Assembly: GCA_048882045.1 (NCBI GenBank)
Contig: JBHLRZ010000026.1
Location: 1-49,466, forward strand
Source of the DNA: Candidatus Thorarchaeota archaeon
GTDB lineage: Archaea; Asgardarchaeota; Thorarchaeia; Thorarchaeales; Thorarchaeaceae
Length of the DNA: 49,466 nucleotides
Direction: 5' to 3'
Part shown: positions 1 through 49,466 of the stretch, in pieces
Numbering within the stretch: the first letter of the stretch is position 1
Layout: every line of letters begins with the position of its first letter
Notes under the pieces: generated by a model
Databases searched by the model: none
What the model was told of the DNA's origin: nothing
Seen by the model: only the letters and a program-made list of their open reading frames with translations
Program-made: the position numbers and the translations under genes

Positions 1-1127
1 GCGATCCCCCATGATAAGAAGAAGGTTGTATTGTAATATGCAAACAGTCGACCTCGATATTCTTTGGGAGCCATTCTAGCAACAATGGAGTAGCTTGATG
101 CATTAATGATGACTTCTGACGCACCTCTAAGGAAAGATGCTATCAATGCAAGAGTAAAGGAAGGAGAAATCGTTAGCCAAGCAATGCCGACAATGGAAAA
201 TGCAATGCCACTCATCATCACTTTCTTGTCATCAGTCTTTGCGACTACCGAACCGATTGCTAATCCAGCAATCATGTTGGCGATACTCCGAACATTACTA
301 TAGAGTCCGATATCTACTCCAGATGCATTGAAACCTGTAGGATCCTGGACAAAGAGCGCAGTGATGATTGCAATGGAATTTCTTCCAAAATTAATGAAGA
401 CCAAGGCTACAATGAAAATTAGGTATGCGACACGGAGCTGTGAGGGGAGTTCACTTAGCGAGTGCTTTTCTGAGATTTCATTTTCACCAGATTTCTGATC
501 CGTTTCGTCCCTGTCTAGGCGAATTGTGAAATAGACAATAAGACTTGAGAAGATCATAACAACTGCAGCAATATTGAAGATACTTCCATCGGCAAATCCT
601 CCTGCGTCATAAAGAGCTCCGCCCAAAATTGCACCACCAATTCCCCCAAATCCCCCGATAATGGAAAATTGGCCCATGAGCTTTTTTCTCTCATCGATGT
701 CAGTCAGTTCCGACACCAATGCTGACCAACCAACGTTGGACATAGACCAGAAAACCTCGATAGCACCTAATGAGAAGATAATCACATATCCAGCAATAAT
801 CAACTGATTCAATCCGAGGAAGAGGATGTAACCAGCAACCATGAAGAAATGCCCAATACCTGCTAGCAGCTCACCAACTGCTACAAACTCGACTGGTTTC
901 CGGTATTTGTCCAACAAGTTACCCCAGAGGAAAGATTGAGCTGATGCATTTGCGATCATGCCTATGGTGGCCATCAGTGTTACTTCTGTGGTCGAAAGAC
1001 CCAATGATCTGAGATAGATTGAGAGAAAAGTGTATACGATTGCTCTTCGAAAATTCGTGAGAATCTGGAATGTGGAGAGTCCCGTGAACTCCTTTCCTTT
1101 AAGTCGGGAATAACTGAGAAAACTCAA
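1..1127 (-). CDS. MFS transporter (3' end runs off the window start; absent from the ORF track)
   Basis: Manual translation from TTG at 1127: MSFLSYSRLKGKEFTGLSTFQILTNFRRAIVYTFLSIYLRSLG...WGNLLDKYRK (MFS motif-A-like)...APKEYRGRLFAYYN. Many hydrophobic helices; open to position 1. Confidence 0.85.
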   Translation of the reverse strand, partial: MSFLSYSRLKGKEFTGLSTFQILTNFRRAIVYTFLSIYLRSLGLSTTEVTLMATIGMIANASAQSFLWGNLLDKYRKPVEFVAVGELLAGIGHFFMVAGYILFLGLNQLIIAGYVIIFSLGAIEVFWSMSNVGWSALVSELTDIDERKKLMGQFSIIGGFGGIGGAILGGALYDAGGFADGSIFNIAAVVMIFSSLIVYFTIRLDRDETDQKSGENEISEKHSLSELPSQLRVAYLIFIVALVFINFGRNSIAIITALFVQDPTGFNASGVDIGLYSNVRSIANMIAGLAIGSVVAKTDDKKVMMSGIAFSIVGIAWLTISPSFTLALIASFLRGASEVIINASSYSIVARMAPKEYRGRLFAYYNTTFFLSWGI

Positions 1128-1180
1128 CGTGAATTCTGGAGAAACGCAGTCTGCTTAAATACCATTTTCTGAGGTTGTTG

Positions 1181-2365
1181 TCACTTCTTGAAGATTCTGA
1201 ACAGGATGAACCCAAACATAGCTATAATCGAAAGAGCCATTGAGTACCGGATCAAAAGGAACTCAAAAGTGTCCTCAAATGGAGCTATCATAATATTAAT
1301 TGCCTCAGTGAGGATTGATGCACCCAAGATTATGTTTAGATAAAGAAAGAGGCGCTCTTGACGTTCCTGGAGCTTTCGGTTCTTCTCCTCATGTATTGAC
1401 TCAACCGATTCGTGGACATACCTCAATTCATTGCTTACATTGGAGAGCACTTCCTCAATCCGGAAGATTCTGATCAAGTGGTCGTTCAATACTCGAGCGT
1501 GTGCTCTCATATTGACCATCTCTTCTCGACGAATCACTGCAACAAGCTGCATTAGAGATCGGTTTGTCTTTTCGAGCTCCGCTTGTTTTTCTTCGATTAT
1601 GGGTATGTCTTCCATTTTGAGTTCAGGAAGTTCCCTGAGGAATCGTTGAATCAAATCCTGCAGTTTCAACATAACGAAGATTACTCCGCGAGCTCGAACC
1701 AGAGGTGGATCCATTACCTCTTCGACATAGTTCCAGTACTTCTCGTAGCCATCTCCTTCAATATAGAGAAATGCACTGTTTCTTGCGTAGAAGTGTAACT
1801 CAGTGGTCCTATTAGAGAGATTGTTCTCGATTCGACGGTTATACAAATCTTCATTGTAGTCTGGCCATTGACCACTATACAGATTTAGATACGGTCCTAA
1901 TGATTTCTTGTGTTGTTGGATTGTTGGAGTATCCCAATGTTGAGGTCCAGGTTCGGTCGTATCTGAAGATAGGACAACGTAGAATGGTGAGTCAATATCG
2001 ATCATTATTCGACCTTGCTGATTAAGATCCCCAAAACTCTTCATCAACACTTTACTCAAGCGAATTGACACATTCTGAATATCTTTGACATCGATGTAGG
2101 AATGACCTAGGTCTGTCTGAATCTTTAGGACACCCAACCAAGTCATCTCTTCAAGATTCATCTCTGCGATACGACTCCAACTCACTTCAACGTCGAGAGC
2201 GAGTTTATCGATTGCAGGATCATCAACCAACGAGGGAGCAATTATGTTTTCCAAGTTAGAGCATATTGTACTAAGTTCATCACCTGCTAGTCTTGGTTCC
2301 GCAAGGAAACTGACAAACCATCGAACATGTCTCACGTGAATCTGAAGACCTGAATCTTGAGCCAT
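1181..2365 (-). CDS. hypothetical membrane protein with CorA-like topology (soluble domain, long helical stalk, two C-terminal TM helices; no GMN motif)
   Basis: 394-aa ORF; amphipathic helices followed by LFLYLNIILGASIL and YSMALSIIAMFGFILF hydrophobic segments. Confidence 0.5.
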   Translation of the reverse strand: MAQDSGLQIHVRHVRWFVSFLAEPRLAGDELSTICSNLENIIAPSLVDDPAIDKLALDVEVSWSRIAEMNLEEMTWLGVLKIQTDLGHSYIDVKDIQNVSIRLSKVLMKSFGDLNQQGRIMIDIDSPFYVVLSSDTTEPGPQHWDTPTIQQHKKSLGPYLNLYSGQWPDYNEDLYNRRIENNLSNRTTELHFYARNSAFLYIEGDGYEKYWNYVEEVMDPPLVRARGVIFVMLKLQDLIQRFLRELPELKMEDIPIIEEKQAELEKTNRSLMQLVAVIRREEMVNMRAHARVLNDHLIRIFRIEEVLSNVSNELRYVHESVESIHEEKNRKLQERQERLFLYLNIILGASILTEAINIMIAPFEDTFEFLLIRYSMALSIIAMFGFILFRIFKK

Positions 2366-2518
2366 GGGTTAAACCGTCCAATAACTATCAGGAACGGAGG
2401 ACTATCAGAGGTATCAATCTTGTCCTTGCATGATACAGATATATAGCGAGAAGATTGGATTATCAATCATAATTGCAGAATTCTAGACGATCTCTGTGGA
2501 AATCTGGGTTGTGTTTCG

Positions 2519-3058
2519 ATGGTCGACTTTGAGGAATTAAAGAAGAAACACCCACGCATGTGGATAATCGCCCAGGGAGTGTGGATAATCATATTTTCAA
2601 CAATTATTGGCTATGTAATGTTTTCTCCATTCTTATTTTTTGGCGTTGATGATCAGATCTTAGTTGACATCTTCACTTTCCCAGCTGACTTCATTCCCCC
2701 TCCTTACAATTGGACTGGTCTTCTTCTTCTACCTCCGGGAATGTTTCTGGTCGTTTGGGCAAACTATACGTTGTTGCACATTGGTAGAATTAGTTTGAGA
2801 GATCGAGAGCCTATGCAGAGACCCTCAACTCTGGTTCAGACAGGCCCATTCATATTCACACGAAATCCGATTTACTTGGGAAATCTAATCATGCTCCTCG
2901 GATTGGTTATTGTGTGGAGCAGTATTGTCACCTTAATTGGACTGATTCTTATTTACTTCGTGTTCAAGTATTTCATCAAGAGAGAGGAGATAATCTTAGA
3001 AGAGGAATTTGGAGAGGAGTATAGAGACTTCAAGAACCGTGTCAGACGGTGGCTATGA
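2519..3058 (+). CDS. isoprenylcysteine carboxylmethyltransferase (ICMT/PEMT) family membrane methyltransferase
   Basis: LVQTGPFIFTRNPIYLG and REEIILEEEFGEEYRDFKNRVRRW motifs; TM helices. Confidence 0.85.
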   Translation: MVDFEELKKKHPRMWIIAQGVWIIIFSTIIGYVMFSPFLFFGVDDQILVDIFTFPADFIPPPYNWTGLLLLPPGMFLVVWANYTLLHIGRISLRDREPMQRPSTLVQTGPFIFTRNPIYLGNLIMLLGLVIVWSSIVTLIGLILIYFVFKYFIKREEIILEEEFGEEYRDFKNRVRRWL

Positions 3059-3204
3059 TTGCGATCTGGTTTTATTGCTTCATCCCACATCCGCTCAAAC
3101 CTCTCCCTCAATCCAGTAACAATAATCCCACACTGTTATTCTCGGATTCAGTGAGAGAAGGAAACATTACCTAGAGGTTCTGGTGCGTTACTAGGGCAAG
3201 TGGG

Positions 3205-3996
3205 ATGAACAACAACATGATAGCATTGCAGCGTGCAGCACTGGAGGATGCTGAATTACTGACTCACTCTTGCAAGAGAGCTTTTGATTCTGACTCAGAG
3301 TATGGAGCGCCAGGGTCTGGTGGTCCCCCGGGATACGATTCACTGGACTGGAACATTCGCATTCTGAAGAATCGGTACCTCCAGTACTACAAGATACTTG
3401 AAGGAAGCGAAATCGTTGGAGGGTTCATTGTGGGGGAGAGGGGTCCGAACTATCAGGTATGCGAACGGATCTGGGTAGACCCCGACCACATGAGGAAACA
3501 TATCGGTTCGAAAACATTCAAGATGATTTGGAATCTTTACCCCTCCGCAGAGCTGTGGGTGTTGGGAACTCCCGAGTGGAATACTAGGACAAATCCATTC
3601 TATCAGAGCATTGGATTCGTTCAGATTGGAAAGACGCATGAATACTCATGGGATGGCATCTATTATGAGAAGAGAATAGCAGATGGCTTCCCAAAGGCTA
3701 TGTCCAGAATCGAGGACATTCACGAAGGACAACAGAGGGTGATTGTTGAAGGTCAAGTGGTGGATGTTGCAACTACACGCACCGTCAAGTCCAGAAAGAC
3801 AGGTGAGGAGCTAAAGGTCGCAGATGCAACTCTCTCAGATGATACAGGAGTCATCAAGCTTGTTCTCTGGAACCAGCAGATTCCGCAGGTCAGTGCCAAT
3901 ACTAGGATTCGAATCGAGGAAGGATATGTTCAATCATACAGAGATGAATTACAGATGAGTGTGGGCAAGTGGGGAATGATTGTAACACTTCTCTAA
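3205..3996 (+). CDS. GNAT acetyltransferase fused to a C-terminal SSB/RPA-type OB fold
   Basis: N-terminal GNAT features (RIWVDPDHMRKHIGS, NPFYQSIGF). C-terminal VADATLSDDTGVIKLVLWN...GYVQSYRDELQMSVGKWG is typical of archaeal single-OB SSB. Confidence 0.8.
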   Translation: MNNNMIALQRAALEDAELLTHSCKRAFDSDSEYGAPGSGGPPGYDSLDWNIRILKNRYLQYYKILEGSEIVGGFIVGERGPNYQVCERIWVDPDHMRKHIGSKTFKMIWNLYPSAELWVLGTPEWNTRTNPFYQSIGFVQIGKTHEYSWDGIYYEKRIADGFPKAMSRIEDIHEGQQRVIVEGQVVDVATTRTVKSRKTGEELKVADATLSDDTGVIKLVLWNQQIPQVSANTRIRIEEGYVQSYRDELQMSVGKWGMIVTLL

Positions 3997-4008
3997 TCAA
4001 GTATAATT

Positions 4009-4980
4009 TCAAAGACACTCGTAGGATAGAGTAGAGATAGTTTCCAGCTGCTCTCTAGAGAGTGAAATCTTCATAGCTCCAGCATTCTGCTCAGCCTGAT
4101 ATGTCTTCGAAGCTCCTGGAATGGCCACAATTTTTTCACCATGATAGTTGACAGTCCAATTTAGGACAATCTGAGCAACGGTTGCTTCCTGCTCATTTGC
4201 TATAGATTCTAGAGCATCGATAAGCGGCCTTGTCCTCTCGAGCTGCCTTCCTACACGCCATCTTCGAAGTCGTGGCATCGGCTTGAGGAGTTCTGGGTTT
4301 TGGTGGAGGTGGCCAGTCAGAGACCCCATACCAAGCGGAGTGTAGGCTATTATTGTGATGCCAAGTTCTTTTGCGGCTTCCAGAACACCATTTCTCTCAA
4401 TACCTCTCTTCACCAATGAGAATTGCATCTGGTTAGCTGCCAGAGGAAGACCTCGTTCGGCCAAGGCTTCATGAGCCTTTATCATCCTACTTGCTGAGAA
4501 ATTACTGACACCGACTGCACGAATCGTTCCTGCATCAACTAATTTGGCCATTTCATCCATTTGAGTATCGATAGATGAAAGGGATTCGGGTCTGTGTACA
4601 AGGTAAAGGTCGATAGGGTAAGGTGCAAGGCGCTTAGTGCTCTTTGCAGCAGACTTAAGCATGGACTTTGCCCTCCTCGCAACAGGCATCCACTTGGTTG
4701 TTATCAGAACCTCTCTTGGAGACACACCTGCAGCTTTCAGTCCATGGGCAACAGCTCTCTCCGATTCTCCTGAACCATAGATTTCAGCAGTATCGATCCA
4801 ATTCATTCCGCCATCAAGAGCCACCTTGATAACCTCATCTTGGACCTCATACGGCACAGCTGAGAGGTAGAACTTGAACGGACCTTTTCCTCCCGAGAAC
4901 TCCATGGCTCCCAAACCGATGGGAGTAATTTCGAGATCAGTCTTTCCTAGATGACGCTTAGTGATTTCTGACATCAGCAA
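4009..4980 (-). CDS. aldo/keto reductase
   Basis: LGKTDLEITPIGLG, IDTAEIYGSGESE, IDLYLVHRP, VGVSNF, AYTPLG, IPGA motifs. Confidence 0.95.
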   Translation of the reverse strand: MLMSEITKRHLGKTDLEITPIGLGAMEFSGGKGPFKFYLSAVPYEVQDEVIKVALDGGMNWIDTAEIYGSGESERAVAHGLKAAGVSPREVLITTKWMPVARRAKSMLKSAAKSTKRLAPYPIDLYLVHRPESLSSIDTQMDEMAKLVDAGTIRAVGVSNFSASRMIKAHEALAERGLPLAANQMQFSLVKRGIERNGVLEAAKELGITIIAYTPLGMGSLTGHLHQNPELLKPMPRLRRWRVGRQLERTRPLIDALESIANEQEATVAQIVLNWTVNYHGEKIVAIPGASKTYQAEQNAGAMKISLSREQLETISTLSYECL

Positions 4981-5115
4981 TCCCTTTCTCGTTTGAGCTA
5001 CTGCTTTTAACAGCTCATATATGCACAGCCAGCCAAATCATTGTAATCCCAAGCATTCCAACTTTTAAGTCAGCAATTGACATCTGAAACTATTCGCAAA
5101 AAAGGAGAAGAGAAG

Positions 5116-5883
5116 ATGGGACTCGTCAGGTCTAAAGAAGATATCAAGAAACGATACGAACAGTATGAGGAGGGATATCAACTTCTCGATGTCAAGTTGC
5201 TTTATGCGATGTTCTCGACAACAATGGAAGCAGTTGAGCGCTTATTACCACCACCACTTGAACCAGGAGATACTCTTGTTTGTGTAGCTTTCGTTGCAGA
5301 GTATCAAAGGACGAATTTCATCCCACCTTACAACGAGGCTGCAGTGTTCATCCCATGTCAATACAAGGGAGAAGCTGGTAGATATTGCGTGGCTATGCCT
5401 GTAACAACTGACATCGCAATGATAGGCGGGAGAGAGGTATATGGGTATCCCAAGAAGATTGCTGAAAAGATATTCATAGAACGGATTGGAAATGAAGTCC
5501 ATGGACTGTGTGTGCGTCATGGTTTCCCTATTATCGAAATCAAAGGAACCTTGGCGGAGGTGTTGGATGCAAGAGAAGCACCAGGACCCAGTTTTGTGAT
5601 CAAGTCAATTCTAGATGAAAAAGGAGTAGGGGCAAGTAAAAATCCTGTCCTCATTAGAAATGTGAATCCTTCTGAGTTTGATAGGATTGAGATTGGAGAA
5701 GGATCATTGGCCTTTGGTGAATCAAAGTACGACTACCTGCATGAGATTCCCATCGATCAAGTGATGGCTATCATGTATATGGAGAACGGTACAATCACAA
5801 TGCCGCCTGGAGAAGTAATCGCAGAGATTGACGCAGAGGAGTATACTCCCTACCATTTCATCAAGTATGACTGGAAACCGTAG
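5116..5883 (+). CDS. acetoacetate decarboxylase family protein
   Basis: GGREVYGYPKK Schiff-base lysine motif, PYNEAAVFIP. ATG at 5116 follows GGAG, preferred over the TTG at 5077. Confidence 0.85.
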   Translation: MGLVRSKEDIKKRYEQYEEGYQLLDVKLLYAMFSTTMEAVERLLPPPLEPGDTLVCVAFVAEYQRTNFIPPYNEAAVFIPCQYKGEAGRYCVAMPVTTDIAMIGGREVYGYPKKIAEKIFIERIGNEVHGLCVRHGFPIIEIKGTLAEVLDAREAPGPSFVIKSILDEKGVGASKNPVLIRNVNPSEFDRIEIGEGSLAFGESKYDYLHEIPIDQVMAIMYMENGTITMPPGEVIAEIDAEEYTPYHFIKYDWKP

Positions 5884-5908
5884 CTCAGCATTGACGCTAA
5901 TTGGAACA

Positions 5909-5928
5909 GGAAGGGGAATTCCCCATCC
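5909..5928. terminator. GC-rich palindrome between convergent genes (possible bidirectional terminator)
   Basis: GGA-A-GGGG-AATT-CCCC-A-TCC between stops at 5883 and 5932. Confidence 0.35.
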
Positions 5929-5931
5929 CAT

Positions 5932-8037
5932 TCAACAGGTCGATGTAATCAACACATACCAGCCAAATGTTCCTGGAACAGGATCAGTACAAACATATCC
6001 AAAACCATAGGCGTGGTCGTTCACAGGATCATCCTGTTGTGGATTCAAGGGATTGGAAGACTTTGAAGCATAGAAAACAGCAGATATGATATCGCTTCCC
6101 TCTGTTTCACTACATGCCCGGAACCATGCATCCTTAATTGTATGTGCTGGAATTGTATAGAAACCGGTCATATACAGGGCGAATTTTCCGCCTCTAGTCT
6201 GACGATTGTGACTTGTTGATCCGAATCCACAGACCATGTGAATTCCTTGAAGTGTGTTCGCCCATCGTTCGAACACGTTATGTCCAGTATTGTTTTCCCA
6301 TCGTAGTGGACTACATGCATCAATGACAATCGTATCGAGATCACCATCACCCCATCTACATTCTCTGAAATGGAGTGTCTTGTCGTCCTCATTTGATCTG
6401 AATTTGACCCCATCAGGACCCCCGTGGTCTTGGTAGTAGACGAAATCTACAGCATCAACCCATTCGTCATCAATTCCACCATAAGCCTCAGCTTTGAAAT
6501 CACGCTCCCAGGCTGAATAGTCACCCCAGTTGAACTCCTGACTGTAACCTCCTGGTCCACCCATCCAGTTATAGAAACCTTCACTGTTTTTTTCTGAGTT
6601 GGGAAGTGGTTTCCAGACAGACCAGCCACACCATTCGATACCAACCTCTTTGACACCATCATCATATGCTCCAGTTGGTGCGCTTGGACTATATGTCCTT
6701 GAATTGGTAAAATCACTGCTAGCGGAGATGGCGGGGAGCATCATGAATGCTGAACCAAGCATGAGCAGGAAGAACAGTATGCCCGTTGCTCCTCGCCGCT
6801 TCAAGAGTAAGACTGCAAGTCCTATGAAAACAAGTCCACCTGCCAGTGCTACTGTCAGTTCTGTGGGAAACGCTGTAATCTGACCATACTCAATGAAGAC
6901 CGCAATGTAATCATAGCCCAAAGCATTCTTAGCGTCCCTTACTTCAACAACTACTGTGTGTGGAACTGGAACACCTTTCTTTTCGACAACTGAAAGGGAA
7001 CTCGTTGAGAAGTTCTGACTAGTCGATAGTACTCCATCGAAATCAGAATGCCAAGAGAAGGTGTAAGGAGGTAGACCATATGTAACCGTTGACTCAAATG
7101 AGATTTCTTGACCTTGTGTAAAAGTAAGCCAATGACCCGGAGAGGTAATTTCTATCTCTGGGTCTAACAAGGTCGCTGGAATCACAAATATCTGGAATAT
7201 GTCGTCATCATCATCAGCCTCATCGAGCACTATTTCATATACAGGTTTCAAGAGAAGGGATTCATCTTCTGAGTCAGCATAGTAGGTCAACGTATGTTCA
7301 ACAACATCACTTGTTGAAATGCCATAGTGCTCTAGTGCTGATTCATACTCAATAAGAGAGGCAGTTTCATATGGTTCCTCCTTGAGGTCGCGATGATTCC
7401 AGCTGAAACCGACGATGGCACCTCCCTCGCCAATCATGACAGAGATCTGTTCTCCAGGACCTGAAACTGAAATGTCTCCAAGGAACATTTCATAGTTGAC
7501 ATTCCATTGCAGGACTTTTGATTGGGATGCACCTGCGTCAATATTCCATGCGGTCACATTTGTAGATCCATAATTTGCAAACACATAGTTCGGAGGTAGA
7601 AGTCCCTTCTCACTGAGCCAAGCATCTGCATCTGCTTTGCAGGAACTTGGAGTTGGGACTTCTATACCAAGAGCCACATTCCAGATGAGGTCATAGTCTG
7701 CATACCACATAGACCCATCCCGAGCATCCATTTCGAAGGTCTTGTTGCCGGATCTCACAACATAGCGACCCTCAGCGTCCTGAGCTTCAGAGTCCCGGAA
7801 TCCAAAGAGAGAGTACGCCATGTCCTCTGCATAGGTCAGGTTTACTTCAGGAGGTATTATCTCGTAAATAGGTACACTCACCTGCGATAATTCAAAGTCC
7901 GGTTTTTCAGTAAATTCAAAGCTCTGCGGAGTCGTAGCTTCATCTGAAACTGAAACTACAAGCAAGAGCATGATCATCAGTAAGACTACATCCCTTTTCA
8001 ATAGTTCAACCTCCCGTGGTTGCCACGCTTCGACCAT
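5932..8037 (-). CDS. membrane-anchored exported protein with PKD-like module and C-terminal caspase/gingipain-like (clan CD, DUF6345-like) domain
   Basis: N-terminal signal-like helix; GLPPYTFSWHSDFDG (PKD-like); internal TM pair; C-terminal VDFVYYQDHGG...IVIDACS His/Cys dyad pattern. Confidence 0.6.
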   Translation of the reverse strand: MVEAWQPREVELLKRDVVLLMIMLLLVVSVSDEATTPQSFEFTEKPDFELSQVSVPIYEIIPPEVNLTYAEDMAYSLFGFRDSEAQDAEGRYVVRSGNKTFEMDARDGSMWYADYDLIWNVALGIEVPTPSSCKADADAWLSEKGLLPPNYVFANYGSTNVTAWNIDAGASQSKVLQWNVNYEMFLGDISVSGPGEQISVMIGEGGAIVGFSWNHRDLKEEPYETASLIEYESALEHYGISTSDVVEHTLTYYADSEDESLLLKPVYEIVLDEADDDDDIFQIFVIPATLLDPEIEITSPGHWLTFTQGQEISFESTVTYGLPPYTFSWHSDFDGVLSTSQNFSTSSLSVVEKKGVPVPHTVVVEVRDAKNALGYDYIAVFIEYGQITAFPTELTVALAGGLVFIGLAVLLLKRRGATGILFFLLMLGSAFMMLPAISASSDFTNSRTYSPSAPTGAYDDGVKEVGIEWCGWSVWKPLPNSEKNSEGFYNWMGGPGGYSQEFNWGDYSAWERDFKAEAYGGIDDEWVDAVDFVYYQDHGGPDGVKFRSNEDDKTLHFRECRWGDGDLDTIVIDACSPLRWENNTGHNVFERWANTLQGIHMVCGFGSTSHNRQTRGGKFALYMTGFYTIPAHTIKDAWFRACSETEGSDIISAVFYASKSSNPLNPQQDDPVNDHAYGFGYVCTDPVPGTFGWYVLITSTC

Positions 8038-8223
8038 TCCATACTATTGGTTGGAGAATTATCCTTTCACATCGGTACCCTAAAAGTTTCTTCCCTCCAC
8101 TCTTTTGGAGAGCGTGGATATTCCACCTCAGTCATAGTGGCTATATACTGTACCATGCGTATGAACCGTTCACAATTGAGATTCGAAAGATAATAATGGT
8201 GGTTTCATGGATGAAACCGAGTA

Positions 8224-10269
8224 ATGAGAGCGAATCCTCAATACCTAGATGAAACGACAGAGATAGAGAATCGAGTCTCTGACTTGCTATCAAGACTCAC
8301 TCTTGATGAAAAATTCCGATTGCTGACAAGTCATGGTAGACTCAGGATGTATTCCCTCAAACCAATCAACCGATTGAAGATCCCATCATTCAAAGTGACC
8401 GATGGCCCGTTGGGAGCCGCCATGCATTCCAGTGGATTCTCTAAGAACACACGATTTCCAGTCACGGTCTTACTCGCAGCTACTTGGAATCGAAACCTGT
8501 TGGAAAAAATCGGTATTGCTATGGGAAAAGAGGTTCGTGCTGTCGGAAGGCATATCCTTCTAGCCCCTGGGATCAATATTTGTCGAACTCCATTGAATGG
8601 GCGAACATTCGAATACTTTAGCGAAGACCCATATTTGACAAAAGAGCTGGCAATACCTCTAATCAAGGGAGTACAAAGTCAGAGAATTGGAGCATGTATG
8701 AAACACTATGCAGCAAACAACCAGGAAATCAATCGGATGACACTAAGCGCAGAGATAGACGAACGTACACTGAATGAGGTCTATCTGCGTGCCTTCAGAG
8801 ATGTAGTGAAAGAGGCTGATCCATGGTCGTTCATGATGTGCTACAACATGGTAAATGGAGTTTATGGATGCGAAAACGAGTACCTCATTCAGAAGACATT
8901 GATTGACAATTGGGGATTCAGTGGTATAATCATGACAGATTGGCTTGCATCCCGAAAGGTCAAGACAACTCAGGGGTGTATGAATGCAGGTCTGTCTTTG
9001 GAGATGCCTTGGCCGCGGGTATACAAACCGGGTGCATTGAAGAAGGCCTTAGATAAAGGTGAGATAACAGAAGAAACTCTCAATGACAGAATTCAAAGAA
9101 ACCTCAGAGTGATGATGCTCACTGGACTGTTCGACTCACAAGAGAGTCTACCAAAGGGAGAGAGAAACACACCAGAGCATCAGGAGCTCGTACGTCGTGC
9201 TGCTGAGGAAGGCATGGTACTCCTCAAGAACGAAGGAAACCTATTACCACTCAAAATTGACAGCTACAAGAAAATCAGTCTTTATGGCAAGAATCTGAAG
9301 AAGAAGTTTGGTAGACTTGGGTATGGGGGCTCTTCTGCTGTGAGTCCGCCATATGAGATAACACCGCTCGAAGGTCTGACCAAGAAGGTTGGAGACAGAA
9401 TAAAACTGGTGACTGATGATAGACTATCGCAAGTATTTACAGACCTGTCTGTCATTTTCGCGGGACTGAATCATGGGAGAGGAGGAGACTCTGAGTCCAT
9501 GGATCGAGGTTCATTGCATCTCGATAAGAAACAGGTAGATGAGATAAAAGCCGTTGCAAAGCTTCCAAGACCTACTGTGGTGTGTCTGATTGCTGGTAGT
9601 CCTATCGCGATGGATGATTGGATTGATGATGTGGATGCGGTTCTTATGTGCTGGTATGGAGGAATGGAAGCCGGACATGCAATCGCTAATGTTCTATTCG
9701 GTGATGTGAATCCCTCAGGCAAGCTTCCATTGACATTTCCTAAACGACTGGAGGACTCTCCAGCTCACAGCACAGGCGACCTGAGGAACTATCCAGGGGA
9801 CGACAACAAACGAGTTTTCTATGACGAAGGTGTCTTCGTTGGGTATAGATGGTTCGACGAGAAAAAGATTGATCCACTCTTCCCATTCGGATTCGGGCAA
9901 TCGTATACTCAATTTGAGTATGGACCTATCAGTATCAGTAGACAATCGCTAAGCAATCCTGAAGGCAGTATCCTAGTCCATGTTGATGTGACAAATACTG
10001 GTGAGAGTCTAGGAGCAGAGGTTGTCCAAGCATATGCCAAGGATGTTGAAGCATCGGTGGAACGACCGCCACAGGAACTTGTTGGGTTTGAGAAGACAAC
10101 AATAGGTCCGGGGGAAACCAAGCAGGTGGCTATAACAATAAGAGCAGAAGACTTGGCTTACTACGATGTTTCAAAACATAATTGGTTCATCGAACCAGGA
10201 GCCTACAAACTCAGAGTAGGGGTATCTTCGAGAGATATAATAGGAGAAGTTGATTTCACTTTCGATTGA
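8224..10269 (+). CDS. glycoside hydrolase family 3 beta-glucosidase
   Basis: TDGPLG, APGINICRTPLNGRTFEYFSEDP, KHYAANNQE, IMTDW nucleophile, C-terminal Fn3-like domain. Confidence 0.95.
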   Translation: MRANPQYLDETTEIENRVSDLLSRLTLDEKFRLLTSHGRLRMYSLKPINRLKIPSFKVTDGPLGAAMHSSGFSKNTRFPVTVLLAATWNRNLLEKIGIAMGKEVRAVGRHILLAPGINICRTPLNGRTFEYFSEDPYLTKELAIPLIKGVQSQRIGACMKHYAANNQEINRMTLSAEIDERTLNEVYLRAFRDVVKEADPWSFMMCYNMVNGVYGCENEYLIQKTLIDNWGFSGIIMTDWLASRKVKTTQGCMNAGLSLEMPWPRVYKPGALKKALDKGEITEETLNDRIQRNLRVMMLTGLFDSQESLPKGERNTPEHQELVRRAAEEGMVLLKNEGNLLPLKIDSYKKISLYGKNLKKKFGRLGYGGSSAVSPPYEITPLEGLTKKVGDRIKLVTDDRLSQVFTDLSVIFAGLNHGRGGDSESMDRGSLHLDKKQVDEIKAVAKLPRPTVVCLIAGSPIAMDDWIDDVDAVLMCWYGGMEAGHAIANVLFGDVNPSGKLPLTFPKRLEDSPAHSTGDLRNYPGDDNKRVFYDEGVFVGYRWFDEKKIDPLFPFGFGQSYTQFEYGPISISRQSLSNPEGSILVHVDVTNTGESLGAEVVQAYAKDVEASVERPPQELVGFEKTTIGPGETKQVAITIRAEDLAYYDVSKHNWFIEPGAYKLRVGVSSRDIIGEVDFTFD

Positions 10270-10320
10270 ACAGAGGGTGTTAAATACACTTCCATTGCAG
10301 GGACGAGAGCTGGTGTCAAC

Positions 10321-11787
10321 GTGAGTAGGTTAAAGTCATACTTTGGTCTCAGAGATGCAAAACCAGAGGTAGTCAGACTAGCGACTATCTACACATCGCT
10401 GTCACTACTCATGCAGATATCATTCGTAATATCAACGACCTTCTATTTGATTTTCATAGCAACAAGACTGGGACAAGGCAATTTCATCCTAGGGATGACC
10501 TTTGTTGGATTCTTGGTAATTATACAGATGGGTGTACAGACAATCTTTGATTATCCGACTGGAGTAATCGGAGACTGGTTGGGGCAACGATACATTCTTG
10601 CTACAGCCTTTATCACATACGCTGTCGCGTTCTATCTTGTTTCATTTGTAGTGAATGAGAGCCCATTCATTCTCTATGTCCTCATCTATGCATTGATGGG
10701 GTTCGCTGGTTCACAACAGAGTGGCGCAATGGGTGCATGGTTGGATAACAACTGGCGAGTGTCGATGCCAGATGATGATGAACGAAAGGAGTATGGTGTC
10801 TTCCTTGGAAAACTTGGTATGATGTTCTGGATGGTAAACACAATCACTCTCGTTCCAGGAAGTGTTCTTGCTGCTCTTCTAGGTAGAGAGTGGGTCTTCC
10901 AGCTTCAAGCATTCATGTGTATAATCATTGCTATTCTTTCTCTATATCTAGTCCGTAATCTCCCAGGAACAGACGAACTGGATCAGAAGAGACCCACTAT
11001 GGATGAATACTTCTCCTTGTTGAAAGAAGGGGTTCAATACCTGTTCAGTAGTGACTATGTCAAGTACCTGTTGATTGGTTCAATGTTGGTGAATAGTTGC
11101 ATCACAGTCTGGTCCAACCTAATTCTCTTTCCTATGTACTATAGCTATATGTTGACAGATGTAGCAGTGGCAAGCTTTCGAACCATTGTGATGATTCCCC
11201 TTGTCTTCTACTCTGAACGTTCGGGGGTTTGGGCAAAGAGGTATGAGCCGAATAAATGGATTCCACGGTTTAGATTTTTACAATCAGCTGGTGCGGTATT
11301 CTTTTGGATCTTTGCTGTGATTATGTTCATTTTCCCGGTACCTCCAGAAGATGCGCCTATGATTGATGTATTATGGCCAGGAACGGAGATTCTCCTTCTT
11401 AGAGTACCCATTGATTCTTTTATACCTGTCATACTCATGATAGTGGTCTTCTTTACGGTAGGAATATTCTTTCAGCTAGCTAATGTCCTCACTTCGAGAG
11501 TGTTCGTGGATGCAATACCGAACAGAGTCAGGAATGGAGTGTACTCACTTTTTCCCACGGTAGTATTCATTTTGGGAATGCCGCAAATAGCAATCTTTGG
11601 ATGGTTGATAACAATCTCGATCCCACTCACTCTCATATCGATTGGTATCATATCAACAGTGGGATGCCTGATGATAAGGAAGGGATTGCAGTATCCTCAT
11701 CCAAGAGAGCTGCAACAATTAGCTGAGGAATCTGCTACTGACGAATTTGTACTATATGATGAAGACTATGATAACCTGGAGTCTTAA
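10321..11787 (+). CDS. MFS transporter
   Basis: DYPTGVIGDWLGQR motif-A; ~12 hydrophobic helices; IPNRVRNGVYSL. Confidence 0.85.
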   Translation: MSRLKSYFGLRDAKPEVVRLATIYTSLSLLMQISFVISTTFYLIFIATRLGQGNFILGMTFVGFLVIIQMGVQTIFDYPTGVIGDWLGQRYILATAFITYAVAFYLVSFVVNESPFILYVLIYALMGFAGSQQSGAMGAWLDNNWRVSMPDDDERKEYGVFLGKLGMMFWMVNTITLVPGSVLAALLGREWVFQLQAFMCIIIAILSLYLVRNLPGTDELDQKRPTMDEYFSLLKEGVQYLFSSDYVKYLLIGSMLVNSCITVWSNLILFPMYYSYMLTDVAVASFRTIVMIPLVFYSERSGVWAKRYEPNKWIPRFRFLQSAGAVFFWIFAVIMFIFPVPPEDAPMIDVLWPGTEILLLRVPIDSFIPVILMIVVFFTVGIFFQLANVLTSRVFVDAIPNRVRNGVYSLFPTVVFILGMPQIAIFGWLITISIPLTLISIGIISTVGCLMIRKGLQYPHPRELQQLAEESATDEFVLYDEDYDNLES

Positions 11788-12266
11788 TCATTCTTCATGA
11801 ATTTAGTAGCTTCGCGATATCGAGTGTCTTTGACATAATCATAAGAAACAATCTTCTTCGGCGTTACATGAACTGCAACCCACTTTGCGAGTTTGAACAA
11901 TCCTTCGCGGTAGTCAAGTGCACGCTGACTGTCCATTCTTCGGTTGAATATCTTGAGAGCAATCTCATCCATGTTGTCTTCAGAAATCTCAGCCTCTCCA
12001 TAGATTAGAACTCCACGCGTGGGAGGACCCTCAGAATCTACAAGAACTGTGACTTTGTTATCTCGTTGTATATTCCTAAGTTTGACACTATGTTCAGGAG
12101 TGCCGAAAATCAGTTTTCCCCCCTCATAGCAGAACCAGACTGGCGAAGCATGTATTGAGCCATCCTTGTTGTGGCAACATACACGAGCTACAGTCACATA
12201 GTTGAGAAACTCCAAAACCTCATCTGTTGAAAGGGGTGGAGATTGAGTATAAGCCATTTTCCTCAC
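11784..12266 (-). CDS. pyridoxamine 5'-phosphate oxidase-like (PPOX, possibly F420-binding) split-barrel protein
   Basis: DGSIHASPVWF, KLRNIQRDNKVTVLVD, TPKKIVSYD patterns. Confidence 0.85.
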   Translation of the reverse strand: MRKMAYTQSPPLSTDEVLEFLNYVTVARVCCHNKDGSIHASPVWFCYEGGKLIFGTPEHSVKLRNIQRDNKVTVLVDSEGPPTRGVLIYGEAEISEDNMDEIALKIFNRRMDSQRALDYREGLFKLAKWVAVHVTPKKIVSYDYVKDTRYREATKFMKND

Positions 12267-12338
12267 ACACTCTTAGTTTGAGCTTTCTCAACGACATGAC
12301 TTGGCGAAGTATATGCGTTTTGGATAACGAAAAAAAGC

Positions 12339-13343
12339 CTAGAGATCCTTCTCGAGGGTGATCAGTCTACAAGCTAATTGAAATCCCACTTTTTGGTAGA
12401 GTCTTATTGCTCCTAGATTCTTTGCAGGAGTCCCGACAGCGGCATATTCACACCCGTGATTCCTAAGAGATATGAGGGACTCGGAGATGAGATACGAAGC
12501 AATGCCCCGTCTACGGTAGCTTGGAAGGACAGCCATCGGTCCAAGAACTCCAGTGAGTGGTTTGTATTTTGATTCGATTGCGAATGCACCTAGAAAACCT
12601 GCAGGCACTCCATCGACTACTGCAACTTTCCTGAACTCATCAGGAGAAGGGCCATAGAAGCCCTCTGCTATCCTCTGCATAAGGGAAGTGGCTTGAATAT
12701 ATTCTGTGACAGTCTTGTCGAAACCATGAATCTCCCTTTCTTCAGGAGTAGAGGTGAAAGATTTGACGGTGATACTGGCAAGGTCCTCATACGTGAAATT
12801 CTCTCCTGTTTCAATTGTGACATCAATAGGAGGTTCATTTGACTGAAACAAGTCATCAAGAGGCATGATCAAGTCGACAGAATCGGGTCTAGTCTTTTCA
12901 AACCCAAGATCCATGAAGCAAGAAGAAAGGTCTTCAATAGTGTCAGGGGAGTTGACAGGATGTTTTAGTAGATATCCTATCCTCTTGACTCCAATGGAGG
13001 CAAGGTGCTCCATTGCTCTTCTTAGTAGTGCCTTGCGAATTTCATCAGTATTGGACGAAATTACAACAGCTGGTTCCCATCGTCTGATCCGAGCCATGGG
13101 ATCGCTATATCTCAAACCAAGAATTCCAATAATCTTGTCGTAATTGGAGTATCGAGCAACAAGGAACAGATTGTCATGTTTTTCAAAATCGGAACGCATC
13201 TCATCGAGCTCTTCGTTCTTGTTAAAATCAAAGACCGGTGTTTCTCTGTACCAATAGTATTGTTGCATCGAGGAGTTCCATGCTTCGGAGTAAAGATTCC
13301 AATCTGATGCAAAGTCAACCTCAATCCTACCTTCATTGACCAT
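12339..13343 (-). CDS. tandem-domain GNAT acetyltransferase
   Basis: C-terminal AVLPSYRRRGIAS and NLGAIRLYQKVGF acetyl-CoA motifs; degenerate N-terminal GNAT repeat. Confidence 0.85.
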   Translation of the reverse strand: MVNEGRIEVDFASDWNLYSEAWNSSMQQYYWYRETPVFDFNKNEELDEMRSDFEKHDNLFLVARYSNYDKIIGILGLRYSDPMARIRRWEPAVVISSNTDEIRKALLRRAMEHLASIGVKRIGYLLKHPVNSPDTIEDLSSCFMDLGFEKTRPDSVDLIMPLDDLFQSNEPPIDVTIETGENFTYEDLASITVKSFTSTPEEREIHGFDKTVTEYIQATSLMQRIAEGFYGPSPDEFRKVAVVDGVPAGFLGAFAIESKYKPLTGVLGPMAVLPSYRRRGIASYLISESLISLRNHGCEYAAVGTPAKNLGAIRLYQKVGFQLACRLITLEKDL

Positions 13344-13431
13344 CTCGATTCGGTTTCAAGAGGTGTTCCAGAGCAAATAGAGATTACGTAAATCATATCT
13401 TGGTGTCCAGGTTGGAAACATTCTGATTAAA

Positions 13432-13710
13432 ATGAGAATAAAAGCTGTTCTTCGTGACTCAGAGATTCTTCAGATGGAAGCGGGTTCAGATGATAGGATT
13501 CTAGCAACAGCAAAGAAGAATATTGACCGCGTTGTCAATCTACCAAGTTTGATGAAAGTAATGGGTCTCTCTATGGATGATAGGTGTAGAATGCTCGATT
13601 CATTTCGAAATTCAGACATCCATATCTGGCTGTTGACTGAAGCTAATCAACATCTCATCTATTTCAACGAAAACAGAGAAGCTACGTTTGATGGATATCA
13701 GTGGCAGTAG
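13432..13710 (+). CDS. small hypothetical protein
   Basis: 92-aa ATG ORF with globular composition, divergent from the GNAT gene. Confidence 0.6.
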   Translation: MRIKAVLRDSEILQMEAGSDDRILATAKKNIDRVVNLPSLMKVMGLSMDDRCRMLDSFRNSDIHIWLLTEANQHLIYFNENREATFDGYQWQ

Positions 13711-13900
13711 TCGTCATATGTGGTACTAGTTCTTTGCACCTACGGTCCATACACATTGCACAAGCATCGTCGCAGTCTGGTTTTGTCCCATGTCTGAGAT
13801 GCTGAGCCATACAAACAAGTTCTGCAAGTTCCTTTCTCAGATCATTGATGCTCGTACCAGTCAAATTGGAAACGTATGTCTGCAAGAAGTCCAGCAACAC
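13682..13900 (-). CDS. putative small Cys-rich protein
   Basis: 72 aa with C-x3-C-x2-C-x4-C cluster; fills the gap downstream of the TPR gene; 29-nt tail overlap with the convergent gene. Confidence 0.4.
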   Translation of the reverse strand: MLLDFLQTYVSNLTGTSINDLRKELAELVCMAQHLRHGTKPDCDDACAMCMDRRCKELVPHMTTTATDIHQT

Positions 13901-14048
13901 CTACAATGGTAATTAAGAGCTCCAGTGAAATGACTTACTGCATAATAGCTAAGAAGCTCAGAGTAGTATCTAAAGAGATTCTGTGTGTAACCAAATCCAA
14001 TTTTTCTGATATAATAAATAGAAAAATATCCTCAATTATTGCGGATAA

Positions 14049-14783
14049 CTATGAGATGCTAATCATTGTATCGATTTTTGTAACAATCTCTTCAGGTATT
14101 GAAATGTTATGCGATTTAGCACTGTCAAAAACATACTGAATCTCCCCAGCAAGTCGACTCTTCTCATCCAGAAGTTCATGTTCAATTTTTGGTGTTATTT
14201 CAAGTGTTTCTTGTATATGTTTGATCAGCATAAGTTGCTCCACGAGATTGTCCAGTAGTTGAAACGTGGCTTCTTTGCTTTCTCTGTTGTCATCCAACTT
14301 CCCACTCAGCAATTCTTCAATCATGACAAGCGTATACCTCAATGCATCATAGGCATCAAGCTCCTTCGGGAAAAGTGCAGCATGAGTTTTAGCGAGATTG
14401 AGTGCTTCCTCGGTTCTCTCTTCTGAAAATAGGAGGTGGCAGAAATCATCCATGGCACAGTGGGATGACGGATTTCGAGACAAGTAGGTTCTGTAAAGAT
14501 TCTCAGCTTCTTCAGTTCTAAGAGACTGGTCAAGTAGGCGGCCTAGACTACAAAGCGCTTCCTCATGATTCGGATTAATCTCTAACACCAAACGGAATGT
14601 GATTTCTGCTTCGTCATCTTTGCAGAGCCGAGCCTGAATGATTCCAAGCTTTGTCAAGAGAGATGGATTGGTCGGGTCGTGAAGCAGTGCCTCTTTGACA
14701 AGCTTTTCTGCTTCGTGCTCTTGTTCATCTTGGCAGAGATTTGTAGCTCTGTTAAGAATATCTTCAGGTTCGCGATCCATCAC
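14049..14783 (-). CDS. tetratricopeptide repeat protein
   Basis: Repeats such as ALLHDPTNPSLLTKLG and VLEINPNHEEALCSLG; GGAGTGA SD upstream. Confidence 0.85.
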   Translation of the reverse strand: MMDREPEDILNRATNLCQDEQEHEAEKLVKEALLHDPTNPSLLTKLGIIQARLCKDDEAEITFRLVLEINPNHEEALCSLGRLLDQSLRTEEAENLYRTYLSRNPSSHCAMDDFCHLLFSEERTEEALNLAKTHAALFPKELDAYDALRYTLVMIEELLSGKLDDNRESKEATFQLLDNLVEQLMLIKHIQETLEITPKIEHELLDEKSRLAGEIQYVFDSAKSHNISIPEEIVTKIDTMISIS

Positions 14784-14867
14784 ATCTCACTCCTGATTGA
14801 CTGATATAGGCAATTATTGCAGACGCCTTTTTAAACAGAATTGGAGAGGACAAGATGGGTACCGAAG

Positions 14868-16304
14868 ATGCTCAAAGTATACAATACTCTGAATCGGATA
14901 AAAGAAGAATTCGTGCCGCTTGAAAAGAACCACGTGCGCATGTATGTGTGTGGCCCAACCGTATATGATTATCCGCATATTGGTAACGCCCGTTCCTTTT
15001 CCGTATTCGACACAATACGAAGGTATCTAGAGTACAGCGGATATCGTGTTACCTATACAACTAATTTCACTGATATAGATGACAAGATGATAAATCGTTC
15101 AAAGGAGATGGGTATCGAAGTGTCTGAACTTGCTTCTCGATACATTGGGGAGTATTACACTATTGCCAAACAGCTGAATCTAAAACCAGCGACCATCAAC
15201 CCACGAGCGACAGAACATATCAACGACATCATCGAGATGGTGGAGCTCATCATCAAGAATGGTATGGGATACGAAGTCAATGGTGATGTGTACTTCAGCG
15301 TTCCAGCTTTCGAACAGTATGGCAATCTGTCAAAAATCCCAATGGAAGAACTAGCAACTGGAGCAAGAGTCGAGGTTGGTGAAGATAAGAGAGATCCTAG
15401 AGACTTCGCTCTCTGGAAGGCTGAGAAACCCGGAGAATTGTCTTGGGAGAGTCCATGGGGCAAAGGTCGTCCAGGCTGGCATGCTGAATGTTCAGTCATG
15501 GGCAAGCACTATCTTGGTCTTCCATTTGACATTCATGGCGGCGGACAGGATCTCATATTCCCTCATCATGAGAATGAGATTGCACAATCTACCGCAGCCT
15601 ATGGTATCGAAACACCTGTGAAGTACTGGCTTCACAATGGATTCCTAACAATCGAGAGTGACAAAATGTCCAAGTCGGAAGGCAACTTCTCGACAGCTCG
15701 AGAGGTGCTTGACAACTATGACCATCAGGCTGTCCGACTGTACTTGGTGACTGCTCACTACAGACAACCACTGGATTATAATGACAAGGCTTTGAAGCAA
15801 GCTATACAGTCATTGGAGAGAATCAAGAACGCAGCTGATACAATGCGCGGAAGAATCTCAATTCTAGAGAAGATAGGTAGTCGTGAAACAGATGCCGACG
15901 AGAAACTTGCAGAAGCGTCGAAGAGATTCAGAGAATCATTCGAGAAAGAAATGGATGACGATTTCAACACTCCAGGCGCACTAGGCGAGGTCTTCACATT
16001 CATACGGGAGATCAATACTCTCACTAAAGATGTCGGTGGAGCAGCAGTGCTTCGTGAAGCATTAGCTGTGCTCATCGAGCTGGTCGAAATCCTTGGCGTT
16101 GATTTGAGTGAGGAATCACTGACCCAAGCTGATGGCAAGAGTGCTGAAGCTCTCAAGGGAGCGGTCGAATTTCTACTCGAACTCCGCGAGGAGGCAAGGA
16201 CGGCAAAGGATTTCGCTCTGTCGGACTCTATCAGAGACAGACTCAATCAACTAGGAATTGAGATCACAGACACCAAAGATGGTCCCACGTGGAAGATGAG
16301 TTAG
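14868..16304 (+). CDS. cysS: cysteine--tRNA ligase
   Basis: MYVCGPTVYDYPHIGNAR (HIGH), GRPGWHAECS, DIHGGGQDLIFPHHENEIAQ, KMSKS. Start placed at MLKVYNTL. Confidence 0.98.
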   Translation: MLKVYNTLNRIKEEFVPLEKNHVRMYVCGPTVYDYPHIGNARSFSVFDTIRRYLEYSGYRVTYTTNFTDIDDKMINRSKEMGIEVSELASRYIGEYYTIAKQLNLKPATINPRATEHINDIIEMVELIIKNGMGYEVNGDVYFSVPAFEQYGNLSKIPMEELATGARVEVGEDKRDPRDFALWKAEKPGELSWESPWGKGRPGWHAECSVMGKHYLGLPFDIHGGGQDLIFPHHENEIAQSTAAYGIETPVKYWLHNGFLTIESDKMSKSEGNFSTAREVLDNYDHQAVRLYLVTAHYRQPLDYNDKALKQAIQSLERIKNAADTMRGRISILEKIGSRETDADEKLAEASKRFRESFEKEMDDDFNTPGALGEVFTFIREINTLTKDVGGAAVLREALAVLIELVEILGVDLSEESLTQADGKSAEALKGAVEFLLELREEARTAKDFALSDSIRDRLNQLGIEITDTKDGPTWKMS

Positions 16305-16340
16305 CCAGACTCAACCATGTCATCAAATCAAAAATCTAAA

Positions 16341-16366
16341 CTGGAGAGTCGCTATAGACTCTCCAG
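16341..16366. terminator. perfect 10-bp hairpin downstream of cysS
   Basis: CTGGAGAGTC-GCTATA-GACTCTCCAG. Confidence 0.5.
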
Positions 16367-16416
16367 CCAAACCTCATTTCGTGTATATACTCAAAATGGT
16401 TCAACTTATTACTCGG

Positions 16417-17473
16417 ATGAAAAATATACTCGCCGAGGGGATTAGAACGTTGCGAACGAGGTTTGCAATCGCGATTCTGAGCGTTCTTGTTGCCATGACA
16501 TTTGTTGGTTACTGTTATAGCTGAAACAGACGATACAAAGACGATACTGATTGATTACTCTCATGGCCAAGACGATAGTGTCTATGGACGTGAGGTGTTC
16601 GATCCTCTTCTATTTGCCAACCTCACTGAGATGGGATATGAGGTCATCATCGCATACGGTGGTTTAAACGCATCAATTCTTGAGAATGTAGAAGGATTTC
16701 TCCTGGGATCAATAAGAGGACTTATGGACGGATTTCTAGAAGATGAGATAGCTGCAGTGGCTAATTGGTTCAATCAAGGGGATCGATTTCTTTGGGTAGC
16801 TTATGACTCCGATTATCCTCTTCCAGGAGGATCGTTCATCAATGGAAATTCGACACTAATTCTGGAGGCTGTTGGTTCCCACGTCTATGGGGAACATACC
16901 CATGTCTGGGATCTTGAAGAGAACTGCGGAGCGGAATATCGCCCCACTGCAACTATAACGAGTGACGACCCGCTTGTAGCTGATATCGTTGAAGGTGTGG
17001 ACGCAGTCTTGATGCATGGGCCTACTTGTCTGTATGGAAGTGATAGTGAAGAACCCAGCTCGATAGTAAATCCTGTTTTACTAGAAAATACAACAATCGA
17101 AAATGTGACACCATTCCTGTATTATAGCCCAACAGCATTCATTATGGATCAAGATGATCTTCCGCCTCTTGCCCACGAAAATTTTGATAATGGTTCTCTC
17201 GTTGCTTGCACAATTGAACTGAATGCAGGACTTGACAAGTCTGGTATCATTGTAGTATCCGGATTTTCTCCGTATGGCTCGTACTGTCCGATGTCAGCAG
17301 ATCACTACTATAACTGGACACTTAACGGTTATCGAATGATTTTGCAAGCTATAGAATTTGGGATGAACTATACACCTCCAATCTCAATCGAACTCCCAGT
17401 ACTCCTGGCTGGAATCGGCGTCGGTATAATATTCATTGTAATTGTGATCTTTGATTGGAAACGAGGTTCTTAG
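16417..17473 (+). pseudogene. exported, C-terminally anchored GATase-like (GIFT/DUF4350-like) protein with an apparent 1-nt frameshift in the signal peptide (pseudogene or sequencing error)
   Basis: Frame 1 from ATG 16417 gives MKNILAEGIRTLRTRFAIAILSVLVAMT then stops early. The main ORF at 16502 starts LLVTVIAETDDTKTILIDYSHGQ. Removing one T from TTT at 16501-16503 joins them. C-terminal TM + KR. Confidence 0.6.
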
Positions 17474-18852
17474 TGTACTTGGTTTTTCACATTGATAAGG
17501 AGACCAGGGTCATCAAGTACATAGACCTTGGGAGATGGATTCTCTTCAAGGAACCTATCCACGAGGTCTCTTAGAACCTTCTGTACCTCATCGGAACTCT
17601 GAACTGAGCAGCCCTCCATCCTATAGATGCTTCTCAACTCATCAGGATCAAGTCCACTTACGATCTTGATGTTACCTTCAGCTACATCCAAGAGAATCCT
17701 AAACAAATCCGGAGGTTTCTGGTTACCAATCTTGAAGGTTTCTTCAGAACCGTACTTCTCAATAACGAATCGGAGGGCATCCTGTACTTCAAGGTCCTTA
17801 GCAGCGTACATTGCCTCCTCATAACCAGCACTACCGATGCCATCCTCACAAGGAGCTAGTAGGACAATCCAACCCTTCTTGTCATGTCGCAGTGCGTTCC
17901 ATGCAGCGTGGATTCCTTTCCCAGCTTGATAGAGGTTGACACCAAGTTTACCAACTGAAACGAATGCTATGTCCGCAGGTTCATTTACATCAACCACTCT
18001 AAGGTCTCTCAGTGGAGCTGATGCAGCCTTATGGCATTCAATGATATCACCTGCTTGAAGATATACAACTTCACCGTGGTGAACAATTGTGTCAATACAG
18101 AAGATAGGAATCCTCTTCTTCATGATTGTCGTGATCTCTATCATGTCCTCAATGACCGGATTTCCATCACAATTTCCAAGTCGACATCCATCTACAAATC
18201 CCTTCTCAAGATCAAACATTCGCGGATGGTTGACACGGATAGTTTCACGACCAGCAACACCGGGACAAAACAATTTCACAGTACCTGCTTGACCCGCAAA
18301 ATAGTGGTACTCGCTGTCACTGAGTGGGAGGAGCAAACAGGAATCCAATACCTGCTGGTCAATAAGAATTGGTGTTCCACGTGTTGTTTCTCCAACATGG
18401 GTGTTGCCGCTGTCACAGTCGTGGGTCAGAACGTGATTTCCCCAGACCTTGTTGAGATCTGGGCCGAGTATACTGTCTTCTACTTCTTCTGGACTTGCAG
18501 GAACATGAGAACCACTCGAGATTATGATCCCAATGTCCTCCTTCTCAACACCAATGCTTAGCAATCGATCAGCTATAAGAGGGAGTAACTTCTTTGTATG
18601 GATATTGGGACGAGTCTTATCATCGACCATAAACAGAATCCGTTTCCCTTTCTCATACACGTCACCAACTAGCTCGTTGAAAGGTTTGGAGCCTATTGGC
18701 GAGTCGAGCACAGAGTATAGCTTCTTTTCAAAGTCTGTGAAGTCAGGAGTGAATTCAGCGACCTGGAGAATCCTTACATCTTCAATGTTCTTTGGAATGA
18801 AATTATCAATCTCATCGCCGCCATAATTCAAAGGAGTACTGTGATAGTCCAT
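17470..18852 (-). CDS. larA: LarA-family nickel-pincer racemase/epimerase
   Basis: DDKTRP, SGSH, HDCD, GETTRGTP, HYFAGQAGTVKLFCPG, NLYQAGKG, APCEDGIG motifs. Confidence 0.85.
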   Translation of the reverse strand: MDYHSTPLNYGGDEIDNFIPKNIEDVRILQVAEFTPDFTDFEKKLYSVLDSPIGSKPFNELVGDVYEKGKRILFMVDDKTRPNIHTKKLLPLIADRLLSIGVEKEDIGIIISSGSHVPASPEEVEDSILGPDLNKVWGNHVLTHDCDSGNTHVGETTRGTPILIDQQVLDSCLLLPLSDSEYHYFAGQAGTVKLFCPGVAGRETIRVNHPRMFDLEKGFVDGCRLGNCDGNPVIEDMIEITTIMKKRIPIFCIDTIVHHGEVVYLQAGDIIECHKAASAPLRDLRVVDVNEPADIAFVSVGKLGVNLYQAGKGIHAAWNALRHDKKGWIVLLAPCEDGIGSAGYEEAMYAAKDLEVQDALRFVIEKYGSEETFKIGNQKPPDLFRILLDVAEGNIKIVSGLDPDELRSIYRMEGCSVQSSDEVQKVLRDLVDRFLEENPSPKVYVLDDPGLLINVKNQVH

Positions 18853-18925
18853 GGTGTTCCCTAGCTTCGAGTATAGAGTTTTGCTTGTAATTATTCCGGT
18901 TTGTTGAAGTGGTCATGTGGGAACT

Positions 18926-18968
18926 CTTATAAGTTAGACAAAACTAAAACAGTTAGAATAGACTAACT
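18926..18968 (+). promoter_or_regulatory. TATA-like box followed by two tandem TTAG-N6-CTAA palindromes (DtxR/IdeR-type operator of the feo operon)
   Basis: CTTATAAG at 18926-18933; TTAG-ACAAAA-CTAA at 18934-18947; AGTTAG-AATAGA-CTAACT at 18951-18968. A DtxR-family gene ends the operon. Confidence 0.75.
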
Positions 18969-19003
18969 TTGTGATGCGTCTGTCACACGCTTGTTCATGA
19001 GCC

Positions 19004-19402
19004 ATGGAGGACTCAATAATGAACGAAAAAGGGACCTCTACAGAAATATCCACTCACACTCCACTCACTTCAGTGGGCAATGGAGTCATATGTAGACTTG
19101 TAGGGGTTTCTGAGGACAGAAGCCGAAGAATAAGGCACGGAAATCCGCGAAGGTTGTTTGCTGAATCTGGAAGGCAACACGGGAAATTCGAGAGGGGAAA
19201 GAAGAAGTTCGGGCATGATTATGGTAGACGACAAATAATGAAACGTCTACTGGATTTGGGTCTTACAAAGGGATGCAGCTTTAAGGTGATTCAGAGTCGA
19301 GGAAGAGGACCAGTTCTCGTAGAGGTGAGAGGGACGAGAATTGCATTGGGTTACGGGCTTGCAAGTCAGCTGATTGTGGAAGTGTTGGGGGGTACTAAAT
19401 GA
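19004..19402 (+). CDS. feoA: ferrous iron transport protein A (with basic insertion)
   Basis: RLLDLGLTKG...GPVLVEVRGTRIALGYGLA SH3-like FeoA signature. Confidence 0.9.
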   Translation: MEDSIMNEKGTSTEISTHTPLTSVGNGVICRLVGVSEDRSRRIRHGNPRRLFAESGRQHGKFERGKKKFGHDYGRRQIMKRLLDLGLTKGCSFKVIQSRGRGPVLVEVRGTRIALGYGLASQLIVEVLGGTK

Positions 19403-20211
19403 AAGTCCGTGTTGCGTTGATTGGTAATCCCAACGTGGGAAAATCAGTCATCTTCAACAGCCTGACCGGGATGAGACAACACACAGGCAATTGGCCTGGA
19501 AAAACTGTCGAGATGAAGGTCGGTCATTTTACCCATCATGGTATCGAGTTCGAAGTGATTGACCTACCTGGGGTTTACAGTCTAAGTGCGGTTTCGGAGG
19601 ATGAGAAAGTTGCACGGTCCTATATTGTCGATCATAGACCGGATGTGGTCGTTGATATAATCAATGCTTCCCAGATAGAGAGAAACCTGTACCTAACGCT
19701 CCTACTCATCGAGCTTCAGGTGAACCTTGTTGTGGCACTCAACATGTACGATATTGTCCAGTCAAGAGCAGATAGAATTGATCTTGAGGGGCTCTCTAGA
19801 CACCTGGATGCTCCAGTAGTAGCGACAACTGCTACTCGAAAGGAGGGTATTGAGGATTTGAAGGATGCCATTCTATCTGCAATACCAATAGACCTGAGAA
19901 AAGATGTAGAAGAGGGAGAGAGTACCATTCACACTGCTGGAGACCTCGATGACGGAAACCATCTACATTATCATCCAAGATTCCACCATCATGGTGAGTT
20001 CGAACGACTGAAGCCACCAGCAATCAAGTATAGCCCCAAAGTGGAGAGGAAATTAAAAGAACTCGTCTTGATAATGCAAGAGGAAAAAGAACTACTAGAT
20101 AGGTTTCCACCAAGATGGCTAGCATTGAAAGTCTTGGAGAGAGACCCAGAGATACTCGAACTGCTTGAAGGTTCATCGATTCATGAACGCGTCATGGAGG
20201 TGTCTCTGTGA
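19399..20211 (+). CDS. feoB: FeoB N-terminal GTPase/helical domain (split FeoB, part 1)
   Basis: GNPNVGKS, GNWPGKTVE, DLPGVYSL, ALNMYD; His-rich HLHYHPRFHHH insert. Confidence 0.92.
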   Translation: MKVRVALIGNPNVGKSVIFNSLTGMRQHTGNWPGKTVEMKVGHFTHHGIEFEVIDLPGVYSLSAVSEDEKVARSYIVDHRPDVVVDIINASQIERNLYLTLLLIELQVNLVVALNMYDIVQSRADRIDLEGLSRHLDAPVVATTATRKEGIEDLKDAILSAIPIDLRKDVEEGESTIHTAGDLDDGNHLHYHPRFHHHGEFERLKPPAIKYSPKVERKLKELVLIMQEEKELLDRFPPRWLALKVLERDPEILELLEGSSIHERVMEVSL

Positions 20212-21518
20212 ATCCAGATGGCGAGCAAAAGAGTGAGATGGTGGTGGAGCCTATTGATCCACAGATACTTCTTGCTGACGAACGCTATGAAGTGATAGGG
20301 AACATCCTATCTGAAGTCTACGAACAGGGAGAGGGTAAGTGGTTCCTTAGTGATATGCTTGACAAAGTCTTGCTTCACAGATACTTGGGACTTCCAATCT
20401 TCATTGTAGTGATGTGGGCTATGTTTCATTTTACGTTTGAGATCTCTCTTGTCTTCATGGAGATGATAACCCAATTCTTTGCTTGGCTCGGGACATACAC
20501 ATCAATGATACCGAATCCTCTTGTTGCATCACTACTCACAAATGGTATCCTCGGAGGAGTCGGATTCATTCTCACATTCATTCCACCCATCTTCTTCCTC
20601 TATCTTGCCATTTCAATTCTTGAAGACACAGGATACCTATCTCGAGCCGCTTTCGTTATGGACCGTTTCATGATGAAGATGGGACTCCATGGAAGATCGT
20701 TCATTCCACTGCTCCTTGGATTCGGATGTAGTGTCGCCGCAGTGATGGCTTCACGGACAGTTGATGGAAGGTCGAACAGACTCACGACGATTCTCGTCAG
20801 CCCGCTCATGTCCTGTGCTGGGAGATTGCCTATCTACATCTTGATTGCGGGAGTTTTCTTCCCAGCGATAGCAGGAACAGTCGTCTTTCTCATGTACATG
20901 TTGGGCATTGTAATGGCAATTATTGTAGCAATCATCTTCAAGAGAACAATCCTCAGGGAAGAGTCGTCATCAATGCTGATGGAACTCTCACAGTATCAGA
21001 TACCGACTGCTCATGGTTCATTTAGACACATGTGGGATAGAGGTATCCTATTTGTGAGGACTGCTGGCACCTACCTTCTTGTAGGCAGCATCATCATGTG
21101 GGCACTCTCAACCTTTGGACCAGCTGGAGTCGGAGTTCCAATAGATGAATCATTTGCGGCAATTCTTGGAAGGGTATTCCAACCACTCTTTGGGCCCTTA
21201 GGATTTAGCTGGCAAGTAGTCATGGGATTGATATTCGGTTTCATAGCCAAGGAAGCAGTCATTCAAGCATTAGCGATAGTCTATGCTGTAGGAGGAGTTG
21301 CCCTTGAAACTGCGTTGGTAACAAGCATGAGCCCATTGATAGCAATTACGCTGATGGTGTTTGTTCTTCTCTATATTCCATGTCTCGCGACAGTCGGGGC
21401 GATAAGAAAAGAAACAGGATCATGGAAATGGACAGGATTCTCTGTTGCATATCAACTTATGTTGGCATACGTTGTTGCAATGTTCGTTGTGATCATAGGA
21501 GGGTGGTTCATTGCATAG
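20208..21518 (+). CDS. feoB: FeoB transmembrane domain (split FeoB, part 2)
   Basis: LEDTGYLSRAAFVMD, PLLLGFGCS, PLMSCAGRLPIY, LYIPCLAT. Own SD (GGAGGTG) and GTGA overlap. Confidence 0.92.
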   Translation: MNPDGEQKSEMVVEPIDPQILLADERYEVIGNILSEVYEQGEGKWFLSDMLDKVLLHRYLGLPIFIVVMWAMFHFTFEISLVFMEMITQFFAWLGTYTSMIPNPLVASLLTNGILGGVGFILTFIPPIFFLYLAISILEDTGYLSRAAFVMDRFMMKMGLHGRSFIPLLLGFGCSVAAVMASRTVDGRSNRLTTILVSPLMSCAGRLPIYILIAGVFFPAIAGTVVFLMYMLGIVMAIIVAIIFKRTILREESSSMLMELSQYQIPTAHGSFRHMWDRGILFVRTAGTYLLVGSIIMWALSTFGPAGVGVPIDESFAAILGRVFQPLFGPLGFSWQVVMGLIFGFIAKEAVIQALAIVYAVGGVALETALVTSMSPLIAITLMVFVLLYIPCLATVGAIRKETGSWKWTGFSVAYQLMLAYVVAMFVVIIGGWFIA

Positions 21519-21990
21519 AGAAGATCTGCACCTACCTGAAGAAGGGAGATGGCCATCGATTCTGACACTGTCCATAGGGCTCGGATATCTAGTTGTAGGA
21601 ATCATTCAGATTCTGACAAGTTTCGGTATCATATCTCCCATACCTGGATTTACGGATCCGATTGGTGGATTCCTCCTAATCATCGTTGCATCTGTCTTTC
21701 TGACTGGATTCAGACCATTGTCGGAGAACAATCAAGAGGGATATGCTTTCGTCGCAGTGGGCTATATTCTAGCAGCGGTCATGTTTGCACTTCAGGTTTT
21801 GGTGATACTCAGTAATGCCCTTGGATGGATTCTCCAGTTTCAGGATTGGCTTGCTTGGAACATCATCAATGACATCACACCATCATTCTGGATGTTTCTC
21901 ATCATGATGGCAGGTACAGGTTCACTGTGGATCATCGGAAGTATGAGAGAGAAGATACTTGGCAAGCACCAAGGAGGAGTTGAACAATGA
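21511..21990 (+). CDS. 4-TM membrane protein in the feo operon
   Basis: Hydrophobic helices; overlaps both neighbours. Confidence 0.75.
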   Translation: MHREDLHLPEEGRWPSILTLSIGLGYLVVGIIQILTSFGIISPIPGFTDPIGGFLLIIVASVFLTGFRPLSENNQEGYAFVAVGYILAAVMFALQVLVILSNALGWILQFQDWLAWNIINDITPSFWMFLIMMAGTGSLWIIGSMREKILGKHQGGVEQ

Positions 21991-22265
21991 TCAAGAAGGT
22001 CTTACAGCTCATCATATCAGAGGGAATGTTAGACAAGAAGGAGATCGCACGCAGAGTTGGAATTCAGGTCGAAACTTTGGATGACATTATTCGACTTCTC
22101 ATCCAGCGGGGATTTCTGACAACTGAGGTTCAAGGATGTAATGAAGAGTCTGCTTGTAGTGGTTGTCATCATGCCACAGGATGCGACATGGTGACATCAG
22201 TTGGGCAAGCATTCTATGTGACAGAGAAAGGAAAAGCATATGCCAAGATTGGAGGTAGTTGTTGA
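21987..22265 (+). CDS. feoC: FeoC-like winged-helix protein with Cys cluster
   Basis: HTH (KKEIARRVGIQVETLDDIIRLLIQRGFL) plus C-x5-C-x2-C-x5-C in the wing; GGAGG SD. Confidence 0.75.
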   Translation: MIKKVLQLIISEGMLDKKEIARRVGIQVETLDDIIRLLIQRGFLTTEVQGCNEESACSGCHHATGCDMVTSVGQAFYVTEKGKAYAKIGGSC

Positions 22266-22654
22266 AAATGGATACTCAGGAAACACAAGGCGAACTCACA
22301 AAGGCACTAGAGATGTACATCAAAGTAGCCTACGAACTACAGAATGAGTTGGGAATTGCTACTGTATCAGATATGGCAGAACGTTTGAGTGTAAAGGCAC
22401 CGAGTGTGACTGCAGCCTTACAGAAGTTAGACAGCATGGGTATGGTGAATTATAGGAAGTATCAGAATGTCAAACTAACCAAAAGAGGAATTGAGGTGGC
22501 TAGGAGGCTCGATCAGCGGAACAAGACACTTCTCGACTTTCTGTTGATGATTGGTGTTGACGAGGAAACAGCAAAGGTTGATGCGTGCGAAATAGAACAT
22601 GTTGTTAATCCTATCACCATTGAGAAACTGGAGAAGTTTCTGAAGACCCTTTGA
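22259..22654 (+). CDS. DtxR/MntR family metal-dependent transcriptional repressor
   Basis: EMYIK, DMAERLSVKAPSVT, DACEIEH metal-binding motif. Confidence 0.92.
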   Translation: MLKMDTQETQGELTKALEMYIKVAYELQNELGIATVSDMAERLSVKAPSVTAALQKLDSMGMVNYRKYQNVKLTKRGIEVARRLDQRNKTLLDFLLMIGVDEETAKVDACEIEHVVNPITIEKLEKFLKTL

Positions 22655-22661
22655 AGAAGAT

Positions 22662-24740
<2,079 letters not shown>

Positions 24741-24841
24741 TCAGCATGACTAACCTATAAACTGCACTCACTCTGAAAAATCAAGCTACGTCTCTTTAAA
24801 TGCCAAAAGAGCTCTTAGTAAACGGTTAGGAGGCAACCAAC

Positions 24842-25393
24842 CTGAGCTCGAGACCTCAAGTCCATAGGATACTCATAGCAGGAGACGAAGAGCTAGGCTT
24901 CAGTCTGTGTGCCAAACTTTTGGATAGAGACCTCACTGATCCCAGGACCCTGGCGAAGGAGTCTCTTGAGGACGAATGGCCCAAGGACGAATGGATAAAG
25001 CTTGAATCTGTAATGGATGAGGGAATCGTCACAACCTATGAGCTAGACCTGGAGCTCCATGGACCCTGGGTCTGGGAGCTCTATAGTACACTTGAACCAC
25101 GTGACTATTTCAGAAGGTTCTCGGGAGTAGTTCTGTGTGCAGACCCATTTAGAGAAACCCTTCCGTCTGAGCTCTCCAACTTGATGAGAACGATTGAGAT
25201 TCATGTTGGACATCCCCTTCCTACAATCATGATCGTCGATAAATCAAAGAAATTAGTAAAGGGTCAAACCGCAGCCCTGCGAGAGATAGCTGAAACCCTG
25301 GCAGTTTCCATCATGTTCATCAATCTTAACACAGGAAAGAATATTGAGAAGGTATTCAAGAGTCTGACAGAGGAGATATGTGGCTGTACGTGA
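24842..25393 (+). CDS. degenerate Ras/Rab-fold small GTPase (pseudo-GTPase), probable CTG start
   Basis: In-frame extension to CTG 24842 (8 nt after AGGAGG, in-frame TAG at 24827) adds HRILIAGDEELGFSL (decayed P-loop). YFRRFSGVVLCAD, IMIVDKSK (G4-like), FINLNTGKNIEKVFKSL (G5-like). Confidence 0.7.
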   Translation: MSSRPQVHRILIAGDEELGFSLCAKLLDRDLTDPRTLAKESLEDEWPKDEWIKLESVMDEGIVTTYELDLELHGPWVWELYSTLEPRDYFRRFSGVVLCADPFRETLPSELSNLMRTIEIHVGHPLPTIMIVDKSKKLVKGQTAALREIAETLAVSIMFINLNTGKNIEKVFKSLTEEICGCT

Positions 25394-25437
25394 TAGCAAG
25401 CGCTGAAGGACACATTGATTTGTAAAGAAACCAATAG

Positions 25438-26784
25438 TTGAAGGAGGGTAGTCGCATATTGAGAAAGAGTGTGGTTTTTCTGTCATTGGCAGCAATAATC
25501 CTACTCTCTTCTCTGATTCCAGAGGTTCATGCAGACACTATTGTTTACATTACTGAAACATTTGATGAAGCCATTGAGCCTGTGATGTTCGGGAATTCAA
25601 CAGCTTATCCTCACGAGGACACGACAAGAATCTCGGTTACTGATGACGGAATTATTTTCATGTTAGGTTATTGTTACTTGTGGGAATTGGTTCGAGGAGA
25701 AACACCCGTTTCGCTCATCGCGTGGGATAGTGATGGAAACATAATGTGGTCGCACACTTGGGGATGCTTTAGGCTACAATTGTTTGGCATGACTATTGAT
25801 GAGACATATGTCTATGTTGCTGGTAGAGAACGGGGGGACATATTCGTTGGGAAGTTTGATTACTTTGGGCAACAAATTTGGAACAAGAGCATCGATCTGG
25901 GAGAGAGTGAAACCGGATGGACAATAGGAATCCTAGACGATGGGACAATAATCATTGGAGGATACCAATACAGTGAGCCGGAACCAGACCAGACTCTTAC
26001 CGAAGGCATACTAGTAGCACTTGACCTGGATGGAAATTATTCTTGGCATGCAACATATGAGGTGGACACCAACATTCTCTGTGACTCGAACTCTATCTAC
26101 ATAAATTCGCTCAATACGATACAGAGATTGGACAACCGTGGTGATATAGTCTGGTTTGTTGATAGTATGGATAGTCAGCTCCTAAATGTTCGAGATGAAA
26201 TGTTGTACACCTATCGGGGATATACTACCAACTACACATGGACAAGTATTAGCGGTTCAACTTTTGAGGGCCCCTTCGCTCAGACAGATGTAGACATTCT
26301 CTCGTGGAACACCGAAACTGGACATCCATTGAATCTGAACAATATCAAGTTCTGCGACTATAATGGTCAGACGTACAACAGAACAGTAATTCAGAGCATT
26401 GTGGCTAAAGATGGATCTTTGGGCATGTTGATCGGATGTTATGATATCGAAAAGTGGTATCTGTCGAGTATTATTCCTACAACTGAGTTGACTTCAACCA
26501 CCCTGCTCTTAAACGGAACATGGCATAATGTTCTATTGGACATGGATGATACTGGCAATGTATACTTGGCTGCAACATCAAGAACGTACGGTCTTACTGT
26601 GATGAGGTTTGACTCCAGTCAACTTGCCTCAGGCCCGAGCTCAGCATCAGATGTTATCTCACCACCCATAGACCTCAGTAGTGATGGGATGATCGATGTC
26701 CAAATCGTTACGCTTACTCTCATTGGAGTCACATTCATTGATGTAACCTTCATCGTATATCTGAAGCGGAGAGTAGCTCGCTGA
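25438..26784 (+). CDS. exported beta-propeller-like protein with C-terminal membrane anchor
   Basis: Signal peptide (..PEVHA), repeated D-x-x-G-N-x-x-W blades, C-terminal TM followed by KRR. Confidence 0.75.
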   Translation: MKEGSRILRKSVVFLSLAAIILLSSLIPEVHADTIVYITETFDEAIEPVMFGNSTAYPHEDTTRISVTDDGIIFMLGYCYLWELVRGETPVSLIAWDSDGNIMWSHTWGCFRLQLFGMTIDETYVYVAGRERGDIFVGKFDYFGQQIWNKSIDLGESETGWTIGILDDGTIIIGGYQYSEPEPDQTLTEGILVALDLDGNYSWHATYEVDTNILCDSNSIYINSLNTIQRLDNRGDIVWFVDSMDSQLLNVRDEMLYTYRGYTTNYTWTSISGSTFEGPFAQTDVDILSWNTETGHPLNLNNIKFCDYNGQTYNRTVIQSIVAKDGSLGMLIGCYDIEKWYLSSIIPTTELTSTTLLLNGTWHNVLLDMDDTGNVYLAATSRTYGLTVMRFDSSQLASGPSSASDVISPPIDLSSDGMIDVQIVTLTLIGVTFIDVTFIVYLKRRVAR

Positions 26785-26845
26785 AAAGCTGTCAGAAAAT
26801 CGAGCTAGTGTTCCAAAAATCAGTGGAACCGCCTTTTCGCAATGC

Positions 26846-27012
26846 TTATATCAAAAAGCTCCCATGCCAGATGTGGCGTCACCGAAAGATTCCTAGTTGA
26901 TATTAGGAATCTGGAAGGACCGGAAGACTTTTAAGGCAGATTTGAGTATATAAAGTTAGCGGAATCTGAATGGGGATTGAACGTATTCTGATGGTTCTTC
27001 TGCGCCACGAAG
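26846..27012 (+). promoter_or_regulatory. TATA-like box and candidate multi-stem structured leader upstream of the tfb pair
   Basis: TTATAT at 26846-26851; GTGGCG (26873) pairs with CGCCAC (27003); AGATTCCTA-N8-TAGGAATCT at 26887-26912; CAGATTT/GAATCTG at 26937-26968. Confidence 0.45.
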
Positions 27013-27071
27013 CACTGAACGACTTTTAGATTACATGAGACATGACCCTTCGGAGGAGAGGTAGTCGGACA

Positions 27072-28025
27072 ATGTCAAGGACAGACCGTAAGCAACCTGA
27101 TCGCTCAAAGAGCTCAGCAGGGTTCACATGTCCTGAGTGCGGAGGCCGTGAGGTCGTACAGGATCTCGAGAAAGGCGAACGCATTTGCGCCACGTGTGGA
27201 CTTGTGGTCAGTGAGCATAGGATTGACACTGGTCCTGAATGGCGAGCCTTCACGAGTGATGAGAAGGATGCAAGGTCTAGGGCGGGAGCCCCGACCAACT
27301 ACGCGATCCATGATAAGGGTCTTTCGACAATGATTGACTGGCGTGACCACGACTCTCAGGGGAAGAGGTTCACTGCCAAGAAACGTTCCGAGATATACCG
27401 CCTAAGGAAATGGCAGATTCGTACGCGAGTTCACAGCAGTGTGGACAGGAACCTGGCTCAAGCCATGTCGGAACTTGACAGGTTGTCTTCACAGTTGGGA
27501 CTAACAAAGAGCATCAAGGAATTGGCTGCGTTACTCTATCGAAAATTGATAGTCAGGAGACTTGCACGGAGCAGGTCGATTGACGCAATGGTTGGAGCAG
27601 CGATATATGCTGCCTGTAGACTGAGAAAAGCACCACGTTCCCTTGAGGAGATATCACGACACTCACGGGTGAGTAAAAAGAAGATAGGTCAACACTACCG
27701 CCTATTGGTCGAAAAGCTGAAGCTGAGAATGCCGATATCAGATCCAGCAAACTACGTCCCCCGCTTCATCACCCAACTGAACCTTCCTGGCAAGGTCCAG
27801 CAGAAGGTGCTTGAGATTCTTGATATGGCCAAGCAAAATCGAACACTGGTCACAGGGCGAGACCCAAGAGGTCTTGCAGCCGCTGCGATATACATCGCTT
27901 CGATCCTTATGGATCACAGAGTGACACAACGTGACATCGCGATGGCTGCAGGTGTGACTGAAGTAACGGTTCGGAACCGTTACAAGGAGCTCGTACAGAA
28001 GCTCAATATTACCATGGCGCCGTGA
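27072..28025 (+). CDS. tfb: transcription initiation factor IIB paralog 1
   Basis: CPEC...CATC Zn ribbon, DTGPEWRAF B-reader, two cyclin folds, GVTEVTVRNRYKEL. Start after GGAGG. Confidence 0.96.
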   Translation: MSRTDRKQPDRSKSSAGFTCPECGGREVVQDLEKGERICATCGLVVSEHRIDTGPEWRAFTSDEKDARSRAGAPTNYAIHDKGLSTMIDWRDHDSQGKRFTAKKRSEIYRLRKWQIRTRVHSSVDRNLAQAMSELDRLSSQLGLTKSIKELAALLYRKLIVRRLARSRSIDAMVGAAIYAACRLRKAPRSLEEISRHSRVSKKKIGQHYRLLVEKLKLRMPISDPANYVPRFITQLNLPGKVQQKVLEILDMAKQNRTLVTGRDPRGLAAAAIYIASILMDHRVTQRDIAMAAGVTEVTVRNRYKELVQKLNITMAP

Positions 28026-28120
28026 TAAACAAGTGTGTAGGAGTATAACGAATCTGTTTGAACATGAGGGTACTGGGACCTCGAAAAACCCAGAGCACGT
28101 TGGAGGGAACAAGTAAACAA

Positions 28121-29092
28121 ATGGCAACATCTAGGATAGATGAATCGACAAGAGAAGAAGTGATTTTGGATAGTCCTGGCATGACATGCCCCGATTGTGG
28201 TGGCAATGATGTCGTCAGGGACAATGAGAAAGGGGAGTTGATTTGTGCCACATGCGGTCTCGTGTTGAGTGACCATCGTATCGACACAGGACCTGAGTGG
28301 AGAGCATTCACCTCCGATGAGCGCGACACACGCGCCAGAACAGGTGCGCCAACAAGCTATGCACTGCATGACAAAGGTCTATCCACTATGATAGACTGGC
28401 GTGACAGAGACTCGAAGGGATCCGCCTTCACTGCAAAGCAGAGAGCGCAAATATATCGCCTCAGAAAGTGGCAGATCAGAACGCGAGTTCATAGCTCGCT
28501 GGACCGAAACCTAGCACAGGCAATGACTGAGATTGACAGGTTGTCCTCGCAACTAGGACTCTCGCAAGGACTGCGAGAACATGCTGCACGACTCTACCGC
28601 AAGCTCATAGCTGGAAGACTTTGGCGTAGTAGGTCGATCGATGCTACAGCAGCTGCTGCAGTTTACGCTGCTTGTAGACACAGAGGGTCGCCACGCTCGA
28701 TTGAGGAGATAGCCGAACACAGCAGGGAGAACAAAAAGAAGATATCAGCCCACTATAGGATGCTGGTCACCAAGCTGAAGCTTCGAATGCCTATCTCTTC
28801 CCCAGAGAACTATGTTCCAAGATTCATCTCAGATCTCAAACTCCCACCAGAGGTCCAGAGAATCTCTATGGAAATCATAGAAAAGGCAAAGCAGGTAAGA
28901 AACCTAGTCACAGGCAGAGACCCAAGAGGTCTGGCTGCGGCTGCAATCTATATCGCATCAATAATGACAGACAACAGGGTGACTCAGCGGGATATCTCTC
29001 AGGTTAGTGGTGTCACTGAAGTGACAATACGCAACCGCTACAAGGAGCTGGTGAGCAAACTTGAGCTCACTATGGCACCTGCTGCAGTATAG
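28121..29092 (+). CDS. tfb: transcription initiation factor IIB paralog 2
   Basis: Same motifs (CPDC...CATC, DTGPEWRAF, GVTEVTIRNRYKEL); closely similar to paralog 1. Confidence 0.96.
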   Translation: MATSRIDESTREEVILDSPGMTCPDCGGNDVVRDNEKGELICATCGLVLSDHRIDTGPEWRAFTSDERDTRARTGAPTSYALHDKGLSTMIDWRDRDSKGSAFTAKQRAQIYRLRKWQIRTRVHSSLDRNLAQAMTEIDRLSSQLGLSQGLREHAARLYRKLIAGRLWRSRSIDATAAAAVYAACRHRGSPRSIEEIAEHSRENKKKISAHYRMLVTKLKLRMPISSPENYVPRFISDLKLPPEVQRISMEIIEKAKQVRNLVTGRDPRGLAAAAIYIASIMTDNRVTQRDISQVSGVTEVTIRNRYKELVSKLELTMAPAAV

Positions 29093-29101
29093 GCTTAGTC
29101 A

Positions 29102-29135
29102 GGCTGCAGGAAACTGCAGCCACTCCTTCTTTTTC
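29102..29135 (+). terminator. hairpin terminator after the tfb pair
   Basis: GGCTGCAG-GAAA-CTGCAGCC (8-bp stem, GNRA loop) followed by pyrimidine/T tract CTCCTTCTTTTTC. Confidence 0.7.
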
Positions 29136-29185
29136 AACGATTGATTCATAAGTTCTGACTCCGAGCTCATAGTAGGTAGAGGGAG

Positions 29186-29743
29186 ATGATAGTTGAAAGT
29201 GGTATCGTCATGTTCCTGTTCATGACAGGTATCAGCATATTCTTGCTTTTGGAGATGGGGGTCAACAATGTAGGTTCTCAGAAGAGATTGGTCCACTATT
29301 TCATAACCAATCCCTTGAAAGTTGAGGCACTCATCCTTAGTCTATTCTGTACCTTCCCATTTTTCATTCTCTACACCAGCTATTACGGATTCTTGATGGG
29401 GAGAGACACGGAATTCCCTTCTTTTCTAGTCACAATTGTGATAGGTTGGCCAGTACTCAGCTATGCAATACATCGAAGAATAATGGATTTCAAACATACC
29501 CTTGGGATTGACAAGAAGAAAGTGTACGATCCTGTTCAGATAGCTAAATTATCAATCGCAATATGGATGGTTGCAGCATTCGCTTTGGTATCTAGCTTCT
29601 TCTTTGCTCTCTTCGACATCTTGACCGAGTCCATATCGGTTCTCATAGCATTCAGCGGGATTGTAATGATGCTCATTCCATTTCGCGACTCACTTGCCAA
29701 AGTCCGAAACCAGAATGTAATTTCTGAAGAAGAACTCGATTGA
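29186..29743 (+). CDS. hypothetical multi-pass membrane protein
   Basis: About five hydrophobic segments; GGGAG SD. Confidence 0.7.
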   Translation: MIVESGIVMFLFMTGISIFLLLEMGVNNVGSQKRLVHYFITNPLKVEALILSLFCTFPFFILYTSYYGFLMGRDTEFPSFLVTIVIGWPVLSYAIHRRIMDFKHTLGIDKKKVYDPVQIAKLSIAIWMVAAFALVSSFFFALFDILTESISVLIAFSGIVMMLIPFRDSLAKVRNQNVISEEELD

Positions 29744-29781
29744 GAGGATTTATCTAAAACAATTGCCTAAGTGACAGAAAC

Positions 29782-30051
29782 GTGGTAAGGAGATTGTCAT
29801 CGATGGATGTGTTTCAATTCATCCTAGCAGTCGTTATAATAGTGACAGCAGGAGGTTGGTGTCTTGATTGGGTCTTCTCTGGAACAGTCTATCCGATTTA
29901 TGTTCAAAATCCTGTTGTGGAGGAGGAACATCAGTATTCGACAATCATTTGTCGAGTCTGTGGACATGAAGTGAGATACTCCATTCAGAAGATGAAAGCA
30001 AATGGAGAGGTCAAGTGCGGTAGATGTGGGAGTTTCCTTACAGAAGAGTAA
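29782..30051 (+). CDS. small membrane-anchored zinc-ribbon protein
   Basis: N-terminal TM; CRVC...CGRC. Confidence 0.65.
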   Translation: MVRRLSSMDVFQFILAVVIIVTAGGWCLDWVFSGTVYPIYVQNPVVEEEHQYSTIICRVCGHEVRYSIQKMKANGEVKCGRCGSFLTEE

Positions 30052-30078
30052 TCAGGACCTTCGAAGTGTTTTGATTTC

Positions 30079-30672
30079 ATGGTGAAAGCTGTAGTTCTCG
30101 ATATGGATGGTGTGATTAGGCACCTAGACATTGAGTATGCAGAAGGAGCAGCCCAAACTATCGGTTTTAGTCTAGATGAGCTGATGGACTTGCTTTGGGA
30201 CAACGATGCAGCACAAGAACTACTGTGTGGGAGGTCAACACCAGATGTCTGGTGGGAGCAGGTTCAAAAATTGGACGTACGACTTGAGGGTGTGTCTCAG
30301 GATCTCATCTGGGATGAAGTACTAGTCAAGTCATTCATTGATCGTGATGTGATTGAGTTCATCGGAGGTGTCAGTGGTCATCTTGTAACGTGCATACTCA
30401 GTAACTGCACAAAGGAGGGCAAGATCAAAATTCTGAGGGACATAGGTGAAGATAGTCCATTCGATTTTATCTTGTCGTCAAGTGATTTCGGTGCAACGAA
30501 ACCTGCACCAGAGGTATATCATGGTATGTTAGAAACAATCGGAGTGAAGGCTGAGGATTGTATTCTATTCGATGATAGACCTCCAAATGTAGATGGAGCT
30601 AAAGCAGTTGGAATTCAAGCCTACTTGTTCGAAGGGATTGAACAACTGAAGAAACTGGTTATACCCTCATGA
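30079..30672 (+). CDS. HAD-superfamily hydrolase
   Basis: DMDGV motif I, LSN, KPAPEVY, FDDRPPNVDGA. Confidence 0.92.
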   Translation: MVKAVVLDMDGVIRHLDIEYAEGAAQTIGFSLDELMDLLWDNDAAQELLCGRSTPDVWWEQVQKLDVRLEGVSQDLIWDEVLVKSFIDRDVIEFIGGVSGHLVTCILSNCTKEGKIKILRDIGEDSPFDFILSSSDFGATKPAPEVYHGMLETIGVKAEDCILFDDRPPNVDGAKAVGIQAYLFEGIEQLKKLVIPS

Positions 30673-30738
30673 TTCTCGGGCCTTAAATTGTTAATAATGA
30701 CACCAAATGGCGTCTATCCAAATTAGGAGACCGTTTCT

Positions 30739-31713
30739 ATGGCACAAGCAGTAGTGCAAGAGCACGCACCATCCACCAAAAGCGAAGGCTCTGTATGGTC
30801 GAGAATGAATCTTCTCGCCATGAGTGGAATCATGTTGGTCATTGGAACAGCCTGGCGCATAGTTGACCAGTTTGTTCTCGGGCTTGGAGATACGTGGACG
30901 AACATAATGCCCTCCAAACTCTTCCCATTTCTGATTATCTTTGGTTTCTTCTTCAGATACCGAAGGCAAGAGATCGATTCTGTCTTAGGTCTTTCAAGGC
31001 ACAGGCTGAAACTACAACTCTCAGTAGGAATCATAATGGGGATTTTGATCTCAATCTTGATCGATATTGGAGGAACTGTGGTTTATGGGTTGATTCTAGA
31101 TCAAACCTATCCACTTGAACTTCATATCCTCAATGAGGGACTTCTTGGATACTCCTTCCTCTTCTTCTTGACAAATGCTTTTCTTGAAGAAACCCTGTTC
31201 AGGGGACTTCTTCAGAACAGTTTCAAGACAAGATTCACTCCATCTCGCGCCATTTTCCTTTCAGCTGTTATCTTTGGACTGTGGCATGCTGGTTGGCCAC
31301 TCGTCAATGGTGGGACTGGAAGAGAAGTCATCATGCAGGTCTTTATGATGGTCTTCTTCACAACCATTCTCGGGCTCCTATTTGGTGTCTATTATGAGCG
31401 ATTCAGTTCTGGGCGATCACTCTTGGGTGCAATCGCAGCTCACACCATATTCAACTTCGTGAGTGAGAACTTCAAGGTCGGACCTGAACCAGTCATACAG
31501 GGACCAGACCTTGCCTTCTCCACACCAGGCTTGATGACCGTGACCCTAATCATGTTCTTCGCGACGTTCTCAATCTTATTCGCGATCTTTTTGCGATACA
31601 AGATCGAACATGCCTCAGACCTTTGGAGGCGGTTCAGAGAGAGAACTGGGAAAGTGTTTCCCGGATTAACTAGAACAGAAGCTGCTACAGACAAAAAATC
31701 AGACAAGGTATGA
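30739..31713 (+). CDS. CPBP (Abi/CAAX protease, Rce1-like) intramembrane metalloprotease
   Basis: EETLFRG, FGLWH, AHTIFN motifs. Confidence 0.9.
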   Translation: MAQAVVQEHAPSTKSEGSVWSRMNLLAMSGIMLVIGTAWRIVDQFVLGLGDTWTNIMPSKLFPFLIIFGFFFRYRRQEIDSVLGLSRHRLKLQLSVGIIMGILISILIDIGGTVVYGLILDQTYPLELHILNEGLLGYSFLFFLTNAFLEETLFRGLLQNSFKTRFTPSRAIFLSAVIFGLWHAGWPLVNGGTGREVIMQVFMMVFFTTILGLLFGVYYERFSSGRSLLGAIAAHTIFNFVSENFKVGPEPVIQGPDLAFSTPGLMTVTLIMFFATFSILFAIFLRYKIEHASDLWRRFRERTGKVFPGLTRTEAATDKKSDKV

Positions 31714-31719
31714 CAAATT

Positions 31720-32418
31720 ATGCAGTCAGGTACAGATTTAGTAATAATTTCAGGTCTAGCGTCAATCATAATCTCTGGAACGATTGGAGTATACTTGTTT
31801 AGACTCTGGCGTCGACAAGATACAAGGTTGATGACGGATCTACCTCTAGTGTTTGCAATCACAACATTTTGTCAAGCATTGCAGATATTTATCCTAACAC
31901 TACCAAACATAGGGCTTATCCCACAGACAATGGAATTATTCCGACTCCGCTCTCTAATCATCGGAGGATCGGTTGTTCCCATTCTGGGTGCGATCCTACA
32001 AATATGGGCACCTAGGATACAGAAGTATCACAACAGGATTGTACTAGCTGTTTCAGCCTACTGGGGTGTAATGGCTTTGTTTGGTGCAACTGAGAGTTTC
32101 ATCATGATAGCGACAATTCCAATCATTCTCATCTTCGGAATAGTGATGGCAGCAACGTTTGCCATAACATGGAAGACTGGGAGATTGAAAGAAGTTCGAA
32201 GTGATCTAATGATGGTCTCTATAATATGTGGAATGGCCAGTCAGAGTCTGCGAGTCCCACTGTTAGGAACATTATTCTTCTATCTACCCGATGTATTTCT
32301 GATGCTTTCGATGCTCTTCACAGCACTAGCATTCGGAAATCCATGGTACAGGAAGACACTCAAGACCAGAGATACCACAGAATCGCCACACGAAATTGCA
32401 GTGACTGTTGATTACTAA
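31720..32418 (+). CDS. hypothetical ~7-TM membrane protein
   Basis: 232 aa with about seven hydrophobic helices; follows the CPBP gene closely. Confidence 0.7.
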   Translation: MQSGTDLVIISGLASIIISGTIGVYLFRLWRRQDTRLMTDLPLVFAITTFCQALQIFILTLPNIGLIPQTMELFRLRSLIIGGSVVPILGAILQIWAPRIQKYHNRIVLAVSAYWGVMALFGATESFIMIATIPIILIFGIVMAATFAITWKTGRLKEVRSDLMMVSIICGMASQSLRVPLLGTLFFYLPDVFLMLSMLFTALAFGNPWYRKTLKTRDTTESPHEIAVTVDY

Positions 32419-32432
32419 AAAGAAATGTTGGA

Positions 32433-32458
32433 TCTTCGCTCACGAGATAGAGCGAAGA
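32433..32458. terminator. 9-bp hairpin between convergent genes
   Basis: TCTTCGCTC-ACGAGATA-GAGCGAAGA, with T-rich tracts available on both strands. Confidence 0.6.
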
Positions 32459-32467
32459 CTTTCTACT

Positions 32468-32833
32468 CTATTGTGCAGTTACTGATACACTGGTCCTCAT
32501 GTTTCGGAAAATGAGGATGCAGGCTGGGACCACAACTATGTCAATCAAGACATGTAGAATGATGAACAGGTTTGCCACTTCTTTGTGAAGGAAGAGGAAA
32601 CGAATCACTCCACCAACTCCTCCGATGAGAGGGAGGATTACGCAGAGGGCAACAAGACCCTTCTTGTCAAGGAACCTTATCAAACCTATTCCAAGGAACA
32701 AATACATTGCTCCATAGAGTGCTGCACCTATGTTATGCCAAACTCCTCCATACACGAATACTTGTAGAGTATGCGTAGAGGCTGAAAGAATCAACAAACC
32801 ACCAGCAAGCAGTCTGAGTCTATTTTCGTTCAT
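32468..32833 (-). CDS. small 4-TM membrane protein
   Basis: Hydrophobic 121-aa ORF, GGAGGTG SD inside the upstream gene end. Confidence 0.75.
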   Translation of the reverse strand: MNENRLRLLAGGLLILSASTHTLQVFVYGGVWHNIGAALYGAMYLFLGIGLIRFLDKKGLVALCVILPLIGGVGGVIRFLFLHKEVANLFIILHVLIDIVVVPACILIFRNMRTSVSVTAQ

Positions 32834-32838
32834 GCTGT

Positions 32839-34377
32839 CTATACACCTCCTTCAACTACTTCAGCAGCCAGAGGCCTAGACTTGGCTTGGATGTGAGTGT
32901 TTGCGATGATACTTTCTGTGTGAGAAACCTCCATCCTCACTGCAACCGTAGGACTCAGAGCTCCAAACTCAAGTGAGTGTTTGAACTCACCATTGTTCCT
33001 CCCAACAGCATCATCAAAGGCTCCTGCGAACTCTGCAAGCTCAACGTCGTTTTGAAACATTGCAGATATTGTGTAGTGAGCTCGACTTCCATCAATAGTG
33101 CCTACAACAGTATAGTCTAAGAGCTGAGCTCCTGTCTTCACACATGCTGCAGAGATTCCCTCATTGACATGGGCATCAGTGAGCTTTTCTCCAGCTAGAT
33201 TGACAACTCTACCCTTCCGACCTATACGATGCACTGAGTACGGATTAGTATCGATGAAGGTCAACATATCCCCGATACGGTATCTTGTATAACCCATCAT
33301 GTTGGTGAGAACAATCTCGTATCTGTGACCCTTCTTCACTTCTGACAACGGGATGACCTTTGGTTCATCCTTGTGAATCTCTTTCTCTGGAATGAACTCG
33401 AAGTAGTTTATGTGAGGTAGTAATTGAATCCCATTGTCTGTGTGCTCAAGGAGTGTTGTACCGTAAATCCCTTCACTTCCCGCGTAGTTGTCCCAGAGCG
33501 TTGCGTTCGGTAGGGTTTCTTTAAGCCAGGACTTGTAGGGATCTGCATCGATACCTGTTGCACCAATCATGATGAGATTTGGCCAGAGGACCTGAAGGTC
33601 TAGTGTACCGTCATCACGGAGTGCATCACGGATTCGCTGTTCATGTTTTGTCCCCTTGAACTCCTCAAACAGACTTGGTCCGTACTCATTCTGCATCTTC
33701 CTAATAAACGAAATAGCCAAGGTTGTTATTCCAGCAAGAGAAGTAACATTCTCCTGCACACCGTACTTGGCATATGCCCACAGCTTTTCGCTAATGTTGG
33801 TCATGTTGAAGACTTCCTCACCAGGTTTGATGAGCTTCTTTAGCAACGCATTGGCAATCATCTCTCTTGATATGCCAGTCATATAACCCAAAGGCACACC
33901 ATTCAGTTCACCAAGTCTTGCAGGAGCTGCAAAGGTAACCATTGTGCCATCGAAAACTCTGTTGTTTCCGCGTTTGGCATTGATGAATGACATAAGGAAC
34001 AACATGCTCGCCGCAGAGTAATCAGCCAGGCCTGCCTTGCTTATAGGGAGAGCCTTTGGTTTTCCAGTAGACCCACTGCTCTGAACATACCAAATAGTCG
34101 GATCAGCTGTGACAATTGGACTTTCAGGACTTGCATGTATTTGCTCCCAATATGGCTGCATCGATGCATAGTCATAGAGTGGGACACGTTCACTAAATTC
34201 CTCAGGTGTTGCTATACTGGCAAAATCGTGGTCCTTCCCAAACACAGTGTGACTGTGTCTTTCCAGGATTGACATGAGCTTGGCATCGGTCAGTTCAATT
34301 GGGTTGTTCAAAATCTCCGCAATTGTCTTTGCCTTTCTCTTCGCCAATAGAGGAATGAGCTTGCTGATTACTCCCAT
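32839..34377 (-). CDS. GH3 (auxin-responsive-type) acyl-acid amido synthetase family, adenylate-forming
   Basis: SSGSTGKPKALP, YAGSEG, YFEFIP, YRIGD, LAGEKL motifs. Confidence 0.9.
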   Translation of the reverse strand: MGVISKLIPLLAKRKAKTIAEILNNPIELTDAKLMSILERHSHTVFGKDHDFASIATPEEFSERVPLYDYASMQPYWEQIHASPESPIVTADPTIWYVQSSGSTGKPKALPISKAGLADYSAASMLFLMSFINAKRGNNRVFDGTMVTFAAPARLGELNGVPLGYMTGISREMIANALLKKLIKPGEEVFNMTNISEKLWAYAKYGVQENVTSLAGITTLAISFIRKMQNEYGPSLFEEFKGTKHEQRIRDALRDDGTLDLQVLWPNLIMIGATGIDADPYKSWLKETLPNATLWDNYAGSEGIYGTTLLEHTDNGIQLLPHINYFEFIPEKEIHKDEPKVIPLSEVKKGHRYEIVLTNMMGYTRYRIGDMLTFIDTNPYSVHRIGRKGRVVNLAGEKLTDAHVNEGISAACVKTGAQLLDYTVVGTIDGSRAHYTISAMFQNDVELAEFAGAFDDAVGRNNGEFKHSLEFGALSPTVAVRMEVSHTESIIANTHIQAKSRPLAAEVVEGGV

Positions 34378-34463
34378 TATGAAACCATTCCTCCCAATGA
34401 ATTCACAAAACGAAGTAGTGCAACTCTGTTCCTTCGACCCGAGTCAATTCTCGTTTTCGACAT
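34377..34463 (-). CDS. putative 28-aa leader peptide translationally coupled to the GH3 gene
   Basis: AAGGAGG 10 nt upstream of ATG; MSKTRIDSGRRNRVALLRFVNSLGGMVS; its TAA overlaps the GH3 ATG (TAATG). Confidence 0.4.
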   Translation of the reverse strand: MSKTRIDSGRRNRVALLRFVNSLGGMVS

Positions 34464-34727
34464 CTTAGTCTTGCCTCCTTCTGGTTTCTTAGGATTGCCC
34501 CAAGACACCATCTGAAGGAGTGCGTACTCGACTGATACTAAGTGTCCTCTGTCAGGGGGTACTCTCCTGTATGAATCCTCCCACTCGTTGTAGATACTCG
34601 TTTGTAAGTCCAGTTCTGGCAAATCTACCAGTCATAACTGTCAATTCAGACGGTGGAAGGTTGAGACTCTCTGTCGCCCCAGGTCGTGTGTCGCTTTTTG
34701 CAATGGAGAGTGTTGGAAGCTTCAGAT

Positions 34728-34763
34728 ATTGTTAGGTTTGAAAAATGAAACAAACCTGACGAT
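34728..34763. promoter_or_regulatory. 13-bp imperfect inverted repeat in the divergent intergenic region
   Basis: ATTGTTAGGTTTG-N10-CAAACCTGACGAT (both mismatches would be G-U pairs in plus-strand RNA). Confidence 0.45.
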
Positions 34764-35042
34764 TAAGGCCATAGAATGAGTATCTTGAATATCAGAAGGT
34801 CTGACTTAACAACAACCAGGTACTCGCGATAGATTCCGATCAATCAATTTTGTCCCAAATCCTTCTTCCCGTTGCAGAATGCGGTACAGGAGTTGGAGCG
34901 ATGAAGTGTATGAGAGTATTTCATAGATTCTGAATATCATTTCCTAACTAAGAACTGCAAACGCAGCCTTTAGTGAGCGTATTTTCTGGATTCGTGAGAC
35001 CCATACTCTTGTTTACCTCTCAAGGAAGAAGTCTAGAGTCTT

Positions 35043-35819
35043 TTGAGCTTGGTCATTCTCAAGATGATAACCCAACTCGAAGACCAGTTGATGGCAGCAT
35101 ACAGAGAAGCGAATGGTCGCGGTATGATAGACGTGACCCTACCACTGCAAGTCATGTTCAGTGACGCGGACAGGACTGTCCTAAAGGCTCGACTACGATT
35201 CAATGGGTCTGAGAAGGATGCTAGTCTCATCCTCATCATCGGGCTGAGGAGTGACATTCTCTCTCCGTTCCAGCGATTTGAATCAGACAGGCAAGGTAGG
35301 TTCGCACCTTGTGACATTCCAGGGATCGTGCCTGGTCTGGCGTTGATGGTCACCTCGATCAATTCAGGACTTGCACTAAGTGCTATCGCAAAGGATGATG
35401 CCACGAGATTCATCCTTGTGTTCGAGGGTCTTGCGGAAAGAAAGGGGGGAAGTCTCCGTGCACTCTCAGCGGTAGTGAGGAATTACATGAAGAAGTGGAG
35501 TGAGTGGACTGAGGTCCTCATGACCACGATTCGAAGAGACCCTGTTGTTTCGGGATGGGATCTGGATTGGAGGGAGTACTTGGCAGGAGAATCAGGGTTT
35601 GTTACGATGAACTGGTTCAAGCCAATGACATTCTCGGAGAGAGAGATAGCCCTGAATAGAGTGGTGGTGTCATCGAGGGCACTTTTGGCGTCTGTGCTCA
35701 GCAGCAGTCAGCTGAAGGACCCTATGATAGTTGGTCTTAGAGAGTGGTTGGACAGACTAGAACCACTTCCAGAGGTCATCAGTGGAGTACAGGCTAGTGA
35801 AGAGGAGGTTGAGATCTAA
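35043..35819 (+). CDS. hypothetical protein, first gene of the large recombination operon
   Basis: 258-aa ORF; its stop overlaps the next start (TAATG). Confidence 0.75.
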   Translation: MSLVILKMITQLEDQLMAAYREANGRGMIDVTLPLQVMFSDADRTVLKARLRFNGSEKDASLILIIGLRSDILSPFQRFESDRQGRFAPCDIPGIVPGLALMVTSINSGLALSAIAKDDATRFILVFEGLAERKGGSLRALSAVVRNYMKKWSEWTEVLMTTIRRDPVVSGWDLDWREYLAGESGFVTMNWFKPMTFSEREIALNRVVVSSRALLASVLSSSQLKDPMIVGLREWLDRLEPLPEVISGVQASEEEVEI

Positions 35820-36286
35820 TGCAAGTAGACGATTTTACTCGAAGTGTTCCCCGAACCCCGTTCAACATGCCACAGGTCTCCTGGCTTGCAGGAGCCGCGG
35901 CTGGAATGAGGATTGGAGGGAAGAAAAGTCCAGCGTGGCTTTGGGATGCTTTCTTCAACGACATCACTGAGATGATCCACCTCGTAGGTGATGTCGAGCC
36001 CGTTGATCCGGGCTTTGCACCAAACGAAGGAGACGGTCTCATCGGATCAGCCTTTGATGCGCTGGGTGGCTACATCAGTGTCACTGGTGAGATTACACCT
36101 GAGGGGCTCTACTTCAGGGTCCCAGTGAGATGTCAGAAGCAGGTGAAGGAGCTTCTGAATGGGATTACAGTACATCGTTCGGATGGAGAGATCATCGTTC
36201 CAGAATACGACATGCCAGCGTTTCTGAGACTTATACCAGTAGAAGGACCCCTGGCAGAGTGGCTTGAACAGGAGGAGATTGCATGA
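35819..36286 (+). CDS. hypothetical protein resembling a catalytically dead two-motif LAGLIDADG domain
   Basis: WLAGAAAGMR and LIGSAFDALGGYISV align by eye to LAGLIDADG motifs; GGAGG SD. Confidence 0.45.
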   Translation: MQVDDFTRSVPRTPFNMPQVSWLAGAAAGMRIGGKKSPAWLWDAFFNDITEMIHLVGDVEPVDPGFAPNEGDGLIGSAFDALGGYISVTGEITPEGLYFRVPVRCQKQVKELLNGITVHRSDGEIIVPEYDMPAFLRLIPVEGPLAEWLEQEEIA

Positions 36287-37362
36287 CAGAGCTTGAAGCC
36301 GTACAAGGAATCGGGCCGGCTGTAGCCAAGAAACTCAGGGACACCTATATCACAACTGCAGAGTTGCTGGCCGTCCAAAATCCTATCGAGTTGATGAAGA
36401 AAACAAAACTGGGAGAAGGAACCACAGAGAAAATCATCAAGAATGCAAGGTCTCTTGTTGGCAAGTTCGGTTTTCGCTCTGGGCTAGAAATTGAGAAAGA
36501 GATGGAAGAGATGCCACGCCTCACCACAGGAGTTGAGAAGATAGACACTGCACTGCGTGGAGGAATAGAAATCGGCTCGATCGTTGAGTTCTTTGGTCCA
36601 GCTCGAGGTGGGAAGACACAATGGGTTTCACAGCTGGCAGTAACCGCTCAGCTCCCGAGGGAGCAGGGAGGGCTCGAAGGCAGGGTCCTGTGGCTCGACA
36701 CCGAGAGCTCGTTTAAACCGTGGGTGATCCGAGCGCAGGCCATACGTCACGGTCTCGATCCGGATATCACATTGGGTAACATCGGGAGAGCAGAAGTCGT
36801 GCTATCTGGGCAGATAACGGAGATCTTCGAGAGCGTCCCGCAGATGTGTGCTGAACAGGACTACAAGCTCGTTGTGATTGACTCCTTCACAGGACTGTTC
36901 AGAGCCGAATACACTGGCTTAGAAAATATGCGGATCAGACAACAGGACATGAACAATTTGCTCAACCAGATGCGTAGAACTGCAACTGCCACTGGATGCA
37001 TCTTCGCTTACACAAACCAGGTCATGGCCAAGATCTCAACCTATGGTGGAAATCCGAACGCTCCTGTAGGCGGACATATAGTGTCCCATGCCAGTGACTA
37101 CAGGTTCTATACGAGAAGGACAAAGTCCGATGTGAGGAAGATCGAGCTTCAGGACAATGCGGGCTTGCCAGAGTTCGATGCCGAGCTTGTTGTCGGGTGG
37201 GGAGGATTATTCGCTGACTCCAAGACCAAGAAGGAGATTGAGCCACAGGTTCTCGAGTATTTCGAGAGACGTGGAGAAACCATTGACGTAGACAACGATG
37301 ACGCACCTGAGGAAGAAGCCGTCATTGAGGCTGAGACTGTTTCGGCAGGTGAGGGTGCGTGA
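36283..37362 (+). CDS. radA: RadA/Rad51-family recombinase (divergent paralog with acidic tail)
   Basis: N-terminal HhH (VQGIGPAVAKKL), FRSG polymerisation motif, Walker A GPARGGKT, LDTE, VVIDS, NQV...PVGGHIVSHAS. Confidence 0.9.
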   Translation: MTELEAVQGIGPAVAKKLRDTYITTAELLAVQNPIELMKKTKLGEGTTEKIIKNARSLVGKFGFRSGLEIEKEMEEMPRLTTGVEKIDTALRGGIEIGSIVEFFGPARGGKTQWVSQLAVTAQLPREQGGLEGRVLWLDTESSFKPWVIRAQAIRHGLDPDITLGNIGRAEVVLSGQITEIFESVPQMCAEQDYKLVVIDSFTGLFRAEYTGLENMRIRQQDMNNLLNQMRRTATATGCIFAYTNQVMAKISTYGGNPNAPVGGHIVSHASDYRFYTRRTKSDVRKIELQDNAGLPEFDAELVVGWGGLFADSKTKKEIEPQVLEYFERRGETIDVDNDDAPEEEAVIEAETVSAGEGA

Positions 37363-37814
37363 CCCGGGAGCGAGGGATGTTCAGAATCTACAGATGTGCA
37401 AAGTGTCGAAACATAGGATATCTCGTTGTTGAGAATGAAGAGGAAACCTCCCATTGCAGCCTTTGCCATGCTGTAGTTATTCATGAGGCAGGTATGGTCT
37501 ACGCTGCGACGATACAAGAAGCCCAAGCAGGCGTCCGTGAGCTGGTCATAGAGTCGCAGATGTCGAAAGTGAAGGCTGCAGGTAGTAGTCGAGGTCTCGG
37601 ACTCAAGCGCCGAGTTTACAATATAGTTGAATCACTTGTCGACCTCAATCGGGGACGACCTGTGAGTATTGAGAATGTGATGAGAGAATGCAGTGAGGCA
37701 AACATCGACCTCGGTCGAGCTATGAGATTTTTGGACTCCCTTGAGTCAGAGGGAATGATCCTGAATGATGGCATTTCGGTTTCACTGACAGCGGAGGCCT
37801 GGTCTGATGTCTAG
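37359..37814 (+). CDS. Zn-ribbon plus C-terminal winged-helix protein
   Basis: CAKC...CSLC; C-terminal VSIENVMRECSEANIDLGRAMRFLDSLESEGMI resembles RPA32/MCM-type wH. Confidence 0.7.
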   Translation: MTRERGMFRIYRCAKCRNIGYLVVENEEETSHCSLCHAVVIHEAGMVYAATIQEAQAGVRELVIESQMSKVKAAGSSRGLGLKRRVYNIVESLVDLNRGRPVSIENVMRECSEANIDLGRAMRFLDSLESEGMILNDGISVSLTAEAWSDV

Positions 37815-38433
37815 CACTGATGAACAAGAACATGTCTGGGTTTCAACCACTCCTCCGAATGTCCCGGGGAGCTCGATGATCAACCTGGTCAATCTACTGT
37901 TGCGAGAAACCGCACATCGCATCACAGTGTTGGATAGAGCAAGAGGACCAGACCCTGAGCTCTATGTTGTCACAAGGGTCGACTGGAAACATCCTGACCT
38001 TGAGAAACCAATGCTTCCCCAGTTGCCTAGTCTGCTATCGCTGCTAGAAACTCTAAGAGGTTCCAAGGGAGTTCCGAGAGAAATCAGATTGAATAGTGCT
38101 GAAGGAGTGGCGGTGTATCTCTCCACTGGAGTCAGGGTCTCATCGTTACCCAAGGACCCAAAGACAGCTGTGCAGGGACTCATGGCAATCATAGAAGAGT
38201 CGTTGGAACATCTCTTCTCCACAATGCGAGAGGTGGAGAAGTGGTTCTGGAAGGCTGCCCGTCAGAAAGGATTCAGTCCGGAGATAGTAGAGAGAATGGC
38301 TCGAGAAGAGGTCGGGTATAACTCTCGCGAGTTGATGCTAAGATTTCAGAGAATCCTGCACAAGTTCTTCTCACTGAAGTTCAGGATATACCAGGCAGAA
38401 GAACGATTGAGGGTGGAGGAGGAGTACGATTGA
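37807..38433 (+). CDS. hypothetical protein
   Basis: 208-aa ORF coupled to both neighbours; GGAGG SD. Confidence 0.75.
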   Translation: MSSTDEQEHVWVSTTPPNVPGSSMINLVNLLLRETAHRITVLDRARGPDPELYVVTRVDWKHPDLEKPMLPQLPSLLSLLETLRGSKGVPREIRLNSAEGVAVYLSTGVRVSSLPKDPKTAVQGLMAIIEESLEHLFSTMREVEKWFWKAARQKGFSPEIVERMAREEVGYNSRELMLRFQRILHKFFSLKFRIYQAEERLRVEEEYD

Positions 38434-40388
38434 CCACTGCGTTGACCGATCCAATGGCCTTGTTCCCTTATACACCAAGGCCTTCACAGGAAAAAGCGGT
38501 CGGTCTCGCAGCTGATGTCTATTCAAGAAAGACTGTCGGACTTTTGAGCGCTGATTGTGGAATCGGGAAGACCATTGCAGTCCTATCAGGCTATCTAGCA
38601 GCACGAGGACACGACGAGTCCGCCCGTTTGTTTGCCTTGACACGGACTCATTCACAGTCAAAGGTGTTTGAGAGTGAGCTCGAAGTCCTCAGATCGGTTA
38701 TGCCAAGGCTTACAGCAACAACCATGGTCAGCAGAGTCCATGTCTGTCCGATAAGGCACCAGATGGAGAATCTCAGCTCAACGGGTTTCATGAGAGCCTG
38801 CGCCAAGATGATCAAGACAGGTGCCTGTAATTACTACTGGGGATTCTACAAGAAACAGACAGACGGTCGTACAGTTATCAGGGATGAAATTAGAGGAACA
38901 ATAGATGACCTTCTAGACACGGGAGTTGTTACTCGAGAACGTGTCGAGGAACGGGCACAGGAGGAGGGTGTCTGTCCCTATGAAATGATGAGATGGTGTG
39001 CAAGAAGAAGTAGGGTCATCATCGGGCCCTATTCGTATTTATTCCGCTCTCGCATTCGTACCGCCCTCCTTGCATCATTAGGAGTAGCCCTTCAGGATGT
39101 GGACATTCTTGTAGATGAGGCACATAATCTCCCAGCACATGTGCTTGATGCTGAAACAGCTCATCTTAGTAACGATGACCTGAGATGGCTCAAGGAGAAC
39201 CATCAATTAGTGACCAGAGAAACTGGTCTGAGATGGATTCGAGAGGTCATCGACTTTCTTTGGGAAACCTTGATGGTAAATTTGGACAAGATGTACAATC
39301 GAAAAGAGCGTGTCTTAGACAAGTGGGACGTGTCACCCAGGTTCATCAAAGAAGATGACCTTGACTTGCTTCATGCTTCTGGTCGCCCAGGAATGAACGA
39401 TCCAGAGAACGCAAACCTGATTGAAACCCCGCTTGACAGACTCATCGAATTCCTGTATGCCGCTCTTAGAGCTGCAAAGAGTGACGGGTGGCATGTCACG
39501 CTCCAGAATACAAAATCATGGGAAGACAACATCCCATCTACAAGTTCAAAGCTTACAATACAACCACTGAACTCTTCGGGTCTCACTGCGCCGATACTGC
39601 GTGGGGCACGTGCCGCTGTACTGATGTCAGGAACTCTTAGGCCCCTTGAGTACTATGCCAGACTCCTTGGAGTCTCAGGTGCCATGGTCGAGAGTCTAGT
39701 TAGTCCGTATCCAAGGGGGACCAGACTCGTTCTTATTGACAAGAATCTCAATACAAAATACCAAACAAGAGGACCAGACCTTTGGAGAGAACTCGCCCTC
39801 AGAATATCCATCGCTCTCAAGGCAATGCCAGCAAACAAGAGTGCTCTGATTGCGTTTCCAAGCTACCAGATGCTTCACGAAGTCATGTCATATTCCATTG
39901 ACACTGGTTTTCGAGAGGTGCTTATTGAGACCAGAACTGAACGTGTCGAAACCCTTGCTGAGGCAATTTCTGAAAAGCCCCATGCAGTGTTCTGTGTCTA
40001 TGGAGGAAAGTTCTCTGAGGGGATAGATCTAGTGAGTGAGGGTTCCAGTCAGATAGACCTGATAATTGGAATCGGGATTCCTTTTGGCCCACCCACCAGC
40101 TACCAGGTTGCTCTCCAACATTGGTATGACTCTCGCTTTGGTGATGGCTCAGGATTCTACTATGGATCAGTCATTCCTTCGATAAGACAGGTGGCTCAAC
40201 TGATAGGACGACTGAGGAGAGCTCCGACTGACACTGGAGTAGTAGTGTTATTGGATAACCGTTTCATCAAACACCTGCAGGTGTTCGGAGAGGAGATAGT
40301 GTCAGACGTCTGGCCTTATCGAGATGTTGAGGAACTCGAACTAGCAATCAGCCAGTTTGTCAAAATGCAGGAGGATTTGGTACATTGA
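38430..40388 (+). CDS. XPD/Rad3/DinG-family Fe-S SF2 helicase
   Basis: FPYTPRPSQ Q-motif, ADCGIGKT Walker A, four Fe-S cysteines (VCP, RACA, GACN, VCPYE), DEAHNL, MSGTL, GKFSEGID, QLIGRLRR. Confidence 0.93.
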   Translation: MTTALTDPMALFPYTPRPSQEKAVGLAADVYSRKTVGLLSADCGIGKTIAVLSGYLAARGHDESARLFALTRTHSQSKVFESELEVLRSVMPRLTATTMVSRVHVCPIRHQMENLSSTGFMRACAKMIKTGACNYYWGFYKKQTDGRTVIRDEIRGTIDDLLDTGVVTRERVEERAQEEGVCPYEMMRWCARRSRVIIGPYSYLFRSRIRTALLASLGVALQDVDILVDEAHNLPAHVLDAETAHLSNDDLRWLKENHQLVTRETGLRWIREVIDFLWETLMVNLDKMYNRKERVLDKWDVSPRFIKEDDLDLLHASGRPGMNDPENANLIETPLDRLIEFLYAALRAAKSDGWHVTLQNTKSWEDNIPSTSSKLTIQPLNSSGLTAPILRGARAAVLMSGTLRPLEYYARLLGVSGAMVESLVSPYPRGTRLVLIDKNLNTKYQTRGPDLWRELALRISIALKAMPANKSALIAFPSYQMLHEVMSYSIDTGFREVLIETRTERVETLAEAISEKPHAVFCVYGGKFSEGIDLVSEGSSQIDLIIGIGIPFGPPTSYQVALQHWYDSRFGDGSGFYYGSVIPSIRQVAQLIGRLRRAPTDTGVVVLLDNRFIKHLQVFGEEIVSDVWPYRDVEELELAISQFVKMQEDLVH

Positions 40389-40987
40389 ATTTCAAAGACA
40401 TTTCAGAACTCCGATGGTTCGGACTCTCTCTATTCATTATAATATTGATTCTGAAAATAGGGCTTTCACTAAATGATGTCATTGGGATTGCACTGATTGG
40501 CACAGGTCTAGTAATCTATGTCTACACCTTCATCCTCGACATGCGCTCAATCGAATCACCCAGAGTACTCTGGGATGATGCTAGAGGGATTATGGCTACT
40601 GTTCGACCATGGCAGGTTGAAGTGTGTGCTGCACGACTACTAGGTAGTGTACCCCTGGGAATTGACCTATCTCACTCAGCAAGAAAAGTGCTTCAGGCAA
40701 TGCACTCACGTTTCCTAAATGAAGAGGGAGGATCTCTTCTTTTCTTCATATCACGTCCTATGGGTGATGGGACCACAAAAGTGGGTCTACTAGTCAGGAG
40801 AACTGCGTTTCGACTGCCAAGTTTGGTACCTAAGTTGGATCACCTTGTGCAACTCCTGATGGCAGATGTCATGATCCTTGAAGGTGCGATGCGTGCTGCA
40901 TATCCACACTTACCAGTTGAGAGAGCTGAGAAGCAAGATATACTCATAGTGAATAAAGGAGGTATAGAATCAATTGTCCCGCATTGA
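40385..40987 (+). CDS. membrane protein (two N-terminal TM helices plus soluble domain)
   Basis: WFGLSLFIIILIL and VIGIALIGTGLVIYVY; TTGA overlap, GGAGG SD. Confidence 0.75.
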   Translation: MNFKDISELRWFGLSLFIIILILKIGLSLNDVIGIALIGTGLVIYVYTFILDMRSIESPRVLWDDARGIMATVRPWQVEVCAARLLGSVPLGIDLSHSARKVLQAMHSRFLNEEGGSLLFFISRPMGDGTTKVGLLVRRTAFRLPSLVPKLDHLVQLLMADVMILEGAMRAAYPHLPVERAEKQDILIVNKGGIESIVPH

Positions 40988-41279
40988 GTATCGCTCAGGT
41001 GTGGAGATTCCGTTTGATGTCAGCGAAGAAGACATCATGAGGGCTCTTGAAATTGGTCATGGGTACAAATGGACTGTCCTCATTAAACATCCGGTAGTTG
41101 TCGCACATGGCGCACCAACCATAGGGAATATGCCAGAGCTGTTGATGTCGGGAGATTGTACTTTGATTGTTGATGGAGGCGATCCTGCATATGTTGAACG
41201 TCTCAGACAGGTTCTAACAATGCTACAGAGACATTCTCAGAGTCACATAGCTAATTCGGAGGGAGTGACTGTTGGGTAA
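40974..41279 (+). CDS. small hypothetical protein
   Basis: 101 aa, AGGAGGT SD, overlaps both neighbours. Confidence 0.7.
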   Translation: MSRIEYRSGVEIPFDVSEEDIMRALEIGHGYKWTVLIKHPVVVAHGAPTIGNMPELLMSGDCTLIVDGGDPAYVERLRQVLTMLQRHSQSHIANSEGVTVG

Positions 41280-43617
41280 ACGTCTGATTCTTGGAACAGA
41301 ACCAGAGGTTGACCCTCTACAGGAGATTTCAGGCAAATCAACACAGATTACAACTGGAACGGAAATCAGATGGGAAAGCAGAGAACTTGGTCGTCCATTG
41401 GCCCGCATCTCAATCATATCGTTACTAGCAATTGCAATTGGATTTGCATTTCCGATTCTCGTGACCTTTACTGCAGGAATCTTCCTGTTCTTTCACTATG
41501 TTACGCCAAAGATCAGAGAGCAACGAGAGATCTCGCAACTACTCCAGGGATCCTGGCAGGAGATACCAGAGGATGATGTGTCATATATTGTGAATCCTGA
41601 AAATGTTGAGCTACGAGGAACAGGACCTGCACATTATTCGGTTGCAATGGATCTTGGAAAAGCAAGTCCTACACTGTTGGGAAATGTTGGATCTCTAGTA
41701 AGATCTATCGACACCTCAAATGGTTTTGGACTCTATGTTACGATGAGGAAAGAGAAGATAACTAGAGCGATGGATGAAGAAAAAATCTCCAACATGTTGG
41801 AGGGATATCTCACAGCACTATCAAAGGGGGAATTGGATGCCTATCTTACAAGAAGAAGCGGGCTCTGGGCTACACATGTGTCAATAATTGGACATATGAA
41901 GGATGATGCACAGGTAGATACCTTTGAAGCATCAGTAAGAGGAGCAGTCCCTGAGAGGGATTGGAAACGATTAAAGCCAGTTGAACTCCATTCAAGGTTA
42001 ATTCAACAAAAGTTGGACAGACAACAAGGATGGTTCTATGCAGTTGGCTCTGAGCTATCAGAATGGTTGGTTCAGCTAAGGAGTGAATTAGCTGCTGAAG
42101 TAGGGAGCAATATTCCGGGTCAATTCATAGCTCCGATTAGAAGCAGACCTGACGACTATAGATTGGGAGTCATACTAAATCCAGATACTCTTCAGACAGG
42201 TCCATCTGCTGGATTAGCTCATAGAGATTTAGAAGCAGGCACCCTACTGTGTGGAGGAACAGAACAAAGTAGAAACAATGTCATAACGTTGATCACAGAC
42301 GAACTACTCAAGGCTGGGAAACGGGTCATTGTAGTCACTGGATCTTCGACACTTGCAAACTTAACTGTCTTGACTGACGCGTCTGTTCATCTGGAACTTG
42401 GTAGAGACCTCGTATTGAATCCGATAGATGCAGAAGGTGTATCACGAACAGATTATGTTCCTCTTTTGATCTCTGCTTTACAGGTCGTTGCAGCTCAGGA
42501 TCTGCGAGGGGCAGCTGAACTAGAGATTGCAATTGGTCGTGCAGTATCATTAGGTAATGCTACTCTCGCTGATGTCAGATTTACATCAGATTTTGATAAT
42601 CCCGAGTCAATAGACGATAGATCACAAACTGGAAACCTAAAACCATCTAAAAAATCGTTGATAGGAATGGAAGCGATACGGTCTCTGCATATGGGACCAG
42701 CTGCAAGAGCATTCTATGGAACACAGACTGTTCCTACAAGGAGACTCGCGGATCCGTCATTGACAGTAATCAGAGTGTCTCTTGGTTCTACCGGATTGGA
42801 TAGTTTCGCTTGGAATTTGATGTGCATGAAGTTGGCTGGTTTGAATCCAGATCCGAATGTGGTTGTTATTCTCGATGGTGCTGAGAATATGAGAATCAGA
42901 AACCGTCGATTCATGAAGCACGATTCGTTCTCTGAACGGCTTCTGAAGAACTTGGTTAGGAGAGGACCTCTTGTGTTGTCTCTCGAGCATCCAGCAGATA
43001 TGGCACCTGGTGCAATTGGAGTTCTAACTTCTTGTGTATCGTTGAGACTCAGGGAATCAGTAGATATACACTATGCCGCAGATTTACTCGGACTTAACGT
43101 CATTACAACAGGTATGCACACCAAAGCGAGAATCTCTCCAAGGGAGTCATCCTTCTTGAGAGTAATGGATGACGATACTGTACTTTTGGTTCATGATGGC
43201 ACAGAGACCTGTCAACCTGTTAGACTGGCGACACCACCGCTACTCGAACCAAGAACCAGTGGCGACGTGTCAGATCGAGTTGACAAGCTTGTACCAACAG
43301 AGGCTAAGCATCAGTCCATACACGAACGGACTCTTCTCGACACAGTGGCTGGAGATGGTAGAAACCTCGCTATCATAGTATTGAAGCTTCTTGAGAGGTA
43401 CGAGCCCCTCACAGAGGAAGCAGTTAGGAGATTTGTGATCGCGAATGGAAACGATCCAAACCCAGATGTTGAAGGGATTCTAGCAAGACTGGAACACGCG
43501 AGCATGATACTACGTGGACATGAAAACCACAGTGGAGTATCTTATGCTAATTTCAGAATCACAATGAAAGGATCAATGGCTCTGAAGCAGTCCGATGAGG
43601 TGGGTGCTATTACGTGA
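41272..43617 (+). CDS. membrane-anchored HerA/FtsK/VirB4-superfamily protein with degenerate ATPase motifs and C-terminal winged helix
   Basis: N-terminal TM hairpin; TLLCGGTEQSRNN at the Walker A position; LNPID; VVVILDGAEN at Walker B; LVLSLEHPADM...CVSLRL matches the hhhATQ-P-D..N..h-FRL region. Confidence 0.65.
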   Translation: MGKRLILGTEPEVDPLQEISGKSTQITTGTEIRWESRELGRPLARISIISLLAIAIGFAFPILVTFTAGIFLFFHYVTPKIREQREISQLLQGSWQEIPEDDVSYIVNPENVELRGTGPAHYSVAMDLGKASPTLLGNVGSLVRSIDTSNGFGLYVTMRKEKITRAMDEEKISNMLEGYLTALSKGELDAYLTRRSGLWATHVSIIGHMKDDAQVDTFEASVRGAVPERDWKRLKPVELHSRLIQQKLDRQQGWFYAVGSELSEWLVQLRSELAAEVGSNIPGQFIAPIRSRPDDYRLGVILNPDTLQTGPSAGLAHRDLEAGTLLCGGTEQSRNNVITLITDELLKAGKRVIVVTGSSTLANLTVLTDASVHLELGRDLVLNPIDAEGVSRTDYVPLLISALQVVAAQDLRGAAELEIAIGRAVSLGNATLADVRFTSDFDNPESIDDRSQTGNLKPSKKSLIGMEAIRSLHMGPAARAFYGTQTVPTRRLADPSLTVIRVSLGSTGLDSFAWNLMCMKLAGLNPDPNVVVILDGAENMRIRNRRFMKHDSFSERLLKNLVRRGPLVLSLEHPADMAPGAIGVLTSCVSLRLRESVDIHYAADLLGLNVITTGMHTKARISPRESSFLRVMDDDTVLLVHDGTETCQPVRLATPPLLEPRTSGDVSDRVDKLVPTEAKHQSIHERTLLDTVAGDGRNLAIIVLKLLERYEPLTEEAVRRFVIANGNDPNPDVEGILARLEHASMILRGHENHSGVSYANFRITMKGSMALKQSDEVGAIT

Positions 43618-45809
43618 TGGCTGTGTCAGATGTTTCCATAAAGGTAGAGCAGATGATTGGGAAAGCAGGCATTAAACCTAGAGGAATCCAGACTATCGCA
43701 AAGGACAAGGGGTTGTTAGATGGAAAGAGTATGATGGTCTGTAGTCCCACTGGCAGTGGGAAGACACTGGTCGGAGAGATGGCACTACTCAGGGCTGTGA
43801 CTACTGGTAGGAAAGGGATGTTCTTAGTACCTTTGAGAGCTTTGGCTGTCCAGGTTACACAAATCTTGAAGGAACGGTATGAGGTATTTGGAATAGCAGT
43901 AGGACTCAGTAGTGGTGATTTCCAGAATTCTGGAGAGGACTTGGTGGATTATGACATTCTTGTCACTACGTATGAAAGGGCGGATTCACTATTACGTCGT
44001 GGAGTTGAATGGATTAGCGAGATAGGAACCATAGTAATTGACGAGATTCAGACCCTTTCTGACCCTGGTCGTGGAGCTCGTCTCGAGAGTCTGATACTCA
44101 GACTCAAACGAATTTCATCAGAACTCCAAATCATTGCACTCTCAGCAACAATCGGAGCTCCTGACGAACTAGCCGAATGGATAGGTTGTGATCTCATCGA
44201 GTCTGATGAGCGTCCTGTTCCTCTTGTTTGTCAAGTGATTTCAGCGGCTAACAAGAATCACAGCATCAAGAACTTGGTCATGTCGACGGTTCAGGGTGAT
44301 GGTCAAGCAATTGTCTTCAGCAGGACCAGGAGGGAAGCTGAAGCACAGGCACTTCGACTCGCAGAAGATGTCGGACGCCAATTCTCCACAAAGGAGAAAG
44401 ACCAACTGGATTTGGAACTCCAATCCGTAGAGAACTCCACAGTGAACATACCATCTGATGTCAGAGCCCTACTTCATGATGGCACAGCATATCATCATGC
44501 AGGTCTGGACTATCAGACAAGACGACTCATAGAGAAATTATTCAACAGGGGGCTCGTTCGTTTGATTTGTTCAACATCGACGCTTGCTGCAGGGATGGAC
44601 TTACCTGCCAGAACTGTGGTGCTCTCGAGTGTGAGGTCACCCCGTGACTATAGAAATTACATGACTGCAAACAGTGTTCATCAGATGCTTGGAAGAGCTG
44701 GTCGTCCTGGCCATGATCGAGTCGGTTTTGGTGTGATAGTTGCTGGGAGTACTGGCGAAGCAGACATGATCAAAGAACGTTACTTCGACAGAATTATTGA
44801 GGAGGATGGAAAGACAGAGAATCTCATTCCTAGATATAATCCAATATCCAGTGTTCTAGGAGAGCCTAATGCTCTGGCTGAGCAGTTGCTAGTCATGTTA
44901 GATATGTTGACCTCGGCTTCAATTGATGATGTTGAAAACGGAATATTGGGCGAATCATATCTGATCCATTGTGCAATCCGAGATACACAGGCTCCTATGA
45001 GAGTCTTACATCTCGGAGAGATATCAGCAGAAGCTGCAATCGAGAGCCACGCACTACCCGACACCATTCACTCGGCACGAAAAGGCGTACTTGGCGAAAC
45101 TAGGATTCGTGAACAGCATGAAACAGTCATAGGAGGGCTTGTAGCGGGTTTTCAAGGCGGACAATTCACCTGCCGATTCTCTGCAAGACTCTCAGCGGCA
45201 GGTACCTCAGAAGGAGCAATGTGCTCATGCGGTAAGCCAATGTCTGAATCTGGGATACTTTGTCACCATCTTGTGGCTTTAGGTATGAGTGCCGCAAAGG
45301 AACTAGGCTCACTTGCTGACTACGTTATTCCACTGGCGCTGTCCGAAACTTCGCCACTAGGGCTCTTGATAAGGCTGGGACTGGTCGAGGGAGATGAGGA
45401 GAGTAGGCTAAAGCCTACACGACTTGGTAGAGCTACGAATCGACTCTATCTAAGTATTGCAACAGTGAGAGAACTCCTTGCTCTCATTCCAACTACTGAG
45501 GATAGCAGGATGCTTCTCTGGTTACTTCGCCACCTAGTTTCTCTCGAGAGTGGATTAGGTCTTGATGATTCATTTGACAACATGCTGGCTGCATTGGTTT
45601 CAACTGACATCCCATTGAAACAGATTGCAGACCAGAATGACATCAGTCTGGGGGACATGTATGGCTTGATTGAGACCTCTAGATGGCTCCTTCATTCGAT
45701 TGCTGTTGTAGCAGAGCTAGGAGGTCTCTCGAAAGTACATGGGATGTCAAGAAGTCTTCTGGAAGCAATAGAAGACAAATTCGGAAATCGAGGAGAACAC
45801 GACAGATGA
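43614..45809 (+). CDS. Hel308/Ski2-like SF2 helicase with an inserted SWIM zinc finger
   Basis: SPTGSGKT, PLRALA, TTYE, DEIQ, LSATI, YHHAGL, TSTLAAGMDLPA, QMLGRAGRP; CSC-x10-CHH at 45222-45269. Confidence 0.92.
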   Translation: MMAVSDVSIKVEQMIGKAGIKPRGIQTIAKDKGLLDGKSMMVCSPTGSGKTLVGEMALLRAVTTGRKGMFLVPLRALAVQVTQILKERYEVFGIAVGLSSGDFQNSGEDLVDYDILVTTYERADSLLRRGVEWISEIGTIVIDEIQTLSDPGRGARLESLILRLKRISSELQIIALSATIGAPDELAEWIGCDLIESDERPVPLVCQVISAANKNHSIKNLVMSTVQGDGQAIVFSRTRREAEAQALRLAEDVGRQFSTKEKDQLDLELQSVENSTVNIPSDVRALLHDGTAYHHAGLDYQTRRLIEKLFNRGLVRLICSTSTLAAGMDLPARTVVLSSVRSPRDYRNYMTANSVHQMLGRAGRPGHDRVGFGVIVAGSTGEADMIKERYFDRIIEEDGKTENLIPRYNPISSVLGEPNALAEQLLVMLDMLTSASIDDVENGILGESYLIHCAIRDTQAPMRVLHLGEISAEAAIESHALPDTIHSARKGVLGETRIREQHETVIGGLVAGFQGGQFTCRFSARLSAAGTSEGAMCSCGKPMSESGILCHHLVALGMSAAKELGSLADYVIPLALSETSPLGLLIRLGLVEGDEESRLKPTRLGRATNRLYLSIATVRELLALIPTTEDSRMLLWLLRHLVSLESGLGLDDSFDNMLAALVSTDIPLKQIADQNDISLGDMYGLIETSRWLLHSIAVVAELGGLSKVHGMSRSLLEAIEDKFGNRGEHDR

Positions 45810-47431
45810 CAATCGTAAGGGAAGAGGACGAAACAGCGGAAGGAGAAGATCTAGAAAAAGGACATTCAGCAGAAGCAACAATTGCTCACGACATAACTGA
45901 TGCACTAAGATTGACGGATCATTTTACAGCTAATTATCCCAATGGTCTGACCCTGGGCGTGCGGTTGGAGGCTGTACCTGGAACGAGAGGTGTTCATGTC
46001 GATACAGTCTACGTTCTAGACTTGCGAGAGGCATCCTTTGGAAAGAGTAGTCTTGCAATGAGAGCTGCAGTTCTTGAAAGCATCAACAGGTCCCTGATCC
46101 GGGTACTTGGAGATGTCGGGCTAGAGGAGCTTATGCATGAACAATCAGTCTTGACACCGTGGGGGCGTGTGCGGCTTCCACTGCTCAGGGGAGCAAAGGG
46201 CAAGTCCTCATCGCTCATTCATGAAACACGTACAGTGTATGTCATAACCGAAGGGACCAAGCCTACCATGGATCTGTCATGGCTCACAGATAGTGGACGT
46301 GTCGTTACTCCAGAAGAATTTGTACTCATCAGAAAGAGTGACACACGTTCTAGACTACCGAATCTTAAGAAGTCCGTCACAGCTTACAAATGGGGACTCC
46401 TTGAAAACGGTTTCACTCGTGGTTGGTTTGGTGTACTTGCTCTTGCAAGTCTAATCGTTGCTGTTTCTGCAATCCTCATTGTTCTCATACAAGGTTCTGG
46501 ATCGCTCATATTGCCACTTGTAGCTAGTGCACTCTCAGTTATTGTAGGAGGTTGGCTTCTCAGGTCTTCAAGAAACTCGATAAATGGATTTGTTACAACT
46601 GTTTCTAACGAACAAGAATTGTTGGATCGCATAGGAGATGCTGAGAGAATCTCTCAATCAATCATCACCAATGAGGACAAGCTGATCTTGATTGGAGACC
46701 TCAATTTCGTCGTATCACCCCTCATTGCTGCTGCAGGGAAGTTTCTCGAAGAGGGAAATGTAGACGCCGCTGTCAGTTCAGCATGTGCAGTGCTCGATGA
46801 GTGTGTCAGGCTAGCGCCTATCGAGAGTGGCACAAATTCATTGCTCATGGAATCAGCGGATGAAGGGCTTCGCAAATTTATGGGATTATTCGAAGACTTG
46901 GGTGGTGTAGAAGAGAAGGAGGCACTAGCACTTGCTTATGTTGGTCTAACTGGTCATATGACAAAACCGATTGATTTTGATGAAGCTGTTACACACCTCG
47001 CTGAGCTCAACAATGCCCTCTATCATGTCGGAGCTCTCAGACCGGATATTAAGGAGGGGATTGACAGTCACCTGAATAAACGAGCCATGATGCAAACAGT
47101 AGAAGCGATAGACAAGGAGCTTTCTCAAGAAGAACCACAAATCCCAGAGGCTCCCCCATCAGGATCTGAAGAGGTGTTCCAACCAGAAATGGAGAATCCA
47201 GTAGAAGTTGAATTAAACTCGATGATTCGTGGAGCTTCAGTTGACAAATCTGAAGAACCCAAAGAGCAAACTTCTGATTTGGATTTAACAGCAGCTGATA
47301 TTGTTTCTGGAAGAGCGAAAAAACGGAAGAAGAAAATCAAAGACACAAAGCAACTCTCTCTGTTGGACGACCTCGATCTTGGTGAGACCGCCAGTGGTGT
47401 TGGAGAGGAGCGTGAATCTGCAAGTGTCTAG
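45806..47431 (+). CDS. two-TM membrane protein with acidic tail, basic patch and QLSLL motif
   Basis: True start is likely ATG 45806 (GAGGAG SD, ATGA overlap with the helicase stop). Central TM hairpin; KKRKKK...KQLSLLDDL. Confidence 0.75.
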   Translation: MTIVREEDETAEGEDLEKGHSAEATIAHDITDALRLTDHFTANYPNGLTLGVRLEAVPGTRGVHVDTVYVLDLREASFGKSSLAMRAAVLESINRSLIRVLGDVGLEELMHEQSVLTPWGRVRLPLLRGAKGKSSSLIHETRTVYVITEGTKPTMDLSWLTDSGRVVTPEEFVLIRKSDTRSRLPNLKKSVTAYKWGLLENGFTRGWFGVLALASLIVAVSAILIVLIQGSGSLILPLVASALSVIVGGWLLRSSRNSINGFVTTVSNEQELLDRIGDAERISQSIITNEDKLILIGDLNFVVSPLIAAAGKFLEEGNVDAAVSSACAVLDECVRLAPIESGTNSLLMESADEGLRKFMGLFEDLGGVEEKEALALAYVGLTGHMTKPIDFDEAVTHLAELNNALYHVGALRPDIKEGIDSHLNKRAMMQTVEAIDKELSQEEPQIPEAPPSGSEEVFQPEMENPVEVELNSMIRGASVDKSEEPKEQTSDLDLTAADIVSGRAKKRKKKIKDTKQLSLLDDLDLGETASGVGEERESASV

Positions 47432-48080
47432 ACATCGATTGATAGAACAGCTGGGTCTCCGAGGTCTGATTCACATCTGGGGAGAAGCTGGTTCAGGAAA
47501 GACGATGTTAGCAAGCAAGATAGCTGCTGATGAGTCAAGGTGTTCAAAGGTCGAGTGGATAAACACGGACTCAAAGCAAAGCTTTGTAGGTCGACTGAAA
47601 CTGGATATTAATGATCAGGGAGGCAATTTGGACAATGTAATTGTTTCAATTGTAAATGATAGGAGTGCAATCAGAGAACTGATTCTTAACATGGGAAATG
47701 TCGTCGAACCAGGGGTCTCACTTGTGGTGATTGACCCGATAACAAGAGTCTTGGATATGTCTAGGAAAGACCCAAACCTTTGGGGGAGAGAGATGGTCGA
47801 GGTGGCTCTTCCGTCTTTGGTTGGTTTGGTGAAGAAGAAGAACGTGAATGTCATCATAACAAGCGAAGCTCGAACCTTGGACGAACAGACAACTGTTGCA
47901 GTCCATCATAAGACGATATCGAAGTGGGCGGACTATGAGCTTCATATAATTAAAAGCCGGGATGGTGGAACTTCTCAAATCATTAGGGAAGATGAAGACA
48001 CTGTGCAGATGGGATTGCTAGGTCTACAAGAGAATTCTCTTGTTCTTACTTCAAGTCATTCCAGTGTTCTGGAGGTGTGA
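47424..48080 (+). CDS. RadB-like RecA-fold ATPase (no N-terminal HhH domain)
   Basis: IHIWGEAGSGKT Walker A, WINTD, LVVIDPIT, IITSE. GTG start at 47424 or 47412. Confidence 0.8.
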   Translation: MSRHRLIEQLGLRGLIHIWGEAGSGKTMLASKIAADESRCSKVEWINTDSKQSFVGRLKLDINDQGGNLDNVIVSIVNDRSAIRELILNMGNVVEPGVSLVVIDPITRVLDMSRKDPNLWGREMVEVALPSLVGLVKKKNVNVIITSEARTLDEQTTVAVHHKTISKWADYELHIIKSRDGGTSQIIREDEDTVQMGLLGLQENSLVLTSSHSSVLEV

Positions 48081-49049
48081 GTGTTGTTTGGAAAGGGTCT
48101 GATAAAGATCATTGGATTGATTATCACGGGGGCAATCGCACTTGCAGGAGGAGCAGAACTTCTGGCATCAGTCGTTTCGGTTGTTCTATCCTTTCGATCT
48201 GGGAATCCATTACCACTCGTAACTGTTGTCATCATAGCAGTCGTACTTCTACGTCTTGTAAAGCGCCAGTCTGAGAATACTCCTGTCAAATTGATATTGA
48301 ACATTGCTTCGTATGCGGCTTCCGGATATGTAGCTGTGGTGACTTTTGTCATAGGACTACCCTACGGACTCGTTGCAGCAGTCGCGACATCAGTCATTGC
48401 AGTAGTTCTCTGTTCATTTATGGGAGACCCTTCATCAGTGTTTGAGCAGCTGCAGCTTGGATTGCCAGGTTTGTTTCTGGGAGTAAGAATTGATGGACTC
48501 ACCAAGAGAGTAATACCTGTTGGAAATGGCATGTCATTTGCTCTCAATAAGATCCACAATCTGATTTTGATCGACAACTCAGAGAGAGAGAAGATTGTGC
48601 AATTGATGCGTGACAGACCACGGCTACCGGTCTCACTTACTCATTTTGAGGACAGCGATGTGTTATTTATCACAACTGAAGACCAAGTACTTGTTGAAAG
48701 TGTCAGGTCCCTTCTTGTCTCAGCTCGGATTGACACGAACGGACCTCCCAGTCCTCTCCTCGGTGAAGTGATTCAAATGATTCCAATCATAGATGAGAGG
48801 AACGGTCTCTTTACGAGGAACTACAGATTGGCTAGAGATGAAAAGTCAGTGTCTGACTTATTGTTAACCTCACCAATACGGATGATAGTCTTCCCCTCTG
48901 ACTCAGGTCCAATGATTATCGTCCCAGATAGTGAGTCCACCGGACTCAATGTAGAAACTCTACCTACAGGTCATGAACACGATATCTTGTTGAATCGTGA
49001 TTTCAAATCGTTAATGGAGGAGAGCAAACCCGTTGAGAGTTCCACTTGA
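48081..49049 (+). CDS. membrane protein (about four N-terminal TM helices plus soluble domain)
   Basis: Hydrophobic first ~110 aa; GGAGGTG SD; abuts the RadB-like gene. Confidence 0.75.
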   Translation: MLFGKGLIKIIGLIITGAIALAGGAELLASVVSVVLSFRSGNPLPLVTVVIIAVVLLRLVKRQSENTPVKLILNIASYAASGYVAVVTFVIGLPYGLVAAVATSVIAVVLCSFMGDPSSVFEQLQLGLPGLFLGVRIDGLTKRVIPVGNGMSFALNKIHNLILIDNSEREKIVQLMRDRPRLPVSLTHFEDSDVLFITTEDQVLVESVRSLLVSARIDTNGPPSPLLGEVIQMIPIIDERNGLFTRNYRLARDEKSVSDLLLTSPIRMIVFPSDSGPMIIVPDSESTGLNVETLPTGHEHDILLNRDFKSLMEESKPVESST

Positions 49050-49466
49050 ATCGATTAACGAACCTCAGAGCCTTGAGATTCGGTTCACACCTAGAGTCCT
49101 TGATAGGACATTTGGGAGTCTAATTCAACCTAGGTCTATCAGTGTCCTGCATGGTGATGAGCGAGCTCCTCTCAGTATTCTTGCTCATACCATCGCAGTT
49201 TCGGTCGCAAAGACCAATCATGATGCAATATGCATCTTTCTTGATTCTGGATCAAACTATAGTCCCGCGTTAGTCAGAACATTATCAACTGACAACGAGG
49301 TTCTAGAGAGGATATTAGTCGGGAATGTTATGGGCCTCTCAGACGTTCTAGAATTGATTGGCAACCTAGATCCATTGTCAGAGGTACCAATCATCATCTT
49401 GGACAATCTGACTGGTGCACTGAATCTCACAGGTGCTCCTGGATCAAAAGGAAGACAAAGAGAACT
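49033..49466 (+). CDS. inactivated RadA/RecA-like protein (truncated by window end; absent from the ORF track)
   Basis: Manual translation from TTG 49033: MRVPLESINEPQSLEIRFTPRVLDRTFGSLIQPRSISVLHGDERAPLSILAHTIAV...CIFLDSGSNYSP...VLERILVG...IIILDNLT...RQRE. RecA-fold layout with decayed Walker A. Confidence 0.75.
   Translation, partial: MRVPLESINEPQSLEIRFTPRVLDRTFGSLIQPRSISVLHGDERAPLSILAHTIAVSVAKTNHDAICIFLDSGSNYSPALVRTLSTDNEVLERILVGNVMGLSDVLELIGNLDPLSEVPIIILDNLTGALNLTGAPGSKGRQRE

Follow-up and report, generated by a model that had tools for sequence, protein, structure and literature searches.

DNA import in archaea is represented by the Ced system of the Sulfolobales and the Ted system of the Thermoproteales, both of them type IV secretion systems that have been domesticated (PMC9905601). 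Like the locus described below, these are chromosomal, non-mobile archaeal gene sets in which small two-TM partners accompany a central membrane-associated VirB4-fold protein, and Ted loci in addition adjoin recombination genes (HerA, Rad50). The archaeal HerA-NurA/Mre11-Rad50 operons resemble it in a different respect, since a ring of the HerA/FtsK superfamily and nucleases feed RadA-dependent recombination. Bacterial natural competence relies on the ComEC channel, the ComFA helicase motor and DprA-RecA loading. Asgard archaea, such as the Thorarchaeota MAG analyzed here (the host group that the sequence-only reading had considered), are the closest archaeal relatives of eukaryotes. The locus is a 15-gene operon, of which genes 3-15 are a 13-gene functional block, and no description of it was found in the literature library searched.

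The window, that is, the whole stretch of DNA analyzed (49,466 nt), is an entire contig (C26), and the operon runs off its end. ORF analysis of the window gave 14 plus-strand genes (35043-49466) in which each junction is overlapping or abutting (successively −1, −4, −4, −8, −4, −4, −14, −8, −4, −4, −8, 0, and −17 nt), in agreement with the sequence-only reading of at least 14 such same-strand genes, and GGAGG-type SD sites lie upstream of most gene starts. That reading had also called for the downstream contig, and this was joined as C51, the start of which exactly matches the last 77 nt of C26, completing gene 14 and adding gene 15 across a junction of −4 nt. Its gene list holds in outline (RadA, XPD, Hel308, RadB, dead RadA, TM and VirB4/HerA proteins) but not in the LAGLIDADG and SWIM labels. 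Two candidate starts were rejected, 45683 for gene 11 in favor of 45806 (an ATG with SD and an ATGA overlap), and 47301 for gene 12 in favor of 47424 (a GTG with SD). The gene order, for which a synteny check had been suggested, is identical across more than 20 Thorarchaeota species wherever the locus is long enough to show it, so the array of 15 genes is not due to chance.

Three of the proteins have a RecA fold. Gene 3 (36283..37362) encodes a divergent RadA recombinase paralog (Rad51 Pfam, 7.9e-56, 189.5 bits, plus HHH_5 and NCBIfam RadA) with an N-terminal HhH domain, intact Walker A and B motifs and an acidic tail, and its motifs are kept in an alignment of 16 orthologs. Its identity with the canonical RadA of the same genome is 36%, and that copy, encoded on contig C3, scores 477 bits against NCBIfam RadA PRK04301 versus 267 for gene 3. 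Gene 12 (47424..48080) encodes a RadB/KaiC-like RecA-fold ATPase, which matches Pfam AAA_25 and KaiC at ∼25 bits (under the cut-off) and NCBIfam RadB at 44.8 bits (cut-off 172); its Walker A (GEAGSGKT) and Walker B are intact, and GxAGSGKT and hhhhD are conserved in its orthologs. Gene 14 (49033..49466, cut by the contig end and continuing to C51:351; 235 aa in full) encodes a RadA/RadB-like protein without Walker A, with HxxER[AS]PL in its place in all 14 orthologs, one ortholog of which has a Rad51 Pfam match (25 bits). The protein is predicted to be ATP-dead in all orthologs.

The operon also encodes two helicases and a nuclease. Gene 6 (38430..40388) is an XPD/Rad3/DinG-family Fe-S helicase paralog (DEAD_2, Helicase_C_2, and HBB in Pfam) that shares motif I, DEAH, motif VI and four Cys with 19 orthologs, while the housekeeping XPD on contig C11 reaches 302 bits against rad3 versus 161 for gene 6. 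Gene 10 (43614..45809) is a Hel308/Ski2-like SF2 helicase paralog (DEAD plus Helicase_C in Pfam) that is covered by NCBIfam Hel308 models over residues 11-393 only, at 347 bits versus 851 for the housekeeping Hel308 on contig C2. In 22 orthologs, motifs I, II (DEIQ) and VI are retained, as is a Cys/His motif, which is a strictly conserved SWIM-like CxC-x10-CxH insert (residues 537-552). The earlier designation Hel308-SWIM therefore stands in its first half and in the conserved motif, but the Pfam SWIM match is just 7.8 bits (E 3.3). Gene 15 (C51:348-1355, beyond the window) encodes a FEN1/XPG-like nuclease (XPG_I, 1e-17; fen_arch, 122 bits over the full length) with a C-terminal PIP box that reads QxxLEQW[LFI] in 13 of 14 orthologs and QTTLESFV in the remaining one. 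All aligned orthologs of genes 3, 6, 10, 12, and 15 retain the catalytic motifs. Canonical radA, radB, xpd, and hel308 genes, which sit elsewhere in the same genome and score far above the operon copies against their NCBIfam or Pfam families, are accompanied by another FEN1-like gene on contig C19 (detected by tblastn only), and the operon copies are thus divergent paralogs, which upholds the earlier claim that the operon is separate from the housekeeping repair genes.

Judged from gene content and conserved motifs, the operon would encode an accessory membrane-anchored DNA-processing and recombination machine, separate from housekeeping repair, whose most likely role is DNA import or exchange coupled to homologous recombination, an interpretation that we regard as evenly balanced between right and wrong. 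The VirB4-like gene 9 product would sit as a ring on the cytoplasmic side of a complex built by the small TM proteins and would grip DNA via its winged helix while being unable to pump. The two helicases (genes 6 and 10) would provide the motor and unwinding, with opposite polarity presumed by family analogy, and the single strand would be coated by the RadA paralog, aided by the two RadB-like mediators, and then paired with the chromosome, with the FEN1-like nuclease, recruited by PCNA, removing flaps. Such a machine would couple DNA transfer to homologous recombination, as do Ced and Ted, and would, by analogy with competence, use a membrane SF2 helicase-type motor to draw in ssDNA and pass it to a recombinase via a mediator. 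In this role the operon would be a functional analog of Ced/Ted or of bacterial competence (ComFA, DprA, RecA) with parts that are almost entirely different. Because 7-8 of the operon proteins have no recognizable fold or family, less than half of the parts support the functional model.

Gene 9 (41272..43617) encodes a membrane-anchored VirB4/HerA-fold protein comprising a TM hairpin, an N-domain, a P-loop-type domain (286-658) that lacks the Walker A lysine, and a C-terminal winged helix. A Pfam search gave no match, and the fold was assigned from an AF2 model (core pLDDT ∼85), which matches VirB4/TrwK and HerA in Foldseek (E 1e-13) and VirB4 4ag5 in VIA (Z 30.2, rmsd 2.6 Å over 324 residues), with lower fold matches to DndH-C (Z 24.8), HerA (24.4), and TrwB (21.9). 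These matches, together with two TM helices, confirm what had been proposed for this protein, a TM segment joined to a HerA/VirB4-like domain. The C-terminus of a gene 9 relative matches HTH_24, and the ESM Atlas feature neighbors include DUF87/HerA and CedB clusters; between Ced/Ted and the operon proteins the similarity is at the fold and language-model level only, with none at the sequence level. While CedB and TedB are active ATPases, the Walker A site of gene 9 reads GGTxxSR with an invariant Arg, and the lysine is absent in each relative inspected. The sole T4SS-like part of the operon is, on this motif, predicted to be catalytically dead, and this counts against the DNA import reading. 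HerA of the HerA-NurA operon also differs in being soluble and ATP-active, gene 9 being membrane-anchored and closer to VirB4, and NurA, Mre11, and Rad50 are absent from the Thorarchaeota operon. Ced/Ted loci, in turn, have operons free of RadA, XPD, Hel308, and FEN1 paralogs.

Hydropathy places 2, 2, 2, and 4 TM helices in the products of genes 7, 9, 11, and 13, respectively, and these four TM-anchored proteins are interspersed among the operon enzymes, their large domains probably all being cytoplasmic. Gene 7 (40385..40987) encodes an N-terminal two-helix TM hairpin (segments 11-29 and 32-50) and a ∼150-aa domain, without a match in family searches and with 39-65% identity among orthologs. 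Gene 11 (45806..47431, 541 aa) has an N-terminal beta-rich domain, a TM hairpin near 243-272, a helical domain and a disordered charged tail (AF2 pLDDT 64); a PDB sequence search gave no match, and Foldseek against the PDB and a wide VIA search gave no significant fold, with generic helical hairpins only (Z ≤9.6). The four N-terminal TM helices and ∼190-aa soluble C-terminal domain of gene 13 (48081..49049) were also read from an alignment of 13 orthologs, and its PDB sequence search was without a match. Neither a VirB6/CedA/ComEC-like polytopic channel (no protein exceeds four TM helices) nor a pilin was recognized in the operon, in contrast to the 6-7-TM CedA/VirB6-like channel and CedA1/VirB2-like pilin of Ced/Ted, and the channel and mediator proteins of competence appear non-homologous to those of the operon. 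This counts against DNA import, and of the membrane-tethered DNA transfer and recombination module first suggested for the locus, the parts borne out are the divergent recombination paralogs, the membrane anchors and the synteny.

The same features are compatible with membrane-tethered repair or fork restart without DNA transfer, in which broken or stalled chromosomal DNA is anchored and recombined, for example, under a particular stress. All recognizable enzymes are repair or recombination paralogs, the nuclease has a PCNA-binding motif, the large domains of the TM proteins appear cytoplasmic, and the gene 9 winged helix is reminiscent of the FtsK gamma domain. We nevertheless consider this fairly unlikely, since the genome already encodes housekeeping repair and the block can be dispensed with, and it leaves unexplained both the VirB4-fold protein, instead of a plain anchor, as the conserved core and the recurrence of large signal-peptide surface proteins in distant Asgard modules.

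Several small proteins lack a known family. Gene 4 (37359..37814) encodes a small CxxC...CxxC zinc-ribbon protein, assigned by its cysteine pattern, whose C-terminus is a probable winged helix. Gene 5 (37807..38433) encodes a 208-aa soluble protein upstream of the XPD-like helicase (48-83% identity in Thorarchaeota) for which family, PDB and Atlas searches were all without a match, and gene 8 (40974..41279) a soluble protein of 101 aa, without a match in family searches, whose position is conserved (28-67% identity). Gene 1 (35043..35819, ∼251-258 aa) is more likely to start at 35064, the point from which its orthologs align with it; it has no Pfam, NCBIfam or PADLOC family and no PDB sequence match, with orthologs in Thorarchaeota at 57-78% identity. 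Gene 2 (35819..36286, 155 aa), which had been called LAGLIDADG-like, remains without a PDB sequence match and, at a threshold as loose as E 10, without a family match, and that label thus appears unsupported. Genes 1-2 may be outside the machine.

Across Thorarchaeota genera the operon is about 30-89% identical with unbroken frames, its position is constant within the genus, and sequence divergence follows the species, such that it looks vertically inherited within Thorarchaeota. One congener (G011) has genes 1-2 and the two flanks together on a single contig while genes 3-15 are missing as a clean block, with no gene 9 or gene 10 ortholog found elsewhere in its genome, and genes 3-15 are therefore a dispensable cassette. 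Loss as a unit would suit a remnant of a domesticated mobile element, that is, a module for replication and transfer, derived from a virus or conjugative element, that became chromosomally fixed, as would the VirB4-like protein, a hallmark of conjugative systems, and the precedent of Ced/Ted, themselves domesticated (PMC9905601). This origin is very improbable given that the locus showed no integrase, relaxase or repeat boundaries, viral contigs gave no matches, the position is constant with divergence tracking species across the genus, and genes 2 and 3 share an ATGA stop/start overlap that leaves no insertion scar.

The clean loss, along with a patchy distribution across Asgard families, could also indicate defense against viruses or plasmids, in which incoming DNA would be sensed by the membrane proteins and destroyed by the helicases and nuclease. 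Established defense systems include HerA/VirB4-fold proteins and helicases of Hel308-like type, SIR2-HerA, DUF4297-HerA and DndH are among the fold matches, and PADLOC matches gene 10 to HamB and gene 6 to typeIV_DinG (263 bits). These PADLOC matches are generic, however, because they are outscored by the housekeeping XPD (319 bits versus 263) and Hel308 of that genome, and the remaining operon proteins have no PADLOC match. No obvious defensive role can be assigned to a strand-exchange recombinase, to two mediators or to a PIP-box flap nuclease, the locus is fixed and syntenic amid housekeeping and metabolic genes (CysRS, LigA, TFBs, GH3) rather than in a variable or defense island, and no relative was found in the viral contigs searched. 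The operon, at 15 genes, is also far above the size of the defense systems known to us. Defense is accordingly judged improbable.

The module is not restricted to Thorarchaeota, as a reduced core of gene 9-like and gene 10-like genes lies within ∼11 kb in at least 17 genomes of seven other Asgard families. Gene 10 scores 279-350 bits against the module helicases of other Asgard families versus 241 against the Hel308 of its own genome. Among the loci examined, a divergent RadA paralog occurs up to ∼13 kb from the reduced core in four genomes, and the neighborhood also contains genes of RadB-like, Zn-ribbon, and FEN-like type along with multi-TM and large signal-peptide proteins. Profile homologs of gene 12 are located in the modules of genomes G160, G130, and G031, those of gene 4 in the modules of G025 (3.5e-12), G130 (1.2e-5), and G308 (5.5e-4), and a gene 5 homolog occupies the corresponding position in G025 (4e-11).

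The combination, in an Asgard host, of a recombinase with RecA-fold paralogs of both ATP-active and ATP-dead kind, a helicase of Hel308/HELQ type and a SWIM-type CxC...CxH motif recalls the eukaryotic RAD51-paralog/HELQ/Shu (SWIM) proteins. These, however, are not membrane-bound, the operon motif scores too low against Pfam SWIM (7.8 bits), and the tree in which the module-linked RadA paralogs, including gene 3, branch outside the canonical Asgard RadA clade was built without eukaryotic sequences, such that the relevance of the operon to eukaryotic recombination mediators is a lead. A giant alpha-toroid/Ig/MG surface protein is encoded 1.3-3.7 kb downstream of the operon in this genus and inside the operon in G025; its link to the block is not obligatory, as the congener without genes 3-15 retains a homolog.

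The operon comprises 14 plus-strand open reading frames that extend from position 35043 to the end of the window, with successive junctions of −1, −4, −4, −8, −4, −4, −14, −8, −4, −4, −8, 0, and −17 nt and with GGAGG-type Shine-Dalgarno sites upstream of most of them. Gene 1 probably starts at 35064, and the starts of genes 11 and 12 were corrected to 45806 and 47424, respectively. The window is the entire contig C26 of the host metagenome-assembled genome (3.6 Mb, 93% complete). Its last 77 nt (49390-49466) are identical to positions 1-77 of a second contig, C51, a length that assembler k-mers typically leave as overlap, and because of this identity of end and start the two contigs join and the operon runs on into C51. 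Retrieval of the downstream contig, a check proposed in the sequence-only reading, completes gene 14 (235 aa across the junction) and adds a fifteenth gene (C51 348-1355) that overlaps gene 14 in a GTGA. The gene directly after gene 15 is convergent, and hence the operon ends there. A PolB2-type module, once expected downstream of gene 14, is ruled out since the next gene encodes a FEN1-like nuclease and the convergent gene lies beyond it.

Several products of the operon resemble well-known recombination and repair proteins, which raises the question of whether they are simply the housekeeping forms, and they are not. Separate canonical copies of radA, xpd, and hel308 are found in the same genome, on contigs C3 (477 bits), C11 (302 bits, rad3 model TIGR00604, cut-off 247), and C2 (851 bits, full length), compared with 267, 161, and 347 bits for operon genes 3, 6, and 10. 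The host also has RadB on C11 (59 bits to Pfam Rad51) and a second FEN1-like gene on C19, detected by tblastn only (26% identity to gene 15 of another operon-bearing genome, G001). Gene 3 passes the PRK04301 model marginally (266.9 bits, cut-off 259) and falls below the cut-off of TIGR02236 (238.9 bits, cut-off 361), and it retains the helix-hairpin-helix N-terminal domain (HHH_5) together with conserved Walker A (GPARGGKT) and Walker B (VVIDS) motifs. Gene 3 is a divergent paralog of RadA, and in the tree it is placed apart from the clade of canonical Asgard RadA. It evolves faster than canonical RadA, as is evident from its lower identities over the same four species pairs (58, 62, 55, and 50%, vs. 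88, 84, 82, and 77%).

The two helicases are likewise distinct from their housekeeping counterparts. Gene 6 stays below the rad3 cut-off of 247 bits but exceeds those of Pfam DEAD_2 and Helicase_C_2, its DEAH box and the four cysteines expected of an Fe-S domain are conserved, and it is probably of the XPD/Rad3/DinG type. With gene 10, the best Hel308 equivalog model covers only residues 11-393 (cut-off 887 bits), Helicase_dom4_arc scores 21.8 bits (cut-off 27), and no full-length Hel308 match that includes the winged-helix, ratchet, and domain 5 regions was obtained, the C-terminal half being unmatched, so that only its SF2 core is of the Hel308 type. An insert with the signature CxC-x10-CxH is strictly conserved in 22 of 22 orthologs. 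The insert may be a SWIM zinc finger, as in the earlier description of gene 10 as Hel308-SWIM; it carries the signature, but the Pfam SWIM model (PF04434), the sole family reported for this stretch, reaches only 7.8 bits (E = 3.3, cut-off 19.6).

The remaining three recombination-type proteins are small RecA-fold proteins and a nuclease. Gene 12 is a small RecA-fold ATPase that keeps both Walker motifs, and gene 14 is RadA/RadB-like with HxxER[AS]PL in place of Walker A in all orthologs, in agreement with its first description as a dead RadA-like protein. Scores of 44.8 and 33.6 bits, respectively, to the RadB equivalog model (cut-off 172) show that neither is a RadB ortholog, though both have the RecA fold. 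Gene 15 aligns over its full length to fen_arch (122 bits, cut-off 352) and scores above the cut-off of XPG_I (64.7 bits). Its SNDxD motif is conserved in 14 of 14 orthologs, SESE and YDG were noted in the host's own copy only, and a PIP box, QxxLEQW[LFI], forms the last eight residues in 13 of the 14. Gene 15 is thus predicted to be a FEN1/XPG-like protein with acidic motifs and a C-terminal PIP box.

Interleaved with these genes are four that encode membrane proteins, genes 7, 9, 11, and 13, with 2, 2, 2, and 4 predicted transmembrane (TM) helices. In the AlphaFold2 model of gene 9 (core pLDDT about 85), residues 286-658 superimpose on VirB4 of Thermoanaerobacter (4ag5) with a Z-score of 30.2 (rmsd 2.6 Å, 324 residues), and Foldseek matches TrwK/VirB4 with E = 1e-13. 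The other matches, DndH-C (Z = 24.8), HerA (24.4), and TrwB (21.9), are clearly below VirB4, so the model indicates a VirB4/CedB-type ATPase fold, and the HerA/VirB4-like character read earlier from the sequence is borne out. The Walker A position is occupied by GGTEQSRN in this protein, within a GGTxxSR pattern in which the Arg is invariant, and the Walker A Lys-Ser/Thr is absent from 16 Thorarchaeota orthologs and from seven relatives in other Asgard families. A winged helix is visible in the model after the P-loop domain, and a relative gives an HTH_24 match. Judged from these motifs, gene 9 is probably an ATP-dead VirB4-fold protein that carries a DNA-binding-type domain.

Much of the rest of the operon lacks recognizable relatives. 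For genes 1, 2, 5, 7, 8, 11, and 13, neither family nor PDB sequence searches gave a match. Profiles of genes 1, 2, 5, 9, 11, and 13 hit nothing among PDB sequences below E = 0.1, and gene 5 had no match in the ESM Atlas. A LAGLIDADG identity, once put forward for gene 2, found no support in family searches and was dropped. With the AlphaFold2 model of gene 11 (pLDDT 64), Foldseek gave nothing that reached E = 0.001, and a wide VIA search returned only generic helical hairpins (Z of 9.6 or less). When the C-terminal domain of gene 13 was modeled in complex with gene 14 (the G001 pair, with alignments), the score was 0.00, which speaks neither for nor against binding. Relatives of gene 9 in one large Asgard family, f9 (L059 8267-12094 and L061 8482-12375), are 1275-1297 aa long with two TM hairpins, and their extra N-terminal 300 aa (a TM hairpin and a soluble domain) have a layout like that of genes 7 and 8 ahead of gene 9. 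A fusion may account for this layout, although homology was not confirmed by profile searches.

The operon is conserved within Thorarchaeota. Full-length orthologs of gene 9 were found by profile in 53 of 85 genomes of the host family, as well as in the only other family that the order contains, and at every sufficiently long locus all 15 genes occur in the same order, which answers the question of gene-order conservation in relatives. Synteny extends to GH3 on the upstream side and to the genes downstream, and from this conservation of order and flanks the locus is chromosomal and looks vertically inherited within the family. The block of genes 3 to 15 is dispensable. In a congener, G011 (92% complete), the corresponding contig (C97, 6265-9488) carries GH3, gene 1 (71% identity), gene 2 (59%), 54 bp, and then the convergent downstream gene, with the 13 genes from 3 to 15 missing as a clean block, and searches of the whole genome found orthologs of neither gene 9 nor gene 10. 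The absence looks like a loss, since the flanks of G011 are no more distant from the host species than are those of operon-bearing species. Genes 1 and 2, which are left behind, may form a separate unit.

The core of the operon is not confined to Thorarchaeota. Other Asgard families are matched both by the profile of gene 9 and by gene 10's C-terminal half, and in 17 genomes of seven further families the two types of match share a contig, within about 11 kb of each other. At the loci inspected in these families, the gene 9 relatives are again without the Walker A lysine, every linked helicase examined scores higher to gene 10 than does the Hel308 of its own genome, and the CxC...CxH motif is present in three of five full-length linked helicases examined. 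A divergent RadA paralog lies up to about 13 kb from such a module in four genomes of four families; these paralogs are not part of the clade formed by canonical Asgard RadA (support 94/97), and their tree across Asgard families has a basal polytomy. The modules also hold proteins like those of genes 12 and 4 and, at one locus, of gene 15, together with several multi-TM proteins and large proteins with a signal peptide, a C-terminal anchor, and an M28-peptidase-like or alpha/alpha-toroid domain. A giant toroid/Ig/MG protein is encoded within the operon in one such genome (G025) and 1.3-3.7 kb downstream of it in the host genus, and a toroid protein is also found in the module of another (G031). 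The host protein (C51 4972-11874, 3.6 kb downstream of the operon) has 2300 aa and combines a prenyltransferase-type alpha/alpha toroid with Big_1, Big_3_5, MG2/MG4, and filamin domains. Its loss together with the block in G011 was considered and is refuted, as G011, despite the missing block, still encodes a homolog of full length elsewhere in its genome, on a different contig (43% identity), and for this reason the link between the giant surface protein and the operon is only suggestive. Two adjacent genes of 198 aa each (C51 3462-4058 and 4239-4835) lie between the convergent neighbor and the giant-protein gene, and neither has a Pfam match.

The locus is a conserved, dispensable operon in which motif-intact recombination paralogs are interleaved with membrane proteins around what appears to be an ATP-dead VirB4-fold protein. 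By analogy with the Ced and Ted systems (PMC9905601) and with bacterial competence, we favor a role in DNA import or exchange coupled to recombination. The VirB4-like ring would dock on the TM proteins and hold DNA, the two helicases would provide movement and unwinding, the RadA paralog and its two RecA-fold partners would pair the strand with the chromosome, and the PIP-box nuclease would finish the joint with PCNA. Gene 9 shares its VirB4/CedB-type fold with type IV secretion, Ced, and Ted systems but differs in lacking the functional Walker A (GxxxxGK[ST]) that powers their transfer. No small secreted two-helix protein that could represent a VirB2/CedA1/TedC-like pilin is evident among the 15 genes, and the TM proteins of the operon reach at most four TM helices, compared with six or seven in a VirB6/CedA/TedA-like channel. 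The main alternative to DNA import or exchange is a purely intracellular repair role in which the same proteins would be tethered to the membrane.

A defense reading is weak. PADLOC matches in the operon are limited to genes 6 (DinG) and 10 (HamB), and these are rejected as a defense signal because the genome's own housekeeping XPD and Hel308 outscore them on the same models, making the matches generic. The remaining operon proteins had no PADLOC match (gene 14 being scanned as the G001 ortholog only), the flanks of the operon are housekeeping genes, and a search of the viral contigs in IMG/VR yielded no gene 9 relatives.

Where RAD51 paralogs, HELQ, and sex came from is a question that leads to the lineage closest to eukaryotes. 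If DNA import or exchange coupled to recombination is the role of the operon, Asgard archaea would own a dedicated membrane-bound recombination machine of which one part only is homologous to known DNA-transfer systems, that part being catalytically dead, and this would amount to a new way of moving and integrating DNA in that lineage. We think it unlikely that the operon elaborates on an ancient apparatus, common to Asgard archaea and spanning the envelope, with which cells exchange chromosomal DNA and recombine it. The toolkit of such an apparatus (a RadA paralog, RecA-fold mediators that are ATP-dead, a Hel308-like helicase bearing a SWIM-type motif, and a PIP-box flap nuclease) would stand in evolutionary continuity with the eukaryotic mediator network of RAD51 paralogs, HELQ, and Shu. 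Sexual recombination would then have had a prokaryotic forerunner in the lineage from which eukaryotes arose. The presence/absence polymorphism seen with G011 offers a concrete handle for tests, and so do the reduced versions of the operon in other Asgard families, some of which may include cultured strains. The gene set is described nowhere in the literature covered by our searches, and it goes unmentioned in a survey of archaeal Ski2-like helicases (PMC10946056), in an Asgard RadA phylogeny from which long-branch sequences were removed (10.1101/2025.05.23.655837), and in a survey of Asgard defense systems (PMC11291487).

Some neighboring genes in the window deserve mention in their own right. 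Two tandem TFIIB/TFB paralogs (27042-28025 and 28058-29092), with identities of 96 and 89% to their counterparts in G011, are located some 7 kb upstream of the operon, which one of them might conceivably control. In Sulfolobales, according to work cited in PMC9905601, a TFB paralog drives a DNA-damage regulon that includes Ced and Ups. On the minus strand, 5932-8037 encodes a 701-aa protein with a C-terminal DUF6345 (181 bits) and an otherwise unannotated sequence, and 22662-24722 encodes a bacterial-type NAD-dependent DNA ligase, LigA, in an Asgard archaeon, with adenylation, OB, HhH, and BRCT domains.

Follow-up and report, generated by a model that had tools for sequence, protein, structure and literature searches.

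A membrane-anchored VirB4-type pseudo-ATPase with a C-terminal winged helix lies among second copies of recombination genes in a Thorarchaeota operon

The window analysed here is the whole 49,466-nt stretch of contig JBHLRZ010000026.1 from a Candidatus Thorarchaeota archaeon (assembly GCA_048882045.1). Its last third carries an operon in which a gene for a 781-aa protein, hereafter the pseudo-ATPase, is embedded. The features recognised at this locus are given below with the evidence on which each was assigned; residue numbers refer to the pseudo-ATPase.

35043..49466, + strand: translationally coupled operon of about 15 genes, including that for the pseudo-ATPase (ORF overlaps, synteny)
40385..40987, + strand: o7 (TM-200), a 200-aa protein made of a TM hairpin and a shortened paralogue of the N-domain module of the pseudo-ATPase (hhalign)
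41272..43617, + strand: whole gene for the 781-aa membrane-anchored VirB4-like pseudo-ATPase with C-terminal winged helix (intact ORF, 113 homologues, AF2 fold matches)
41272..41394, + strand: N-terminal peptide, cytoplasmic, in which the motifs GxxPExDP and IRWxxR are conserved (alignment; low pLDDT)
41398..41532, + strand: transmembrane helical hairpin, residues 43-87 (hydropathy, AF2 helices)
41557..42057, + strand: VirB4-type N-terminal domain of CagE_TrbE_VirB-like fold, residues about 96-262 (domain model, TrwK top match)
42034..42147, + strand: linker between the N- and C-domains, FYAxGSELSEWLVQLRSELAxEVGSNIPGQFxAPIR (alignment, dN)
42133..43275, + strand: P-loop domain of VirB4/HerA fold lacking the catalytic motifs, residues 288-668 (VIA Z-scores)
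42250..42276, + strand: degenerate Walker A, CGGTEQSRN, residues 327-335 (alignment)
42856..42885, + strand: degenerate Walker B, NVVVILDGAE (alignment)
42949..42999, + strand: RRG, and LEHP at the site of the TQxP sensor (alignment)
43333..43605, + strand: PadR-like winged-helix domain whose wing, GHExHxGVSYxNYRITMKG, is invariant (profile search against the PDB, Pfam)

The reading frame at 41272-43617 begins with TTG, is preceded by a GGAGGG Shine-Dalgarno site and is unbroken; its overlaps with neighbouring genes measure 8 nt on the upstream side and 4 nt on the downstream side, where the Hel308-like gene follows. This frame, together with the motifs CGGTEQSRN, ILDGAE, SLEHP and PLTEEAVRRF...RITMKG that a first-pass annotation had quoted, was found in the translation. 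Searches against Pfam, NCBIfam, PADLOC and PHROG returned no match for the protein at E<=0.01 (models PF03135, PF19044 and DUF87 included), and no published description of it was found. The gene is single-copy in its own genome, while the family comprises 113 full-length homologues, with full-length orthologues reaching down to 37% identity, and of the 400 genomes available for the phylum, 226 contain a match to its profile. That profile found no match in three near-complete genomes (G341, G346 and G332), and o7 had none in 4 of the 23 genomes of high quality, so the system is not universal in the strict sense. Measured against an orthologue of 73% identity, dN was 0.20 and dS was saturated; no dN/dS figure is given because synonymous sites were saturated even against this closest available orthologue. 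Dozens of positions are invariant across the family, and the gene is under strong purifying selection.

Upstream of the pseudo-ATPase, the operon encodes in order a 258-aa protein, a 155-aa protein, a RadA paralogue, proteins of 151 and 208 aa, an XPD paralogue, o7 and a 101-aa protein. Downstream follow a Hel308 paralogue, a membrane protein (TM-541/582), a KaiC/RadB-like ATPase, a 322-aa protein with four TM helices and a RadB-like protein, and the operon runs on into contig C51 with a FEN1 paralogue. The RadA, XPD, Hel308 and FEN1 genes are all second copies in this genome. Better-scoring copies of the first three, presumably the housekeeping ones, lie elsewhere (C3:72401, C11:13190 and C2:67195, respectively), and a further FEN1-family gene was found at C19:14283. 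From about 35 inspected loci, the operon proved to be syntenic across Thorarchaeota (L001, L002, L004), with the same flanking GH3 gene, even where the pseudo-ATPases share only 25-45% identity. Outside Thorarchaeota, the gene is linked to a RadA-like gene in L011, to FEN1-, Hel308- and KaiC-like genes in L016, to RadA-, FEN1-, KaiC- and Hel308-like genes in L071 and L072, and to XPD- and RadA-like genes in L070. At the loci of a clade of 1260-aa forms (L010, L017, L054-L069), the neighbours include a Hel308-like gene and one for a membrane protein with a helix-hairpin-helix. This setting among spare recombination genes suggests an undescribed membrane-bound DNA-handling machine, and the conserved RadA/XPD/Hel308/FEN1 neighbourhood fits the earlier idea of a membrane tether holding DNA for recombination, in which DNA binding, oligomerisation and pore formation are putative.

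The N-terminal half of the protein was dissected by alignment and structure prediction. Within the N-terminal peptide, W34 and R37 are invariant. The TM hairpin that had been noticed from the sequence was borne out by a hydropathy scan (residues 41-79) and by two AF2 helices (43-59 and 61-87), and it is retained in all homologues; we take it to occupy the position of VirB3 in VirB3-VirB4 fusions. GPCR-fusion matches over this region in the profile search against PDB sequences were spurious. What had earlier been described only as a long N-domain turned out to be a VirB4 N-terminal domain. When this domain was modelled on its own (pLDDT 82), residues 208-426 of TrwK/VirB4 were the top Foldseek match (probability 1.0), and the same TrwK segment was the best of 48,161 chains in an unbiased VIA scan (Z 7.9 over 173 aa). 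The ten nearest ESM-Atlas cluster sets were all VirB4/TraG (TM 0.61-0.63 over ~170 aa), several of them with PF03135. Only the second half of the VirB4 NTD is represented. The linker that follows is the most conserved segment of the protein, with the lowest dN (0.05) and invariant residues W265, Q268, E272, L273, E276, G278, P282 and F285; its residues 269-288 have low pLDDT in the AF2 model, and we regard it as a candidate partner-docking motif.

In the AF2 model of the whole protein (pLDDT 75), residues 288-660 matched the VirB4 CTD 4ag5 with a Z-score of 28.2 (rmsd 2.8 A over 324 aa), followed by HerA 4d2i (25.0), DndH-C (24.8), TrwB 1e9s (20.7) and FtsK 6t8o (16.8). Foldseek E-values for this domain went down to 3e-12, and full-length TrwK aligned to model residues 96-666. 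Matches of the whole-protein profile to PDB sequences over this domain were marginal ones to HerA (E about 0.1) over residues 523-607, near the Walker B and sensor. As modelled, the RecA-like core has the VirB4/HerA/TrwB/FtsK topology, in agreement with the HerA/VirB4-like fold that the first-pass annotation had proposed. The broad HerA/VirB4-like label of that annotation can be sharpened to VirB4-type because the N- and C-terminal domains both match VirB4.

The catalytic motifs of this fold have been lost. The family consensus of the Walker A is GGxxxxR, in which Gly6 and the Ser/Thr are gone and the Lys is replaced by Arg; in the AF2 model the strand stops at residue 327 and the helix begins at 331, leaving a loop of only ~3 residues. 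In the Walker B (ILDGAE, residues 532-537), the Asp is retained in most sequences and the catalytic Glu position is variable across the family. SLEHP at residues 571-575 takes the place of the sensor, and R564 of the preceding RRG, a possible remnant arginine finger, is present in at least 90% of sequences. Within the Thor clade, G328, G329 and R334 show little or no variation; more distant family members have lost even GGxxxxR. Close homologues with intact motifs, which would have marked the present copy as simply decaying, did not come to light: GK[ST] was absent from all 25 aligned family representatives, which span several Asgard families. The loss is a conserved trait and not a chance feature of one copy. 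These comparisons show that the motifs for binding and hydrolysing nucleotide had already disappeared by the time the Asgard lineages separated, and that the gene has since been maintained by strong purifying selection.

The wH-like end of the protein was identified as a PadR-like winged helix. Its profile matched PadR-family structures in the PDB (3l7w, E 5e-4; 4esb; 7wjp), and Pfam searches returned PadR for 10 of 34 members and HTH_34 for 5 of 34, all below Pfam gathering scores. The domain is mildly acidic (pI 5.5) and may therefore bind protein rather than DNA. Overall, the fold, motif and conservation data support the earlier description of a catalytically dead HerA/VirB4-like ATPase with a TM anchor and a winged helix, and show that the gene encodes a VirB4-type protein composed of a VirB3-like TM hairpin, a VirB4 N-domain, a VirB4/HerA-fold C-domain and an added PadR-like winged helix.

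Four TM proteins are encoded in the operon: the pseudo-ATPase with its fused hairpin, o7, and the 541-aa and 322-aa proteins. Alignment of o7 to the TM and N-domain module of the pseudo-ATPase by hhalign was colinear (probability 76%, E 2e-5), and among the matches listed o7 lies just upstream of the pseudo-ATPase wherever both had matches on one contig. This relationship mirrors the 1260-aa family forms, in which the N-module is duplicated, and others in which the N and C parts are split. No match to the N-domain module was obtained by hhalign for o1, o2, o4, o5, o11 or o13, nor any match in an all-against-all hhalign among the operon unknowns (o1, o2, o4, o5, o7, o8, o11, o13). Profile searches of the 322-aa and 541-aa proteins against the PDB gave compositional TM matches only, and the latter had no usable Atlas match. 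None of the operon TM proteins had a match in any library searched, to VirB2/VirB3/VirB6/VirB8-type partners or otherwise, and library and profile searches recognised no VirB6/CedA-like channel or VirB2-like pilin among them.

It had also been proposed that a dead subunit would need an active partner of its own family. A search of the genome did reveal one active VirB4-like paralogue as the nearest, at C49:3591-6680, but the gene is sporadic and multicopy and therefore not an obligate partner; near-complete genomes that have the pseudo-ATPase lack this paralogue (G313, G315, G319, G321, G387-G389), a phyletic pattern on which we reject obligate partnership. At locus L003, a distant relative of the pseudo-ATPase adjoins an active HerA-like gene with the motif GGTNMGKS. 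The 923-aa neighbour of the C49 paralogue had no match among the ORFs of the examined loci, L003 included.

Comparison with known systems places the protein closest to VirB4/TrbE/CagE, the inner-membrane ATPase of type IV secretion and conjugation systems. Both of its domains match this family, to which TrwK of plasmid R388 and VirB4 of T. pseudethanolicus belong: the N-domain matches the CagE_TrbE_VirB fold (TrwK residues 208-426; Atlas TM 0.63) and the C-domain the VirB4 CTD (Z 28.2). Unlike VirB4, however, it has a degenerate Walker A, Walker B and sensor, lacks the first ~200 NTD residues, carries a PadR-like winged helix and is encoded by a chromosomal, vertically inherited gene inside a recombination-gene operon in which VirB2/6/8-like genes were not recognised. 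HerA has a similar C-domain fold (Z 18-25) and provided the only sequence-level PDB matches (E about 0.1), but the N-domain matches VirB4, no HAS-barrel entry was among the matches listed, and the protein is membrane-anchored, dead and without a NurA, Sir2 or DUF4297 partner in the operon. FtsK/SpoIIIE share the layout of a membrane anchor, an FtsK/HerA-superfamily P-loop domain and, at the C-terminus, a winged helix, which in FtsK is the DNA-binding gamma domain. The structural match to FtsK is nevertheless weaker (Z 16.8), the winged helix here is PadR-like and the motor motifs are gone.

The crenarchaeal proteins CedB, CedD and TedB share the order of TM segment, VirB4-NTD-like domain and VirB4/HerA-like C-domain, a likeness drawn from descriptions of their architecture and not from sequence. 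CedB and CedD, which combine TM, VirB4-NTD-like and VirB4-like ATPase modules, are needed for DNA import for repair (PMC11868833), and Ted loci contain Rad50 and HerA-like genes (PMC9905601). A functional link to homologous recombination is common to both, with the difference that the present operon itself encodes recombination enzymes, and the presence in Ced/Ted of two proteins with partial NTD modules is comparable to the pseudo-ATPase and o7. CedB, CedD and TedB are described as ATPases, whereas the present protein is catalytically dead, and homologues of the CedA/TedA channel and the CedA1/TedC pilin were not detected in its operon with the libraries used.

We propose, at about even probability, that the protein is a membrane scaffold, derived from VirB4 but without catalysis, for a machine that recombines or exchanges DNA and is powered by the helicases encoded next to it. 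No longer a motor itself, it would form the structural core, or an adaptor, within the membrane for DNA-processing machinery encoded on the chromosome. Its N-terminal modules, o7 and the remaining two membrane proteins would provide the membrane anchoring. The dead C-domain, which by analogy with VirB4/HerA is probably oligomeric, would together with the invariant linker and the winged helix dock DNA and/or the RadA, XPD, Hel308, RadB/KaiC and FEN1 paralogues, and ATP-driven DNA movement would come from the Hel308-like and XPD-like helicases instead of the VirB4 fold. The most likely role of such a machine would be to take up or exchange DNA through the membrane in direct coupling with homologous recombination, which would make it the functional counterpart of Ced/Ted in Crenarchaeota. 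Counting against this proposal are the lack of a recognised channel or pilin in the library and profile searches, the acidic winged helix, possible residual nucleotide binding and the near-complete genomes in which no match was found. Also, the VirB4-type subunits of the Ced, Ted and T4SS machines known to us are active ATPases, and we know of no description of a dead VirB4 core. A broader version, which we hold tentatively and at less than even probability, is a vertically inherited Asgard machine built around the dead VirB4 scaffold that moves or captures DNA at the membrane and feeds a second recombination toolkit of RadA paralogue, Hel308-like and XPD-like helicases, RadB-like mediators and FEN1-like nuclease.

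The same recombination-gene neighbourhood is also the evidence for a rival reading, in which the protein would tether or organise, at the membrane, the repair and recombination of the cell's own chromosome and no DNA would pass through the membrane. A dead VirB4 ring and the winged helix would then keep DNA that is broken or being replicated, along with the RadA/Hel308/XPD/FEN1 set, bound there. A dead ATPase means that transport by this subunit is not required, and library and profile searches of the operon proteins found no channel or pilin homologue. We nonetheless consider a tether rather unlikely: the ancestry is specifically that of VirB4, a component of trans-membrane DNA/protein transfer, four membrane proteins are more than a simple tether needs, and Ced and Ted, the nearest precedents among archaea, serve for import (PMC9905601, PMC11868833).

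Less probable still is that the P-loop domain acts as a regulatory switch, binding a nucleotide or phosphate ligand without hydrolysis and perhaps hetero-oligomerising with an active VirB4/HerA-type subunit. The near-invariance of G328, G329 and R334 in the Thor clade, the retention of R564, the active HerA-like neighbour at L003 and the active paralogue in the same genome are in its favour. Walker A Lys-to-Arg mutants of other P-loop NTPases commonly retain nucleotide binding, and judging from the motif some residual non-hydrolytic binding by GGxxxxR may persist. But both the Mg-coordinating Ser/Thr and the Gly before the Lys are lost, the modelled loop spans only ~3 residues, GGxxxxR itself disappears in more distant members, and the active paralogue is missing from the near-complete genomes named above.

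We give little credence to an anti-virus or anti-plasmid defence component, or a domesticated mobile element, akin to Sir2-HerA and DUF4297-HerA complexes and with the helicases and FEN1-like nuclease as effectors. Structural matches do include defence HerA complexes (8xav, 8wld, 8zir, 8j4u), and defence systems typically combine a helicase with a nuclease. Yet PADLOC gave no match for the pseudo-ATPase or nine other operon proteins scanned, nor PHROG for it or the uncharacterised proteins of the operon; the gene is single-copy here and, unlike defence islands, widespread in the family with flanking genes that are conserved; it is the other VirB4-like gene, on C49, that is truly sporadic and multicopy; and RadA/RadB paralogues point to strand exchange, not degradation. 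Finally, a decaying ATPase pseudogene, for which the lost catalytic motifs are the sole argument, is ruled out for practical purposes by the intact 781-codon frame, over 100 full-length orthologues with identities as low as 37%, dozens of invariant positions, dN far below saturated dS and translational coupling to neighbouring genes.

VirB4 is widely seen as the signature ATPase of type IV secretion. Archaeal Ced/Ted import likewise depends on VirB4-like ATPases (PMC9905601, PMC11868833). In the family described here, the VirB4 architecture was kept very long after catalysis was lost, and the structural role of the fold is thus separable from its motor role. A protein family so far annotated as 'hypothetical', for which Pfam and NCBIfam hold no model, gains a name and a domain map, and its association with private RadA, Hel308, XPD and FEN1 copies makes it a testable candidate for DNA exchange or repair at the Asgard membrane. 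A gene set this compact and syntenic makes reconstitution and structural work feasible. If our proposal is true, the closest prokaryotic relatives of eukaryotes would possess a T4SS-derived chromosomal DNA-exchange system in which helicases, not VirB4, serve as the motor.

The gene at 41272-43617 (+ strand) begins with TTG and has an undisrupted reading frame of 781 codons. A GGAGGG ribosome-binding site lies ahead of it, and it overlaps both neighbours: the 101-aa gene before it by 8 nt, the helicase gene after it by 4 nt. The strings quoted in the first-pass annotation, CGGTEQSRN (residues 327-335), ILDGAE (532-537), SLEHP (571-575) and the C-terminal tail PLTEEAVRRF...RITMKG, were all located in its product, for which Pfam, NCBIfam, PADLOC and PHROG gave no match. 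Structure prediction with AlphaFold2 on a 30-sequence alignment (mean pLDDT 75) gave the following layout:

Residues 43-87: TM helical hairpin
Residues ~96-262: alpha/beta N-domain
Residues 269-288: poorly modelled linker
Residues ~290-660: P-loop-type alpha/beta domain
Residues 688-780: winged helix

When the predicted structure was searched with Foldseek, the leading hits were HerA and TrwK, the VirB4 of plasmid R388 (E 3e-12 to 7e-11); in VIA-align, full-length TrwK could be aligned over model residues 96-666.

VIA-align comparison of model residues 288-660 with known structures
4ag5, VirB4 C-domain of T. pseudethanolicus: Z 28.2, rmsd 2.8 Å, 324 residues
4d2i, HerA: Z 25.0
7es4, DndH-C: Z 24.8
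1e9s, TrwB: Z 20.7
6t8o, FtsK: Z 16.8

Because a single domain can dominate structure-match lists, residues 92-292 were folded separately (pLDDT 82). TrwK/VirB4 (residues 208-426) was again the best Foldseek match (probability 1.0, TMq 0.46-0.52) and also came first when 48,161 chains were scanned without Foldseek (Z 7.9, 173 residues aligned), the next-best chains aligning over only ~85 residues of a ferredoxin-like sub-fold. All ten of the ten nearest cluster sets in the ESM Atlas were VirB4/TraG-type T4SS proteins, several with PF03135 (CagE_TrbE_VirB), at TM 0.61-0.63 over ~170 residues and rmsd ~4 Å. The structure matches of the two domains therefore indicate that the modelled protein is VirB4-type in both, beyond merely HerA-like; the HerA/VirB4-like fold proposed earlier was upheld and could be sharpened accordingly. 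The C-terminal 98 residues form a PadR-like winged helix, mildly acidic (pI 5.5), whose profile matched PadR-family structures, 3l7w (E 5e-4) among others; single members of the family matched Pfam PadR or HTH_34. The protein is membrane-anchored, with the full VirB4 architecture and this winged helix appended.

We then examined motif loss across the family. A word-indexed search recovered 113 homologues, mostly of ~780 aa and 38-100% identical, and labelled Thorarchaeota where they carry a name. A search run exhaustively over 1.84 billion representatives recovered 61, some of them remote relatives of full length that share 17-25% identity. The Walker A position in the Thor clade reads GGxxxxR, with C327, G328, G329 and R334 invariant or nearly so; in more distant relatives even this pattern is gone, and GK[ST] was found in none of 25 family representatives, among them split and fused versions of the protein in other Asgard families. 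The Asp of Walker B is mostly kept while the catalytic Glu position is variable, and the TQxP sensor has become LEHP or similar. With the beta-strand ending at residue 327 and the helix starting at residue 331 of the model, the Walker A loop appears too short for a phosphate-binding P-loop. Comparison with a 73%-identical orthologue gave a dN of 0.20 with saturated synonymous sites, constraint being stronger on the linker (0.05) and P-loop-fold domain (0.17) than on the TM+N part (0.26). Across 30 aligned sequences ~70 positions were invariant, including the linker motif SELSEWLVQLRSELAxEVGSNIPGQF, NPxD, TLAD, FYG, K520, R592/D598, the KARxSxRES loop, and also the wing of the winged helix. These values exclude a decaying gene or pseudogene. 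The first-pass reading of a catalytically dead ATPase, and its question of whether motif loss was under purifying selection, were both borne out: the protein is conserved but non-catalytic, its activity having been lost before the Asgard lineages diverged, and it is under strong purifying selection.

The family profile matched 226 of 400 genomes of the phylum and 61 of 85 in the window's own family. Several forms were distinguished: single ~780-aa proteins (Thorarchaeota), split proteins (N-part 282-325 aa, C-part 520-535 aa) and ~1260-aa proteins with a duplicated TM+N-domain module. A related protein, o7, lies two genes upstream in the window:

40385-40987, + strand: o7, 200 aa, TM hairpin and a shortened, paralogous N-domain module

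By hhalign, o7 was colinear with the N-domain module (probability 76%, E 2e-5). It co-occurs with the pseudo-ATPase, was matched in 55 of 86 family genomes, and lies a short way upstream wherever both matches are listed on one contig. Two N-modules per C-domain thus seem to be a recurring theme, recalling CedB and CedD, whose N-domains are reported to make one VirB4 NTD jointly (PMC11868833).

The gene is the ninth of a same-strand operon of overlapping genes that runs from 35043 to the window end (49466, the end of contig C26) and continues on a second contig, C51. Two of its segments are:

36283-37362, + strand: RadA paralogue, Walker A GPARGGKT
C51:10-1355: rest of a degenerate RadB-like gene and a FEN1/XPG-like paralogue

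The operon encodes a RadA-like recombinase, XPD-like and Hel308-like helicases, a FEN1/XPG-like nuclease, a KaiC/RadB-like ATPase and a degenerate RadB-like protein, together with six proteins lacking family assignment; four of its products are membrane proteins, the pseudo-ATPase included. Each recognisable enzyme is an extra copy. Better-scoring, presumably housekeeping, copies lie at C3:72401 (RadA), C11:13190 (XPD) and C2:67195 (Hel308), and a second FEN1-family gene at C19:14283-15428. Against NCBIfam cut-offs for RadA, the paralogue narrowly passed one (267 vs 259 bits) and failed another (239 vs 361); against Pfam Rad51 it scored 191 bits, far below the 316 of the canonical RadA. G+C is 0.49-0.51 at 36001-40000, in the first part of the operon, and 0.43-0.47 in most other parts of the window. 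With its listed start, the ORF at 45683-47431 would share 126 nt with the Hel308-like gene; aligned orthologues are consistent with a start near 45806. The resulting 541-aa protein has two TM helices in its centre and an acidic tail containing a KKRKKK patch, and no family or fold match was found for it. Elsewhere, the better-scoring XPD gene adjoins a RadB-like gene (C11:12986-16440) and lies 10 kb from a large SF2 helicase gene (C11:26335-29175), forming a second, smaller repair-gene cluster.

The whole operon and a flanking GH3 gene are syntenic in L001 and L002, where the pseudo-ATPase orthologues are only 39-45% identical, and most of it is kept in the same order in L004 (25% identical). 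Outside the window's family the recombination-gene link persists in other arrangements:

L011, L005: RadA-like gene and M28-like membrane protein
L016: FEN1-, Hel308- and KaiC-like genes
L071, L072: RadA-, FEN1-, KaiC- and Hel308-like genes
L070: XPD- and RadA-like genes
L010, L017, L054-L069: 1260-aa clade, another large Asgard family (duplicated TM+N-domain), conserved module

This last module comprises two TM proteins of ~260-290 aa and a ~700-aa membrane protein with a helix-hairpin-helix DNA-binding domain. Of 19 loci inspected, nearly all have the ~700-aa protein and 9 have a Hel308-like gene transcribed divergently from the module; several loci are truncated by contig ends. Genome context ties the pseudo-ATPase to further membrane proteins and to recombination enzymes forming a set of its own.

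One of the roles proposed in the first-pass annotation required an active partner. The operon holds no active VirB4/HerA-type protein, its active P-loop proteins belonging to other families. Six DUF87 matches occur elsewhere in the genome, and an active paralogue was indeed found:

C49:3591-6680: closest active relative, 1029 aa, GDTGRGKT, VVLEEAH, ATQKP, E 1e-15 to the family profile

This gene has a patchy distribution: it was matched in 43 of 86 family genomes (11 of the 23 of high quality), often in several copies (as many as nine matches in one genome, mostly on short contigs), and is missing from near-complete genomes that carry the pseudo-ATPase. It was therefore rejected as an obligate partner. 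Its neighbour encodes a 923-aa protein rich in HTH/sigma-70 region-4-like domains, the two genes together spanning C49:830-6680 (locus L053), and the gene probably belongs to a mobile element or an accessory system. A different operon type was seen in a distant lineage (L003:6535-14240), where small TM proteins and an M50-like peptidase precede an 850-aa pseudo-VirB4, an 873-aa active HerA/DUF87-like protein (GGTNMGKS) and an 831-aa protein. As the two ATPase-fold genes adjoin there, hetero-oligomers with an active HerA-like protein may form in some lineages.

We infer that the protein serves a DNA-handling machine in the membrane as its structural core or as an adaptor, and that the neighbouring Hel308-like and XPD-like helicases would supply motor activity. 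DNA uptake or exchange coupled to homologous recombination is the most likely role, since the VirB4 fold has its ancestry in trans-membrane transfer machinery and since the crenarchaeal Ced and Ted systems, the closest archaeal analogues, bring in DNA for repair and have their genes clustered with those for recombination (PMC9905601, PMC11868833). Against this stand the acidity of the winged helix and the failure to recognise any homologue of a channel or pilin among the operon's membrane proteins. The main rival is a purely intracellular membrane tether for repair. A part in a defence system, or a residual nucleotide switch, is less likely. Neither the family nor its operon was found described in the full-text literature on Asgard archaea with VirB4, HerA, Ced, Hel308 or RadA, or on VirB4 pseudo-ATPases. 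The protein is a VirB4-derived pseudo-ATPase, and its operon may turn out to specify a machine of a new kind.
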